Positions 1-32,000 of a DNA stretch of 32,000 bases are shown piece after piece; within the stretch, counting starts at the first letter, position 1, and each line of letters begins with the position of its first letter. The stretch spans positions 1 to 32,000 of the forward strand of contig NZ_JACJQY010000037.1 of assembly GCF_014696925.1 (NCBI RefSeq). Direction: 5' to 3'. A program made the position numbers and the translations under genes. The DNA comes from Phormidium tenue FACHB-1050 (GTDB taxonomy: Bacteria > Cyanobacteriota > Cyanobacteriia > Pseudanabaenales > Pseudanabaenaceae). The notes under the pieces were generated by a model. It worked only from the letters and a program-made list of their open reading frames with translations. It had not been told where the DNA came from and ran no database searches.

Positions 1-145
1 TCTCTGTCTCAAGTTCTTCGCTGTAATAACCCAAAATTATTCCTTTTCTTTCTTTGTCTGAGATTATCCTAATTTGCACAAGTTATTTGTTTTTCATTCC
101 TAAGCAGTTAGGTCAAAATAATACTCAGAATAACAATTTCACTCT

Positions 146-466
146 ATGACCACAAAAGTATGTGATTTGATTGACCAATATCTCATCGTCTTGGAAAAAA
201 GTGACACTGGGTTTTCAGCATATTCGCCTGATGTGGCGGGTTGTATCGCTACGGGAGAGACTTTAGAAGATACGACAAAATTAATGCGATCGGCTTTGGT
301 TTTGCATCTTGCGGATGTCGATGAGTTGCCAAAACCACGTGGGATTGATGCTTATGTAGATGCTTTGCGCGATTCTGAAGGTGAGGAGTTTTATTTAACT
401 CATATTTCTGTGGCGAGTTTGATTGCTAATTCGCAAGAGGTGAGTTGTGAGCAATCCCGAAATTAA
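146..466 (+). CDS. HicB-fold (UPF0150-like) antitoxin-domain protein, no DNA-binding tail, no cognate HicA
   Basis: 106-aa ORF. YLIVLEKSDTGFSAYSPDVAGCIATGETLEDT...LHL...ELPKPR matches the HicB N-terminal domain pattern. Its last 20 nt overlap the next ORF. Confidence 0.7.
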   Translation: MTTKVCDLIDQYLIVLEKSDTGFSAYSPDVAGCIATGETLEDTTKLMRSALVLHLADVDELPKPRGIDAYVDALRDSEGEEFYLTHISVASLIANSQEVSCEQSRN

Positions 467-2786
467 CATCGGTCAAGACGGGTCGAGTAATACGCAGAAT
501 AATACGTTCAATTTTGCAGCGTCAAAAGTAAATCCGCCGATTCCTGATAATGTGCCGATCGCTTCGCCGAACTTTGTGGGACGGGTGAAAGAACTTGAGG
601 AAATTCATGCCAAGTTGCAAGGGGGGCAAGGGGTGAGTGTCTGTGCGGTGGAGGGGATGGGCGGACTGGGCAAAAGCGAACTGGCTTTGCAATATGCCAA
701 ACGCTATCGACAGGAATATGCGGCGCGGTATTGGTTTTTGTTGCGGGGTGTGGGTTTGGCGCAGTCGGTGGTGACTATGGCGAGTCGCTATCTGGATTTG
801 CCTGAAGTGATGCAGTCCCAAACCGTTGAGGCGCAAGCGGAATGGTATTGGCAAAACTGGATACCGACTGAGGGGAAGGTGTTGGTAATTTTTGATGATG
901 TCACCGATCTGGCGAGTATTCCTAAGCAAGCTAGACCGTTGGCAGAACGCTTTCAGGTTTTGGTGACGACCCGCAAGCGTAAGTTGAGTTCGCAGTTTGC
1001 GGATATTCCTTTGGATGTGATTTCTGAGGCTGAGGCTTTGGAATTGTTGAGGAAGTTGTTAGGCAAATCGCGGGTGGATCGTGAGGAGATTGCCGCTAAA
1101 GCAATTTGTGAATATTTGGGTTATCTTCCCTTGGGTGTGGAGTTGGCGGGACGATATTTGCAACTTGATGAGGATCTGTCGCTGAGGGATTATCAACAAC
1201 GCTTGACTATTGCCGATGAGTCGTTAGATTTGCAAGAGACAGAAGAAATTAATGCGACGAGGGGAGTGATTGCGGCGTTTGAGTTGAGTTGGCAGGAGTT
1301 GAGCGCGAGTACGGTCAAGGTGGCGATGTTGTTGGGGTTGTTTGCTCCTGCGTATATGGTTTGGGGTTTGGTGGAAGAGGTAACAGCGCAATTGATCGAT
1401 GAGGGGGATCTGCATGAGGGGAGAAAGCAGCTTAATAATTTGTATCTAATCAAGGCGATCGATCAGGAGCGAACTCGTTTTGCATTACATCCTTTGGTGC
1501 GCGAGTTTTTTCGTTATAAACTTGTGATTTCCGATTCGATAACAAAACAGAATATTTATTACTTAGTTCTTGGAATAATCAAATATGATGTTGTATTAGC
1601 AAAATCACTTGTTGTTTCCGAACTTGAGAAATTTAATCCCTTTTTTGATAACTCTATAAAATCAATAGACTATGCAAGATTAATTAGAGAATCTAGGAGG
1701 TCATGGTATGAGGGTTTTGGTGTTTTAGCGCAGATGATTGGAATTACAAGCCCTGACGGATCTTTGCCCAAGATAGGATCATACATATACAACTCAGATG
1801 AAGCTACAGAGTCCAAAAACATTTTATATGCAGACTATTATGGCGAGGAATACGACGAATACTTTGAACTTCCAGAAGAAATTTTCATTCTTCACAGCCA
1901 AAAGTTATTTAATATCCTATTTGAAGAAAAGGGATTCACTTCTTTTACTACATCTTCTGGGAATAAGAACTTTAATATTCCGCTAGTGTCAGAATATAAA
2001 AAGTTAAGCGAAAAACTGTCTAAGATCATTGGGAATGATTGCTCATTACCTACTAACAACTCTGCTTTAATAAAGGAATCTGGCTGGTATGCTGCATATT
2101 TTCTCTCTGGTAAATATCCACTTAATTATTTTCCTAGAGCAATACCAGTTATTGAGATCAAAAGATGCCTTAGCATAGATTCTCAATGGAGTAGTGCAGT
2201 TAGTAGCTACGAACGCACTTGTCTTCAAATTGTCTTTGAAAGCCTAACATTAAATGATGTAGATGAGTTTGTTTATCCTTGGAATAGTAGATATAGTCAA
2301 GATCCACAAGAGATATTGAATTTTGTAACTACTGTTTATCAAGAATCCTTATCTGCATATCAAGATATTGTAGAAAGATGGTTTGGCAATTTTACCAGAT
2401 ACCTTCAAACCCTAAATATGTTTCCTATCACGATAGAAGGTGTTGTTATAACTTCTCCAGATGGGAGGTATTCTCTTGATTGGTACTGGATACCCTTAAA
2501 AGAAGGAAATTCAAATCGTGTAATATTTAATCTAGCAAAAGCTCCAATGACTGAAAATGAGATTAGTATTTTATTGAACAATGCCAGAGAAAATAGAGAT
2601 CAATTAGCCTCAAAAAGTCCAATTACTAAGGAGGATACTAATATTTTATTCTCTCATTATCATTATAAAAGCTCAAATCTTTTTACGCCAAAATTTCCTG
2701 TTACACATATTGTTTATGGCTGGTTATGGAATGACTTAGAAAAACTTAACTTGGTGTCTGGACGTTTTGATCCGCATATTTGGTAA
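447..2786 (+). CDS. STAND NTPase: NB-ARC module (aa ~45-355) fused to a ~420-aa AT-rich C-terminal domain of unknown family
   Basis: 779-aa ORF with a GTG start shortly after AAGAGG. Walker A GMGGLGKSELA, Walker B VLVIFDDV, GLPL-type GYLPLGVELAG, LHPLVREF at the MHD position. The C-terminal half has no motif I recognise but stays open through stop-rich AT DNA. Confidence 0.8.
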   Translation: MSNPEINIGQDGSSNTQNNTFNFAASKVNPPIPDNVPIASPNFVGRVKELEEIHAKLQGGQGVSVCAVEGMGGLGKSELALQYAKRYRQEYAARYWFLLRGVGLAQSVVTMASRYLDLPEVMQSQTVEAQAEWYWQNWIPTEGKVLVIFDDVTDLASIPKQARPLAERFQVLVTTRKRKLSSQFADIPLDVISEAEALELLRKLLGKSRVDREEIAAKAICEYLGYLPLGVELAGRYLQLDEDLSLRDYQQRLTIADESLDLQETEEINATRGVIAAFELSWQELSASTVKVAMLLGLFAPAYMVWGLVEEVTAQLIDEGDLHEGRKQLNNLYLIKAIDQERTRFALHPLVREFFRYKLVISDSITKQNIYYLVLGIIKYDVVLAKSLVVSELEKFNPFFDNSIKSIDYARLIRESRRSWYEGFGVLAQMIGITSPDGSLPKIGSYIYNSDEATESKNILYADYYGEEYDEYFELPEEIFILHSQKLFNILFEEKGFTSFTTSSGNKNFNIPLVSEYKKLSEKLSKIIGNDCSLPTNNSALIKESGWYAAYFLSGKYPLNYFPRAIPVIEIKRCLSIDSQWSSAVSSYERTCLQIVFESLTLNDVDEFVYPWNSRYSQDPQEILNFVTTVYQESLSAYQDIVERWFGNFTRYLQTLNMFPITIEGVVITSPDGRYSLDWYWIPLKEGNSNRVIFNLAKAPMTENEISILLNNARENRDQLASKSPITKEDTNILFSHYHYKSSNLFTPKFPVTHIVYGWLWNDLEKLNLVSGRFDPHIW

Positions 2787-2798
2787 ACGTAGACTATA

Positions 2799-3133
2799 TG
2801 GCAAGGCAGATATGAAGAAGCAGAAATGTACTATCTAGCAGCTTTGCAGTTGAGGCAAGAACTGTTGGCGATCGCCATCCCCATGTCGCGATCAGTCTCA
2901 ACAACCTCGCATTGCTGTACTATTTGCAAGGCAGATATGAAGAAGCAGAACCTCTGTATCAAGATGCTTTAGCAATTTTGATGTCAACCGTTGGCGAAAA
3001 TCATCCCTATATGCAGAGTGTAATGAGTGCGTTGATCATGCTGAAGTTGCAAGCGATTACAGGTTTAAATGCTGCTGCTTTAGAACAAATGATTAAAAAT
3101 AATCCTGATAAAATAATGCAAATGCTTCAATAA
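2799..3133 (+). pseudogene. Frameshifted TPR_12-type repeat fragment, probable remnant of the original STAND C-terminus
   Basis: 2799-2867 reads WQGRYEEAEMYYLAALQLRQELL in the same frame as the upstream ORF. One missing G at 2867-2868 shifts it to GDRHPHVAISLNNLALLYYLQGRYEEAEPLYQDALAI... (frame of ORF 2912-3133). There is no start codon or RBS of its own. Confidence 0.7.
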
Positions 3134-3143
3134 ATGATGTCTG

Positions 3144-3362
3144 ATGGCTAAAAAAATTAGAGAACTAAAAGCAATGCTTTTAAAAGCTGGCTTCACCTAT
3201 CGTTCTGGTAAAGGTAGCCACACCGTCTGGAGTCATCCTAAACTAGAATATAGCCTTACCCTATCAGGCAAAGACGGCAACGATGCCGATCGCTACCAAG
3301 AAAAAGACGTAAGAAACGCACTGCGAGATATTGACCAACAAAATGAAGGAGGACAACCATGA
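3144..3362 (+). CDS. hicA: HicA-family mRNA-interferase toxin
   Basis: 72 aa. LLKAGFTYRSGKGSHTVWSHPK is the HicA/YcfA GSH motif context. There is a 4-nt ATGA overlap with the downstream hicB. Confidence 0.85.
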   Translation: MAKKIRELKAMLLKAGFTYRSGKGSHTVWSHPKLEYSLTLSGKDGNDADRYQEKDVRNALRDIDQQNEGGQP

Positions 3363-3586
3363 CTCATAACTACAGCATTTCTATCCAATGGTCAGAAGAA
3401 GACAGCAAATTTGTCGCTCACCTACCCGAATTTGGTCCTTATGCCCATACTCACGGCGACACCTATGCTAAAGCCCTAGAAAATGCTTTGGAAGTTTTGG
3501 AATTACTAATCGAAGACTACACGGCTCGTCACAAACCCTTGCCAACACCACGCATAATCAAAAAATCTGACTTCATTGCAGCTTGA
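3359..3586 (+). CDS. hicB: HicB-family antitoxin
   Basis: 75 aa. WSEEDSKFVAHLPEFGPYAHTHGDTYAKALENALEVLELLIEDY...PLPTP matches the HicB fold pattern. Translationally coupled to hicA. Confidence 0.85.
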   Translation: MTHNYSISIQWSEEDSKFVAHLPEFGPYAHTHGDTYAKALENALEVLELLIEDYTARHKPLPTPRIIKKSDFIAA

Positions 3587-3600
3587 CAGGAAAAATCTCC

Positions 3601-3654
3601 GTAATTTTTAAAGTAGCTATGCGATCGCGAATGCATTTTGGTTTTGATTTGAGC
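3601..3654 (+). repeat. 54-bp inter-cassette repeat, copy 1
   Basis: GTAATTTTTAAAGTAGCTATGCGATCGCGAATGCATTTTGGTTTTGATTTGAGC. Near-identical to 4827-4880, and its 3' half recurs at 3944-3979. Confidence 0.85.
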
Positions 3655-3694
3655 ACTTAGTTATTGTTGGCTCTAATTTAGGCAAATAAAATAT

Positions 3695-3904
3695 ATGTAT
3701 CAAGTTACTGTTGATTATGCCAAAAAGAACCTTGATGAACTATGCGATCGGGCTACAAAAGAATCTGAAGGTGTAGGAATAGTTAGAGAAAATCGCAGCT
3801 ATATTTTGATTGCCCAAGAAGAATGGGAATCACTTATGGAAACCGCGATGATTATGCAACCTCCTAATATTCTGCAACAAATCGAAATAGCAAGGCAAGA
3901 ATAA
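3695..3904 (+). CDS. Phd/YefM-type antitoxin, apparently orphan
   Basis: 69 aa. N-terminal VTVDYAKKNLDELCDRA...ILIAQEEWESLMET resembles the Phd/YefM antitoxin pattern. No toxin ORF follows. Confidence 0.55.
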   Translation: MYQVTVDYAKKNLDELCDRATKESEGVGIVRENRSYILIAQEEWESLMETAMIMQPPNILQQIEIARQE

Positions 3905-3943
3905 GTGATTCGTGCAAAAATTCATTATGGAGAATACAAATAG

Positions 3944-3979
3944 GCTAGATCGCGAGTGGATTTTGGATTTGATTTAGGC
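3944..3979 (+). repeat. Inter-cassette repeat, partial copy (3' 36 nt)
   Basis: GCTAGATCGCGAGTGGATTTTGGATTTGATTTAGGC aligns to the 3' part of the 54-bp repeat. Confidence 0.75.
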
Positions 3980-3988
3980 GTGAAATTG

Positions 3989-4399
3989 TTACTGAATCTG
4001 TAAAGTAAATTCTTGTATCACTCTATCGCTAGCAGAATAATAGCTAACATGACTACCAGCAATCCTTATCATCTTTCCCATCCGCTTTGCTTTTATATTA
4101 AACTCAGGGTGACGCAAGAGATTTCTGAGTAGAAGAGAGATTTCTGAAGCTCGCGAATCTGGCAAATTAAAGCAGACTATACAAAAATATTCACTTATTG
4201 CTACCTTTCGCCAAAAATCCCGCTCATTGATAGTGATAAAGGTAGGCTGCGCCTCTTTTCGCAACAACATAGGGATCGCTTCATCTTTGATAATCGAATT
4301 AGGGCGTAAATCCGTAATAAAGCAAACATTACCCTGATACCATTTGCCGATCGCCTGTTCCAGATTCGCTCCTAAAAGCTGTTCATCAAGGACAATCAT
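3989..4399 (-). CDS. PIN-like (DUF5615-type) putative toxin
   Basis: 136 aa. MIVLDEQL...ITDL...IKDEAIPMLL...TFITINERDF follows the DUF5615/Mut7-C-like pattern. There is a 4-nt overlap with the upstream DUF433 gene, the usual partner. Confidence 0.5.
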   Translation of the reverse strand: MIVLDEQLLGANLEQAIGKWYQGNVCFITDLRPNSIIKDEAIPMLLRKEAQPTFITINERDFWRKVAISEYFCIVCFNLPDSRASEISLLLRNLLRHPEFNIKAKRMGKMIRIAGSHVSYYSASDRVIQEFTLQIQ

Positions 4400-4701
4400 G
4401 CTGCGCTCAAAATAGGAAGACTCTCAATAAAATGAGTTGTCACAACTTGAATCGCCTCCGCGATCGCCTCACGGGAAACCCTTCCCCGAAAACCAAGCAC
4501 AATATTTTCAACATTCTCACCCTTAGCTAATCGCTCCATCACACCCGCAATCTCAATCCGAGTGTACTTAAAAGTTGGGCGATCGCCACAAACTCCCATA
4601 GCCCGAACAACATACTGCCCTAGCGGATAATAGCTATAGGATTCGCCATTAATTATTTCAGTGACAAGCGATCGCATATAAACTTTTTCATCCAATATCA
4701 A
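4396..4701 (-). CDS. DUF433-family antitoxin-like protein
   Basis: 101 aa. GVCGDRPTFKYTRIEIAGVMERLAKGENVENIVLGF..VSREAIAEAIQ matches the DUF433 core pattern. Confidence 0.65.
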   Translation of the reverse strand: MILDEKVYMRSLVTEIINGESYSYYPLGQYVVRAMGVCGDRPTFKYTRIEIAGVMERLAKGENVENIVLGFRGRVSREAIAEAIQVVTTHFIESLPILSAA

Positions 4702-4826
4702 TATATTTTAAAACAGTCATCTCCCCAACCAATGATAAACTTCCTTCTTGTCAATATCAAAGTCGGATTTTACCAATTATATCACGGCAAAATCTCACCC
4801 AATTCAAGTAGATTTTACGCACATCA

Positions 4827-4880
4827 GTAATTTTTAAAGTAGCCAAGCGATCGCGGTTGTATTTTGGATTTGATTTAGGC
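4827..4880 (+). repeat. 54-bp inter-cassette repeat, copy 2
   Basis: GTAATTTTTAAAGTAGCCAAGCGATCGCGGTTGTATTTTGGATTTGATTTAGGC. Confidence 0.85.
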
Positions 4881-5096
4881 GATCGCTGAATTGGTGTTCT
4901 ATCGTGAAAAGTATCCGATTACAATTCACTTTCGTAAATCATGAGATAGAGTCCAATAGATTTGAAGAACTAGCGATCGCCACATCTAGTTTTATTACTA
5001 CCGCAATCACTGCATAATAGAGATAAAACCAGTGAAGATAATCCTGCAAGTTAAGTGGATTGTCTTGGTTACACAGAGCAAGTAATTGAGTTAGCA

Positions 5097-6092
5097 ATGC
5101 ATTTTATTGATCGAGTTACGATACATGTCAAGTCTGGTAATGGTGGCGATGGGCTAGTTGCATTTCGCCGCGAGAAATATGTGCCTGCGGGTGGCCCTGC
5201 GGGTGGTAATGGTGGCAATGGTGGCTCGGTGATCTTACAAGCAACAACCGATCTGCAAACCCTTCTAGACTTTCGCTTCGAGAATATTTTTAAGGCTGAA
5301 GATGGTGAACGTGGTGGTCCTAGCAATATGACGGGTCGCAAGGGTAGCGATCGCGTGATCAAAGTCCCTGTCGGTACAGTGGTGATGAATGAAGAAACAG
5401 GTGAGGTTTTAGGCGATCTCACCGAGGTCGATCAAACTTTGTTTGTGGCAAAAGGCGGCAAAGGCGGATTGGGCAATAAATACTTTTTGAGCAATCAAAA
5501 TCGCGCCCCTGACTATGCTTTACCTGGATTACCTGGGGAAGAACTTAATCTTTATTTAGAACTAAAATTAATTGCCGAAGTCGGGATCATTGGCTTACCA
5601 AATGCGGGTAAATCGACATTGATCTCTGTTGTATCGGCAGCTCGTCCCAAAATTGCTGATTATCCCTTCACCACGCTTGTCCCCAATTTGGGTGTCGTTT
5701 CTAAGCCGTCAGGTGATGGGATTGTATTTGCGGATATTCCAGGATTAATCGAAGGTGCATCTGAGGGTATTGGCTTGGGGCATGACTTTTTGCGCCATGT
5801 GGAACGCACAAAACTATTAATTCATTTGATTGATGTCACTCAAGATGATCCCCTAGCGGCTTATCACACCATTCAAGAAGAGCTAGATGCCTATGGTCAT
5901 GGCTTAGCTGATAAACCACAAATTCTGGCTCTGAATAAAATTGATGCTATGTTGCCTGAAGATGTGGAGGCGATCGCCTCACAGTTCGATCTACCGATTC
6001 TCGCCATTTCGGCGGCTTCCAAAAAGGGGCTAGATCAACTTTTGAAATCAGTCTGGAAAACCTTAGAGAAATTCGATCAGCAAAATCCATAA
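5097..6092 (+). CDS. obg: GTPase Obg/CgtA
   Basis: MHFIDRVTIHVKSGNGGDGLVAFRREKY Obg fold, then G1 GLPNAGKST, G3 DIPGLIEGAS, G4 NKID. ATG at 5097 preferred over the GTG at 5055. Confidence 0.95.
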   Translation: MHFIDRVTIHVKSGNGGDGLVAFRREKYVPAGGPAGGNGGNGGSVILQATTDLQTLLDFRFENIFKAEDGERGGPSNMTGRKGSDRVIKVPVGTVVMNEETGEVLGDLTEVDQTLFVAKGGKGGLGNKYFLSNQNRAPDYALPGLPGEELNLYLELKLIAEVGIIGLPNAGKSTLISVVSAARPKIADYPFTTLVPNLGVVSKPSGDGIVFADIPGLIEGASEGIGLGHDFLRHVERTKLLIHLIDVTQDDPLAAYHTIQEELDAYGHGLADKPQILALNKIDAMLPEDVEAIASQFDLPILAISAASKKGLDQLLKSVWKTLEKFDQQNP

Positions 6093-6121
6093 AAAAAGCG
6101 GTGCATTGCACCGCTTTTTTT
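6093..6121. terminator. Bidirectional intrinsic terminator between convergent genes
   Basis: A-run, stem AGCGGTGCA/TGCACCGCT, T-run. Confidence 0.8.
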
Positions 6122-6449
6122 ATTTGAACATGAAGAAATTGCCAAAGGCTCCAACTGTGGTTACTTTTTTGTTAGGCATATCAGTTTCGTAAAGACTGAG
6201 TACTACAAAATTTTGCTGCTTAGTCGAGTTCTCAACCAATGACTTGATTACCCCTTTACCTTGAGAGATCACAAATTTGCAGGACTGCTGAGCCGCGATC
6301 GGAATATTATCTCCAGCACAAATTGAGGTTTTACCTGTTTCCGAAAATTGCTCGGTTGCATAATCGATGTAACGCTCTTTACTAGGATTGCTAACAGCCA
6401 TTACGCCAACGACTACAGCAGCACCAATCAAAATTACTTGTAATTTCAT
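6120..6449 (-). CDS. Small membrane-anchored protein, DUF4359-like
   Basis: N-terminal TM MKLQVILIGAAVVVGVMAV followed by SNPSKERYIDYA. Start taken at the MKLQ methionine. Confidence 0.45.
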   Translation of the reverse strand: MKLQVILIGAAVVVGVMAVSNPSKERYIDYATEQFSETGKTSICAGDNIPIAAQQSCKFVISQGKGVIKSLVENSTKQQNFVVLSLYETDMPNKKVTTVGAFGNFFMFK

Positions 6450-6539
6450 AATCAACTCAGACAATGGGCTTAAGCCCATTGTTCCTTAAATTTCTAAGTG
6501 TGTTAACTTTACTGAATAATTGCGACAAAAAGTAGCGTG

Positions 6540-6655
6540 TATAGCAAAGTAAGTTTTGCCAAGGACATAAAACCCAAGAATCGAGTGGCGGCGCTTCGCG
6601 CCGCCACTCGATTCTTGGGTTTTGGTTTGTACTAGCTAACTCTTTTTTTGCTATA
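6540..6655. mobile_element. MITE-like nested palindrome, copy A
   Basis: TATAGCAAAGTAAGTTTTGCC...GAGTGGCGGCGCTTCGCGCCGCCACTC...TTGCTATA. Aligns end to end with 23149-23266. Confidence 0.7.
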
Positions 6656-6666
6656 CAATGTTAATC

Positions 6667-7515
6667 CTACTTTTTGATCGGCGCGATCGCATCTTGGCTA
6701 ATCTGACAAATTTCATGATGACAATGCCCGTTACTCGCCACGATCGTTCCCCACTGGCGCAATTCGAGATTGTTGTAAGACAGCAATGACAAATCAGAAT
6801 GGGTAAGTTGTCCACCAGCCTCAGTCAGAATAATTTCAGGAGCGCAATAGTCCCAATCCTTAGGCGCAGACTTCCCTGAAACAGAGATATAGACATCCGC
6901 ATTACCTGAGGCGATCGCCGCAAATTTACCGCCAATGCTACCAACCGCAATTTCGGCAGCCTTAGGTAATTGTTGGAGAATACTTTCTAGTTGATAATTG
7001 CGATGGCTACGACTTGCCACTACCACCATTTGATTGAGATCGACTTTATTAGAAACTTGGATACGTTGCTGTAAACCATCTCTAGTCTCGATATATGCCC
7101 CATTGCCTAACATGCCTTGAAAAAGACGATCCTGAGCAGGAGTAGCCACGAGTCCTAGGACAGGACGTTGGCGATAGGTCAAGCCAATATGCACCGCAAA
7201 CTCATTAGTCCGCCGAATAAAGTCACTCGTGCCATCCATCGGATCAATGATCCACACCCATTCATGCTCAAGGCGATCAATATTATCTTCAGTTTCTTCG
7301 CTGAGATAGGCAAAGTTGTCAGTACCAAATGATTGCTTTAACTGACTCAAGATGAAATCATTAGCCGCCAAATCTGCGGAAGTCACATTGCCCTCTTCGC
7401 CCCCCTTAAACATAATTTCTAAGTCTTGAGGCTCCTGATAGTACTTCATCAGAATATCCCCTGCCCCCCAAGCGATCGGGCGAGCCAGCGACATAATTTC
7501 GTTTAAATTCAGCAT
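6667..7515 (-). CDS. Inositol-monophosphatase-family protein, CysQ-like 3'(2'),5'-bisphosphate nucleotidase
   Basis: LSEETED and WIIDPMDGT metal-binding motifs. 282 aa. Confidence 0.8.
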   Translation of the reverse strand: MLNLNEIMSLARPIAWGAGDILMKYYQEPQDLEIMFKGGEEGNVTSADLAANDFILSQLKQSFGTDNFAYLSEETEDNIDRLEHEWVWIIDPMDGTSDFIRRTNEFAVHIGLTYRQRPVLGLVATPAQDRLFQGMLGNGAYIETRDGLQQRIQVSNKVDLNQMVVVASRSHRNYQLESILQQLPKAAEIAVGSIGGKFAAIASGNADVYISVSGKSAPKDWDYCAPEIILTEAGGQLTHSDLSLLSYNNLELRQWGTIVASNGHCHHEICQISQDAIAPIKK

Positions 7516-7660
7516 CTTGAATTTTGGTGAAGCGAATGATTGCTTCTATTCTGTAACCAAAAGCCAAAAAGAAGCAAGTAGGTAAAGCCCACTTGCTCCT
7601 TTTTATATACTCTTTGTCTAAGCAAGAATTAGTGGTGCGGCGCTTTGCGCCGCCATTATC

Positions 7661-7693
7661 TAGAAAACTGGGTGCTTTGCACCCAGTTTTCTA
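7661..7693 (-). terminator. Intrinsic terminator downstream of smtA
   Basis: TAGAAAACTGGGTGC-TTTG-CACCCAGTTTTCTA hairpin 13 nt past the smtA stop. Confidence 0.6.
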
Positions 7694-7705
7694 TGTCGAT
7701 AAAAT

Positions 7706-7873
7706 CTAACCGCAGCCGCAACCAGATTTTTTACAACCTGCCGATCCTTCAGGATGTCCATCGGCACATGCTTTGCTGCAATAGGGTTTGCCATTTGCCA
7801 TGATCGCTGTGTCTAGGGAGACCATGCAACTACATTTAGGGCAAGCGCATTTAGTTTCTGTGAGAGTTGTCAT
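7706..7873 (-). CDS. smtA: SmtA/BmtA-type bacterial metallothionein (55 aa, below the ORF-track cutoff)
   Basis: My translation of the reverse strand is MTTLTETKCACPKCSCMVSLDTAIMANGKPYCSKACADGHPEGSAGCKKSGCGCG. The Cys/His pattern and the YCS.ACADGH core match Synechococcus SmtA. Divergent from smtB. Confidence 0.85.
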   Translation of the reverse strand: MTTLTETKCACPKCSCMVSLDTAIMANGKPYCSKACADGHPEGSAGCKKSGCGCG

Positions 7874-7904
7874 ATGTTTAATCCTATTCGATTGAATTTA
7901 TTAT

Positions 7905-7924
7905 ATATGAATATACGTTCATAT
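7905..7924. promoter_or_regulatory. Candidate SmtB operator in the smtA-smtB divergent promoter
   Basis: ATATGAA-TATACG-TTCATAT, perfect 7-nt inverted arms containing the TGAA..TTCA core. A second ATTC-GATT-GAAT dyad lies at about 7886-7897. Confidence 0.5.
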
Positions 7925-7970
7925 ATCAAGGCGAATTACAAAAGCGATCGCTTTTTTGTAAAATGTAACA

Positions 7971-8348
7971 ATGCTAAATTCTTCTGCACTTTCTTTTGAT
8001 CACTTGCCGACTTGCGATCTCCATGCGATCGCTCCTGAAGCATTACAGGATTTAGTTAATGCGATTTTGCCAGTTGAGAAAGCGCAAAGTATGGCGGAAT
8101 TTTTTGGAATGTTGAGCGATCCTAATCGTTTGCGGATTCTCTCAGTTTTATCCAAGCAGGAATTATGTGTTCACGATCTCGCGGCAGTAGTGGGCATGAG
8201 TGAGTCGGCTGTATCTCATCAGTTGCGAGTTTTACGCACCATGCGTTTAGTTAGCTATCGCAAAAGTAAGCGCAAAGTCTATTACCAACTCCTCGACCAC
8301 CATGTTTTAGATCTTTATCGCTCCGTTTCTGAACATTTAGATGAATAG
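7971..8348 (+). CDS. smtB: ArsR/SmtB-family metal-sensing repressor
   Basis: w[30 protein letters not shown]-terminal [19 protein letters not shown] resembles the alpha5 Zn site. Confidence 0.85.
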
Positions 8349-8467
8349 GCAACATAATCCGCTTTGCGCCGTATATTGCCTTGTAAAACAACTTTTTGTC
8401 TGGTTGTGAATTCGCCGTGCTAACCTTGTAGCAAATTTTTTATCCTGCTGACCTCTTCAAATAGCCA

Positions 8468-10567
8468 ATGGAAATAACATCATCCTTAGATGCAAATCCA
8501 CTATTAACACCAAGCCAAGATTCGAGTACAGATGCAGGTACGGATGCGAATCAAACCTCTCGTTTGCCTAATCATCGCTTGAGTGCGCCTACTAGCAAGC
8601 CTACTTTGGTGCTGGAATCTTCACCAAGTATTTTGACTGAGGAATTAGCAGGAATCAAACTTTCCCATACCAAACAAAAAGGGGATTGCTTATATCTCTA
8701 TAGTCAAGATCGAGAAGTCAACTGTGCAACCAAGATAATTGAAGCGATCGCCCCAAGCACACAGGATTTAGACAGTTCAGTTTTATATGCTGAAGGAATC
8801 CATCGCCTGAAATTGCATGGCAATGCATGGGCGTTAGGACTAGATTTACCGATCGCCCCATCGGCACTCATTGCTGCTGAAATTATCGCCGCATTATTGA
8901 CCAACTTCCGTCAAGATCAGCAACTAGCACCAAAACTTGCTCAAACTAAGCTGAAGTTGCTGCTCCAAAATAACTGTCTCAATTTACTGTGTGAGACGCG
9001 CACTGCGATTTTGCAAGCAGAGATCGCGCTGCCTATGTTAAATACTTTGCGAGCCGTGAGTGCATCAGAATATTTTCAATCAGTAACAGTGTCCAGCCGC
9101 GTTATCGGTGAGAAAAAACCGAGTTGGTCGTTTGAAATTGACTTGCTAGCGATCGGTTTGCAGAACTCTAATGATGACGAACTATCAGCGATAGAGAATG
9201 AACAAGAGCAAAGTATTGAGTTTATTAGTGAAGATGTAGAGGAAGCTAATGCTTGGCAGAAACTAAGCGGCTATGCAGGGACGAAAATACTTGCGGTCGG
9301 ACAAGCCATTTTTGGATTGAAATGGCTAGGGCAAACTGAACCGAAAATGCTCTCTTTATCTGCTTGTATGGCAAGTTTGGCGATCGGTATTGGTACAACA
9401 ATTGTGGCTGATCGGACGCTGAGTAATTATGCTCAGTCCGATCAGTCAGCCAAACTGATCATTGCTGATTCCAAAATTGATGAGTCAGTAAACCAACCCG
9501 AAACTTCTTCCGAAAAAGGGTTTACCAATAAACCTGCTCCTAATTTTAATATTGCTTTATTCAATGAGAAATTAGCCCTCCTTGATTGGCAGACTACTAA
9601 TAAGCGATCGCCCGAAGTTTTAATTGTGGGTAGTTCGAGAGCTTTGCGGGGCATCGAACCAAAAACCTTAGAAAAAACGCTGAGCAACAAAGGCTACAAA
9701 AATGTCAGCGTCTTTAATCTCGGTATTGATGGCGCAACCGCTAAGGTGGTGAACTTGCAAATTACGCAAATACTCTCACAATCTCAAAGACCGCGTTTAA
9801 TTATTTGGGCTGATGGATTGAGAGCTTTTAATAGTAGTCGCAATGATCTTACCTATGAGGAAATTACGGCTTCGGTTGGCTATAAGCAATTGCAGGAAAC
9901 TCTCAAAGATAAAGAGCGGAATCTTGATCCTATAGCTAATCAAAGTGCGATCGCTGCTACCACAGCACCAAATCCGATCGCTACATCCTTTGATCTTCTT
10001 TTTACGACCTTTTCCAAACGGCAAGAAATTCGGACTTCGTTAGTCCAGAAATTTGATCGAAATACGCATATGCTCAGCAATAGCGAAGCCCTGATTGCGG
10101 CGACCATGCCCAGCACCGTTACAGCCCTTGACCCCAAAGGCTTTGTTGCATTTGATGTCACCTTCGATCCCAACACCTATTTTCAAAAATTCCCCCAAGT
10201 TCCTGGGGATTACGATCTGGACTATCGCAACTTTGAGACCAATGGCTCCCAATTCGAGGCTTTTGCCAATGTAGTTGATTTTTGTCGCCGCAATAATATT
10301 GAGCTTTTGGTCGTGAATATGCCCTTACATGCCACCTATCTCGATCAAATTCGTACTCAATATGAAGCTATTTTCAATGGTCGAATGCAAGAACTCGCCT
10401 TACGTGAAGGCTTTACCTATCTTGATCTTTCCCAAGCGATTATCAATCAATCCGACCTTTTTTCAGACCCCAGCCACTTAAACAAAAAAGGGGCGATCGC
10501 TATCTCTCAACTGCTTGCTCAAAATCCCAAAGTCCGATGGCAAGTCCTCACTAAGAACGGGAAATAG
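8468..10567 (+). CDS. Membrane-associated protein with C-terminal SGNH/DUF1574-like domain and unknown N-terminal half
   Basis: 699 aa. TM region around aa 270-315. C-terminal blocks LIVGSSRALRGI, GIDGATA, LLVVNMPLH, DPSHLNKKGA resemble DUF1574 / AlgX-J-like SGNH proteins. Confidence 0.5.
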   Translation: MEITSSLDANPLLTPSQDSSTDAGTDANQTSRLPNHRLSAPTSKPTLVLESSPSILTEELAGIKLSHTKQKGDCLYLYSQDREVNCATKIIEAIAPSTQDLDSSVLYAEGIHRLKLHGNAWALGLDLPIAPSALIAAEIIAALLTNFRQDQQLAPKLAQTKLKLLLQNNCLNLLCETRTAILQAEIALPMLNTLRAVSASEYFQSVTVSSRVIGEKKPSWSFEIDLLAIGLQNSNDDELSAIENEQEQSIEFISEDVEEANAWQKLSGYAGTKILAVGQAIFGLKWLGQTEPKMLSLSACMASLAIGIGTTIVADRTLSNYAQSDQSAKLIIADSKIDESVNQPETSSEKGFTNKPAPNFNIALFNEKLALLDWQTTNKRSPEVLIVGSSRALRGIEPKTLEKTLSNKGYKNVSVFNLGIDGATAKVVNLQITQILSQSQRPRLIIWADGLRAFNSSRNDLTYEEITASVGYKQLQETLKDKERNLDPIANQSAIAATTAPNPIATSFDLLFTTFSKRQEIRTSLVQKFDRNTHMLSNSEALIAATMPSTVTALDPKGFVAFDVTFDPNTYFQKFPQVPGDYDLDYRNFETNGSQFEAFANVVDFCRRNNIELLVVNMPLHATYLDQIRTQYEAIFNGRMQELALREGFTYLDLSQAIINQSDLFSDPSHLNKKGAIAISQLLAQNPKVRWQVLTKNGK

Positions 10568-10569
10568 CG

Positions 10570-10645
10570 CAAAGCGCTATAAAACCAAAAAGATGAGTGG
10601 CGGCGCTTCACGCCGCCACTCATCTTTTTGACCCCAAGCAAAACT
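10570..10645. mobile_element. MITE-like palindrome, copy B (left arm truncated)
   Basis: AAAAAGATGAGTGGCGGCGCTTCACGCCGCCACTCATCTTTTT plus the right-arm sequence CCAAGCAAAACTTA. Confidence 0.6.
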
Positions 10646-10941
10646 TATACCAATTCACGAAAGTGTGGCAACACTTTTGTGAATTGAAAACCAAACCCAG
10701 TAAGAGTTTTAAAAACACAAAATGGCTATGCCATTTTGTGTTTTGGTATTACATGGCTATGGGCGATCGCCCAAATTTTTAGCTTATTTTGTAAAACTAT
10801 GAAACACTTGTGCTATTTTTGCCCAATATAGTTATGCAAACAGCTATGATCGCCTTATATTGCTTTGCGATCGCGCCGCATATTGGCGATCGTAAAGATC
10901 TAATCTCACTTGGGTAATGAACTCTTAGGAAATCTTGGGCT

Positions 10942-12954
10942 ATGAATACATCAGATCAAGCGCCAACCACCGCCGCAAGCAGAAATAAAACTAAAGCTCT
11001 GGCAAAACGGGGAGGTCGAACTCCCTTCGAGAGCAAACTGATTCAGGCAGGACACGCCACCTCCGACCAGTTCGATCGCGCTGTCAAAGATAGCCAAGAA
11101 CAAAATATTCCATTCCTCAGCGTCCTAGAGCAAATTCTGGGGCAGCAACTGGCTCCAGACATTACCCGCTATTACAAGCGCCAACAACTTTTTGAACTGC
11201 GGGTTCTTTACGGGATTGAACCAATCGATCCCGATGTCGAAATTGACAAGTTTGATATTCCTACCCTTAGCACCTTACTTGACTCCAACATTATCCCAAT
11301 TTCCACTTGTCGGGACTGCGAAGTTTTACCGCTAGTTAAGACTGAAAATAGCATTACGATCGCTGTAGTCTCTCCCGATAGCTACAAAGTCCAAAATGAA
11401 ATTGCTCGCCTACTTAAAAACATCACAATCGTTCGGCGTGTGATCTCCCGTGAAGATTTTCATCGCACCTTTGACAATATTGTCCAATTTCAAGTCAACA
11501 AAAGTGCCAAGGCTGAAGGCGCAATCAGCGATGAAGATCTCCAAGTTAAGGATGACGTTTTTGGCGAAGATATCTCTGACAGTGATCAAGGCGATGAACT
11601 CATGGTTGGCGGCGAAAACTCCGCCCCAATTATCAGCCTCGTCGATAAAATCCTTGTTAAAGCTCTCAAAGAAGGATGTTCCGACATTCACATTGAACCT
11701 CAAGAAAAAGATCTTTGCATTCGTCTGCGTAAGGATGGCGTACTGCGTGAATATTTCTTTCTCAGTGAGAATAAACGCTTACCCAAAAATATTGTCAATG
11801 CCGTAATTTCGCGCTTCAAGATTATCTCTAACTTGAACATTGCTGAAAAGCGCGTTCCTCAGGATGGCAAACTCAAACGCAACTTCCAAGGTCGGCGGGT
11901 AGACTTCCGTGTGAATACTTGCCCTACTCAAAATGGTGAAAAAGTATGTCTCCGAATTCTTGACAACTCTAATACCCAACTCGGACTCAACAAACTGATC
12001 AGCGATCCTGAAAGCTTGGAACTGATGCAAAGTTTCGCGAGACGACCCTATGGATTAATTCTCGTAACTGGTCCTACAGGTTCTGGCAAAACCACTACCC
12101 TATATTCGACCCTAGCCGAATGTAACGATCCTGGGGTCAATATCAGTACTGCTGAAGATCCTGTTGAATATAACTTGCCTGGTTTGACCCAATGTCAAGT
12201 TCTCCGCGAAAAAGGAATGACCTTTGCCAGCATTCTACGAGCATTTCTCCGTCAAGACCCTGATGTCATCCTAGTTGGTGAAACACGAGATGCGGAAACA
12301 GCGAAAACGGCGATCGAGGCTGCGCTAACGGGACACTTAGTTCTCACGACACTACACACCAACGATGCGCCTAGTAGTATTGCCCGTTTAGAGGAAATGG
12401 GCGTGGAACCATTTATGGCAAGTACAGCGATTATTGGTGTTCTTGCCCAACGCCTACTGCGTCGAGTTTGTGACAACTGCCGCATCCCCTATAACCCTAG
12501 TCAAGAAGAACTCGATCGCTTCGGTTTACCAAGCAGCGATCTTGAAAAAACCTTCTATCGAGCCAACATCGTCAACCGTGAAGCCATGCTACCTGGACAA
12601 AGAGTATGTCCAAAATGTAGTGGTTCTGGGTACAAAGGACGAGCAGGTGTCTATGAGATCATGAAAATGACTGAACGCTTGCAAAGTGCCATCAACAAAG
12701 GTGCGACTACCGAAGTCATCAAAGAAATTGCTGTACAAGAGGGCATGAAAACTCTGATGGCATACGCCTTTGACTTGGTAAGACAAGGAGCAACGACTCT
12801 AGACGAAGTGCTGCGAGTTGTATATACAGACAAAGGACGTGAAGCAGAAGAACGCGCCCGACGTGGTAAAGGGCTGGAATGTGACAACTGTGATGCTATG
12901 CTCACACCCGAAACAGTTGAATGCCCATACTGCACAACGCCACGAACTTTCTAA
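10942..12954 (+). CDS. pilB: Type IV pilus assembly ATPase PilB (GspE family)
   Basis: Walker A GPTGSGKTTT, GETRD, tetracysteine CDNC...CPKCSGSGYKGRAGVYE. 670 aa. Heads the pilBTC order known from Synechocystis. Confidence 0.9.
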   Translation: MNTSDQAPTTAASRNKTKALAKRGGRTPFESKLIQAGHATSDQFDRAVKDSQEQNIPFLSVLEQILGQQLAPDITRYYKRQQLFELRVLYGIEPIDPDVEIDKFDIPTLSTLLDSNIIPISTCRDCEVLPLVKTENSITIAVVSPDSYKVQNEIARLLKNITIVRRVISREDFHRTFDNIVQFQVNKSAKAEGAISDEDLQVKDDVFGEDISDSDQGDELMVGGENSAPIISLVDKILVKALKEGCSDIHIEPQEKDLCIRLRKDGVLREYFFLSENKRLPKNIVNAVISRFKIISNLNIAEKRVPQDGKLKRNFQGRRVDFRVNTCPTQNGEKVCLRILDNSNTQLGLNKLISDPESLELMQSFARRPYGLILVTGPTGSGKTTTLYSTLAECNDPGVNISTAEDPVEYNLPGLTQCQVLREKGMTFASILRAFLRQDPDVILVGETRDAETAKTAIEAALTGHLVLTTLHTNDAPSSIARLEEMGVEPFMASTAIIGVLAQRLLRRVCDNCRIPYNPSQEELDRFGLPSSDLEKTFYRANIVNREAMLPGQRVCPKCSGSGYKGRAGVYEIMKMTERLQSAINKGATTEVIKEIAVQEGMKTLMAYAFDLVRQGATTLDEVLRVVYTDKGREAEERARRGKGLECDNCDAMLTPETVECPYCTTPRTF

Positions 12955-12957
12955 AAT

Positions 12958-12983
12958 AAAAACTGCGCGAAGCGCAGTTTTTA
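12958..12983 (+). terminator. Hairpin/attenuator between pilB and pilT
   Basis: AAACTGCGC-GAA-GCGCAGTTTTT. Confidence 0.6.
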
Positions 12984-13041
12984 TTGGCTATATAGGGAAT
13001 CATGCACTTAATTAAGATTAGATACAGGAGAATAGCCCGCT

Positions 13042-14202
13042 ATGGTAATGGACTACATCATTGAAGACTTGATGGAAGAGGTGGTAGAACGCAAAGGTTC
13101 TGACCTCCACATTTCCGCAGGACTTCCGCCTTACATTCGCATTAATGGTCACCTCACCCGTACCGATCGCGATCCACTTACCCCAGAAGAAACTCAGCGT
13201 TTGATTTTTGCGATGCTGAATAACAATCAGCGTAAAGCTCTCGAACAAAACTGGGAGTTAGACTGCTCCTATGGGGTTAAGGGACTTGCCAGATTTCGGG
13301 TGAATGTTTACAAAGATCGGGGAACCTATGCTGCTTGTCTACGGGCGCTTTCTTCCAAAATTCCTGATATGGATGATCTCAACTTGCCGCCGATTGTGCG
13401 TGAACTGAGTGAAAAGCCGCGTGGACTAGTGCTAGTTACAGGACCTACGGGTTCGGGTAAAACCACGACCTTAGCTGCGATGATCCAAACGATCAACAAA
13501 ACTCGTGCCGAACATATTCTCACGGTTGAAGATCCGATTGAATTTGTCTATGAATCCGTAAAAAGTGTGATCCACCAGCGTCAAGTTGGGGAAGATACTA
13601 AAACCTTTGCAAATGCGTTAAAAGCGGCTTTACGGGAAGATCCAGATGTAATTCTCGTAGGAGAAATGCGTGACTTAGAAACGATTCAGTTAGCTGTATC
13701 TGCTGCCGAAACAGGGCATCTTGTATTTGGCACATTGCATACTAGTTCTGCATCCCAAACCGTAGATCGCATGGTGGATGTATTTCCACCAGAGCAACAA
13801 GGACAAATTCGAGTACAGCTTTCTAACTCACTCGTAGCCGTGTTGAGTCAAACTCTTGTCTCACGTCATAATCCACAACCAGGGCAGTTTGGGCGAGTGA
13901 TGGCTCAGGAAATTATGGTGGTAACGCCTGCGATTTCTAACCTTATCCGTGAAGGTAAAACTGCACAAATGTATGGCTTTATCCAAACAGGTGGTAAAGA
14001 ATCAATGCAAACTCTTGAGTCGGTATTGGCAAAGTTATATATGGATGGCGACATTACGTTTGAAGCAGCAATGTCTAAGACTTCGCGTCCTGAAGAATTA
14101 TTACGTGTAGTTGGACCAAACCCTGCTCCTGTAATGAAGCGAAAAGCTGCTGGAGATTTGCGATCGCCAGATATGATCAAATCGCGATCAATCAGTGGTT
14201 AA
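13042..14202 (+). CDS. pilT: Twitching-motility retraction ATPase PilT
   Basis: GPTGSGKTTT, GEMRD, AISNLIREGKT. 386 aa. Confidence 0.92.
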   Translation: MVMDYIIEDLMEEVVERKGSDLHISAGLPPYIRINGHLTRTDRDPLTPEETQRLIFAMLNNNQRKALEQNWELDCSYGVKGLARFRVNVYKDRGTYAACLRALSSKIPDMDDLNLPPIVRELSEKPRGLVLVTGPTGSGKTTTLAAMIQTINKTRAEHILTVEDPIEFVYESVKSVIHQRQVGEDTKTFANALKAALREDPDVILVGEMRDLETIQLAVSAAETGHLVFGTLHTSSASQTVDRMVDVFPPEQQGQIRVQLSNSLVAVLSQTLVSRHNPQPGQFGRVMAQEIMVVTPAISNLIREGKTAQMYGFIQTGGKESMQTLESVLAKLYMDGDITFEAAMSKTSRPEELLRVVGPNPAPVMKRKAAGDLRSPDMIKSRSISG

Positions 14203-14246
14203 CCCATAGTTTTCAATCCATGATTCCTATCAAATGAGGTGCAATA

Positions 14247-15455
14247 ATGGCAAAGTTTAAGGGAACGCTCAAAGACTCCCAAGGCAGGTCGGTACAGCAG
14301 ACAATGGTTGCTGTAACAGTCAAAGAAGCTCGTGAAACTTGGAAGCAAAAAGGCTTTGTTGTTCAAGATATCAAAGAAGTGAAAGGCGGCTTTGATTTTG
14401 CTGGCTTCACGATGAAAAAAGTGACCGTCAAGGACTTAGCTTTGTTCTCGCGACAATTAGCAACCTTGGTTAACGCTGGTGTATCAATGGTGCGTGGTTT
14501 AGGGGTAATGTGCGATCAATGTGCTAACCCTAGACTCAAAATTGCCCTCACCGAAGTTCTGGACGATGTGCAGCAAGGTACTAATTTCTCGGACGCACTG
14601 CGTAAGCACCCAAAGGTATTCGATAAGTTGTACTGTGCAATGGTGCAAGCGGGTGAAACTGGTGGTGTGTTAGATGATGTTTTAGCCCGTCTAGCCACAT
14701 TACTCGAAGATTCGGCACGCTTAAATAACCAAATCAAATCAGCGATGACCTATCCAATTGTGGTTACATCGATCGCGGTTTTAATCTTCTTAGCGATGTG
14801 TATTTTCATCATTCCCGTATTTGATGGCGTATTCAAGAGCTTAGGTGGTGAATTACCCGCATTTACACAAATATTGGTAAATATCAGTAACTTTTTAAAG
14901 AGTCCATCGGTAGCGATTATTCCCATTACTATTTTTGCTCTTGGTTTTGTTTACAACCGTGTTTATGCAACTCCTGCTGGCAAACTCTACCTTGATGGCG
15001 TTTTCTTGAAGTTGCCTTTGTTTGGCGATCTTGTCGTGAAAACTGCCGTTGCTCGATTTGCTCGGACTTTTGGTTCACTCTCCCGTGCAGGTGTACCAAT
15101 TTTGGCTTCACTGGAAATTACGGCGGAAACCGCAGGTAATTTGGTGATTTCTAATGCGATCGACTCAGCGCGAAATGCTGTGAGAGAAGGTGGTCAAATT
15201 GCACCTGCAATGGAAAAGACAGAAGTATTTCCTGTAATGGCTTTGCAAATGGTCAGTATCGGTGAAGAAACTGGTGAAATTGACAAGATGCTTATGAAGG
15301 TCGCTGACTTTTATGAGAATGAAGTTGAAGAAGCGGTAAAGGCTCTCACAAGTTTGATGGAACCTCTGATGATCGTTGTCTTAGGTGGCATGGTCGGTTC
15401 GATTATTGTCGGGATGTACTTACCGATTTTCTCGATTATGGACAAAATCAAATAA
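14247..15455 (+). CDS. pilC: Type IV pilus platform protein PilC (GspF family)
   Basis: Duplicated GspF domains (QAGETGG..., IGEETGEIDKML) and three hydrophobic segments. 402 aa. Confidence 0.9.
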   Translation: MAKFKGTLKDSQGRSVQQTMVAVTVKEARETWKQKGFVVQDIKEVKGGFDFAGFTMKKVTVKDLALFSRQLATLVNAGVSMVRGLGVMCDQCANPRLKIALTEVLDDVQQGTNFSDALRKHPKVFDKLYCAMVQAGETGGVLDDVLARLATLLEDSARLNNQIKSAMTYPIVVTSIAVLIFLAMCIFIIPVFDGVFKSLGGELPAFTQILVNISNFLKSPSVAIIPITIFALGFVYNRVYATPAGKLYLDGVFLKLPLFGDLVVKTAVARFARTFGSLSRAGVPILASLEITAETAGNLVISNAIDSARNAVREGGQIAPAMEKTEVFPVMALQMVSIGEETGEIDKMLMKVADFYENEVEEAVKALTSLMEPLMIVVLGGMVGSIIVGMYLPIFSIMDKIK

Positions 15456-15456
15456 T

Positions 15457-15488
15457 AAAAAAAGCCCTGCATTGCAGGGCTTTTTTTA
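15457..15488. terminator. Bidirectional terminator between pilC and miaA
   Basis: A-run, AGCCCTGCA/TGCAGGGCT stem, T-run. Same TGCATTGCA centre as the 6093 terminator. Confidence 0.8.
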
Positions 15489-16400
15489 TAACAGTGCGAT
15501 CGCCTCTTCCCAACTACTTCCTGATCGCAACCAATGAATTGGTAAATTCCCATTACCCGAACCGCGAAACCATGTACGCTGTCGTTTGGCAAATTGGCAG
15601 GTATGGGTAACTGTGAGTAGTTTTGCAGTTTCTAGATCGGTTTTATTATCTAAATAGTCAGACATCTCACCATAGCCTAAAGTTTTTAAAAGCGGTAAAT
15701 CCTTTCCATAACACTTTTGCAAATCACGAATTTCATCTAGCCAACCATTTAGGAGCATCTGTTCAGTGCGATCGCTAACTAACTTGCGATAAGCATCCAG
15801 ATCTTCACATTCCAAGCCAATCTGTACAATCGGATAGCTCGGTGGTTGCTCGTATTGTTGTTCTGAGAGCGGCTTTCCTGTTACATAGAAAACCTCTAGC
15901 GATCGTAAAGTTCTAATTTGATCGTTAGCATGAATTTTGGTAGCTCCCACAGGATCAACCTGTTGCAAAATCTGATAGCAATAGGTTTGTCCTAGTTCCT
16001 CAAATTGCGATCGCAGTTCAGGCTGAGGCGCGACTCTAGGAATTTTTAGTCCTGCGGTAATTGCCTTAATATACAAACCTGAGCCACCGACTAAAATCGG
16101 CGTAATTCCCTGAGCATGGAACCTCGCGATTAAAGTTTGCGCCTGATCTTGATAATCCGCCAACGTCAAAGTTTGATCGGGTTCGATAATATCAATCAAG
16201 TAATGGGGAACACCTTGTCGTTCTTCTATAGTTGGTTTCGCTGTACCAATGTTCAAATGACGATAAACTTGGCGCGAATCGGCACTCAGAATTGGTGCAT
16301 TTAGGTGCTTGGCAAGTGCGATCGCCAGACTAGTTTTCCCCGTAGCAGTTGCTCCTAAAATTACAATTAAACCCACAGGTTGTTTTATCGATTCCATCAT
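15486..16400 (-). CDS. miaA: tRNA dimethylallyltransferase
   Basis: P-loop GATATGKTSLAIALA, DSRQVYRHLNIGTAKP. 304 aa. Confidence 0.92.
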   Translation of the reverse strand: MMESIKQPVGLIVILGATATGKTSLAIALAKHLNAPILSADSRQVYRHLNIGTAKPTIEERQGVPHYLIDIIEPDQTLTLADYQDQAQTLIARFHAQGITPILVGGSGLYIKAITAGLKIPRVAPQPELRSQFEELGQTYCYQILQQVDPVGATKIHANDQIRTLRSLEVFYVTGKPLSEQQYEQPPSYPIVQIGLECEDLDAYRKLVSDRTEQMLLNGWLDEIRDLQKCYGKDLPLLKTLGYGEMSDYLDNKTDLETAKLLTVTHTCQFAKRQRTWFRGSGNGNLPIHWLRSGSSWEEAIALL

Positions 16401-16497
16401 CGGTTAAGAATAGTGACAACATACATAGCAGAACGAATACGAAATAAATTGCAGCGATAATAGATGTATAGCATTCCTCGTATATGAGGAGGGCACA

Positions 16498-16962
16498 ATG
16501 AAAACTAAATTAGTTGCAATTTTGGCTGTGATTGGAATTGGTTGGGCGATGCCTTTAGAAGCCTATGACCCTGTTCAAGTTCAACAACTACTCCAAACCA
16601 AACAATGTGCAGGTTGCGATTTAACTAACGCAAATCTAGCGGGTACTGATTTGAGCCAATCGCACTTAATCGGCGCATCTCTCGTGGGAGCAAACTTAAG
16701 CGGGGCTAATCTCACCAATGCTAACTTGGAAGGTGCTGATCTTACGGGTGCAAAACTGGAAACAGCCAATCTCACCCAAGCTTTTCTGACCGATGCCATT
16801 CTCAATGACACCAATTTAAAGGGTGCTAACTTTACTAACGCTGTGTTAGTCCATGCGAACTTACGCAGGGCAGATATTAACAATACCATCTTCAAAAATG
16901 CCAACGTGAATGGAGCTGACTTTACTGGCACAAATTACAGTCTAGCTACCAGCGATGAATAA
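16498..16962 (+). CDS. Secreted pentapeptide-repeat protein
   Basis: Signal peptide MKTKLVAILAVIGIGWA, then continuous A(D/N)LxG-type pentapeptides. Confidence 0.85.
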   Translation: MKTKLVAILAVIGIGWAMPLEAYDPVQVQQLLQTKQCAGCDLTNANLAGTDLSQSHLIGASLVGANLSGANLTNANLEGADLTGAKLETANLTQAFLTDAILNDTNLKGANFTNAVLVHANLRRADINNTIFKNANVNGADFTGTNYSLATSDE

Positions 16963-16967
16963 TATTA

Positions 16968-17006
16968 ATTCTTTTGTAGCGCGGCGAAGCCGCGCTACAA
17001 AAGAAT
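16968..17006. terminator. Long GAA-triloop hairpin between convergent genes
   Basis: ATTCTTTTGTAGCGCGGC-GAA-GCCGCGCTACAAAAGAAT. Confidence 0.7.
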
Positions 17007-17017
17007 TGGTTAAAGAC

Positions 17018-17044
17018 AAAAGGCGGTGCGAAGCACCGCCTTTT
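17018..17044. terminator. Second GAA-triloop hairpin
   Basis: AAAAGGCGGTGC-GAA-GCACCGCCTTTT. Confidence 0.7.
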
Positions 17045-17645
17045 AATTACTTAATTGGCGGCGAAAGTCTCTAGGACTAAGGCGTAAAGGATTTTGGGTG
17101 TCCCAAATTCCTAGCTCTTGCAATCTTGCTTTAGTTTGAGCGCGGCTGATCCTTGCGTCATACTTGACATTGGGCGAATAGGATTCAGCGATCGCCAATC
17201 CTTCAGCCACTAAATATTGATTAACTAATAAATTATCTTTCCAAATATAGGCAAGCAGGCGATCGGAGTTATCTTTTTGCTTGACATCAAACTCTAAAAT
17301 TACCTTCTGCTCTTTAATGAGATCCGATAGCCGCTGACGAGCGCGATCGCCCCAAGGAGATTGCTCTTTTAGTGGTGCACTCATTCCAAGTAATCGCACT
17401 CGCTGCACAGTCATATTTGGATTGCTCACAACTGTAGCCTCGACTGTCTGACCACTAACCACTCGATTGATAATCCAGGTTTCGCCATTGATCTGTTCCT
17501 TGGGTTGCATAAAGGCGATCGCTATATTAGAGATCGTCAAAAAGGCAACTAATAACACAACCAAAATCAGCGATCGCGACGGAGATTTAGCGATTGCGTC
17601 TTTTTTTCCTGCTTTAGAATTCATAGGCTGTGCGGCATAATTCAA
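17043..17645 (-). CDS. Membrane-anchored thermonuclease (SNase-like) family protein
   Basis: N-terminal TM. RVRLLGMSAP...WGDRARQRL...DRLLAYIW...VNQYLVAEGLA follows the staphylococcal-nuclease fold pattern. Confidence 0.7.
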   Translation of the reverse strand: MNYAAQPMNSKAGKKDAIAKSPSRSLILVVLLVAFLTISNIAIAFMQPKEQINGETWIINRVVSGQTVEATVVSNPNMTVQRVRLLGMSAPLKEQSPWGDRARQRLSDLIKEQKVILEFDVKQKDNSDRLLAYIWKDNLLVNQYLVAEGLAIAESYSPNVKYDARISRAQTKARLQELGIWDTQNPLRLSPRDFRRQLSN

Positions 17646-17648
17646 AAC

Positions 17649-17673
17649 ATAAAGGGCGCGAAGCGCCCTTTAT
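17649..17673 (-). terminator. GAA-triloop terminator after the ferredoxin gene
   Basis: ATAAAGGGCGC-GAA-GCGCCCTTTAT. Confidence 0.65.
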
Positions 17674-17678
17674 ACTGT

Positions 17679-18050
17679 TTAGTCATGATCAATCGGAATA
17701 CCAAACTGAAACCAGTGGCGCTTGCGCTTGGCAAAAAAGTTACCAAACTGGAGCCGATAGACCTCATCTTCATCTTGGGTTTCTAGGTCTAAGTCTGACT
17801 GTGCGTAACCCGAACAAATTAGTGCATACCCTTCATCCTGCAATGTCTTGGATAAACCAATCACTTCATGTTGGTCGATTTTCCCTGACTTGACCCGCAT
17901 CGCGCAAGCTGTACAAGCACCATTCAAACAAGAAAAAGGTAAATCTATCCCTTGCAATTCCAAGGATTCAAGAATATAGCGATCGCCTTCGATATCAGCT
18001 TCATAGAGCTTATCGTTTTGGCGATCGTGAATGCGAATGTGATAGGACAT
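17679..18050 (-). CDS. Plant-type [2Fe-2S] ferredoxin with C-terminal extension (FdC2-like)
   Basis: C-x4-C-x2-C in SCLNGACTACA plus the distal Cys in LICSGY. About 25 extra C-terminal residues. Confidence 0.75.
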   Translation of the reverse strand: MSYHIRIHDRQNDKLYEADIEGDRYILESLELQGIDLPFSCLNGACTACAMRVKSGKIDQHEVIGLSKTLQDEGYALICSGYAQSDLDLETQDEDEVYRLQFGNFFAKRKRHWFQFGIPIDHD

Positions 18051-18055
18051 AGTTT

Positions 18056-18604
18056 TTACACGCGAGTAGGAATCATGCCCGTCTGGCGAGCATAATCAAA
18101 TAAACCACCAGCATCAATTACAGGGCGTACATCACCGAGGGATTTCAACACATAGGTTTGACCAGTGGTCTCATTAATAATGACATCATTATCAAAGTCA
18201 ATCGTCGCTTCTTCACCAGTCTTAAAGAGATCGACTAAGCGCTCAACTGACTCCCAAGGATATAGCTCACCTGTCGCCGTACAGTTACGGAAGAAAATTC
18301 TGGCATAGGACTGAGCTACTACAGCATCTAGCCCTGCTGCACCAAGAGCGATCGGAGCATGTTCCCTTGAAGATCCGCAGCCAAAATTTTCACCAGCCAC
18401 AATGATCGAATAAACTGTTTTGCTCTCACCTTCAGCAATAAAGCGATCATAGCGATCGGGTAGCCCGATCATCGCATAGCTTCCTAACTTCTCATACTCA
18501 TCGGGCTTAGATGGTACAAGTGTGAGATATTCCGCAGGAATAATTTGGTCAGTATCGATATTGTCATCTAATACAAACACTTTACCCTTGATAGTCTTAC
18601 TCAT
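18056..18604 (-). CDS. leuD: 3-isopropylmalate dehydratase small subunit
   Basis: GENFGCGSSREHAP motif. 182 aa. Confidence 0.85.
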   Translation of the reverse strand: MSKTIKGKVFVLDDNIDTDQIIPAEYLTLVPSKPDEYEKLGSYAMIGLPDRYDRFIAEGESKTVYSIIVAGENFGCGSSREHAPIALGAAGLDAVVAQSYARIFFRNCTATGELYPWESVERLVDLFKTGEEATIDFDNDVIINETTGQTYVLKSLGDVRPVIDAGGLFDYARQTGMIPTRV

Positions 18605-18631
18605 AATTTTCGGTTATAAACTACTTATAAA

Positions 18632-18660
18632 CAGAAAGAGCGCGAAGCGCTCTTTCTGTT
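18632..18660 (-). terminator. GAA-triloop terminator
   Basis: ACAGAAAGAGCGC-GAA-GCGCTCTTTCTGT. Confidence 0.65.
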
Positions 18661-18662
18661 AT

Positions 18663-19166
18663 TTAATCAAAATAAAACAATGTGACAACCTTGCGTTGCT
18701 CTTCAGCATCCTGACAAGTTTGTAATAAAGTCTCGCTGCCATGAAACGCAAAGCAAATAAGTTGCTGACACTTAGAAATAATTTCTTGGTTGCATCGGAT
18801 ACTTGCTTCAGCCAAGGATAGGGTGTCATTCTCACCATGCTCAATTAAATGAATCACATTTTCTAGCTGTTCGCGAGATTCATAAGGCTGTCTATCGAGA
18901 CTTTGCGGCAAAATTACGGTCAACAAATTGGGGTCAGCACGTAAAGCTCCCCGAATCGCAGCAAAATTTGTACCTGTTGCACCAGAGGTAATAATACTGT
19001 TGCCAGATAAAGCCAAGGCATAGCTGAGCAGTTCGATCAGCAGTTGGTGAGTTAATGGCACATGGCGGGAGCCTAAAAATGCTATTCGCTTTGAGCCTTG
19101 CTGCTGTATGGTTGCCAGCTCTTGCAAAAAGTCGTCTAGCTTGGGTAGATTAATTGACTGAGTCAA
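18663..19166 (-). CDS. DprA/Smf-like Rossmann-fold (SLOG) protein
   Basis: RIAFLGSRHVPLTHQ...GNSIITSGATGTNFAAIRGAL...LTVILPQSL parallels the DprA core IAxVGSR...SGxAxGID..AH.gAL...AVL. 167 aa only. Confidence 0.5.
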   Translation of the reverse strand: MTQSINLPKLDDFLQELATIQQQGSKRIAFLGSRHVPLTHQLLIELLSYALALSGNSIITSGATGTNFAAIRGALRADPNLLTVILPQSLDRQPYESREQLENVIHLIEHGENDTLSLAEASIRCNQEIISKCQQLICFAFHGSETLLQTCQDAEEQRKVVTLFYFD

Positions 19167-19253
19167 ACAAATCCCTCTCGGTTACTACTTACTGAACGAA
19201 TACTTACACAATATCACTTAACCCTAGAGAAGCAAACCAAACTCACGTTGTAT

Positions 19254-19308
19254 TAGGACAAATCAAAACTCAAGAAGCGAGTGGTGGCGCTTCTTGGGTT
19301 TGTATCCT
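19254..19308. mobile_element. MITE-like palindrome, internally deleted copy C
   Basis: AGGACAAATCAAAACTCAAGAAGCGAGTGGTGGCGCTTCTTGGGTTTGTATCCT. Confidence 0.5.
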
Positions 19309-19463
19309 AACAAGACTGGCGACAGCTATAACATCACGAAAATATCGGAAGGCTCTGTCTTCCGATATTTTTTGGGATCGATTATTTTTTGTAAGCCCCT
19401 TAAGCGGCTGAATCATAAACACATGAATGCTGAGCGGGTGGGATAGTATCTCCAAAATATAAG

Positions 19464-19518
19464 AGTAACTTTTGCATAACTTTTGCATAACTTTTGCATA
19501 ACTTTTGCATAACTTTTA
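19464..19518 (+). repeat. Tandem 11-bp array, 5 units (nnTAACTTTTn)
   Basis: AGTAACTTTTG then CATAACTTTTG x3 then CATAACTTTTA. Confidence 0.95.
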
Positions 19519-19996
19519 GCTGGTGTAGCCAAAAATGATTCATATTACGATATTTCACATATTAATAATATTTTTTAATGCCAATAAAAAGTAATGCAGG
19601 TTTAGTCCTGCATTATTAGTTACTCACTTAGACATTCACTAGACAGTAAATGTTCCCAAATTATTTCCCAAATTATTTTTAAGGAACTATGTGAGTTTTA
19701 TTGGCTATGGCAAGACGAAAGGTAGAGGTTAGAACAAGTTCCCTAGTTTCTTGATTTACTTGCCATTCCAGAAAAAGTTAAGTGTTGCGTCATAAAGAGC
19801 TATTAAAGCCAAGACACCAGATCCCCTAAGTCTTTACTTCTAGATTTTTCTGACAATATTCAGTTCGTGTCGAGTTGCCCCCCAAAGACTTGCTAAAAAA
19901 CACCCTGATTTAATTCATTGGAGTAGTTTTTGGAATATTTTTCGATATTTCTGGCAAGTCAGAAGAAATTTTTAGTTCTTAAAGGATTGGATTACT

Positions 19997-21574
19997 ATGT
20001 CTAAAATTAGCAGACGTACAGCAATGCGTCTCGGACTCGGTGCTGGTGGTACAGCGATCGCCTCAGCAGCGTTCAGCAATCTTGGTTATGCCCAAGTTTT
20101 TTCTGATGATAGTTCGTATAGGTCACGTAGTCTACCACCGTTTTATGCTCGTGACTTTCGCTACCAGTCTCCGCTTCTACCAGTTCGTAGTGATAGCAAC
20201 ACGGACTACTACGAAATCAGGATGCAGAAAGGCTCCGCTGAGATTTTACCAAATATTCAAACCGAAATTTGGGGCTACAGTGGCATGGTGCCAGGTCCAT
20301 TGATCTATCAGCAACTAGGTCGCCAGTCTGTCGTTCGCTTCATTAATAATCTTGGTACAGATAGCCAAAATCGGAAAATTCATACATCAGTTCATTTGCA
20401 TGGCAGTGCCTCTCTCCCTCAATACGATGGATGGGCTGATGATATTACTAATCCTGGACAATACAAGGATTATATCTTTCCAAACAACCGCGCTGCGACA
20501 TTGTGGTATCACGATCATGGCGTACATCGGACAGCAGTAAATGCTTACATGGGACTAGCAGGCAATTATATTGTCGCCGATCCCAACGAAAATCCCAATA
20601 TTCCCAAAGGTGAATTTGATGTTCCAATTGTCTTGTCAGATAAACTTTTGGCTCGCAATGGCAGGATTGTTTACGCGGATAGCGGCGAAAAAGATGTTTT
20701 TGGAGATATCGTTTTAGTCAATGGTGTGCCTTGGCCGCGCATGGCAGTCAAACGTACTAAGTATCGGTTTCGTTTTTTAAATACGGGGATTTCTAGATCC
20801 TATACATTGAGACTGAGCAACGGTCAACCTTTGACTGTAATTGCTTCTGATGCTGGGCTGTTGCCATCTCCAGTGCAAACGCCTACTCTCATGATTGGTG
20901 TTGGCGAACGCTATGAGCTGGTGATTGATTTTGCCAGTTACCCAGCAGGTACTCAAATTGAGCTTCTCAGCAACGCAGTGGAGAACGATAGCCCCTTTGC
21001 CAGTACGCGGAAAATCATGCGGTTTGATGTAAGTGGTGGAGCCGTGTCTCATAACCCACCTTTACCAATCTTACTGCGTAATGATGGTTTCGATTTTAAT
21101 CGCAAACGTCAGGAATTATTATCTCGTGTTGTTCGTCGTCGCGAGTTTGTGTTCGGAAAGGATAACCTTCAGGACCAATGGACGGTTAATGGTCGCACTT
21201 GGGCGAATGGAGGGCTTGAGGCAAACCCTAGAGTAGGTGACGTGGAGATATGGAAATTTGTGAATGGCGGTGGTGGATGGCATCACCCAATTCATGTCCA
21301 CCTCGTCGATATGCTGATCTTAAGTCGCAACAAGCGACGTAAAGTGCAACCCTATGAAATGGGTTGGAAGGACGTATTTTACTTGGATGAAGGAGCGGAT
21401 ATCGAGGTTGTCGCTCAGTTTGGTCCCCATAATGGCAAGTATATGATGCACTGTCACAACTTGGTTCATGAAGATCACGATATGATGCGGGCTTTTGAAG
21501 TTGGTCAGGGTGGTCCAGATCCCGTAACAACTGCTCCTGCAAAGCCATATAACTCTAGCGTTCCACCACTCTAA
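19997..21574 (+). CDS. Tat-exported three-domain multicopper oxidase (CotA/bilirubin-oxidase-like)
   Basis: Twin-arginine SRRTAMRLGLGAGG. Copper ligand blocks HLHG, WYHDH, HPIHVHL, HCHNLVHEDHDMM. Confidence 0.9.
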   Translation: MSKISRRTAMRLGLGAGGTAIASAAFSNLGYAQVFSDDSSYRSRSLPPFYARDFRYQSPLLPVRSDSNTDYYEIRMQKGSAEILPNIQTEIWGYSGMVPGPLIYQQLGRQSVVRFINNLGTDSQNRKIHTSVHLHGSASLPQYDGWADDITNPGQYKDYIFPNNRAATLWYHDHGVHRTAVNAYMGLAGNYIVADPNENPNIPKGEFDVPIVLSDKLLARNGRIVYADSGEKDVFGDIVLVNGVPWPRMAVKRTKYRFRFLNTGISRSYTLRLSNGQPLTVIASDAGLLPSPVQTPTLMIGVGERYELVIDFASYPAGTQIELLSNAVENDSPFASTRKIMRFDVSGGAVSHNPPLPILLRNDGFDFNRKRQELLSRVVRRREFVFGKDNLQDQWTVNGRTWANGGLEANPRVGDVEIWKFVNGGGGWHHPIHVHLVDMLILSRNKRRKVQPYEMGWKDVFYLDEGADIEVVAQFGPHNGKYMMHCHNLVHEDHDMMRAFEVGQGGPDPVTTAPAKPYNSSVPPL

Positions 21575-21636
21575 ATGCGGCTGTAACCGTAAAACTAAAG
21601 CCACCAGAAATGATTTTCCGTTTGGAAGTTTGCCAT

Positions 21637-22491
21637 ATGATGTTTTCCCAAAGATTAGTCCAAATTGCCAAGGCTGGAACCATCGTGCTGACTTTGCTCT
21701 TTACGATGTTTGTGGTGATGCCATCATCCGCGATCGCTAGTGGTCATGGTCATGGAGAAGGACATAAGCGTGTGCCTAATTTTGAATATCCCTATCCGAT
21801 CTCCCAACGGCGGATCGATGCGGAACAACTTCTTAATCAAGGATTGAGCAAGGCTTATCAGCTCGATCTTCAGGGTGCGATCGCCGATTTAATTGAGGCG
21901 ACCAAAATCGATCCTACTGATGAAGATGCGTTTCGCTATCTGGGCGATGTTTACGTTGAGGCTGGCAATTTTACAGATGCGATCGCTGCTTATTCCTCTG
22001 CATTACGCTATCGTCCAGGCTTCTCGCATTTGTACAACAGTCGAGGTGAGGCTCACTTAGCGCTGAAGGAATATGATCTTGCGATCCGCGATTTCACGCG
22101 AGCGATTTCTGTCTATCCAGGTGAACCAAGAGGACACTACAACCGCAGTGTTGCCTATCGCAATATCAAAAGCTATGTCTTGGCGCTTAATGATTTACAG
22201 AATGCAATCCGTACTAGCAATCACACCTATGTAGATGCCTTTATTGATCGCAGTAAAATTCGGCAGATTTTAGGTGATGTCAAAGGTGCGATCGAAGACT
22301 ATCAAACTGCATCACTGTTGTTAGAGTCTCAGCCCGAAGAATTTCTCAATCAAGAAGACTTTGCAAACTATCAAAAGCTTCAAGTTGAGTATCAAAATAC
22401 AATTCAGACTGCTGAAGATATTAAGACAAAATTGCTCAGTAATTGTGATGAGCAACCAAATTTTATCGTAGATCAAAATCAATTTTCTTAA
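21637..22491 (+). CDS. Secreted/anchored TPR-repeat protein with His-rich GHGHGEGH N-terminus
   Basis: Hydrophobic leader ...VVMPSSAIASG, then GHGHGEGH. At least 4 TPR units (e.g. AFRYLGDVYVEAGNFTDAIAAYSSALRYRP). Starts a few tens of nt after the MCO stop. Alternative start at 21610. Confidence 0.75.
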   Translation: MMFSQRLVQIAKAGTIVLTLLFTMFVVMPSSAIASGHGHGEGHKRVPNFEYPYPISQRRIDAEQLLNQGLSKAYQLDLQGAIADLIEATKIDPTDEDAFRYLGDVYVEAGNFTDAIAAYSSALRYRPGFSHLYNSRGEAHLALKEYDLAIRDFTRAISVYPGEPRGHYNRSVAYRNIKSYVLALNDLQNAIRTSNHTYVDAFIDRSKIRQILGDVKGAIEDYQTASLLLESQPEEFLNQEDFANYQKLQVEYQNTIQTAEDIKTKLLSNCDEQPNFIVDQNQFS

Positions 22492-22501
22492 TGACTGATG
22501 T

Positions 22502-22627
22502 TACGTGGAAGCTTCCAATTCCCTCATTCCTAGTCCTTCTCCCTAAAGTGTAGATGGGAATAAGAAATTAGTCTTGCTCCCTCTCTCCCATCAAGGGATA
22601 GGGTGATGGTGGTGAGGGTTCCACGTA
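22502..22627. repeat. ~126-bp imperfect palindromic element
   Basis: Terminal inverted repeats TACGTGGAA / TTCCACGTA and CCCTCA / TGAGGG. Internal CTCTCCC...GGGATAGGG motifs. Confidence 0.55.
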
Positions 22628-22678
22628 GTTAATGAGAACTATGAATAAATGTGTCAACTCTGATGTGGAAATAAAAAA

Positions 22679-23080
22679 ATGAGAACAAATATAATTGACT
22701 CACTAAAAAGGATTAGTAATTTCGGGAAGCTAATTGCTATCTCGATTTTTACGCTATTGGTGCTGATGGTTGCTTTGAAAACAACCGATGGTGCTGAGTC
22801 TAGACCATCAAATGTTAGTCATTCTGAGGCTTCGGACTCGTTGTGCTATATGGTGACTTCCAAAGGTAAAGTGGTCGATCTCATGCATTTATGCAAGCAG
22901 AGCAATCCCACTAACTTAACTTCAGCATCCCAATCTCCCACGTTTGGCGTTTATCCCCAAATTGCTCGCGGACCGCAATCATATGCCAATTATAAGGGGG
23001 CTTTGTCTTATCCATCTCCACCCAACATTTACAACTATCAAGCGATGAACAATTTTGATAATCAGTTGTACGGCAACTAG
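22679..23080 (+). CDS. Small membrane-anchored/secreted hypothetical protein with LCYM..G..VDL..LC motif
   Basis: 133 aa. TM LIAISIFTLLVLMVAL. The Cys-bracketed motif is recurrent in small cyanobacterial exoproteins (from memory). Confidence 0.45.
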   Translation: MRTNIIDSLKRISNFGKLIAISIFTLLVLMVALKTTDGAESRPSNVSHSEASDSLCYMVTSKGKVVDLMHLCKQSNPTNLTSASQSPTFGVYPQIARGPQSYANYKGALSYPSPPNIYNYQAMNNFDNQLYGN

Positions 23081-23148
23081 ATTTATTTCCATCAAAAAAG
23101 GCGTGGTGCAAAAACTCTGGAGAGTTTCAAGATGCGACGTATGGTAGG

Positions 23149-23266
23149 TATAGCAATGTAAGTTTTGCTTAGGACATTAAACCCAAAAGATGAGTGGCGG
23201 CGCTTCGCGCCGCCACTCATCTTTTGGGTTTTGATTTTTGTCCGAGCTATCTCTTACATTGCTATA
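23149..23266. mobile_element. MITE-like nested palindrome, copy D (most complete)
   Basis: Perfect 14-nt termini TATAGCAATGTAAG / CTTACATTGCTATA. Central GATGAGTGGCGGCGCTTCGCGCCGCCACTCATC hairpin. Confidence 0.75.
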
Positions 23267-23347
23267 GTACGACTGCGCTACGGACTCCGCAAATCCTTGG
23301 AGATGTCGTTTATCCTTAAAACCCTTTCCAGACTTTTCCGCAATACT

Positions 23348-23378
23348 AAGGGCATACCCAGTGGGTATGCCCTTTTTT
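23348..23378 (+). terminator. Strong plus-strand intrinsic terminator
   Basis: GGGCATACCC-AGT-GGGTATGCCC followed by TTTTTT. Confidence 0.75.
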
Positions 23379-23910
23379 GATGGGAAGAAATCAATTGAGA
23401 TCTCTTTAATAAATGCGATCGCATTCTATAAATTCAGATGAAACTTTATTTCATCCTTAAATCTACACATCATTTAGATTTCGTAGTAGAAAGATAGCAT
23501 TTACACTTAACTAGTAAGTAATACCTAGTAATAATTAACTCCACATAATTACAAAACAAAATGAAAGTTTATAAAATTTATTGTATGTGTAATATAAATT
23601 TTGAAAATTTTATATTTAATTTTAAATAGTCACTTAGTAAAGAAAAAATTTACAAATATATAAACATAAAAAATAAACTTGCATAAGTAATCACTAATAA
23701 TTATCATCACGATTTATCTATATAAAAAATAGCCCTTTTGAAAGGTTGTTTTTCATTGATATTACATATACTTAACTCTATAGCTATTCAAGAAAATATT
23801 AGATGTTAAAAAAAAGAGATAACTTGCAGGATAAGCATATACAAAGCGATGTACGACTTGCTTTTGTCTGTTTAGAAGCTCAGTAAAACAACATCTATTA
23901 ATAATTTGCT

Positions 23911-24031
23911 GATAACTTTCAAGTAACTTTCAAGTAACTTTTTACTAACTTTCAAGTAACTTATTTGTAACTTTTTACTAACTTTCAAGTAATTTTCTGA
24001 TAACTTTTTACTAACTTATTGGTAACTTTTA
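23911..24031 (+). repeat. Tandem 11-bp array, 11 units (nGTAACTTTnn), with 33-bp higher-order periodicity
   Basis: GATAACTTTCA AGTAACTTTCA AGTAACTTTTT ACTAACTTTCA AGTAACTTATT TGTAACTTTTT ACTAACTTTCA AGTAATTTTCT GATAACTTTTT ACTAACTTATT GGTAACTTTTA. Confidence 0.95.
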
Positions 24032-24412
24032 ACGGTTGAATTTCTCAGCAAATTCAGCATTAATACGTTCATTCGCTAAACCTAGTGTGTAATTAATTTT
24101 GCAAAATAAATCACTCAAATCTGTAAATTTGCCCCCTCATATGAACATGGTTTACGGATTTATATTTGAAATTAATTGTGCCTAGTTGCTATTGCCTTGC
24201 TCTTGGAAAATCTATTGTGATACTTCCATTCTCTTCAGGATTACTGTTAAAAATACTCTCCGTAATTCCATTTTCTTTAACTTTTATTGCTGATTTCTTT
24301 GGAATTACGATGAATTTTATAGGGTTTTACTTATTGAGAATAGACAGTACTTTGCTCGACCTCTATCTCCATCAATCTTCAGCAAATTTATTGCAGTTAA
24401 GGGTTTAACGTT

Positions 24413-27400
24413 ATGGCATCTAGTTTTATCGTCAACAAAGCAGACCTCGAAAAAATCCTGTTTCAAATCAAGATCGCTGAGGATAGCTCCATCGGCTACC
24501 AGTCAGTGTCGGAAACTAAGACAATTCTTCAGTCGATCATGGATGCGTATGGTATTTCCGCCGCCAATGCAGCGCAGTTGCCTGCTGGTCTACGCACCGT
24601 CGATGGCACCTTCAACAGCCTCATCCCAGGGCGGAGCACGATCGGTGCGGCAGACACGCTATTTCCTCGCTTGACCGATCCAGTGTTCGTTAATGATGCT
24701 GATGGCGACCAGATGTCGTTTGGAGTTCCAAATGCGCCAGTCATCACAAATAATAACTACGATCCCCGCCTTAGTAGTACAAACCCACCTGAAGTCAATC
24801 CAGCTAGTGTTGCTGATGCCGATCCGCGCATTATTTCCAATTTGATCTCGGACATGTCTGTCAACAACCCAGCCGCGATCGATGCTTACTTTAATAACCC
24901 GTTGTCCCTCGCTCAGTTTGAAGCAGATCATCCCGGCATGATTCCAGTCAAGCCAGGCGATCTTCGGGCAGGAACTGGTAATTACCTTGCTATTACCAAT
25001 GCCGACCTCCAAACAATCCCCAACCAGTCCCCCGACATCGGGTTATCGTCTGGTTTCAACTCTTGGATGACCATCTTCGGTCAATTCTTCGACCACGGGC
25101 TCGATCTCGTTACCAAAGGCGGCAACGGCACAGTATATATTCCACTACAGGAGGACGATCCCCTGGTTGCAGGCAAAGATGGGCTCTTTAACACCGCCGA
25201 CGATCTCCCGCCGCAGCTCCGATTCATGGCGCTGACCCGCGCGACAACAACGATTGTGGATGGTGTTCCGCAGCACGAGAACAAGACAACCTCATGGATC
25301 GACCAGAACCAAACCTACACCTCTCATGCCTCGCATCAAGTGTTCCTGCGCGAATACAAGAGAGTCCCTGATCAGATAACCAACGCACCCGTAACGATCG
25401 CAACTGGTAAAGTACTTGATGGTTCGCTTGCAGGTTCGGTCTCTAACTGGGGTGAAGTCAAGGCGAATGCTAAGACCTATTTGGGCATCATCCTCAGTGA
25501 TTTCGATGTCCACAACGTGCCACTGCTACTGACTGATCAATACGGTAAATTCATTCCAGGAGCCAATGGCTATGCTCAAGTAGCCACTACCACTGGCTTT
25601 GTTGAGGGAACAGCAGCAGGCTTGGTTCTGCCTGCCAACACAGTTCGCACTAACCACGCATTCCTCGATGACATTGCCCACCATGCAGTACCTGGATTCT
25701 ATAGAAACAGTTCAGGAGATCTAGTCCCACAAACTGCGGACACAGATCCTGGTGTCGGCGACGATAACGATGCTACGACCTACGACGATGAAATGTTGAA
25801 CTCACATTTCATCACGGGTGACGGACGCGGCAACGAGAACATTGCGCTGACCGCAGTTCACTCCATCTTCCACTCCGAGCACAATCGTCTTGTCGAAGCA
25901 AATAAAGCAACCATTCTTGCGTCGAACGATCTGGATTTCCTAAATGAGTGGTTGCGAATTGACGTTACGGCAGTTCCGACCGCACCCAGTGATATTGCGG
26001 CTTTGGAATGGGATGGCGAACGCCTGTTTCAGGCAGCTCGATTCACCAATGAAATGCAATACCAGCATTTAGTGTTTGAAGAATTCGCACGCCGCATTCA
26101 GCCGATGATCGATCCTTTCGTCTTCAACAACAGCCCCGACATCGACCCATCAATCGTGGCGGAGTTTGCCCACACGGTGTATCGCTTCGGACATTCGATG
26201 CTAACTGGCACAGTTGATCGCTTAGAGAACGACCTGACGACCGTCAACGGAGAACCTGATCAGAAGACATTGCTGGCAGCGTTTCTTAACCCACAGGCCT
26301 ACATCGCCAGCGGAGCGGATATAGCAACCATCAACGCCAACCTAGTCCGAGGCTTGACCCGTGACGTAGGCAGCGGGATCGACGAGTTCATCGTGGACGA
26401 CTTGCGCAGCAATCTCTTGGGACTGCCGCTCGACCTTGGTGCGCTCAACATTGCCCGTGGTCGTGAAACTGGCGTTCCCTCGCTCAATGAAACCCGCAGG
26501 CAACTCTACGAAGGCACTGGCTTAGCTGACCTCAAGCCCTACACCAGCTGGGTTGATTTTTCCTTGAACATCAAAAACCAGCTCTCGGTTATCAACTTCA
26601 TCGCGGCTTACGGTACACATACGAGCATCACCTCACAATCAACCGTTGCTGGCAAACGGGCGGCAGCAGAGGAACTCGTCTTCGGTACAGAGGCTGACGG
26701 TATTACACCTTCGGACATAACTGATCGCCTCGACTTCCTGAACGCCACAGGCGCTTATGCTGGTGGCGATTTGGGTGGACTCAATCTGGTCGATTTCTGG
26801 ATCGGCGGGCTTGCCGAAGCGAATCCCGAATTCGGCGGCATGTTGGGTAGTACCTTCAACTTTGTGTTTGAATCCCAGATGGAGAACCTGCAAAACGGCG
26901 ATCGTTTCTACTATCTGAGCCGTACTCAGGGCATGAACTTGCTCAACCAGCTAGAGCCAAATACCTTCGCCGACATGGTGATGCGCAACACCGCGCTCGG
27001 CGACAAGTATGCGACCCATTTAAATGGATTTCTGTTCGTCACACCAGACTATATCCTCGAGCTAGATCGGGGCATTGCACAGGAAGACTATAACGGGACT
27101 GCCGCTGGCAAGGATCCGCTTGGAGGCACTCTCTTTAATCCCAAAGTTCAGCGCGACTACACAGGCAGCAGCATCGTCGATGGAAACCACGATTTCGGCG
27201 GTACTCTAAGGTTTACTGGTGGCGAACATGTTGTGATCGGCGGTACTGAAGGTAACGACAAACTATACAGCGACAAGGGTGACGATACCCTATGGGGCGA
27301 TGGTGGCAATGACTACATCAATGGTGGCGCTGGTGCTGACAACGTCTTCGGCGGCGAAGGCGACGACATTATCGAAGATCCATTTGGGGATGATATGTTG

Positions 27401-30400
27401 CGTGGTGAACAGGGCAACGATGTCATCACCAGTTCCCGTGGCTTGGATCTGATATTTGGTGACCAAGGTACCGACTATATCGTACTAGGTCAGGATGGTA
27501 GCGAAGTCTTCGCAGGTGCTGACGACGACTTCGTCCTTGGTGGTACTGGCGGCGACTTTCTGCTAGGCAATGAGGGCAGCGACTGGATCGAAGGCGGAGC
27601 TGGCTTCGACACACTGGCGGGTGACAACTCGGAACTGTTCTTCAACAGCCCGATCCTCGGTCATGATGTGTTATTCGGTCAGGGCGACGAAACCGACTAC
27701 GACGCAGAATCAGGCGACGATATCATGGGTTCTGGCGCGAGTGTCTACCGCTATGAAGGGATGTTCGGCTTTGACTGGGGCATTGCTAAGTACGACAACT
27801 CGCCCATTAAGTTCGACCTGAATTTCAATCTCGCTGCTCTCGGCACTCCGAACGATGTCTTACGCGATCGCTTTGATAACGTGGAAGCATTATCAGGTTG
27901 GAGGAATAATGACGAACTGTTTGGCGACGATCGCGGTCATGTTGCAGGTGCATCTCCCATCGCTTTCGATCCCGTCACCGCAGACCAACTGTTCTTCAGC
28001 ACTTTGCCGTTGGCTAATGCTCCTGCTGGGGCGATCGATGTATTGTTCAACAACTTGCTAACCAATGAGGGTGTTGATCGGATCACTGGCTTCAGAACTT
28101 GGTTTGGCGGCGCAGCAGTTACGCTCAACACCGTGGCTGGTACTGGCGCTGGCGACACATTCTTCCGCGATGGCAATATCCTTATGGGTGGCGACGGCAA
28201 CGATATCATCAAGGGACGTGGTGGTTTCGACATCATTGATGGCGATGCTTGGTTGAACGTGCGGATTAAAATCGACATCAACGGCACGATCTACTCGGCT
28301 GATTCGATGAGCAATGATACTACCGTTATGGGGCAATATGCTGGCAAGGTCTTTAACACCAACTCAGACGGCAGCCCAAATTACAGCAGTCCAGCCTTTG
28401 GCGGTGCATCGCTCACATCGTTGCTGCTAAACCGAACCATCAATCCTGGTCAGATGACCATCGTCCGTGAGATCTTGACCGACAATACCGACCTCACGGG
28501 TCTTAACAAAAACATCGACACCGCCGTCTTCCAAGGCAACTTCGCAGAATATGAAATTGAGGGCTTTAATACGCTCGGTCGGGCAACTGATGTCAATGGT
28601 GATGGTTTCATCTATGTCCGCGATCTCGACAATGGTGTCACCCGTCCTCCTGTTGTTGATCCGCTAACGGGCGTTGCTAGGATAGTCTCTGACGACACCG
28701 ATCTGATCAAGAACATCGAGCAGCTCCAGTTCGCCGATGTGACCATCCGTCTTGATGTTGTAGCGCCAACCGACATTCAGTTTAATGGTGTCACTCCAGC
28801 AGCAGGAAATGCATTTCCGCTTGCAGGTACGACGATCGCAACCCTGAGTACGACGGATGCCAATACGACCACGGGATTTGACTACTCGTTGTTGGTTGCG
28901 GGTAGCAGCGCTGGCTTTGCGGTAAGTCAGACAGGTGTTGTTACTGCCACAGCCAATATGGTTGGAAATCAGATCTACACACTTAACATCAGATCTACAA
29001 ATACAACAACAGGCGCTTTCCGCATTGAAACCTTTGAGATCAGAACTGGTGGTAATGGCGGAGGCGCTGATGCACTCACCGTAAATCCAGCGACCAACTT
29101 TGACAACATCATGTATGGCAATGCTGGCAACGACACGCTCAACGGTGGCACTCGCAACGACACCCTGTTCGGTCAGGATGGCAACGACACGCTCAACGGC
29201 GGCGATGGCAATGACACCTTGAACGGTGGTGCTGGTGTTGACAACCTGAACGGTGGCGCTGGCAACGACATATTGGTTGGTGGCGCTGGCAACGACATTG
29301 TAAACGGTGGTGCTGGCAACGACACAATCCGCTATACGGTCGATGCTGATCGTACCGACACGATCGATGGTGGTGCCGACAACGATACGCTGGTACTCAC
29401 TGGACGCGCTGGCACTCTCAACGAAAACCTTGCCGTGACATTCGACGGAACTGCCCTCAATGCGGTTGAAGGTGGCTCTGTGTCCAACGTTGAGTCTGTA
29501 ACCGTAGATCTGGGCGATGGCATCGATACTTTGACCTACGTCACTATCTCTGGAGTGCCAGTAGGAGTTACGGTTGATCTCGCTAATGGAACTGCGTCGG
29601 GATTCACCTCGGTCGCTAACATCGAGAACGTGACGGGTAACGGCGGAGCCGACAACATTACGGGCGATGCTAACAACAACGTCCTGAGCGGTGGTGGCAA
29701 CAACGACATCATCAGCGGTGGTGCTGGTAATGACACGATTAATGGCGGTATTGGCACTGACACAGTCGTAGAATCTGGCGATTTCAACTTTGTCCTGACT
29801 AATAACCAACTGACAGGCAACGGTACTGATACCCTAATCAGTATCGAACAGGCTATCTTGACTGGTGGTTCTGGCAACAATACCTTTAACGTATCTGGTT
29901 TCGGCGGTACAGTCACGATTAATGGAGGTGATGGCACTGACACATTAATAGATTCAGGGAATGTTAACTTTGTCTTGTCCGACACTACCCTAACGGGCAA
30001 CGGTACTGACACGCTAACTTCCATCGAACTGGCTACTTTGACAGGCGGTGGTGGCAACAACACCATTAACGCATCTGGTTTCAGCGGTGCTGTCACCCTC
30101 AACGGTGCTGGTGGCAACGATACCTTGACGGGTGGCAATGGCGCTGACACCCTCATCGGTGGTACTGGCAATGACTCTGTCATCGGTGGCACAGGCAACG
30201 ACACAATTCGCTATACGGTCGATGCGGACGGAACCGACACGGTAAATGGTGATGCCGACAGCGATACGCTGGTGCTCACTTCCAACGGCGGCAACCAAAA
30301 CCTCACCGTAACATTCAACGGAACCTCAATCACCAACTTTGAAGGCGGAACAGTTACCAACGTCGAGTTTATAACTGCTGATCTGGGTGCTGGTGCTGGT

Positions 30401-31090
30401 GATACCCTGACCTACAATGCGCCAGGCGGTGTCACAGTCAATCTATCTACTGGAACTGCATCTGGGTTCATCTCAAGCGCATCTGGGTTGCCTGCGATCG
30501 CCAACATTGAGAACGTGACCAGTAATGGTGGCATCGACAGCCTGTTTGGCGATCTCAATGCCAACGTGTTGAATAGTGGTGGTGCCGACGACACAATCGA
30601 CGGCGCGGGCGGAAACGACACGATAAACGGCGGTCTGGGTGCTGACAGACTTACAGGCGGTTTGGGTGTTGATACTTTCGTCTTTCAGTTTGGTCAGTCT
30701 CAGGTGAACCTCGGATTCGATAGAATTACCGACTTTACTTTTGGTACTGATAGAATTGATTTGCTCACAGGTGGAGGAAATGCCACTTCTGCTCCCCTTA
30801 GCTTTAGTCGTGCGGCTGACAATAGCACTGCATCGACCTTGCAGCTTCTTGCTCAGTCAGTCTTTAACGATGCTAACGGTTTGCTTGCAGGGAACCAAGC
30901 ATTGGCAGCCAACAGTGCTGCCATTGTAAGCACCACAGCAGCAAGTGCGCTTGGAGTTGGAACTTACCTCATTATTAACGATGGTACTGCTGGATTCAAT
31001 ACTAATAACGATCTGTTTATTAATATCACTGGATACCAAGGCGCACTCCCCGGACTAGGCACAATCACACCAAATAGTGTCTTTGCTTAG
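24413..31090 (+). CDS. Giant animal-heme-peroxidase / RTX Ca-binding repeat protein (peroxicin, MopA-like), probable T1SS substrate
   Basis: 2225 aa. Distal-His block FGQFFDHGLDL, proximal-His block AVHSIFHSEHNRL, LDLGALNIARGRETGVPSLNE. Several GGxGxDxL nonapeptide blocks, a cadherin/Ig-like segment and a non-repeat C-terminal tail. No N-terminal signal peptide. Confidence 0.92.
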   Translation: MASSFIVNKADLEKILFQIKIAEDSSIGYQSVSETKTILQSIMDAYGISAANAAQLPAGLRTVDGTFNSLIPGRSTIGAADTLFPRLTDPVFVNDADGDQMSFGVPNAPVITNNNYDPRLSSTNPPEVNPASVADADPRIISNLISDMSVNNPAAIDAYFNNPLSLAQFEADHPGMIPVKPGDLRAGTGNYLAITNADLQTIPNQSPDIGLSSGFNSWMTIFGQFFDHGLDLVTKGGNGTVYIPLQEDDPLVAGKDGLFNTADDLPPQLRFMALTRATTTIVDGVPQHENKTTSWIDQNQTYTSHASHQVFLREYKRVPDQITNAPVTIATGKVLDGSLAGSVSNWGEVKANAKTYLGIILSDFDVHNVPLLLTDQYGKFIPGANGYAQVATTTGFVEGTAAGLVLPANTVRTNHAFLDDIAHHAVPGFYRNSSGDLVPQTADTDPGVGDDNDATTYDDEMLNSHFITGDGRGNENIALTAVHSIFHSEHNRLVEANKATILASNDLDFLNEWLRIDVTAVPTAPSDIAALEWDGERLFQAARFTNEMQYQHLVFEEFARRIQPMIDPFVFNNSPDIDPSIVAEFAHTVYRFGHSMLTGTVDRLENDLTTVNGEPDQKTLLAAFLNPQAYIASGADIATINANLVRGLTRDVGSGIDEFIVDDLRSNLLGLPLDLGALNIARGRETGVPSLNETRRQLYEGTGLADLKPYTSWVDFSLNIKNQLSVINFIAAYGTHTSITSQSTVAGKRAAAEELVFGTEADGITPSDITDRLDFLNATGAYAGGDLGGLNLVDFWIGGLAEANPEFGGMLGSTFNFVFESQMENLQNGDRFYYLSRTQGMNLLNQLEPNTFADMVMRNTALGDKYATHLNGFLFVTPDYILELDRGIAQEDYNGTAAGKDPLGGTLFNPKVQRDYTGSSIVDGNHDFGGTLRFTGGEHVVIGGTEGNDKLYSDKGDDTLWGDGGNDYINGGAGADNVFGGEGDDIIEDPFGDDMLRGEQGNDVITSSRGLDLIFGDQGTDYIVLGQDGSEVFAGADDDFVLGGTGGDFLLGNEGSDWIEGGAGFDTLAGDNSELFFNSPILGHDVLFGQGDETDYDAESGDDIMGSGASVYRYEGMFGFDWGIAKYDNSPIKFDLNFNLAALGTPNDVLRDRFDNVEALSGWRNNDELFGDDRGHVAGASPIAFDPVTADQLFFSTLPLANAPAGAIDVLFNNLLTNEGVDRITGFRTWFGGAAVTLNTVAGTGAGDTFFRDGNILMGGDGNDIIKGRGGFDIIDGDAWLNVRIKIDINGTIYSADSMSNDTTVMGQYAGKVFNTNSDGSPNYSSPAFGGASLTSLLLNRTINPGQMTIVREILTDNTDLTGLNKNIDTAVFQGNFAEYEIEGFNTLGRATDVNGDGFIYVRDLDNGVTRPPVVDPLTGVARIVSDDTDLIKNIEQLQFADVTIRLDVVAPTDIQFNGVTPAAGNAFPLAGTTIATLSTTDANTTTGFDYSLLVAGSSAGFAVSQTGVVTATANMVGNQIYTLNIRSTNTTTGAFRIETFEIRTGGNGGGADALTVNPATNFDNIMYGNAGNDTLNGGTRNDTLFGQDGNDTLNGGDGNDTLNGGAGVDNLNGGAGNDILVGGAGNDIVNGGAGNDTIRYTVDADRTDTIDGGADNDTLVLTGRAGTLNENLAVTFDGTALNAVEGGSVSNVESVTVDLGDGIDTLTYVTISGVPVGVTVDLANGTASGFTSVANIENVTGNGGADNITGDANNNVLSGGGNNDIISGGAGNDTINGGIGTDTVVESGDFNFVLTNNQLTGNGTDTLISIEQAILTGGSGNNTFNVSGFGGTVTINGGDGTDTLIDSGNVNFVLSDTTLTGNGTDTLTSIELATLTGGGGNNTINASGFSGAVTLNGAGGNDTLTGGNGADTLIGGTGNDSVIGGTGNDTIRYTVDADGTDTVNGDADSDTLVLTSNGGNQNLTVTFNGTSITNFEGGTVTNVEFITADLGAGAGDTLTYNAPGGVTVNLSTGTASGFISSASGLPAIANIENVTSNGGIDSLFGDLNANVLNSGGADDTIDGAGGNDTINGGLGADRLTGGLGVDTFVFQFGQSQVNLGFDRITDFTFGTDRIDLLTGGGNATSAPLSFSRAADNSTASTLQLLAQSVFNDANGLLAGNQALAANSAAIVSTTAASALGVGTYLIINDGTAGFNTNNDLFINITGYQGALPGLGTITPNSVFA

Positions 31091-31561
31091 ATATCCACTT
31101 CTATCGCAAAACAGGTGAATCTACATTAACTAGCTTCATCTGTTTCCCTAGTCGATGTTGAATATTAAAGGCGATCGCTTTTTTCTTTGTCGGAAAGAGC
31201 GATCGCTTTTCCTCTATACGACGAAGAGAGTAATTTGCTCAAATCGATATCGGTGCGATCGTGCGGAATATGCTTTTCTAGAGAAGTGAAGTATAGTAAT
31301 CGCCAAGCAGATTAGGGCATCTACATATGGGTGAATACTTTTCGGAGAAAGGGTTCTTGAAAAGCTGACTGCTGATAGCTATATCAGCGTGGATTGAGAA
31401 GAATTTTTGTTTTTGAGAAAAGCGAAAAGACGTTCGGGATAGTCTTCTGCTTTTGCCAGAGTGACTTTAGGGATTTTGAATTATTCAATAAAAAATTTAG
31501 ATTTGCAAAATTACTGAACTTAAACTAAAATCAGAATAGGTGATTCAGAGTGGGTTTTACG

Positions 31562-32000
31562 ATGAAATTAGTCTTTGAATGTTATAAAAAAACTGTTGCG
31601 GCGAGATGCATCCTGCAAGGAATCGCGCTTCTATCCATACCATTCTTCGCAGATTCTCTCTCCGCTCAACCAATTACAACAGCCACAGATGGAACGAATA
31701 CCGTCGTACTGCAAAATGGACAACGCTTCGACATTACAGGTGGAACTCAAGCAGGCGAAAATCTTTTCCACAGCTTCCAACAGTTTGGACTGAATCAGGG
31801 ACAAATCGCCAATTTCCTCAGCCAACCAAATATTCAAAACATTCTCAGCCGCGTAGTTGGTGGCAACCCTTCCGTAATTAACGGGCTAATTCAACTCACG
31901 GGAGGAAATTCCAATCTCTACATCATGAATCCCGCAGGCATAATCTTTGGAGCCAACGCCAGTTTAAACGTCCCAGCAGCTTTTACCGCTACGACAGCAC
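31562..32000 (+). CDS. TPS-domain (filamentous haemagglutinin N-terminal) exoprotein, 5' part only
   Basis: My translation is [85 protein letters not shown]...[53 protein letters not shown]. It carries NLFHSF and NPAGI (NPNGI-like) TPS motifs. The ORF runs off the window, so it is absent from the ORF track. Confidence 0.8.

Follow-up and report, generated by a model that had tools for sequence, protein, structure and literature searches.

A chimeric NB-ARC receptor gene of Phormidium tenue with an exchanged C-terminal domain and the remnant of a TPR sensor

How does a gene that opens as an ordinary NB-ARC NTPase come to end in AT-rich DNA without a recognisable domain, with TPR sequence stranded behind its stop codon? 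The question is raised by a locus in a 32,000-nt stretch of Phormidium tenue FACHB-1050 DNA (the window), in which a chimeric NLR-like receptor gene lies on the plus strand at 447–2786, begins with GTG and encodes 779 aa. Its stop codon, TAA at 2784–2786, is shortly followed by a second in-frame stop, TAG at 2790–2792, both as given in a preliminary description of the locus. A 100% identical protein (P0123) is present on 24 contigs. A sharp drop in composition had been placed at about nt 1520, and the drop is borne out by GC content in 200-nt windows, which is 0.46–0.555 across 501–1500, 0.285 at 1501–1700 and 0.29–0.39 from there to 2800, with averages of ~0.49 in the NB-ARC part and ~0.30 in the AT-rich part; the recombination junction proper lies slightly upstream, at ~1457–1499. 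GC3 is 0.54 in the NB-ARC part versus 0.26 in the AT-rich module, and in the homologue at L012, from a 36%-GC genome, it is uniformly low (0.26/0.21).

The first part of the gene is a recipient-derived NB-ARC module (576–1456, plus strand) comprising a P-loop NTPase, a helical ARC1 and most of a winged-helix domain, as judged by Pfam, DNA identity and Foldseek. Pfam NB-ARC (PF00931) matches aa 48–240 (E 3.5e-13, 49.8 bits against a cut-off of 23.5), and the four motifs first picked out from the sequence, GMGGLGKSELA, VLVIFDDV, GYLPLGVELAG and LHPLVREF, are all found in the ORF, with Walker A (GMGGLGKS) at aa 70–77 and Walker B (VLVIFDDV) at aa 145–152. In alignment A5, G73, G75 and K76 are invariant, D150 and D151 nearly so, and H348 of the conserved His (MHD-like) helix is invariant; the predicted model shows a helical bundle at 194–258, a wing hairpin at 335–347, strand E344–347 and helix H349–361. 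Foldseek matches the module to Apaf-1, NRC1/2/3 and CED-4 (E 1e-9 to 1e-7, probability 1.0). By its motifs, profile match, ARC1 and winged helix, and likeness to Apaf-1 and CED-4, the receptor is a STAND NTPase of the NB-ARC (AP-ATPase) class. Walker A, Walker B, the ARC1 bundle and the winged helix with its conserved His helix are the same as in Apaf-1, CED-4 and plant NRCs, but the likeness is confined to the nucleotide-binding and oligomerisation module, and the N- and C-terminal arms are unrelated. The layout of a canonical tripartite NLR is not followed at either end: Pfam and the model give no effector in cis, ~45 disordered residues preceding the NB-ARC, and no repeat family (Pfam) or internal repeat (hhalign) was found in aa 356–779.

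The AT-rich module is coding, as had been supposed from its open frame. It runs for 424 codons without a stop across 32%-GC DNA, while the longest ORF on the opposite strand is at most 58 aa. There are no indels over 1,272 nt of the module in comparison with the 92%-identical orthologue at locus L001 (8% divergence), and dN/dS is 0.44, 0.32 and 0.36 (p from 6e-4 to 1e-12), being higher in the module (0.44) than in the NB-ARC part (0.28). AlphaFold2 models the C-terminal domain with a pLDDT of 85.6 and a pTM of 0.87. The idea of read-through junk, or of a pseudogene of recent origin, joined to a truncated NB-ARC gene would suit the composition break, the TPR fragments stranded downstream and the mere three or four close relatives that word-index searches return, but it is effectively refuted by the open frame, the lack of indels, the dN/dS values, the confidently predicted fold and 135 distant homologue clusters that align end to end, and has a negligible chance of being right.

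Uninterrupted relatives, which the preliminary description had asked for, were found in the NB-ARC-TPR proteins P0004, P0005 and P0006, 85–91% identical in the NB-ARC part; at the DNA level the NB-ARC module is 88–92% identical to uninterrupted NB-ARC-TPR genes in L008 and L009. In BLAST comparisons, DNA homology to these TPR-type genes ends at 1474–1483 and reappears in the TPR tail, while homology to L010 spans 1497 to 2819. A three-way alignment shows the window tracking the TPR-type paralogs to about 1457 and identical to L010 and L011 from about 1500, which sets the left recombination zone at 1457–1499 (plus strand, aa ~338–351), between the wing beta-hairpin and the last winged-helix helix. 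With P0257 and P0258 the module shares 71% identity and the NB-ARC part only 55%. The left junction falls just before LHPLVREFF, and NB-ARC proteins that share the C-terminal domain carry LH(E/P)LIREFFxxKL immediately ahead of it, and this marks the event as a swap between two NLR-like genes. LHPLVREFFRYKL came with the donor DNA, and the incoming piece, judged by this motif, comprises the last part of the winged-helix domain and the C-terminal domain of a second NLR-like gene of the NB-ARC type. The donor-derived part (1500–2783, plus strand) consists of the last winged-helix helix (REFFRYKL) and a ~420-aa alpha/beta C-terminal domain, a putative sensor. The original picture of a foreign cassette in an ancestral NB-ARC-TPR gene thus stands in that the sensor was mostly replaced by coding DNA of foreign composition and its TPR tail orphaned, but the cassette is not unrelated to the gene that received it.

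The right junction (2787–2800, plus strand) is illegitimate; it includes the TAG at 2790–2792 and an 11-nt indel relative to L001. A mobile element in a TPR gene, whether an IS, a homing-endonuclease gene, an intron ORF or an intein, might also produce a seemingly in-frame insertion of foreign composition in a host gene, and IS activity is known in this gene family, an IS lying within the module in Pseudanabaena sp. Salubria-1 (L013). Neither 1457–1499 nor 2787–2800, however, has terminal inverted repeats or target-site duplications, and Pfam, NCBIfam and PHROGs gave no transposase, reverse transcriptase, endonuclease or intein signature. Moreover, the host gene is partly deleted, not duplicated, the left junction is within sequence homologous between donor and recipient, and every homologue of the module forms the C-terminal domain of a STAND protein, with none found in phages. 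Such an element is scarcely credible as the origin of the module, and exchange between two NLR-like genes is the reading followed here.

The earlier sensor is still legible. Its tail, about two TPR_10/12 units and the native C-terminus, occupies 2799–3133 on the plus strand, outside the main ORF. TPR sequence resumes after the stop in the frame of the main ORF, WQGRYEEAEMYYLAALQLRQELL reading from 2799, and a missing nucleotide then changes the frame, both as first described: alignment with the orthologous locus L001 puts a 1-nt gap in the window at 2866/2867, and from there to 3133 the TPR sequence is read in a different frame. The ORF at 2912–3133 matches TPR_10 (Pfam, E 4.9e-8), and DNA matches between the tail and the L009 TPR repeats are at 82–84% identity. 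L001 has the tail as an intact ORF of 96 aa, which lies in a different frame. The sensor exchange is older than the divergence of L001 from the window lineage. The right junction is common to L001, L010 and L011, and L010 and L011 keep only ~50 nt of decayed TPR sequence, the similarity of which is not by itself significant against shuffles. That domain and that right junction also occur on the 55%-identical NB-ARC backbone of L010 and L011, and the sensor has therefore moved between backbones at this breakpoint more than once.

The acquired domain was first described as lacking any recognised motif, and it indeed belongs to no named family and has no solved structural analogue (Pfam, NCBIfam, PADLOC, PHROGs, Foldseek). 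Pfam, NCBIfam, PADLOC and PDB gave no match to it, and PDB and BFVD yielded no structural analogue, all structural matches having E>0.1 and TM of about 0.1. Faint Foldseek matches to RNase-H-like folds (EndoV, transposase cores) were seen at probability ≤0.2, as was a weak CdiA_C match in the Pfam search (E 0.05). Searches with the domain alone returned no well-described family, yet it is no orphan, as the same architecture recurs in at least 135 clusters (50% identity) in which the domain forms the C-terminus of NB-ARC or NACHT STAND proteins. This family, unnamed in Pfam, NCBIfam, PADLOC and PDB alike, is represented by 135 proteins at E≤1e-3 and defined by alignment A2, with the window sequence as reference row. 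In nearly all of the 135 representatives the match spans profile positions 1 to ~420, and it runs to the C-terminal end of the protein. The conserved positions (module numbering) W192, P305, W404 and L405 and the near-invariant W65, W108, W158, Y283, Y402, D408 and W414 are all present in the window sequence. At the N-terminus the family members carry DUF4062, Trypsin_2, caspase, CHAT, TIR_2, SEFIR, PNP_UDP_1, Metallophos, SMEK_N, EAD10 or DUF676, a set dominated by death and immune effectors.

Both a novel sensor and an effector had been proposed for the domain, and the comparison favours the former: because relatives carry enzymatic effectors at their N-termini, the C-terminal domain is far more likely to be a sensor than an effector. 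A C-terminal toxin or enzyme, with the NB-ARC triggered through the N-terminal motif or a partner, would fit a receptor that has no N-terminal effector domain and a fold without known analogue, and could draw on the RNase-H-like and CdiA_C matches. This reading is nevertheless improbable, since relatives pair the domain with an N-terminal caspase, trypsin, CHAT, TIR, phosphorylase or phosphoesterase and the domain occupies the slot of the TPR, WD40 or LRR sensor of STAND proteins, having replaced a TPR array here. The conserved positions are mainly W, P, G, Y, F and L; outside the aromatic and structural residues, near-invariance is confined to E189 and D408, and no catalytic constellation is seen in the domain alignment; the lack of any good structural match points the same way.

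The earlier statement that the protein has no effector holds only in cis, as in sibling strains a putative Bell-like partner with a matching amyloid-type motif lies upstream. On the receptor side, the candidate amyloid signalling motif is the disordered, Q/N/G-rich PEINIGQDGSSNTQNNTFNF at 456–515 (plus strand, aa 4–23); aa 1–30 have a pLDDT of 30–34 and are disordered in the model, and the extension of ~45 disordered residues ahead of the NB-ARC is within the BASS range of 10–150 aa. The partner gene is cut off in the window at nt 100/101: from 101 on the window equals locus L014 from 7655 on, at 98.5% identity, while positions 1–100 are unrelated sequence. What is left is a 3' remnant at 104–149 (plus strand, matched to L014), the last 15 codons QLGQNNTQNNNFTL and the stop. 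The intact partner ORF of L014 (7269–7703, 144 aa) ends in ISIGKQVNVKQLGQNNTQNNNFTL, and its tail aligns locally with the receptor N-terminus of the same locus at a score of 54, versus ≤35 for the receptors of other loci. The L012 pair scores 93, with cross-locus scores ≤40; pairing is weaker in L010 and L011, where the effector tail of L011 scores higher with the L010 receptor than with its own. The upstream small protein gave nothing significant in Pfam and no PDB sequence match. The N-termini MADPLTLTAGAIANLAF and MSDPITASLLVGLAV presumably resemble HeLo/Hell/Bell N-termini. On the motif match, the effector is predicted to be supplied in trans by this Bell-like upstream protein of sibling strains.

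Between the effector remnant and the receptor gene, and overlapping both, is a 106-aa ORF of the HicB-like antitoxin family (146–466, plus strand; Pfam HicB_lk_antitox, E 3.2e-8, 34.2 bits against a cut-off of 27), a placement repeated in L014–L018; other loci have DUF29 or MNT+HepT instead. HicA, Phd/YefM and DUF433 follow downstream according to the annotation of the near-identical locus L014, in agreement with the toxin-antitoxin setting initially noted. Several alleles look degenerate, with the partner truncated here, the receptor-side motif missing in L001 and the IS in Salubria-1, and because its partner gene is truncated the system may be disabled in the window strain.

The receptor could alternatively be a non-immune regulatory STAND, a signal-transduction ATPase for which the link with defence and death is coincidental. 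Many STAND clades are non-defence according to Lee et al. 2026 (PMC13581612). There is no PADLOC match, and the best NCBIfam partial matches, to the NB-ARC regions of FxSxx_TPR, AfsR and HaaT-type proteins, are all under cut-off, FxSxx_TPR (NF040586) reaching 125.9 bits against a cut-off of 300 over profile positions 1–325 of 830. Against this, no DNA-binding or other output domain is present, the N-termini of the family are mostly death or immune effectors, the matched amyloid-type motif pair ties the receptor to the upstream small protein and the neighbours are toxin-antitoxin or defence genes. A purely regulatory role is consequently unlikely.

The gene thus probably encodes an NLR-like receptor, a STAND protein of the NB-ARC (AP-ATPase) class, whose sensor arm was exchanged, with a predicted path from trigger to oligomer to an amyloid-type signal to a Bell-like partner. 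The ancestor would have been a Pseudanabaena-type NB-ARC-TPR gene in which recombination with a second NB-ARC NLR-like gene replaced ~130–170 codons (the post-WHD linker and first TPR units), the donor contributing its last winged-helix helix and the ~420-aa non-repeat alpha/beta C-terminal domain. The left crossover would have been homologous, inside the conserved winged-helix domain (nt ~1457–1499), and the right junction illegitimate (nt ~2787–2800), importing the donor stop codon and leaving the TPR tail stranded to decay. In the protein, the C-terminal domain would bind a trigger, most probably a protein from a phage or another non-self source, and binding would lift NB-ARC autoinhibition to allow nucleotide-dependent oligomerisation. 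The disordered Q/N-rich N-termini, so clustered, could then template the matching motif at the C-terminus of the upstream Bell-like protein, which would carry out membrane damage and cell death.

BASS/Bell-NLR pairs, defined by a motif match between a receptor's N-terminus and its neighbour's C-terminus (Dyrka et al. 2020, bioRxiv 10.1101/2020.01.06.895854), are similar in their filamentous cyanobacterial host, in the short disordered extension ahead of NB-ARC and in the motif shared with the C-terminus of a small upstream helical protein; the Bell-related amyloid pair Bab/Agp mediates abortive-infection phage defence in E. coli (Ibarlosa et al. 2024, bioRxiv 10.1101/2024.11.07.622273). Here, in contrast, a non-repeat alpha/beta domain of ~420 aa takes the place of a TPR or WD40 sensor, the effector and receptor genes are separated by an antitoxin-like gene, and the candidate Bell partner is truncated in the window; the recipient backbone is 85–91% identical to ordinary NB-ARC-TPR proteins. 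Amyloid-signalling (BASS-type) NLR pairs would thereby be extended to a putative sensor that is neither TPR nor WD40. Avs proteins, reportedly described by Gao and colleagues in 2022 as antiviral STAND pattern-recognition receptors, share the logic of a STAND NTPase with a large C-terminal sensor, sensors being shared across NTPase clades and effectors varied. Avs sensors are mostly TPR-like alpha-solenoids, whereas the domain here is mixed alpha/beta and non-repeat, and the receptor has no cis effector; the Avs-like membership suggested at first is not borne out, as neither the whole protein nor the module matched any PADLOC-DB 2.0 family, Avs models included, at E≤1. Lee et al. 2026 (Nature, PMC13581612) catalogue 684 sensor clusters with lengths of 400 aa or more, some of them found across many STAND clades.

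Fungal and plant NLRs swap sensors and effectors and acquire integrated domains by combinatorial shuffling, and the diversity of bacterial NLR-like receptors is generally ascribed to recombination among sensors, NTPases and effectors, although events that retain scars are rare. As in fungi and plants, the same central NOD is joined here to different sensors with a breakpoint after the winged helix; unlike there, the scar is kept, a frameshifted tail of the old sensor lying right behind the new stop, and a second backbone bears the same sensor and the same scar. The locus is a clear example of sensor trading among bacterial innate-immune receptors, with a breakpoint that can be narrowed to some 40 nt of the winged-helix domain, the previous TPR sensor readable behind the new stop and the same sensor on two backbones 55% identical. 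It is no new kind of system and overturns no model. Furthermore, the uncharacterised, putative sensor family, with at least 135 clusters and a confident predicted fold, is usable for trigger screens. A wider proposal is offered tentatively: the ~420-aa domain may represent an undescribed class of non-repeat alpha/beta NLR sensors without solved analogue, directed at a phage or non-self trigger and signalling by amyloid templating to a Bell-like executioner, the boundary between winged helix and sensor may be a recombination hotspot between NB-ARC backbones, and the locus may be a natural before-and-after record of sensor replacement. This class would be found mainly in filamentous cyanobacteria, with outliers on actinobacterial plasmids. 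A homologue on a Nostoc plasmid lies in a caspase/CHAT/NACHT neighbourhood, and one on a Rhodococcus plasmid has Shedu 2 kb away.

The NB-ARC receptor gene is a genuine ORF on the + strand (447-2786, GTG start, 779 aa), with the NB-ARC motifs quoted in the preliminary description present and a Pfam NB-ARC match at aa 48-240 scoring over the gathering threshold (E 3.5e-13). The sharp fall in GC that had been placed near 1520 is borne out both by the profile in 200-nt windows, i.e. 0.46-0.555 across 501-1500, 0.285 at 1501-1700 and 0.29-0.39 up to 2800, and by GC3, which drops from 0.54 in the NB-ARC part to 0.26 in the AT-rich C-terminal module. As claimed, stops after the module lie at 2784-2786 and 2790-2792 and TPR sequence (WQGRYEEAE...) follows in the same frame from 2799; the single nucleotide thought to be missing at about 2867 appears as a 1-nt gap at 2866 in the alignment with the orthologous locus, and the later TPR sequence continues in another frame to 3133, the ORF 2912-3133 matching Pfam TPR_10 and TPR_12. 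The original observation holds in every point. Between the module and the TPR tail no convincing terminator or promoter was found, and the 32-kb window holds no second copy of the receptor gene or the module. The GC3 of the NB-ARC part (447-1456) is itself unusually high when set against 0.38 for the Obg housekeeping gene (5055-6092) and a window average GC of 0.44, so the break seen in composition comes from both a GC-rich backbone and an AT-rich sensor.

The same architecture is present in a related cyanobacterial lineage (protein P0001, loci L001-L007), whose neighbouring genes include XisH/XisI, MEKHLA and DUF4079 genes, and a locus of this lineage shares 91.7% DNA identity with the window over 540-2911. 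Comparison with the orthologue bears out the proposal that the AT-rich module is coding: there are zero indels in its 1272 nt, and dN/dS is 0.44 in the module and 0.28 in the NB-ARC part, with module values of 0.32 and 0.36 against more distant copies (L010 and L012, respectively). The excess of synonymous changes in the module is significant, with p from 6e-4 to 1e-12. On this evidence, read-through junk is excluded as the origin of the AT-rich part.

Its sequence relatives place the module in a sizeable family, without a name, of domains found at the C-terminus of STAND proteins. Only 3-7 relatives, all close, came up in word-index searches, so an exhaustive search was needed to reveal the family, and a HMMER scan of 1.84 billion representatives yielded 135 proteins at E<=1e-3. 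With a profile made from the first hits nearly all of these aligned end to end (positions 1-~420), the domain being placed at the extreme C-terminus of proteins 700-1100 aa long. The partner domains of the family, which the preliminary description had proposed to look for, were sought by Pfam scan in 53 full-length members; the central domain was NB-ARC in 14 and NACHT, AAA_16 or NPHP3_N in about 10-13, and the N-terminal domains were DUF4062 (7), Trypsin_2 (3), SMEK_N, PNP_UDP_1, CHAT and Metallophos (2 each), together with single cases of caspase, TIR_2, SEFIR, DUF4365, EAD10, NNH5 and DUF676. Such N-terminal domains make up the typical repertoire of NLR-like conflict systems. All named members are cyanobacterial (Anabaena sphaerica, Coleofasciculus, Trichocoleus), and their annotation derives from the N-terminal or central domains only. 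Furthermore, tblastn located the C-terminal half of the domain on a Nostoc plasmid, adjoining caspase, CHAT and NACHT genes, and on a set of mobilizable Rhodococcus plasmids, ~2 kb from a Shedu (SduA) gene. The Rhodococcus protein, the hypothetical WP_205908036.1 (543 aa; L020 3903-5534, Rhodococcus erythropolis plasmid pR85A), carries the family's C-terminal ~165 aa and so extends the domain beyond cyanobacteria. No matches were obtained in the phages searched. As first reported, the domain has no recognisable motif: nothing significant was found in Pfam, NCBIfam, PADLOC or PHROGs, weak matches to CdiA_C (E 0.05) and DUF5846 being set aside as noise, and a search of PDB sequences with the module profile found no relative. 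The domain is nonetheless no orphan, given its 135 relatives.

AlphaFold2 modelling of the module from a 30-sequence alignment (mean pLDDT 85.6, pTM 0.87) confidently predicts a mixed alpha/beta, non-repeat fold, its long helices packed onto two sheets of three to four strands. Foldseek searches of PDB (entries to April 2026) and BFVD gave no analogue of the module (best E 0.1-0.2, TM ~0.1), and the faint RNase-H-like, EndoV and transposase-core matches at this level were not accepted. An internal duplication, hinted at by the secondary-structure pattern, was also rejected, as hhalign of the two halves returned a probability of 0.4%. Invariant or near-invariant positions are mostly Trp, Pro, Gly, Tyr, Phe and Leu, and the only conserved acidic residues are E189 and D408, a pattern that speaks for a binding scaffold and against an enzyme. 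The one low-confidence loop, module residues 366-390 (protein aa 721-745), is the site of a 14-aa deletion in P0257/P0258, two proteins with the same module on another backbone, and of a direct repeat of 40 nt (window 2536-2575 and 2611-2650, 75% identical, encoding KAPMTENEISILL and KSPITKEDTNILF); the region around and between the repeat copies is probably a variable surface loop. In the full-length receptor model (pLDDT 78.5), aa 1-30 are disordered and a standard NB-ARC is followed by the module after the winged helix; the structures nearest to it are those of Apaf-1, tomato NRC1/2/3 and CED-4 (E 1e-9 to 1e-7), the likeness being confined to the NOD.

Uninterrupted NB-ARC-TPR relatives, sought as a check on the chimera, were found in P0004, P0005 and P0006, which share 84-89% identity with the receptor over the first 365 aa and 85-91% in the NB-ARC part. 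The DNA homology of the window to the NB-ARC-TPR genes at L008 and L009 stops at 1474 and 1483, respectively, and is then absent up to the TPR tail. By three-way alignment the left junction falls at ~1457-1499, a stretch that the model puts after the wing hairpin (aa 344-347) and ahead of the final helix of the winged-helix domain (aa 349-361). Family members that contain NB-ARC have LH(E/P)LIREFFxxKL immediately ahead of the module domain, indicating that LHPLVREFFRYKL of the window came from the donor. The left crossover was a homologous recombination in the conserved winged helix of two NLR-like genes, and the right junction (~2787-2800) was an illegitimate one with which the donor stop codon arrived; the L009 gene, taken as reference, points to the displacement of ~130-170 ancestral codons. 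The idea of a foreign cassette in an NB-ARC-TPR gene survives in that the sensor region was replaced and the TPR tail stranded, but the piece came from an NLR-like gene. A mobile element as its source was rejected, as no terminal repeats or target duplications were found flanking the module.

The history did not end with a single exchange. The window and P0257/P0258 are 55% identical in NB-ARC and 71% in the module, and P0257 and the L012 protein are 64% and 58% identical, respectively. In the L012 gene, from a 36%-GC cyanobacterial MAG, GC3 is low throughout (0.26 and 0.21), in keeping with a native NB-ARC-plus-module gene; the four Pseudanabaena-type genes all have the GC3 break (0.46-0.55 vs 0.24-0.26) and a common right junction, with only ~50 nt of decayed TPR sequence left in L010 and L011. 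Window ~1500-1650 is 100% identical to L010 and L011, genes elsewhere 60-85% identical to the window, and differs at ~8% of positions from the closer relative L001, which points to recent gene conversion, between receptor paralogues or between strains, at the sensor boundary. The sequences are best read as an initial replacement and, after it, one or more exchanges of backbone or sensor at the same boundary. We hold this evolutionary account with high confidence.

The preliminary description saw no effector in the protein, and indeed only ~45 disordered residues precede NB-ARC, but a motif-matched candidate partner is encoded upstream in sibling strains. In these strains (L014-L018), whose receptor protein is identical and DNA 98.5% identical, a 144-aa ORF upstream of the HicB-like gene ends in ...ISIGKQVNVKQLGQNNTQNNNFTL, which resembles the receptor N-terminus PEINIGQDGSSNTQNNTFNF. 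At L012 the match is between an effector tail NSTMTQNNSDNARGLQVKVDGVTNYIGEIH and a receptor N-terminus NNTMNQNNSGNAQGVQIEVKGGTAYIGVNH (score 93), and the pairing is weaker in L010 and L011. The Bell-NLR pairs of bacterial amyloid signalling (BASS) are defined by a short motif that a small helical protein carries at its C-terminus and the adjacent NB-ARC/NACHT protein at its N-terminus (Dyrka et al., bioRxiv 10.1101/2020.01.06.895854), and the Bell-related pair Bab/Agp confers abortive-infection phage defence via amyloid templating (Ibarlosa et al., bioRxiv 10.1101/2024.11.07.622273). The likeness to such pairs makes the upstream protein a putative Bell-like partner; a search of PDB sequences with it was empty. 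By analogy with STAND/NLR biology and BASS systems, the C-terminal alpha/beta domain would sense a trigger, NB-ARC would then oligomerise, and the N-terminal motifs would nucleate the amyloid fold of the Bell-like partner, which would kill the cell. We favour this functional account only slightly over its being wrong.

It is already established that STAND clades exchange sensors and that their C-terminal sensors are very diverse. Lee et al. 2026 (PMC13581612) sort defence-associated sensors of >=400 aa into 684 clusters, most of them TPR-like and some spanning many clades; the module may be one of these clusters, although it is predicted to be non-repeat alpha/beta, unlike the TPR-like majority. 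What is new is the delineation of a non-repeat alpha/beta family without a Pfam entry or PDB analogue, its association with putative BASS-type signalling, and a sensor swap that has preserved its scar and whose breakpoint could be mapped.

Decay is seen repeatedly in this set of genes, a typical fate of immune or cell-death genes that are costly: in the window the effector gene is cut short, in L001 the receptor-side motif is missing and in Salubria-1 an IS lies in the module. Homology of the window to L014 begins at nt 101, and the break at 100/101 leaves only the last 15 codons (104-149) of the gene for the 144-aa Bell-like partner. Nucleotides 1-100 are unrelated sequence without counterpart in the sibling contigs L014-L018; no other copy was found in the window or fetched loci, nor any exact match in two scans of metagenome contigs. 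In the L001 lineage (L001 5914-6000 / L013 3174-3260) the receptor lacks the N-terminal Q/N-rich motif, with only LNSSESGARTKLNSPKTIPDN before NB-ARC and no ATG, and the 148-aa Bell-like protein encoded upstream still has its C-terminal motif. In Pseudanabaena sp. Salubria-1 (L013 4814-5965, JALQCR010000025.1) an IS that contains a 383-aa transposase-like ORF interrupts a P0001-type receptor gene at about module residue 172 and so inactivates the allele.

Directly upstream of the NLR-like genes, and overlapping them, is a slot occupied by differing antitoxin or toxin-antitoxin-type genes (HicB-like, DUF29, MNT plus HepT; window 146-466, L008 227-424, L009 827-1258, L010 3404-3835, L011 213-879), which lies between the Bell-like gene and the receptor wherever the former is present. 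The slot may be an insertion hotspot; alternatively, the small genes in it may serve to regulate the system. The toxin-antitoxin islet setting was correctly recognised: by annotation from the near-identical locus L014, the downstream islet (3144-4701) comprises HicA (3144-3362), a HicB-like ORF (3359-3586), a Phd/YefM antitoxin (3695-3904) and, on the minus strand, a DUF433 ORF (4396-4701) followed by a 136-aa ORF (3989-4399). Elsewhere in the window, a very long ORF of 2225 aa occupies 24413-31090 on the + strand.

Follow-up and report, generated by a model that had tools for sequence, protein, structure and literature searches.

Two adjacent secreted-oxidase units in Pseudanabaena, plausibly co-regulated, with Mn(II) as leading candidate substrate

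Introduction

Do a secreted multicopper oxidase (MCO) and a secreted haem peroxidase encoded side by side in a cyanobacterium serve a common extracellular task? The question is raised by a locus within a 32-kb window (the whole stretch of DNA analysed) from a Pseudanabaena sp. cyanobacterium, which is about 92% identical at the nucleotide level to P. minima (CP159508.1). Pseudanabaena sp. MBx9-1.cy makes Mn oxides through a secreted superoxide-producing protein; boiling, protease, and SOD all eliminate the activity of its cell-free filtrate, and in Roseobacter AzwK-3b superoxide comes from a haem peroxidase (PMC6890756). An earlier note on the locus proposed a single four-gene extracellular oxidation module. 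We tentatively favor a different reading, at somewhat less than an even chance: two independently transcribed secreted-oxidase units, probably switched on together, with Mn(II) as their most likely joint task.

Results and Discussion

Gene content. All four open reading frames are on the + strand where the earlier note had placed them (Table 1), and both its family assignments (Pfam, NCBIfam, and motif checks) and the predicted secretion of all four products were borne out; the export routes are those we infer. The repeat arrays reported upstream of both oxidase genes exist, but reach beyond the start given for the locus (19997), because array 1 begins at 19466. Literature searches agreed with the note in finding no characterized cyanobacterial system of such composition. 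The next gene 3' of the peroxidase encodes another large secreted protein, which is TpsA-like.

Table 1. Coordinates of features at the Pseudanabaena oxidase locus
Feature	Position	Strand	Properties and evidence
Array 1	19466..19517	+	4.7 perfect 11-bp units of TAACTTTTGCA; TRF score 104, 100% match
MCO, Tat-signal, three-domain, bilirubin-oxidase/CotA type	19997..21574	+	525 aa; Pfam, copper motifs
TPR protein, Sec-signal, His-rich mature N-terminus	21610..22491	+	TPR Pfam families; conserved MCO partner
Small secreted protein, third trio member	22679..23080	+	133 aa; homologues next to TPR gene
Nested palindromic MITE-like element	23080..23392	.	Inverted repeats I2, I4, I17
Terminator-like hairpins in MITE-like element	23182-23228, 23348-23374	+	Terminator scan
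Array 2	23913..24030	+	10.7 units, 11-bp period; TRF scores 103 and 161
RTX animal-haem peroxidase ("long peroxicin," MopA-like)	24413..31090	+	2225 aa; An_peroxidase and HemolysinCabind Pfam
Peroxidase catalytic domain	25055..26998	+	aa 215-862; full set of haem-pocket residues
Shorter RTX block	27233-27394	+	aa 941-994
Main RTX nonapeptide repeat region	29096..30775	+	aa 1562-2121; Pfam HemolysinCabind, NCBIfam RTX/serralysin-type, PDB CyaA RTX matches
C-terminal "bluetail" domain	30899..31084	+	aa 2163-2224; NCBIfam NF041519, E 2e-16, 59.6 bits vs cut-off 21

The MCO. The enzyme combines an S-R-R twin-arginine N-terminus with three Pfam domains (Cu-oxidase_3, Cu-oxidase, and Cu-oxidase_2) and, as the earlier note had stated, all four copper motifs (HLHG, 133-136; WYHDH, 170-174; HPIHVH, 430-435; HCHNLVHEDHDMM, 485-497), which are invariant across 24 homologues; the axial Met is present. 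The nearest solved structures are Myrothecium bilirubin oxidase (BOD; E 1e-103, 350 bits) and then CotA (E 1e-65, 225 bits), with CueO at about 149 bits in the PDB search, while the top NCBIfam match is CueO (E 2e-66), at 225 bits against a cut-off of 525. These matches point to the bilirubin-oxidase/CotA type rather than to the MnxG/MofA/McoA types invoked earlier; MnxG is of a six-domain type, whereas this MCO has three. Three cupredoxin domains, four copper motifs, and the axial Met are shared with Bacillus CotA and Myrothecium BOD, from which the MCO differs in its Tat signal and its conserved operon with His-rich TPR and small secreted proteins; such proteins are not known as partners of CotA or BOD. 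The MCO is 41-44% identical to Arthrobacter MCO loci. A gene for Mn(II) oxidation, boxA, has been reported from Arthrobacter (bioRxiv 10.1101/2025.05.09.653071), and CotA is reported to have Mn oxidase activity (PMC3618234). The GC3 of the MCO gene (0.395) is typical of the genome.

A conserved cyanobacterial trio. The TPR gene starts 36 nt 3' of the MCO gene, with Met10 or Met11 as its likely start codon. In its product, a signal peptide with AIA at its end precedes SGHGHGEGH, after which come the TPR repeats; the signal peptide and His-rich start described earlier stand, but the predicted mature N-terminus is SGHGHGEGH rather than GHGHGEGH. Homologues carry a His cluster ahead of a conserved (K/R)RxPxF(D/E)YPYP segment, and the His-rich N-terminus is probably metal binding. 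The small protein, correctly described as a Cys-motif exoprotein, has a hydrophobic N-terminal segment, two conserved Cys in the motif CYMxTxxGxxxDLxxxC, and a Tyr-rich C-terminal tail (SYPxPPNxYxYxAMxxFDxxLYG[DN]); it has no Pfam or NCBIfam match.

The trio MCO-TPR-small recurs in five further lineages of filamentous cyanobacteria and is a conserved cyanobacterial three-gene operon; the loci that keep it come from Pseudanabaena, a Microcoleaceae MAG, a Logan contig, Almyronema, and Stenomitos. The TPR gene lies directly 3' of the MCO gene at loci L081, L082, L207, L208, L007, and L209-L215, and is followed by a small-protein homologue at L081, L082, L207, and L209-L215; a sixth locus, L208, has MCO and TPR only, and in Stenomitos (L007) the small-protein homologue is on the opposite strand, the trio otherwise being kept. 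An MCO gene in an operon with small noncatalytic partners is also found in the Bacillus Mnx complex (MnxG with the accessory subunits MnxE and MnxF; PMC5622069), a likeness of concept; in Pseudanabaena, those partners are a TPR protein and a two-Cys protein of 133 aa, and the MCO is a three-domain rather than a six-domain enzyme. No peroxidase gene occurs within 10 kb of the other cyanobacterial cassettes (L081, L082, L207, L208, and L007) or of the remaining cyanobacterial MCO loci among the 17 fetched.

The haem peroxidase. The domains and coordinates of the 2225-aa animal-haem-peroxidase/RTX protein were confirmed: Pfam detects An_peroxidase (E 1e-55) and nine RTX stretches (E 4e-46), and there is no N-terminal signal peptide. 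Alignment to PDB 8s6c recovers GQFFDH (distal Gln/Asp/His), GDGRGNE (Arg/Glu), RFGHS (proximal His), and RGRETGVP, the haem-pocket motifs of the superfamily being as defined previously (PMC4420034); judged by these residues, the catalytic site is intact. The protein shares with MopA and the Roseobacter-type long peroxicins (family 5 of the peroxidase-cyclooxygenase superfamily) its very large size, its lack of an N-terminal signal, hemolysin-type Ca-binding repeats, and one An_peroxidase domain whose haem pocket is complete on the distal and proximal sides; the comparison covers domains and proteobacterial homologues. A review places long peroxicins in Proteobacteria (PMC4420034), whereas this one is cyanobacterial and joins its single catalytic domain to a cyanobacterial "bluetail" C-terminus, a putative surface or sorting domain.

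Over about 1000 aa, the peroxidase is 48-70% identical to RTX haem peroxidases of proteobacteria, among them Rhodobacterales, Methylobacterium, Pseudomonas, and Leptothrix discophora. Its gene is a compositional outlier (GC3 0.55 vs 0.34-0.45 in neighboring genes), and its best matches sit on 65% GC proteobacterial contigs; these two grounds make horizontal acquisition probable. A type I secretion system (T1SS) operon comes after the Leptothrix homologue; there is none beside the peroxidase here, and no T1SS genes were found in the 32-kb window. No MCO gene lies near the nearest homologues (L083-L086 and L216).

Separate transcription. The MITE-like element, which contains two terminator-like hairpins, marks the end of the MCO-TPR-small unit. 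The terminator scan found 14 hits where 3.6 were expected. A hairpin related to those of the element lies at 19260-19301, and a hairpin MITE family (I1) is common to both intergenic regions. Strong terminators, the MITE, and an AT-rich spacer of 1.3 kb (31% GC) separate the units, which in P. minima are parted additionally by three transposase ORFs, and on these signals the peroxidase gene is a separate transcription unit. The proposal of one four-gene module could not be upheld: in all other cyanobacterial lineages examined, the trio has no peroxidase gene beside it, the peroxidase gene of this locus is compositionally foreign (GC3) and set apart by terminators, and its nearest homologues lack MCO neighbors.

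Repeat arrays upstream of both oxidase genes. Array 1 lies 480 bp upstream of the MCO start codon and array 2, with variable 4-nt spacers between TAACTTT cores and a 33-bp higher-order period, 383 bp upstream of that of the peroxidase; core, strand, and phase are the same and the distances similar. TAACTTT occurs 23 times in the window (6.5 expected; maximum of 15 in 100 shuffles), 13 of them inside the two arrays, and no further phased core pairs were found in the 32 kb with one mismatch per core allowed. Segmental duplication as the source of both arrays was ruled out, because their flanks share no other similarity.

Arrays are kept in all Pseudanabaena relatives (P. minima and six metagenomic contigs). 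Counterparts of array 1, at the same place, have 4-6 units with spacers TAAA, TAAG, and CAAG, and those of array 2 have 6-11 units; in P. minima, an IS insertion upstream has left array 2 with the peroxidase gene. Copy number and spacers change among relatives, but the core is conserved (7/91 deviating core positions vs 24/52 in spacers; Fisher p=2e-7, distinct units). Within regions otherwise 92-97% identical, the arrays vary most, and they differ between near-identical contigs. MCO orthologues at 67-70% identity and peroxidase homologues have no such arrays upstream, and 11-bp TAACTTT-like simple tandem repeats are present in unrelated metagenomic contigs. The earlier observation of shared phased arrays holds, in that both oxidase genes have a phased cis-element in common and congeners keep it, but retention in relatives itself says little, because the flanks are 92-97% identical anyway.

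[quoted passage not shown] The array box NNTAACTT equals CTTAACCT at 6/8 positions and resembles the accepted variants CATAATCT and TTTAACTA. The arrays differ in having 5-11 units rather than about 3, in lying about 380-500 bp rather than 48-303 bp from the start codon, and in that the base before TAAC is never T, so that canonical TTAAC is lacking; no pho genes are near the arrays.

Linkage of the two enzyme families elsewhere. Homologues of MCO and peroxidase are adjacent at 13/63 non-cyanobacterial loci (about 0.2 expected), all in Actinomycetota, far above chance. These homologues (40-46% identical) belong to at least five MCO clades; the paired genes are divergent, in tandem, or separated by a few kb, and in Pilimelia they form an MCO/S26 signal peptidase/peroxidase operon. 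Pseudomonas putida GB-1, like this cyanobacterium, encodes both enzyme classes implicated in Mn(II) oxidation, MCO and RTX haem peroxidase, in one organism (MnxG, McoA, and MopA), but published analyses concern genome-level co-occurrence rather than adjacency or a shared cis-element, and its MCO type is not the same. The GB-1 regulators act in the MnxS/MnxR pathway, of which no counterpart was identified at this locus.

Alternative explanations. The peroxidase, being a compositional outlier, is a recent neighbor whose position could be an accident of insertion, and both intergenic regions may simply collect dispersed repeats. Rather unlikely, though to be taken seriously, is that a foreign peroxidase landed in a large, repeat-rich spacer beside a native cassette, the arrays being genome-wide hypervariable 11-bp repeats, comparable to the hairpin MITEs of these spacers, and the enzymes having separate roles without common control. 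Only Pseudanabaena relatives with the entire synteny, at 92-97.5% identity, have the two units adjacent, other cassettes and peroxidases occur apart, and the foreign GC3 and proteobacterial best matches, the intervening terminators, MITE, and IS elements, and the second repeat family (I1) in both spacers fit such an accident, as do array copy numbers that vary among near-identical contigs like neutral VNTRs and the similar repeats in unrelated contigs. Against it, the only two arrays among roughly 20 intergenic regions in 32 kb are both 5' of oxidase genes, in the same orientation and at similar distances (estimated chance of the placement alone, about 0.06 by intergenic length), their core is far better conserved than their spacers, and the two enzyme families are independently linked in Actinomycetota.

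Co-regulation with a substrate other than Mn is unlikely but deserves weight: the pair could oxidatively modify the extracellular matrix by cross-linking EPS, phenolic pigments, or Tyr-rich proteins like the small partner, or make hypohalous acid or radicals for defense, with the TPR scaffold binding the small-protein tail. Animal haem peroxidases and spore-coat oxidases are both known to cross-link tyrosine. The peroxidase keeps the Asp and Glu to which haem is covalently linked in halogenating members of the family, the nearest solved relative of the MCO oxidizes organic substrates, the conserved Tyr-rich tail is encoded beside a peptide-binding TPR fold, and the TpsA-like downstream product is large and secreted. 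Binding of the tail by the TPR protein is pure inference, however, and the protein- and superoxide-dependent extracellular Mn oxidation of Pseudanabaena fits the peroxidase family. Periplasmic copper homeostasis by the trio alone (a CueO-like cuprous oxidase, a copper-binding TPR protein, and a small partner, with the peroxidase irrelevant) is improbable. CueO is the top NCBIfam match, the MCO is Tat exported as CueO is, and the His-rich TPR N-terminus is conserved in character across lineages; but the CueO score falls far below its cut-off, BOD and CotA outscore CueO well in the PDB search, a reading of the sequence finds no CueO-type Met-rich segment, cop and cus genes are absent near the cassette, in the window, and in relatives, and the shared arrays and the actinobacterial linkage are left unexplained.

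A possible role in Mn(II) oxidation. In the co-regulated Mn(II) reading that we favor, unit 1 would supply a Tat-exported MCO, a Sec-exported TPR protein, and a small disulphide-containing protein with a Tyr-rich tail. Unit 2 would supply the acquired long peroxicin, exported by type I secretion by analogy with its homologues and probably kept at the cell surface or released. The array architecture resembles OmpR/PhoB-type response-regulator sites, and one regulator may bind both arrays, in which case the acquired peroxidase would have joined the regulon of the native MCO cassette. Co-regulation of the secreted pair is plausible on this cis-element, functional coupling is a possibility, and Mn(II) is the leading candidate substrate. 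Like Roseobacter and MopA-type enzymes, the peroxidase may make superoxide or Mn(III), and the MCO may oxidize Mn(II)/Mn(III) with O2; because the product of O2 reduction by MCOs is water, H2O2 for the peroxidase cannot come from the MCO. With a conserved MCO operon and a neighboring secreted peroxidase carrying the same phased repeat, both oxidases are testable candidates for the secreted enzymes behind Mn-oxide formation in Pseudanabaena.

Organization of the oxidase locus

The four plus-strand genes reported in the earlier note are present where it placed them (table) and encode a multicopper oxidase (MCO), a His-rich TPR protein, a small two-Cys protein and an RTX heme peroxidase. The MCO carries the Tat signal and four copper blocks described earlier (a twin-arginine N-terminus, three Pfam domains and all four motifs), and the small Cys-containing exoprotein and the 2,225-aa product combining an animal heme peroxidase domain with RTX repeats were likewise recovered. 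The TPR protein has the reported signal peptide and position just downstream of the MCO gene, but its mature N-terminus is predicted to read SGHGHGEGH rather than GHGHGEGH. The small protein matched no family in Pfam or NCBIfam, and an Rfam search of the whole window matched no family. Exact-sequence look-ups for the window MCO and for a Sphaerothrix protein (P0007) gave no match, but homologues of the small protein led to Pseudanabaena. Over 19 kb the window shares 97.5% identity with metagenomic Pseudanabaena contigs; identity to Pseudanabaena minima CP159508.1 is ~92%, and the entire pilT-pilC-miaA...MCO-TPR-small...peroxidase synteny is shared. The window therefore belongs to a Pseudanabaena species.

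Features of the oxidase locus in the window and of loci used for comparison
Sequence	Feature	Coordinates	Strand	Description
Window	HicB-like antitoxin ORF	146-466		Overlaps start of NTPase gene
Window	NB-ARC/STAND NTPase gene	447-2786		779 aa
Window	ArsR-family regulator gene and adjoining gene	7971-10567		Adjoining product 699 aa, with DUF1574, DltD and SGNH-like regions
Window	Hairpin copy	19260-19301		Related to the MITE-like element; upstream of MCO
Window	Array 1	19466-19517		Upstream of MCO; 5 units
Window	MCO	19997-21574	+	525 aa
Window	TPR protein	21610-22491	+	Starts 36 nt past MCO; signal peptide ends AIA, then SGHGHGEGH, then TPR repeats
Window	Small protein	22679-23080	+	133 aa; hydrophobic N-terminus, two Cys
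Window	MITE-like element	23080-23392		Nested palindrome directly after small gene; outer inverted repeats 22 nt, inner perfect 25-bp hairpin
Window	Array 2	23913-24030		Upstream of peroxidase; 11 units
Window	80-aa ORF	24166-24408		Probably non-coding
Window	RTX heme peroxidase	24413-31090	+	2,225 aa; An_peroxidase domain, nine HemolysinCabind (RTX) stretches, C-terminal NCBIfam "bluetail"
Window	TpsA-like two-partner-secretion exoprotein	31562 to past window end (32000)		Pfam TPS domain, E 9e-34
P. minima CP159508.1 (L209)	Three transposase ORFs	10508-12803		DDE_Tnp_1 and IS66 families; between small gene and array 2
Microcoleaceae MAG (L081)	Di-heme cytochrome c peroxidase	6402-8474		690 aa, CCP_MauG; divergent, upstream of MCO-TPR-small cassette
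Leptothrix discophora (L216)	RTX heme peroxidase and downstream genes	15107-20424		Peroxidase (48% identity), then TolC-like OEP, ABC transporter and HlyD/AprE-type genes
Pilimelia columellifera (L039)	MCO, S26 signal peptidase, peroxidase	9971-16950		4-nt overlap of MCO and S26 genes; then An_peroxidase/RTX/fn3

The gaps between consecutive genes, from MCO to peroxidase, are 36, 187 and 1,332 nt. Two strong plus-strand terminator-like hairpins lie 3' of the small gene, and the spacer that follows the MITE-like element is 31% GC. The corresponding P. minima spacer has been entered by transposase genes, and the array and leader there are still attached to the peroxidase gene. The hairpins, the AT-rich spacer and the P. 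minima transposases indicate that the peroxidase gene is its own transcription unit and that the four genes do not form one operon. The four-gene module suggested in the earlier note is, as a single transcription unit, contradicted by the 1,332-nt gap, the hairpins and the P. minima IS elements.

The MCO upstream region of P. minima is ~700 bp longer and contains more copies of the hairpin found once upstream of the MCO in the window. The 80-aa ORF lies in the ~380-nt peroxidase leader and stops 5 nt short of the peroxidase gene; with its TTG start and low-complexity hydrophobic translation, it is probably not a gene. The TpsA-like gene is the third consecutive gene for a large secreted protein and has no TAACTTT array upstream. 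At the other end of the window, the overlapping HicB-like and STAND genes may be a defense or toxin-antitoxin-associated pair.

MCO family and the conserved cassette

All three Pfam domains of the MCO score over the cut-off (Cu-oxidase_3, residues 77-197; Cu-oxidase, 250-313; Cu-oxidase_2, 390-504), and the motifs of the T1 and T2/T3 copper sites are present (HxHG, WxHxH, HPxHxH and HCHxxxHxxxxM). The residues concerned (H133/H135/G136, W170/H172/H174, H430/H433/H435 and H485/C486/H487/H491/M496, M496 being the axial Met) do not vary across the 24 homologues aligned. The nearest solved structures are Myrothecium bilirubin oxidase (BOD; 350 bits, E 1e-103) and then CotA (225 bits, E 1e-65), with CueO at ~149 bits, and scores were far under all cut-offs for the NCBIfam CueO, PhsA and FtsP models. 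These matches place the protein as a three-domain BOD/CotA-type enzyme. Among Mn(II)-oxidizing MCOs it shows homology to CotA, and its 525 aa and three domains set it apart from the MnxG type. CueO-type copper detoxification was ranked low because of the poor CueO scores in both searches. Arthrobacter MCOs are 41 to 44% identical to the window MCO. In the N-terminus MSKISRRTAMRLGLGAGGTAIASAAF (MSKISRRTAMRLGLGAGG...) a twin-arginine motif precedes a hydrophobic segment, and almost all homologues retain R6 and R7; by motif reading the enzyme fits the Tat-exported class.

In all nearest relatives with genomic context, a TPR gene encoding a His cluster at the mature N-terminus lies directly 3' of the MCO gene. 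These relatives are a Microcoleaceae MAG (67% MCO identity), a Logan contig (70%), Almyronema (62%), a JGI contig (55%) and Stenomitos frigidus. Every such locus except the JGI contig also has a homologue of the small protein, bearing the CYMxTxxGxxxDLxxxC motif and a SYPxPPNxYxYxAMxxFDxxLYG[DN] tail. The Stenomitos copy of this gene has been inverted yet kept. Because the arrangement recurs in these genomes, MCO-TPR-small is a conserved, uncharacterized cyanobacterial trio. Animal heme peroxidase genes are absent within 10 kb at all of these loci and likewise at the rest of the 17 cyanobacterial MCO loci that the genome scan supplied. The divergent peroxidase gene of the Microcoleaceae MAG belongs to a different family and sits beside the same cassette.

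Origin and export of the RTX heme peroxidase

The peroxidase matches An_peroxidase (Pfam E 1e-55), and alignment to the bacterial heme peroxidase structure 8s6c recovers the full catalytic set: GQFFDH (distal Q..DH), GDGRGNE (catalytic R..E), RFGHS (proximal His) and RGRETGVP. The peroxidase-cyclooxygenase superfamily is defined by these heme-pocket motifs, and its long peroxicins by an unusually long ORF (1,600 to 3,300 aa) bearing Ca-binding repeats of the hemolysin type (PMC4420034); the length and repeats of the window protein fall within this definition, as for a MopA-like RTX heme peroxidase. Its first 1,000 aa are 48 to 70% identical to RTX heme peroxidases, mostly proteobacterial, including those of Rhodobacterales, Methylobacterium, Pseudomonas and the Mn oxidizer Leptothrix discophora. 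GC3 is 0.55 in the peroxidase gene (0.57 in the catalytic domain) versus 0.34 to 0.45 in the 17 other genes, and the best long matches are on 65% GC proteobacterial contigs with flagellar genes. The GC3 outlier and these matches make horizontal acquisition of a proteobacterial "long peroxicin" the simplest, and a likely, reading. None of the five contexts of peroxidase homologues examined has an MCO gene nearby.

In L. discophora, the genes downstream of the homologue encode a dedicated type I secretion system, which supports type I secretion for the family. No type I secretion genes were found in the 32-kb window, and those serving the window peroxidase may lie elsewhere in the genome.

Linkage of MCO and peroxidase genes across phyla

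The peroxidase N-terminus was compared by tblastn with 80 MCO loci (17 cyanobacterial and 63 non-cyanobacterial) among the matches listed in a genome scan with the MCO alignment; these matches are at most 50% identical and do not include close relatives. Of the 63 non-cyanobacterial loci among the matches listed, 13 have a full-length peroxidase homologue (40 to 45% identity) no more than 10 kb from the MCO homologue. The linked loci are nearly all from Actinomycetota, with the genes divergent, in tandem or a few kilobases apart, and in Pilimelia columellifera the MCO, S26 signal peptidase and peroxidase genes form an operon. Since a single-copy gene would fall in a given 20-kb stretch with a probability of roughly 0.3% (an arithmetic estimate), this linkage is far beyond chance.

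A neighbor-joining tree of the MCOs spreads the linked cases over at least five clades and nests the Pseudanabaena MCO within the cyanobacterial trio clade. The Pseudanabaena adjacency arose independently, and none of the ~22 cyanobacterial loci outside Pseudanabaena has it. Co-occurrence, proposed earlier as a check on the locus, was found as neighboring genes for MCO with TPR in cyanobacteria and for MCO with peroxidase in Actinomycetota, but not for a peroxidase beside the cyanobacterial MCO outside Pseudanabaena. Of the comparative evidence, the Actinomycetota linkage speaks most strongly for a functional relation of the two families.

Phased TAACTTT arrays

The phased TAACTTT arrays that the earlier note described upstream of both oxidase genes were found as tandem arrays of exact 11-bp period. 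The core occurs 23 times in the window versus 6.5 expected, and no further phased pair was found there even with one mismatch per core allowed. In all Pseudanabaena relatives, arrays occupy the same two positions and no others within ~20 kb, with 4 to 6 units upstream of the MCO and 6 to 11 upstream of the peroxidase; in P. minima, where IS elements have been inserted, array 2 still lies ~430 bp ahead of the peroxidase start. Position in the relatives was rejected as a sign of selection, as flanks that are 92 to 97% identical make it say little. No arrays were found upstream of the MCO orthologues in loci L081 and L082, nor in any of the first 86 loci. A metagenome scan for three phased units listed 120 contigs with a GC content of 10% to 54%, mostly perfect simple repeats, some resembling iterons on what look like phage or plasmid fragments; these contigs have almost no HIP1 sites, versus 39 in the window, and none resembles the window outside the array.

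The architecture is like that of OmpR/PhoB-type sites, in which an 8-bp box plus 3-bp linker is repeated in tandem three times or more, as in the cyanobacterial Pho box (PMC1906773). The array box NNTAACTT matches the Pho box consensus CTTAACCT at 6 of 8 positions (PMC1906773). Unlike the Pho box, every array unit lacks the T of TTAAC, and most Pho boxes known to date lie less far upstream than the arrays do. A promoter scan found no convincing -10 element or promoter downstream of either array, and its hit count did not exceed that of shuffled sequences. The heptamer itself is kept while the arrays turn over: in 13 distinct units, 7 of 91 core positions differ from the majority, against 24 of 52 in the spacers (Fisher P = 2e-7), a contrast that carries some ascertainment bias, as the arrays were delimited by the core. 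The ArsR-family gene is the only transcription factor gene in the window, and nothing ties it to the oxidase genes.

The arrays could instead be a VNTR-type contingency element, an intrinsic bend generated by phased T-tracts, or a neutral repeat family. They are the most variable segments of the compared regions. Array 2 has 8 units in the metagenomic contigs L211 and L212 and 11 in the contig L210 and the window, the difference being exactly one 33-bp (three-unit) block in contigs ~97.5% identical to the window; such copy change upstream of a secreted-protein gene is VNTR-like behavior. The spacer of array 1 is homogenized to TGCA in the window and reads TAAA, TAAG or CAAG in relatives. As for a neutral repeat family, the two intergenic regions that contain the arrays also have a hairpin MITE family in common.

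Implications for manganese oxidation

Pseudanabaena sp. MBx9-1.cy, from a Mn-removal system, forms Mn oxides, as does its cell-free filtrate (Chaput et al. 2019; PMC6890756). The filtrate activity is lost on boiling, protease or SOD treatment, each alone. The authors deduced that a soluble extracellular enzyme, itself unidentified, makes superoxide, and they pointed to a heme peroxidase that does so in Roseobacter AzwK-3b (PMC6890756). By analogy, the RTX heme peroxidase of the window is an obvious candidate for the superoxide-making secreted enzyme of Pseudanabaena, and oxidation associated with the cells has a candidate in the MCO cassette. In a 2026 study of rock varnish, 6 of 13 cyanobacterial MAGs were annotated with "McoA + An_peroxidase" (PMC13439051), so co-occurrence in cyanobacterial genomes has already been noted. 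Our literature search found only such genome-level analyses and no description of an MCO-peroxidase neighborhood. As in the earlier note, no characterized cyanobacterial system of this composition is known to us; the papers searched mention neither the adjacency nor the partner proteins nor shared arrays. Phototroph Mn(II) oxidation is documented, and we know of no enzymes for it.

The observation of the earlier note is confirmed and its interpretation partly supported. We tentatively favor a native MCO-TPR-small operon joined by an acquired RTX peroxidase, probably co-controlled, as an extracellular oxidizing pair whose foremost candidate substrate is Mn(II); the phased boxes would probably place cassette and peroxidase under common control. 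The main rival, accidental adjacency in a repeat-rich spacer, is somewhat less likely in our estimate: for it speak the MITE-like and IS elements and the absence of the adjacency from the other cyanobacterial loci examined, against it the Actinomycetota linkage and the arrays upstream of both genes. Matrix cross-linking, halogenation or copper homeostasis are possible roles; for the last, the MCO scores poorly against CueO.

A bolder proposal, which we consider improbable, is that the BOD-type MCO and the RTX heme peroxidase form a two-enzyme extracellular redox pair, one that would constitute the secreted machinery by which a phototroph makes Mn oxides. The pair would have been assembled at least twice, repeatedly in Actinomycetota (true operons included) and in Pseudanabaena, where the acquired peroxidase would have been wired into the native MCO regulon via shared phased response-regulator boxes, possibly phosphate or metal responsive. 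Two classes so far regarded as alternative Mn(II) oxidases would then be partners.

The enzyme families are known; the pairing, the partner proteins and the cis element are what is new. The locus provides concrete candidate genes for Mn oxidation in Pseudanabaena, namely, a putatively secreted RTX peroxidase of a family that makes superoxide in Roseobacter and a Tat-type MCO with two conserved, uncharacterized partner proteins. In its own right, the trio is a conserved cassette of cyanobacteria not described before. The phased arrays give a way into the search for the regulator and may exemplify recruitment of an acquired gene into a host regulon. In addition, the recurrent Actinomycetota neighborhood points to possible cooperation between the two "alternative" Mn oxidase classes, which, if true, would alter the reading of their frequent co-occurrence in Mn oxidizers.

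Follow-up and report, generated by a model that had tools for sequence, protein, structure and literature searches.

Tandem 11-bp TAACTTT repeats upstream of a peroxidase/RTX gene and a multicopper oxidase operon in Pseudanabaena: candidate stacks of operator sites

Sequence comparison and the literature together lead us to favor, with moderate confidence, the conclusion that an array of 11-bp repeats upstream of a peroxidase/RTX gene is a candidate operator stack for a winged-helix response regulator of the OmpR/PhoB type, adjacent to a putative promoter and also serving a nearby multicopper oxidase (MCO) operon. The array (here, array P) lies in a 32,000-nucleotide stretch of DNA, analyzed at its full length and called the window, which is cyanobacterial chromosome carrying obg, miaA, and pilB-pilT-pilC. 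We read the repeats as stacked sites because their core is conserved while the linkers are free to vary, the 11-bp register is exact, all units share a single orientation, and the distance to a promoter-like hexamer is fixed. Cooperative binding of a regulator to direct repeats, proposed in a preliminary description of this DNA, would be the best-fitting architecture. Protein binding itself, the family of the regulator, activation as opposed to repression, and the start of transcription are what we infer from these features. The features surrounding array P are as follows.

23899-23909, + strand: degenerate 12th unit, TAATAATTTGC, with two mismatches to the core, in phase with the array and kept in all strain alleles.
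23910-24030, + strand: array P, upstream of the peroxidase/RTX gene, 11 head-to-tail 11-bp units (TRF and unit table).
24036-24041, + strand: putative −35-like hexamer TTGAAT, 13 nt after the start of the last array P core, an offset like that in other arrays.
24059-24064, + strand: putative weak −10-like hexamer ATTAAT, 17 nt after TTGAAT, assigned by its sequence and by the TAnnnT found at 35 to 37 nt elsewhere.
24071-24412, + strand: putative ∼340-nt noncoding leader of the peroxidase mRNA (broken open reading frame [ORF], no Rfam match).
24413-31090, + strand: animal heme peroxidase and RTX protein, MopA-like, 2,225 amino acids (aa), the probable target gene (Pfam).

The units of array P follow the pattern NNN-TAACTTT-N in a gapless and exact 11-bp register that starts at 23910. 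In order, they are TGATAACTTTC, AAGTAACTTTC, AAGTAACTTTT, and TACTAACTTTC (units 1 to 4), AAGTAACTTAT, TTGTAACTTTT, TACTAACTTTC, and AAGTAATTTTC (units 5 to 8), and TGATAACTTTT, TACTAACTTAT, and TGGTAACTTTT (units 9 to 11). TAA is present in all 11 units, the C in 10/11, and the TT in all 11, and the tail is T rich. TRF reported a period of 11 with 10.7 copies at 23913-24030, with units that are imperfect (73% match), and a period of 33 with 3.2 copies at 23913-24017 (87% match). The array is 22% GC and lies 382 to 503 bp from the peroxidase ATG (24413). Shuffling indicated that such a structure does not follow from base composition: TAACTTT occurs 23 times in the window (13 of them inside the two arrays described here) versus 6.5 ± 2.5 times in shuffles, and at period 11, identical 6-mers recur in runs of up to 7 in the window, compared with a maximum of 2 in every shuffle. 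TRF and the unit parse agree with each other and bear out the preliminary account of 11 gapless 11-bp units with a fixed TAAC and a T-rich tail some 380 to 500 bp upstream of the gene. That account was also right to call the array noncoding, since the TAA in every unit closes all three + frames, and to set it apart from CRISPR: the units are contiguous, and no CRISPR-type unique spacers were found between them. Its 33-bp super-repeat is real for units 2 to 10, with TAC-type units at 4, 7, and 10 and AAG-type units at 2, 5, and 8, but the proposal that 33 bp is a functional spacing of three helical turns was rejected. Other arrays of this kind show 22-bp super-periods or none, so the 33-bp period, as judged from the sequences, is a record of duplication history and not of function, with the 33-bp block as the duplication unit.

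A second, shorter array (array M) with the same core lies 4.4 kb from array P, on the same strand, and precedes the MCO operon.

19445-19457, + strand: conserved box AGTATCTCCAAAA, directly 5′ of array M (alignment of the window, L205, L003, and L070).
19463-19517, + strand: array M, upstream of the MCO operon, five units of GAG/GCA-TAACTTTT (TRF).
19546-19551, + strand: putative −10-like hexamer TACGAT, 36 nt after the start of the last array M core (TAnnnT at offset 35 to 36 in four species).
19997-23080, + strand: MCO operon, encoding a Tat-signal multicopper oxidase, an exported His-rich TPR protein, and a 133-aa membrane protein (Pfam, N-terminal sequences, and gene order).

TRF described array M as TAACTTTTGCA × 4.7 copies at 19466-19517, with 100% identity between copies, and four of its five units are identical (GCATAACTTTT). 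The identities previously given to the two oxidase genes were confirmed by Pfam, which found a three-domain multicopper oxidase starting at 19997 and, in the peroxidase/RTX protein, An_peroxidase (1.2e-55) together with RTX repeats (HemolysinCabind, 4.4e-46). The three-gene order of the MCO operon is kept in L121-L124 and L205-L214, in relatives down to 67% identity. Its TPR protein has a weak BTAD match; we rejected it as a SARP-like regulator because it has a signal peptide and no DNA-binding domain. No response-regulator gene was found within the window. The common core and orientation that had been taken to tie the peroxidase gene to the MCO do so, and the tie is kept in relatives. Because the same operator would stand in the same orientation upstream of both, in five copies in array M, a single lineage-specific regulator may control both secreted oxidases.

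To follow the MCO array across the genus, relatives were compared, as the MCO of the window had no exact-protein match in the collection searched. Arrays with the TAACTTT core were found at the orthologous position before the MCO operon in four other Pseudanabaena lineages, and the flanks of array M match those in Pseudanabaena minima Chao 2107 (L003) almost base for base. The orthologous arrays are listed below.

Window: 5 units, linker TGCA.
P. minima (L003): 4 units, linker TAAG/TAAA.
Pseudanabaena metagenome-assembled genome (MAG) L070: 4 to 5 units, linker TAAA/TATC.
Metagenome relative L124 (84% MCO identity): 5 units, alternating TTAA/CGG, with a 22-bp super-repeat.
All 20 strain contigs of the 97% clade: 6 units, one of them 10 bp long, linkers TAAG/TAAA/CAAG.

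Across these loci, the linkers are fully different, while the core is kept and the copy number ranges from 4 to 6. The array flanks are conserved as well, with the AGTATCTCCAAAA box directly 5′ and ...ATTC.TAT.AC.AT.TTT on the 3′ side. In relatives with 70% and 67% identity, the MCO array is absent.

We pooled 38 distinct units from 19 arrays, in a unit table for which 6 of the 12 Pseudanabaena-group loci had been picked by a pattern demanding three perfect cores; TAA and the first T after the C are invariant, the C is present in 37/38 units, and the next two T positions are kept in 37/38 and 34/38. The base before TAA is A in 17 units, G in 14, C in 7, and T in none, and the 16 units of the window likewise lack a T there. 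The pooled motif is V-TAACTTT-Y, with a core of 7 to 9 bp whose information content of 1.4 to 2.0 bits compares with 0.1 to 0.6 in the linker, the two outer linker positions having about 0.1 to 0.3 bits. L124 and L205-L214 can be considered unbiased because they were found by protein homology, without the motif, and all unbiased loci (L124, L205-L214, L380-L389, and the window) carry the same core.

When 185,579 species genomes were searched for sets of three TAACTTT cores in phase, at least 120 genomes matched. Among the 120 matches listed, 10 are Pseudanabaena-group genomes, and Pseudanabaena is a small genus; on this sequence evidence, the enrichment in Pseudanabaena among the matches listed is a real signal. 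Two of these 10 are the MCO locus (L003 and L070). The other Pseudanabaena arrays stand before genes for an STAS anti-sigma antagonist and dnaK (two species), a secreted DPBB protein, a sugar transferase, and exported proteins of unknown function, with no clear common functional theme among the genes downstream of different arrays. At 7 of the 9 readable Pseudanabaena-group loci, the array is co-oriented with a downstream gene less than 600 bp away. In viral contigs, TAACTTT arrays were found at 44 loci and three control cores of the same composition at 35, 46, and 49. Since such controls are equally common, we regard TAACTTT matches in other phyla as background, and the idea of a universal cross-phylum motif was rejected.

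The position of the arrays relative to promoter-like sequences was similar at several loci. At two loci, −35-like hexamers occur at an offset of 13 to 18 nt from the last core (TTGATA in L042 and GTGACA in L038). Of nine independent array families, four have a TAnnnT 35 to 37 nt after the last core (MCO, L038, L042, and L063/L090; null, 0.082 per site; P = 0.004), and the other five lack one there. For the MCO family, TAnnnT is found at 35 to 36 nt in 4/4 species (TACGAT, TACGAT, TACCAT, and TAAAAT) despite a diverged spacer. The corresponding ATTAAT before the peroxidase gene matches the −10 consensus at 4/6 positions. Array P would then abut a weak sigma-70-type promoter that drives the peroxidase/RTX gene through a ∼340-nt leader, with the last core predicted at about −48 to −42 and the array reaching ∼−158. 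The leader is probably noncoding because its only sizeable ORF (80 aa, 24166-24408), which we considered and rejected as a coding sequence, is interrupted in other strains (L205/L206) by an indel of 1 nt. Its predicted RNA fold was not significant (z = −1.4). Rfam and tRNA scans of the whole window at gathering thresholds, and an Rfam search of 19100-24500 at E ≤ 1, returned no match that passed the threshold of its family.

UP elements and curved activating DNA act directly upstream of the −35 element. A simpler explanation for these data could therefore be that the arrays are protein-independent curved-DNA or UP-like elements, whose T-tracts stimulate RNA polymerase or attract nucleoid proteins. 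The intrinsic bending suggested earlier is indeed predicted: in a Bolshoy-Trifonov wedge model applied to 141-bp segments, the ratio of end-to-end distance to contour length is 0.81 and 0.79 for the two arrays, compared to a window median of 0.965 and to 0.947 ± 0.038 for shuffles of the array, which ranks both within the most curved ∼1% of segments in the window. Their T3-T5 tract in each unit resembles phased A/T-tract DNA, and the low GC content of array P and the placement directly 5′ of −35-like hexamers also fit. The predicted bend is nevertheless weaker than that of an A5N5 control (0.81 versus 0.64). Moreover, the "perfect helical phasing" of the preliminary description does not hold, since a period of 11.0 bp on B-DNA of 10.5 bp per turn drifts by ∼17° per unit and by ∼170° across array P. 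A curved-DNA element needs T-tracts only, yet the non-tract TAAC is the most invariant part, and the base preceding it is never T in the 38 units. Because these most conserved bases lie outside the T-tract, curvature would be a contributing property and not the whole explanation, and we consider a purely structural element doubtful.

Variation among strains bears on whether the arrays act as switches. Pseudanabaena MAG contigs syntenic to the window are ∼97% identical to it over 21 kb, and against this uniform background of neighboring DNA, the arrays are the variable spots. Five alleles of array P were found in strains ∼97% identical to the window, all of either 8 or 11 units: 11 in the window, L206/L208, and L380 and 8 in L205/L207 and L381. 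The unit number therefore does vary, as had been suggested. The 11-unit alleles reflect separate 33-bp block duplications (AAG-TTG-TAC in L206 and AAG*-TGA-TGC in L380), while unit 1 and the final two units are the same in all alleles. Differences between alleles are confined to linker positions, with no core substitution; L205 and L381, for example, differ at 5 of 32 linker nucleotides and at 0 of 56 core nucleotides.

Slippage could on these grounds be thought to switch or tune oxidase expression within populations, as in a contingency (phase-variation) locus. That 33-bp blocks were duplicated independently at least twice, and at different positions, among such closely related strains is consistent with this idea, and several metagenome contigs end in the spacer 5′ of the array, a weak sign that could reflect population heterogeneity. 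However, the array is 5′ of the −35-like hexamer, and changes in unit number spare both the promoter spacing and the reading frame. The units are also imperfect, only two array sizes (8 and 11) were seen among strains, and 20 strain contigs all carry the same MCO array. We conclude that a contingency switch is not indicated and is unlikely; since the array is upstream of the putative −35 element, its copy number could at most act as a rheostat, which is possible, and not as an on/off switch.

The same variability might be expected of a neutral minisatellite, that is, a functionless slippage product in AT-rich intergenic DNA, shared by chance or descent. Copy number and block structure differ between strains, other small tandem duplications occur nearby, and in viral contigs, the frequency of 11-bp tandem repeats is about the same whichever AT-rich 7-mer forms the core. 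Neutral turnover should alter the core, yet between species the linkers have been replaced and the seven core positions kept. The same core also recurs at unrelated loci, specifically in Pseudanabaena, and the arrays show a fixed offset to promoter-like hexamers and an orientation bias. These observations make a neutral origin improbable.

Winged-helix OmpR/PhoB monomers bind head to tail, and cooperatively, on direct repeats spaced by 11 bp, and direct-repeat operators of this family include the Escherichia coli Pho box, OmpR F1-F3, Bacillus subtilis PhoP TTAACA, and the 11-nt units of Streptomyces PhoP. The arrays described here share with these operators a head-to-tail arrangement, a 10- to 11-bp period, a conserved part of 6 to 7 nt with a free linker, and a predicted end at or next to the −35 element; cooperative binding is a property of the known systems. 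They differ in that array P is much longer and varies in copy number by block duplication, and to our knowledge, OmpR/PhoB-type operators carry far fewer sites than eleven. About ten direct 11-bp repeats are also found in parC, the centromere of plasmid R1, where ten 11-bp iterons are bound by ParR and filament loading occurs. Unlike parC, the arrays are chromosomal, lie 5′ of metabolic genes at several loci without par genes, and have a conserved orthologous position before the MCO operon. By-eye comparison with the NtcA (GTA-N8-TAC), HLR1/RpaB, Fur, and IHF consensus sequences led us to reject these regulators, as both spacing and core misfit.

Among described elements, the arrays come closest, as judged from sequence, to the cyanobacterial Pho box, in which CTTAACCT is repeated at least three times, as 8-bp cores separated by 3-bp linkers (Su et al. 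2007, PMC1906773). Both are sets of at least three direct repeats with an 11-bp period, on the coding strand and 5′ of a known or putative promoter, with TAAC(C/T)T in common. The arrays might accordingly be canonical Pho boxes bound by SphR/PhoB, which would place both oxidases in the phosphate starvation regulon. Published boxes (TTTAACTT, CTTAACTT, and CCTAACTT) contain TAAC(C/T)T, and another cyanobacterium (L114) has TTAACTTT × 4 located 264 bp upstream of a GDPD/phytase-like gene. However, Synechocystis PhoB needs a TTAA core, mutation of which abolishes binding (PMC11126600), and A, G, or C precedes TAA in 38/38 distinct units, so that the arrays are always VTAA. Membership among canonical Pho boxes was rejected because this TTAA core is absent. 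Pho boxes have about three units, whereas the arrays here have 5 to 11, and no pst, pho, or phosphatase gene is among the array-associated genes. No tandem TTAAYYW boxes were found in 147 kb of Pseudanabaena loci, so that these loci offered no Pho box of the genus for comparison. We consider a canonical Pho box quite improbable and propose that the arrays serve another regulator of the OmpR/PhoB kind, either a different one or a divergent one.

A role in RNA or as coding sequence (a transcript repeat, a small repetitive peptide, or tandem −10 boxes) is very improbable: although each TAACTT fits TAnnnT (units 1, 9, and 11 even fit TGnTAnnnT) and a 38-aa minus-strand ORF (23872-23988) spans part of array P in a frame that 33-bp indels would keep, that ORF was rejected for its TTG start and low complexity, the + frames are closed, the MCO array lengths of 55, 65, and 44 bp are not multiples of 3, no Rfam match was found, and direct repeats give no RNA structure. 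A translational role has been proposed for the TAACTGA heptamers of Beggiatoaceae and Cyanobacteria, which adjoin the start codon directly on its 5′ side (PMC4679880). Like the arrays, these repeats and the cyanobacterial STRR heptamers are short, intergenic, direct, lineage restricted, and variable in copy number and contain TAACT. They have a 7-bp period and no linker, in contrast to the 11-bp period and 4-bp linker here, and array P lies 380 to 500 bp upstream of its gene, beside promoter-like hexamers.

Under the reading that we favor, array P would comprise 11 head-to-tail operator sites, each 11-bp unit being made up of a recognition core and 2 to 3 free linker bases. Regulator monomers would bind these direct repeats head to tail and polymerize cooperatively along the DNA, and the phased T-tracts could add curvature that helps the filament or the alpha subunits of RNA polymerase engage the promoter. 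Such arrays may grow and shrink by slippage or by unequal exchange of multi-unit blocks, and a changed number of sites would plausibly shift output or sensitivity while leaving the core promoter untouched.

Pseudanabaena is a common bloom- and biofilm-forming genus of cyanobacteria. If the arrays are operator stacks, they would represent a previously undescribed cis element and regulon in this genus, one that links the MCO to the MopA-like peroxidase; should they be no more than curved DNA or a neutral minisatellite, the observation would be an ordinary one. Two classes of enzyme have been implicated in Mn(II) oxidation by bacteria, namely, multicopper oxidases and MopA-like peroxidases (PMC6247904), and protein-dependent oxidation of Mn(II) is known from an isolate of Pseudanabaena (PMC6890756). 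The 8- and 11-unit alleles in near-identical strains offer a natural experiment on operator number versus expression.

The peroxidase/RTX ORF has a GC content of 0.52, compared to about 0.42 for the genome and neighboring DNA. Outside the clade, the best full-coverage homologous protein is ∼64% identical, with up to 75% identity over partial alignments, and the best locus in a metagenome scan (80 loci) is 69% identical. Named protein matches are proteobacterial, and the repeats in the metagenome loci are GC rich. Neither the metagenome scan nor the protein search revealed a cyanobacterial orthologue or an array upstream of a homologue; the orthologues compared here were reached via contigs of MCO cluster members. 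In more distant relatives, the gene is absent downstream of the MCO operon. Given its 52% GC, its remote proteobacterial homologues, and this absence, the gene was probably acquired horizontally, and the array P alleles are relevant to the question of how an incoming gene is brought under the control of its host. More speculatively, and with only a small chance of being right in full, the arrays could define a Pseudanabaena-specific regulon in which expandable stacks wire the MCO together with the acquired peroxidase and duplication and loss of 33-bp blocks set a heritable rheostat for the strength of peroxidase expression in each strain. Amplification of a host operator would in that case have captured the regulation of a foreign gene.

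The same intergenic regions hold other short tandem duplications with no obvious function, and their presence, which weighs against the operator reading, suggests that slippage is generally active in these regions.

A Tat-exported multicopper oxidase (MCO; operon 19997-23080) adjoins a MopA-like heme peroxidase/RTX protein (24413-31090) in the window. Multicopper oxidases and MopA-like heme peroxidases make up the two classes of enzyme implicated in Mn(II) oxidation by bacteria (PMC6247904), and Mn(II) oxidation by an extracellular, protein-dependent route has been reported for one Pseudanabaena isolate (PMC6890756). The tetratricopeptide repeat (TPR) protein of the MCO operon (21610-22491) begins with an N-terminal signal or anchor sequence, which is followed by a His-rich GHGHGEGH stretch. 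Together, these two features suggest that the protein is exported and handles metal as a partner of the multicopper oxidase.

The GC content of the peroxidase/RTX open reading frame is ∼52%, versus ∼42% in the chromosome around it. Beyond this Pseudanabaena clade, the nearest full-coverage protein homologs share only ∼64% identity, the best metagenome locus reaches 69% identity, and the named homologs belong to Alpha- or Betaproteobacteria. More distant relatives carry no peroxidase/RTX gene downstream of the MCO operon. The gene was probably acquired horizontally. The RTX part of the gene also contains nested coding repeats of 27, 54, and 180 bp (29123-30204).

Four features besides the 11-bp arrays are referred to below (window coordinates).

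6540-6654, related copy of the MITE-like element
19445-19457, box AGTATCTCCAAAA, immediately upstream of the MCO array and kept in four Pseudanabaena lineages
23182-23228, MITE-like palindromic element, a 47-nt perfect hairpin
23348-23374, terminator-like hairpin (AAGGGCATACCC..GGGTATGCCCTT) with a T-run after it, conserved in all strains

Within the direct-repeat array upstream of the MCO operon, the fourth unit is 10 bp long (AAGTAACTTC) in all 20 strain contigs of the 97% clade (L205 to L214 and L380 to L389), and units five and six consequently sit at −1 to the register set by units one to four. The sequence surrounding the adjacent box AGTATCTCCAAAA diverges among the four Pseudanabaena lineages, while the box itself is conserved. 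Small tandem duplications other than the array (19653-19678 and 19594-19615) are strain variable in the MCO upstream region; TTCCCAAATTAT is present in 2.2 copies in the window and in strain contig L205 and as a single copy in P. minima, and L205 has a 14-bp duplication within a hairpin of this region. Conservation in two relatives that share the operon's gene order (L121 and L124) is strong over the final ∼300 nt 5′ of the MCO start codon, and a putative 439-nt MCO leader (19558-19996) folds better than its shuffles (z = −2.85). This stretch may be a structured leader, or it may hold a second, proximal promoter.

Downstream of the operon, the terminator-like hairpin lies ∼270 nt past the operon end; this distance is a hint of either a short transcript or an additional terminator. 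L205 contains an extra MITE-like copy of ∼120 nt (L205 13326-13441) between the gene for the 133-amino-acid membrane protein and the peroxidase array; the copy is absent from the window and is an insertion polymorphism. Five metagenome contigs (L209, L210, L211, L213, and L214) end inside the 1.3-kb spacer between the 133-amino-acid protein gene and the peroxidase gene, and repeats or polymorphic elements may have broken the assemblies there.

Elsewhere, a Merismopediaceae metagenome-assembled genome (L114, 997-1040) carries four copies of TTAACTTT at an 11-bp period, 264 bp upstream of the gene for a 1,172-amino-acid GDPD and phytase-like protein. This set of units has the appearance of a true Pho box array.
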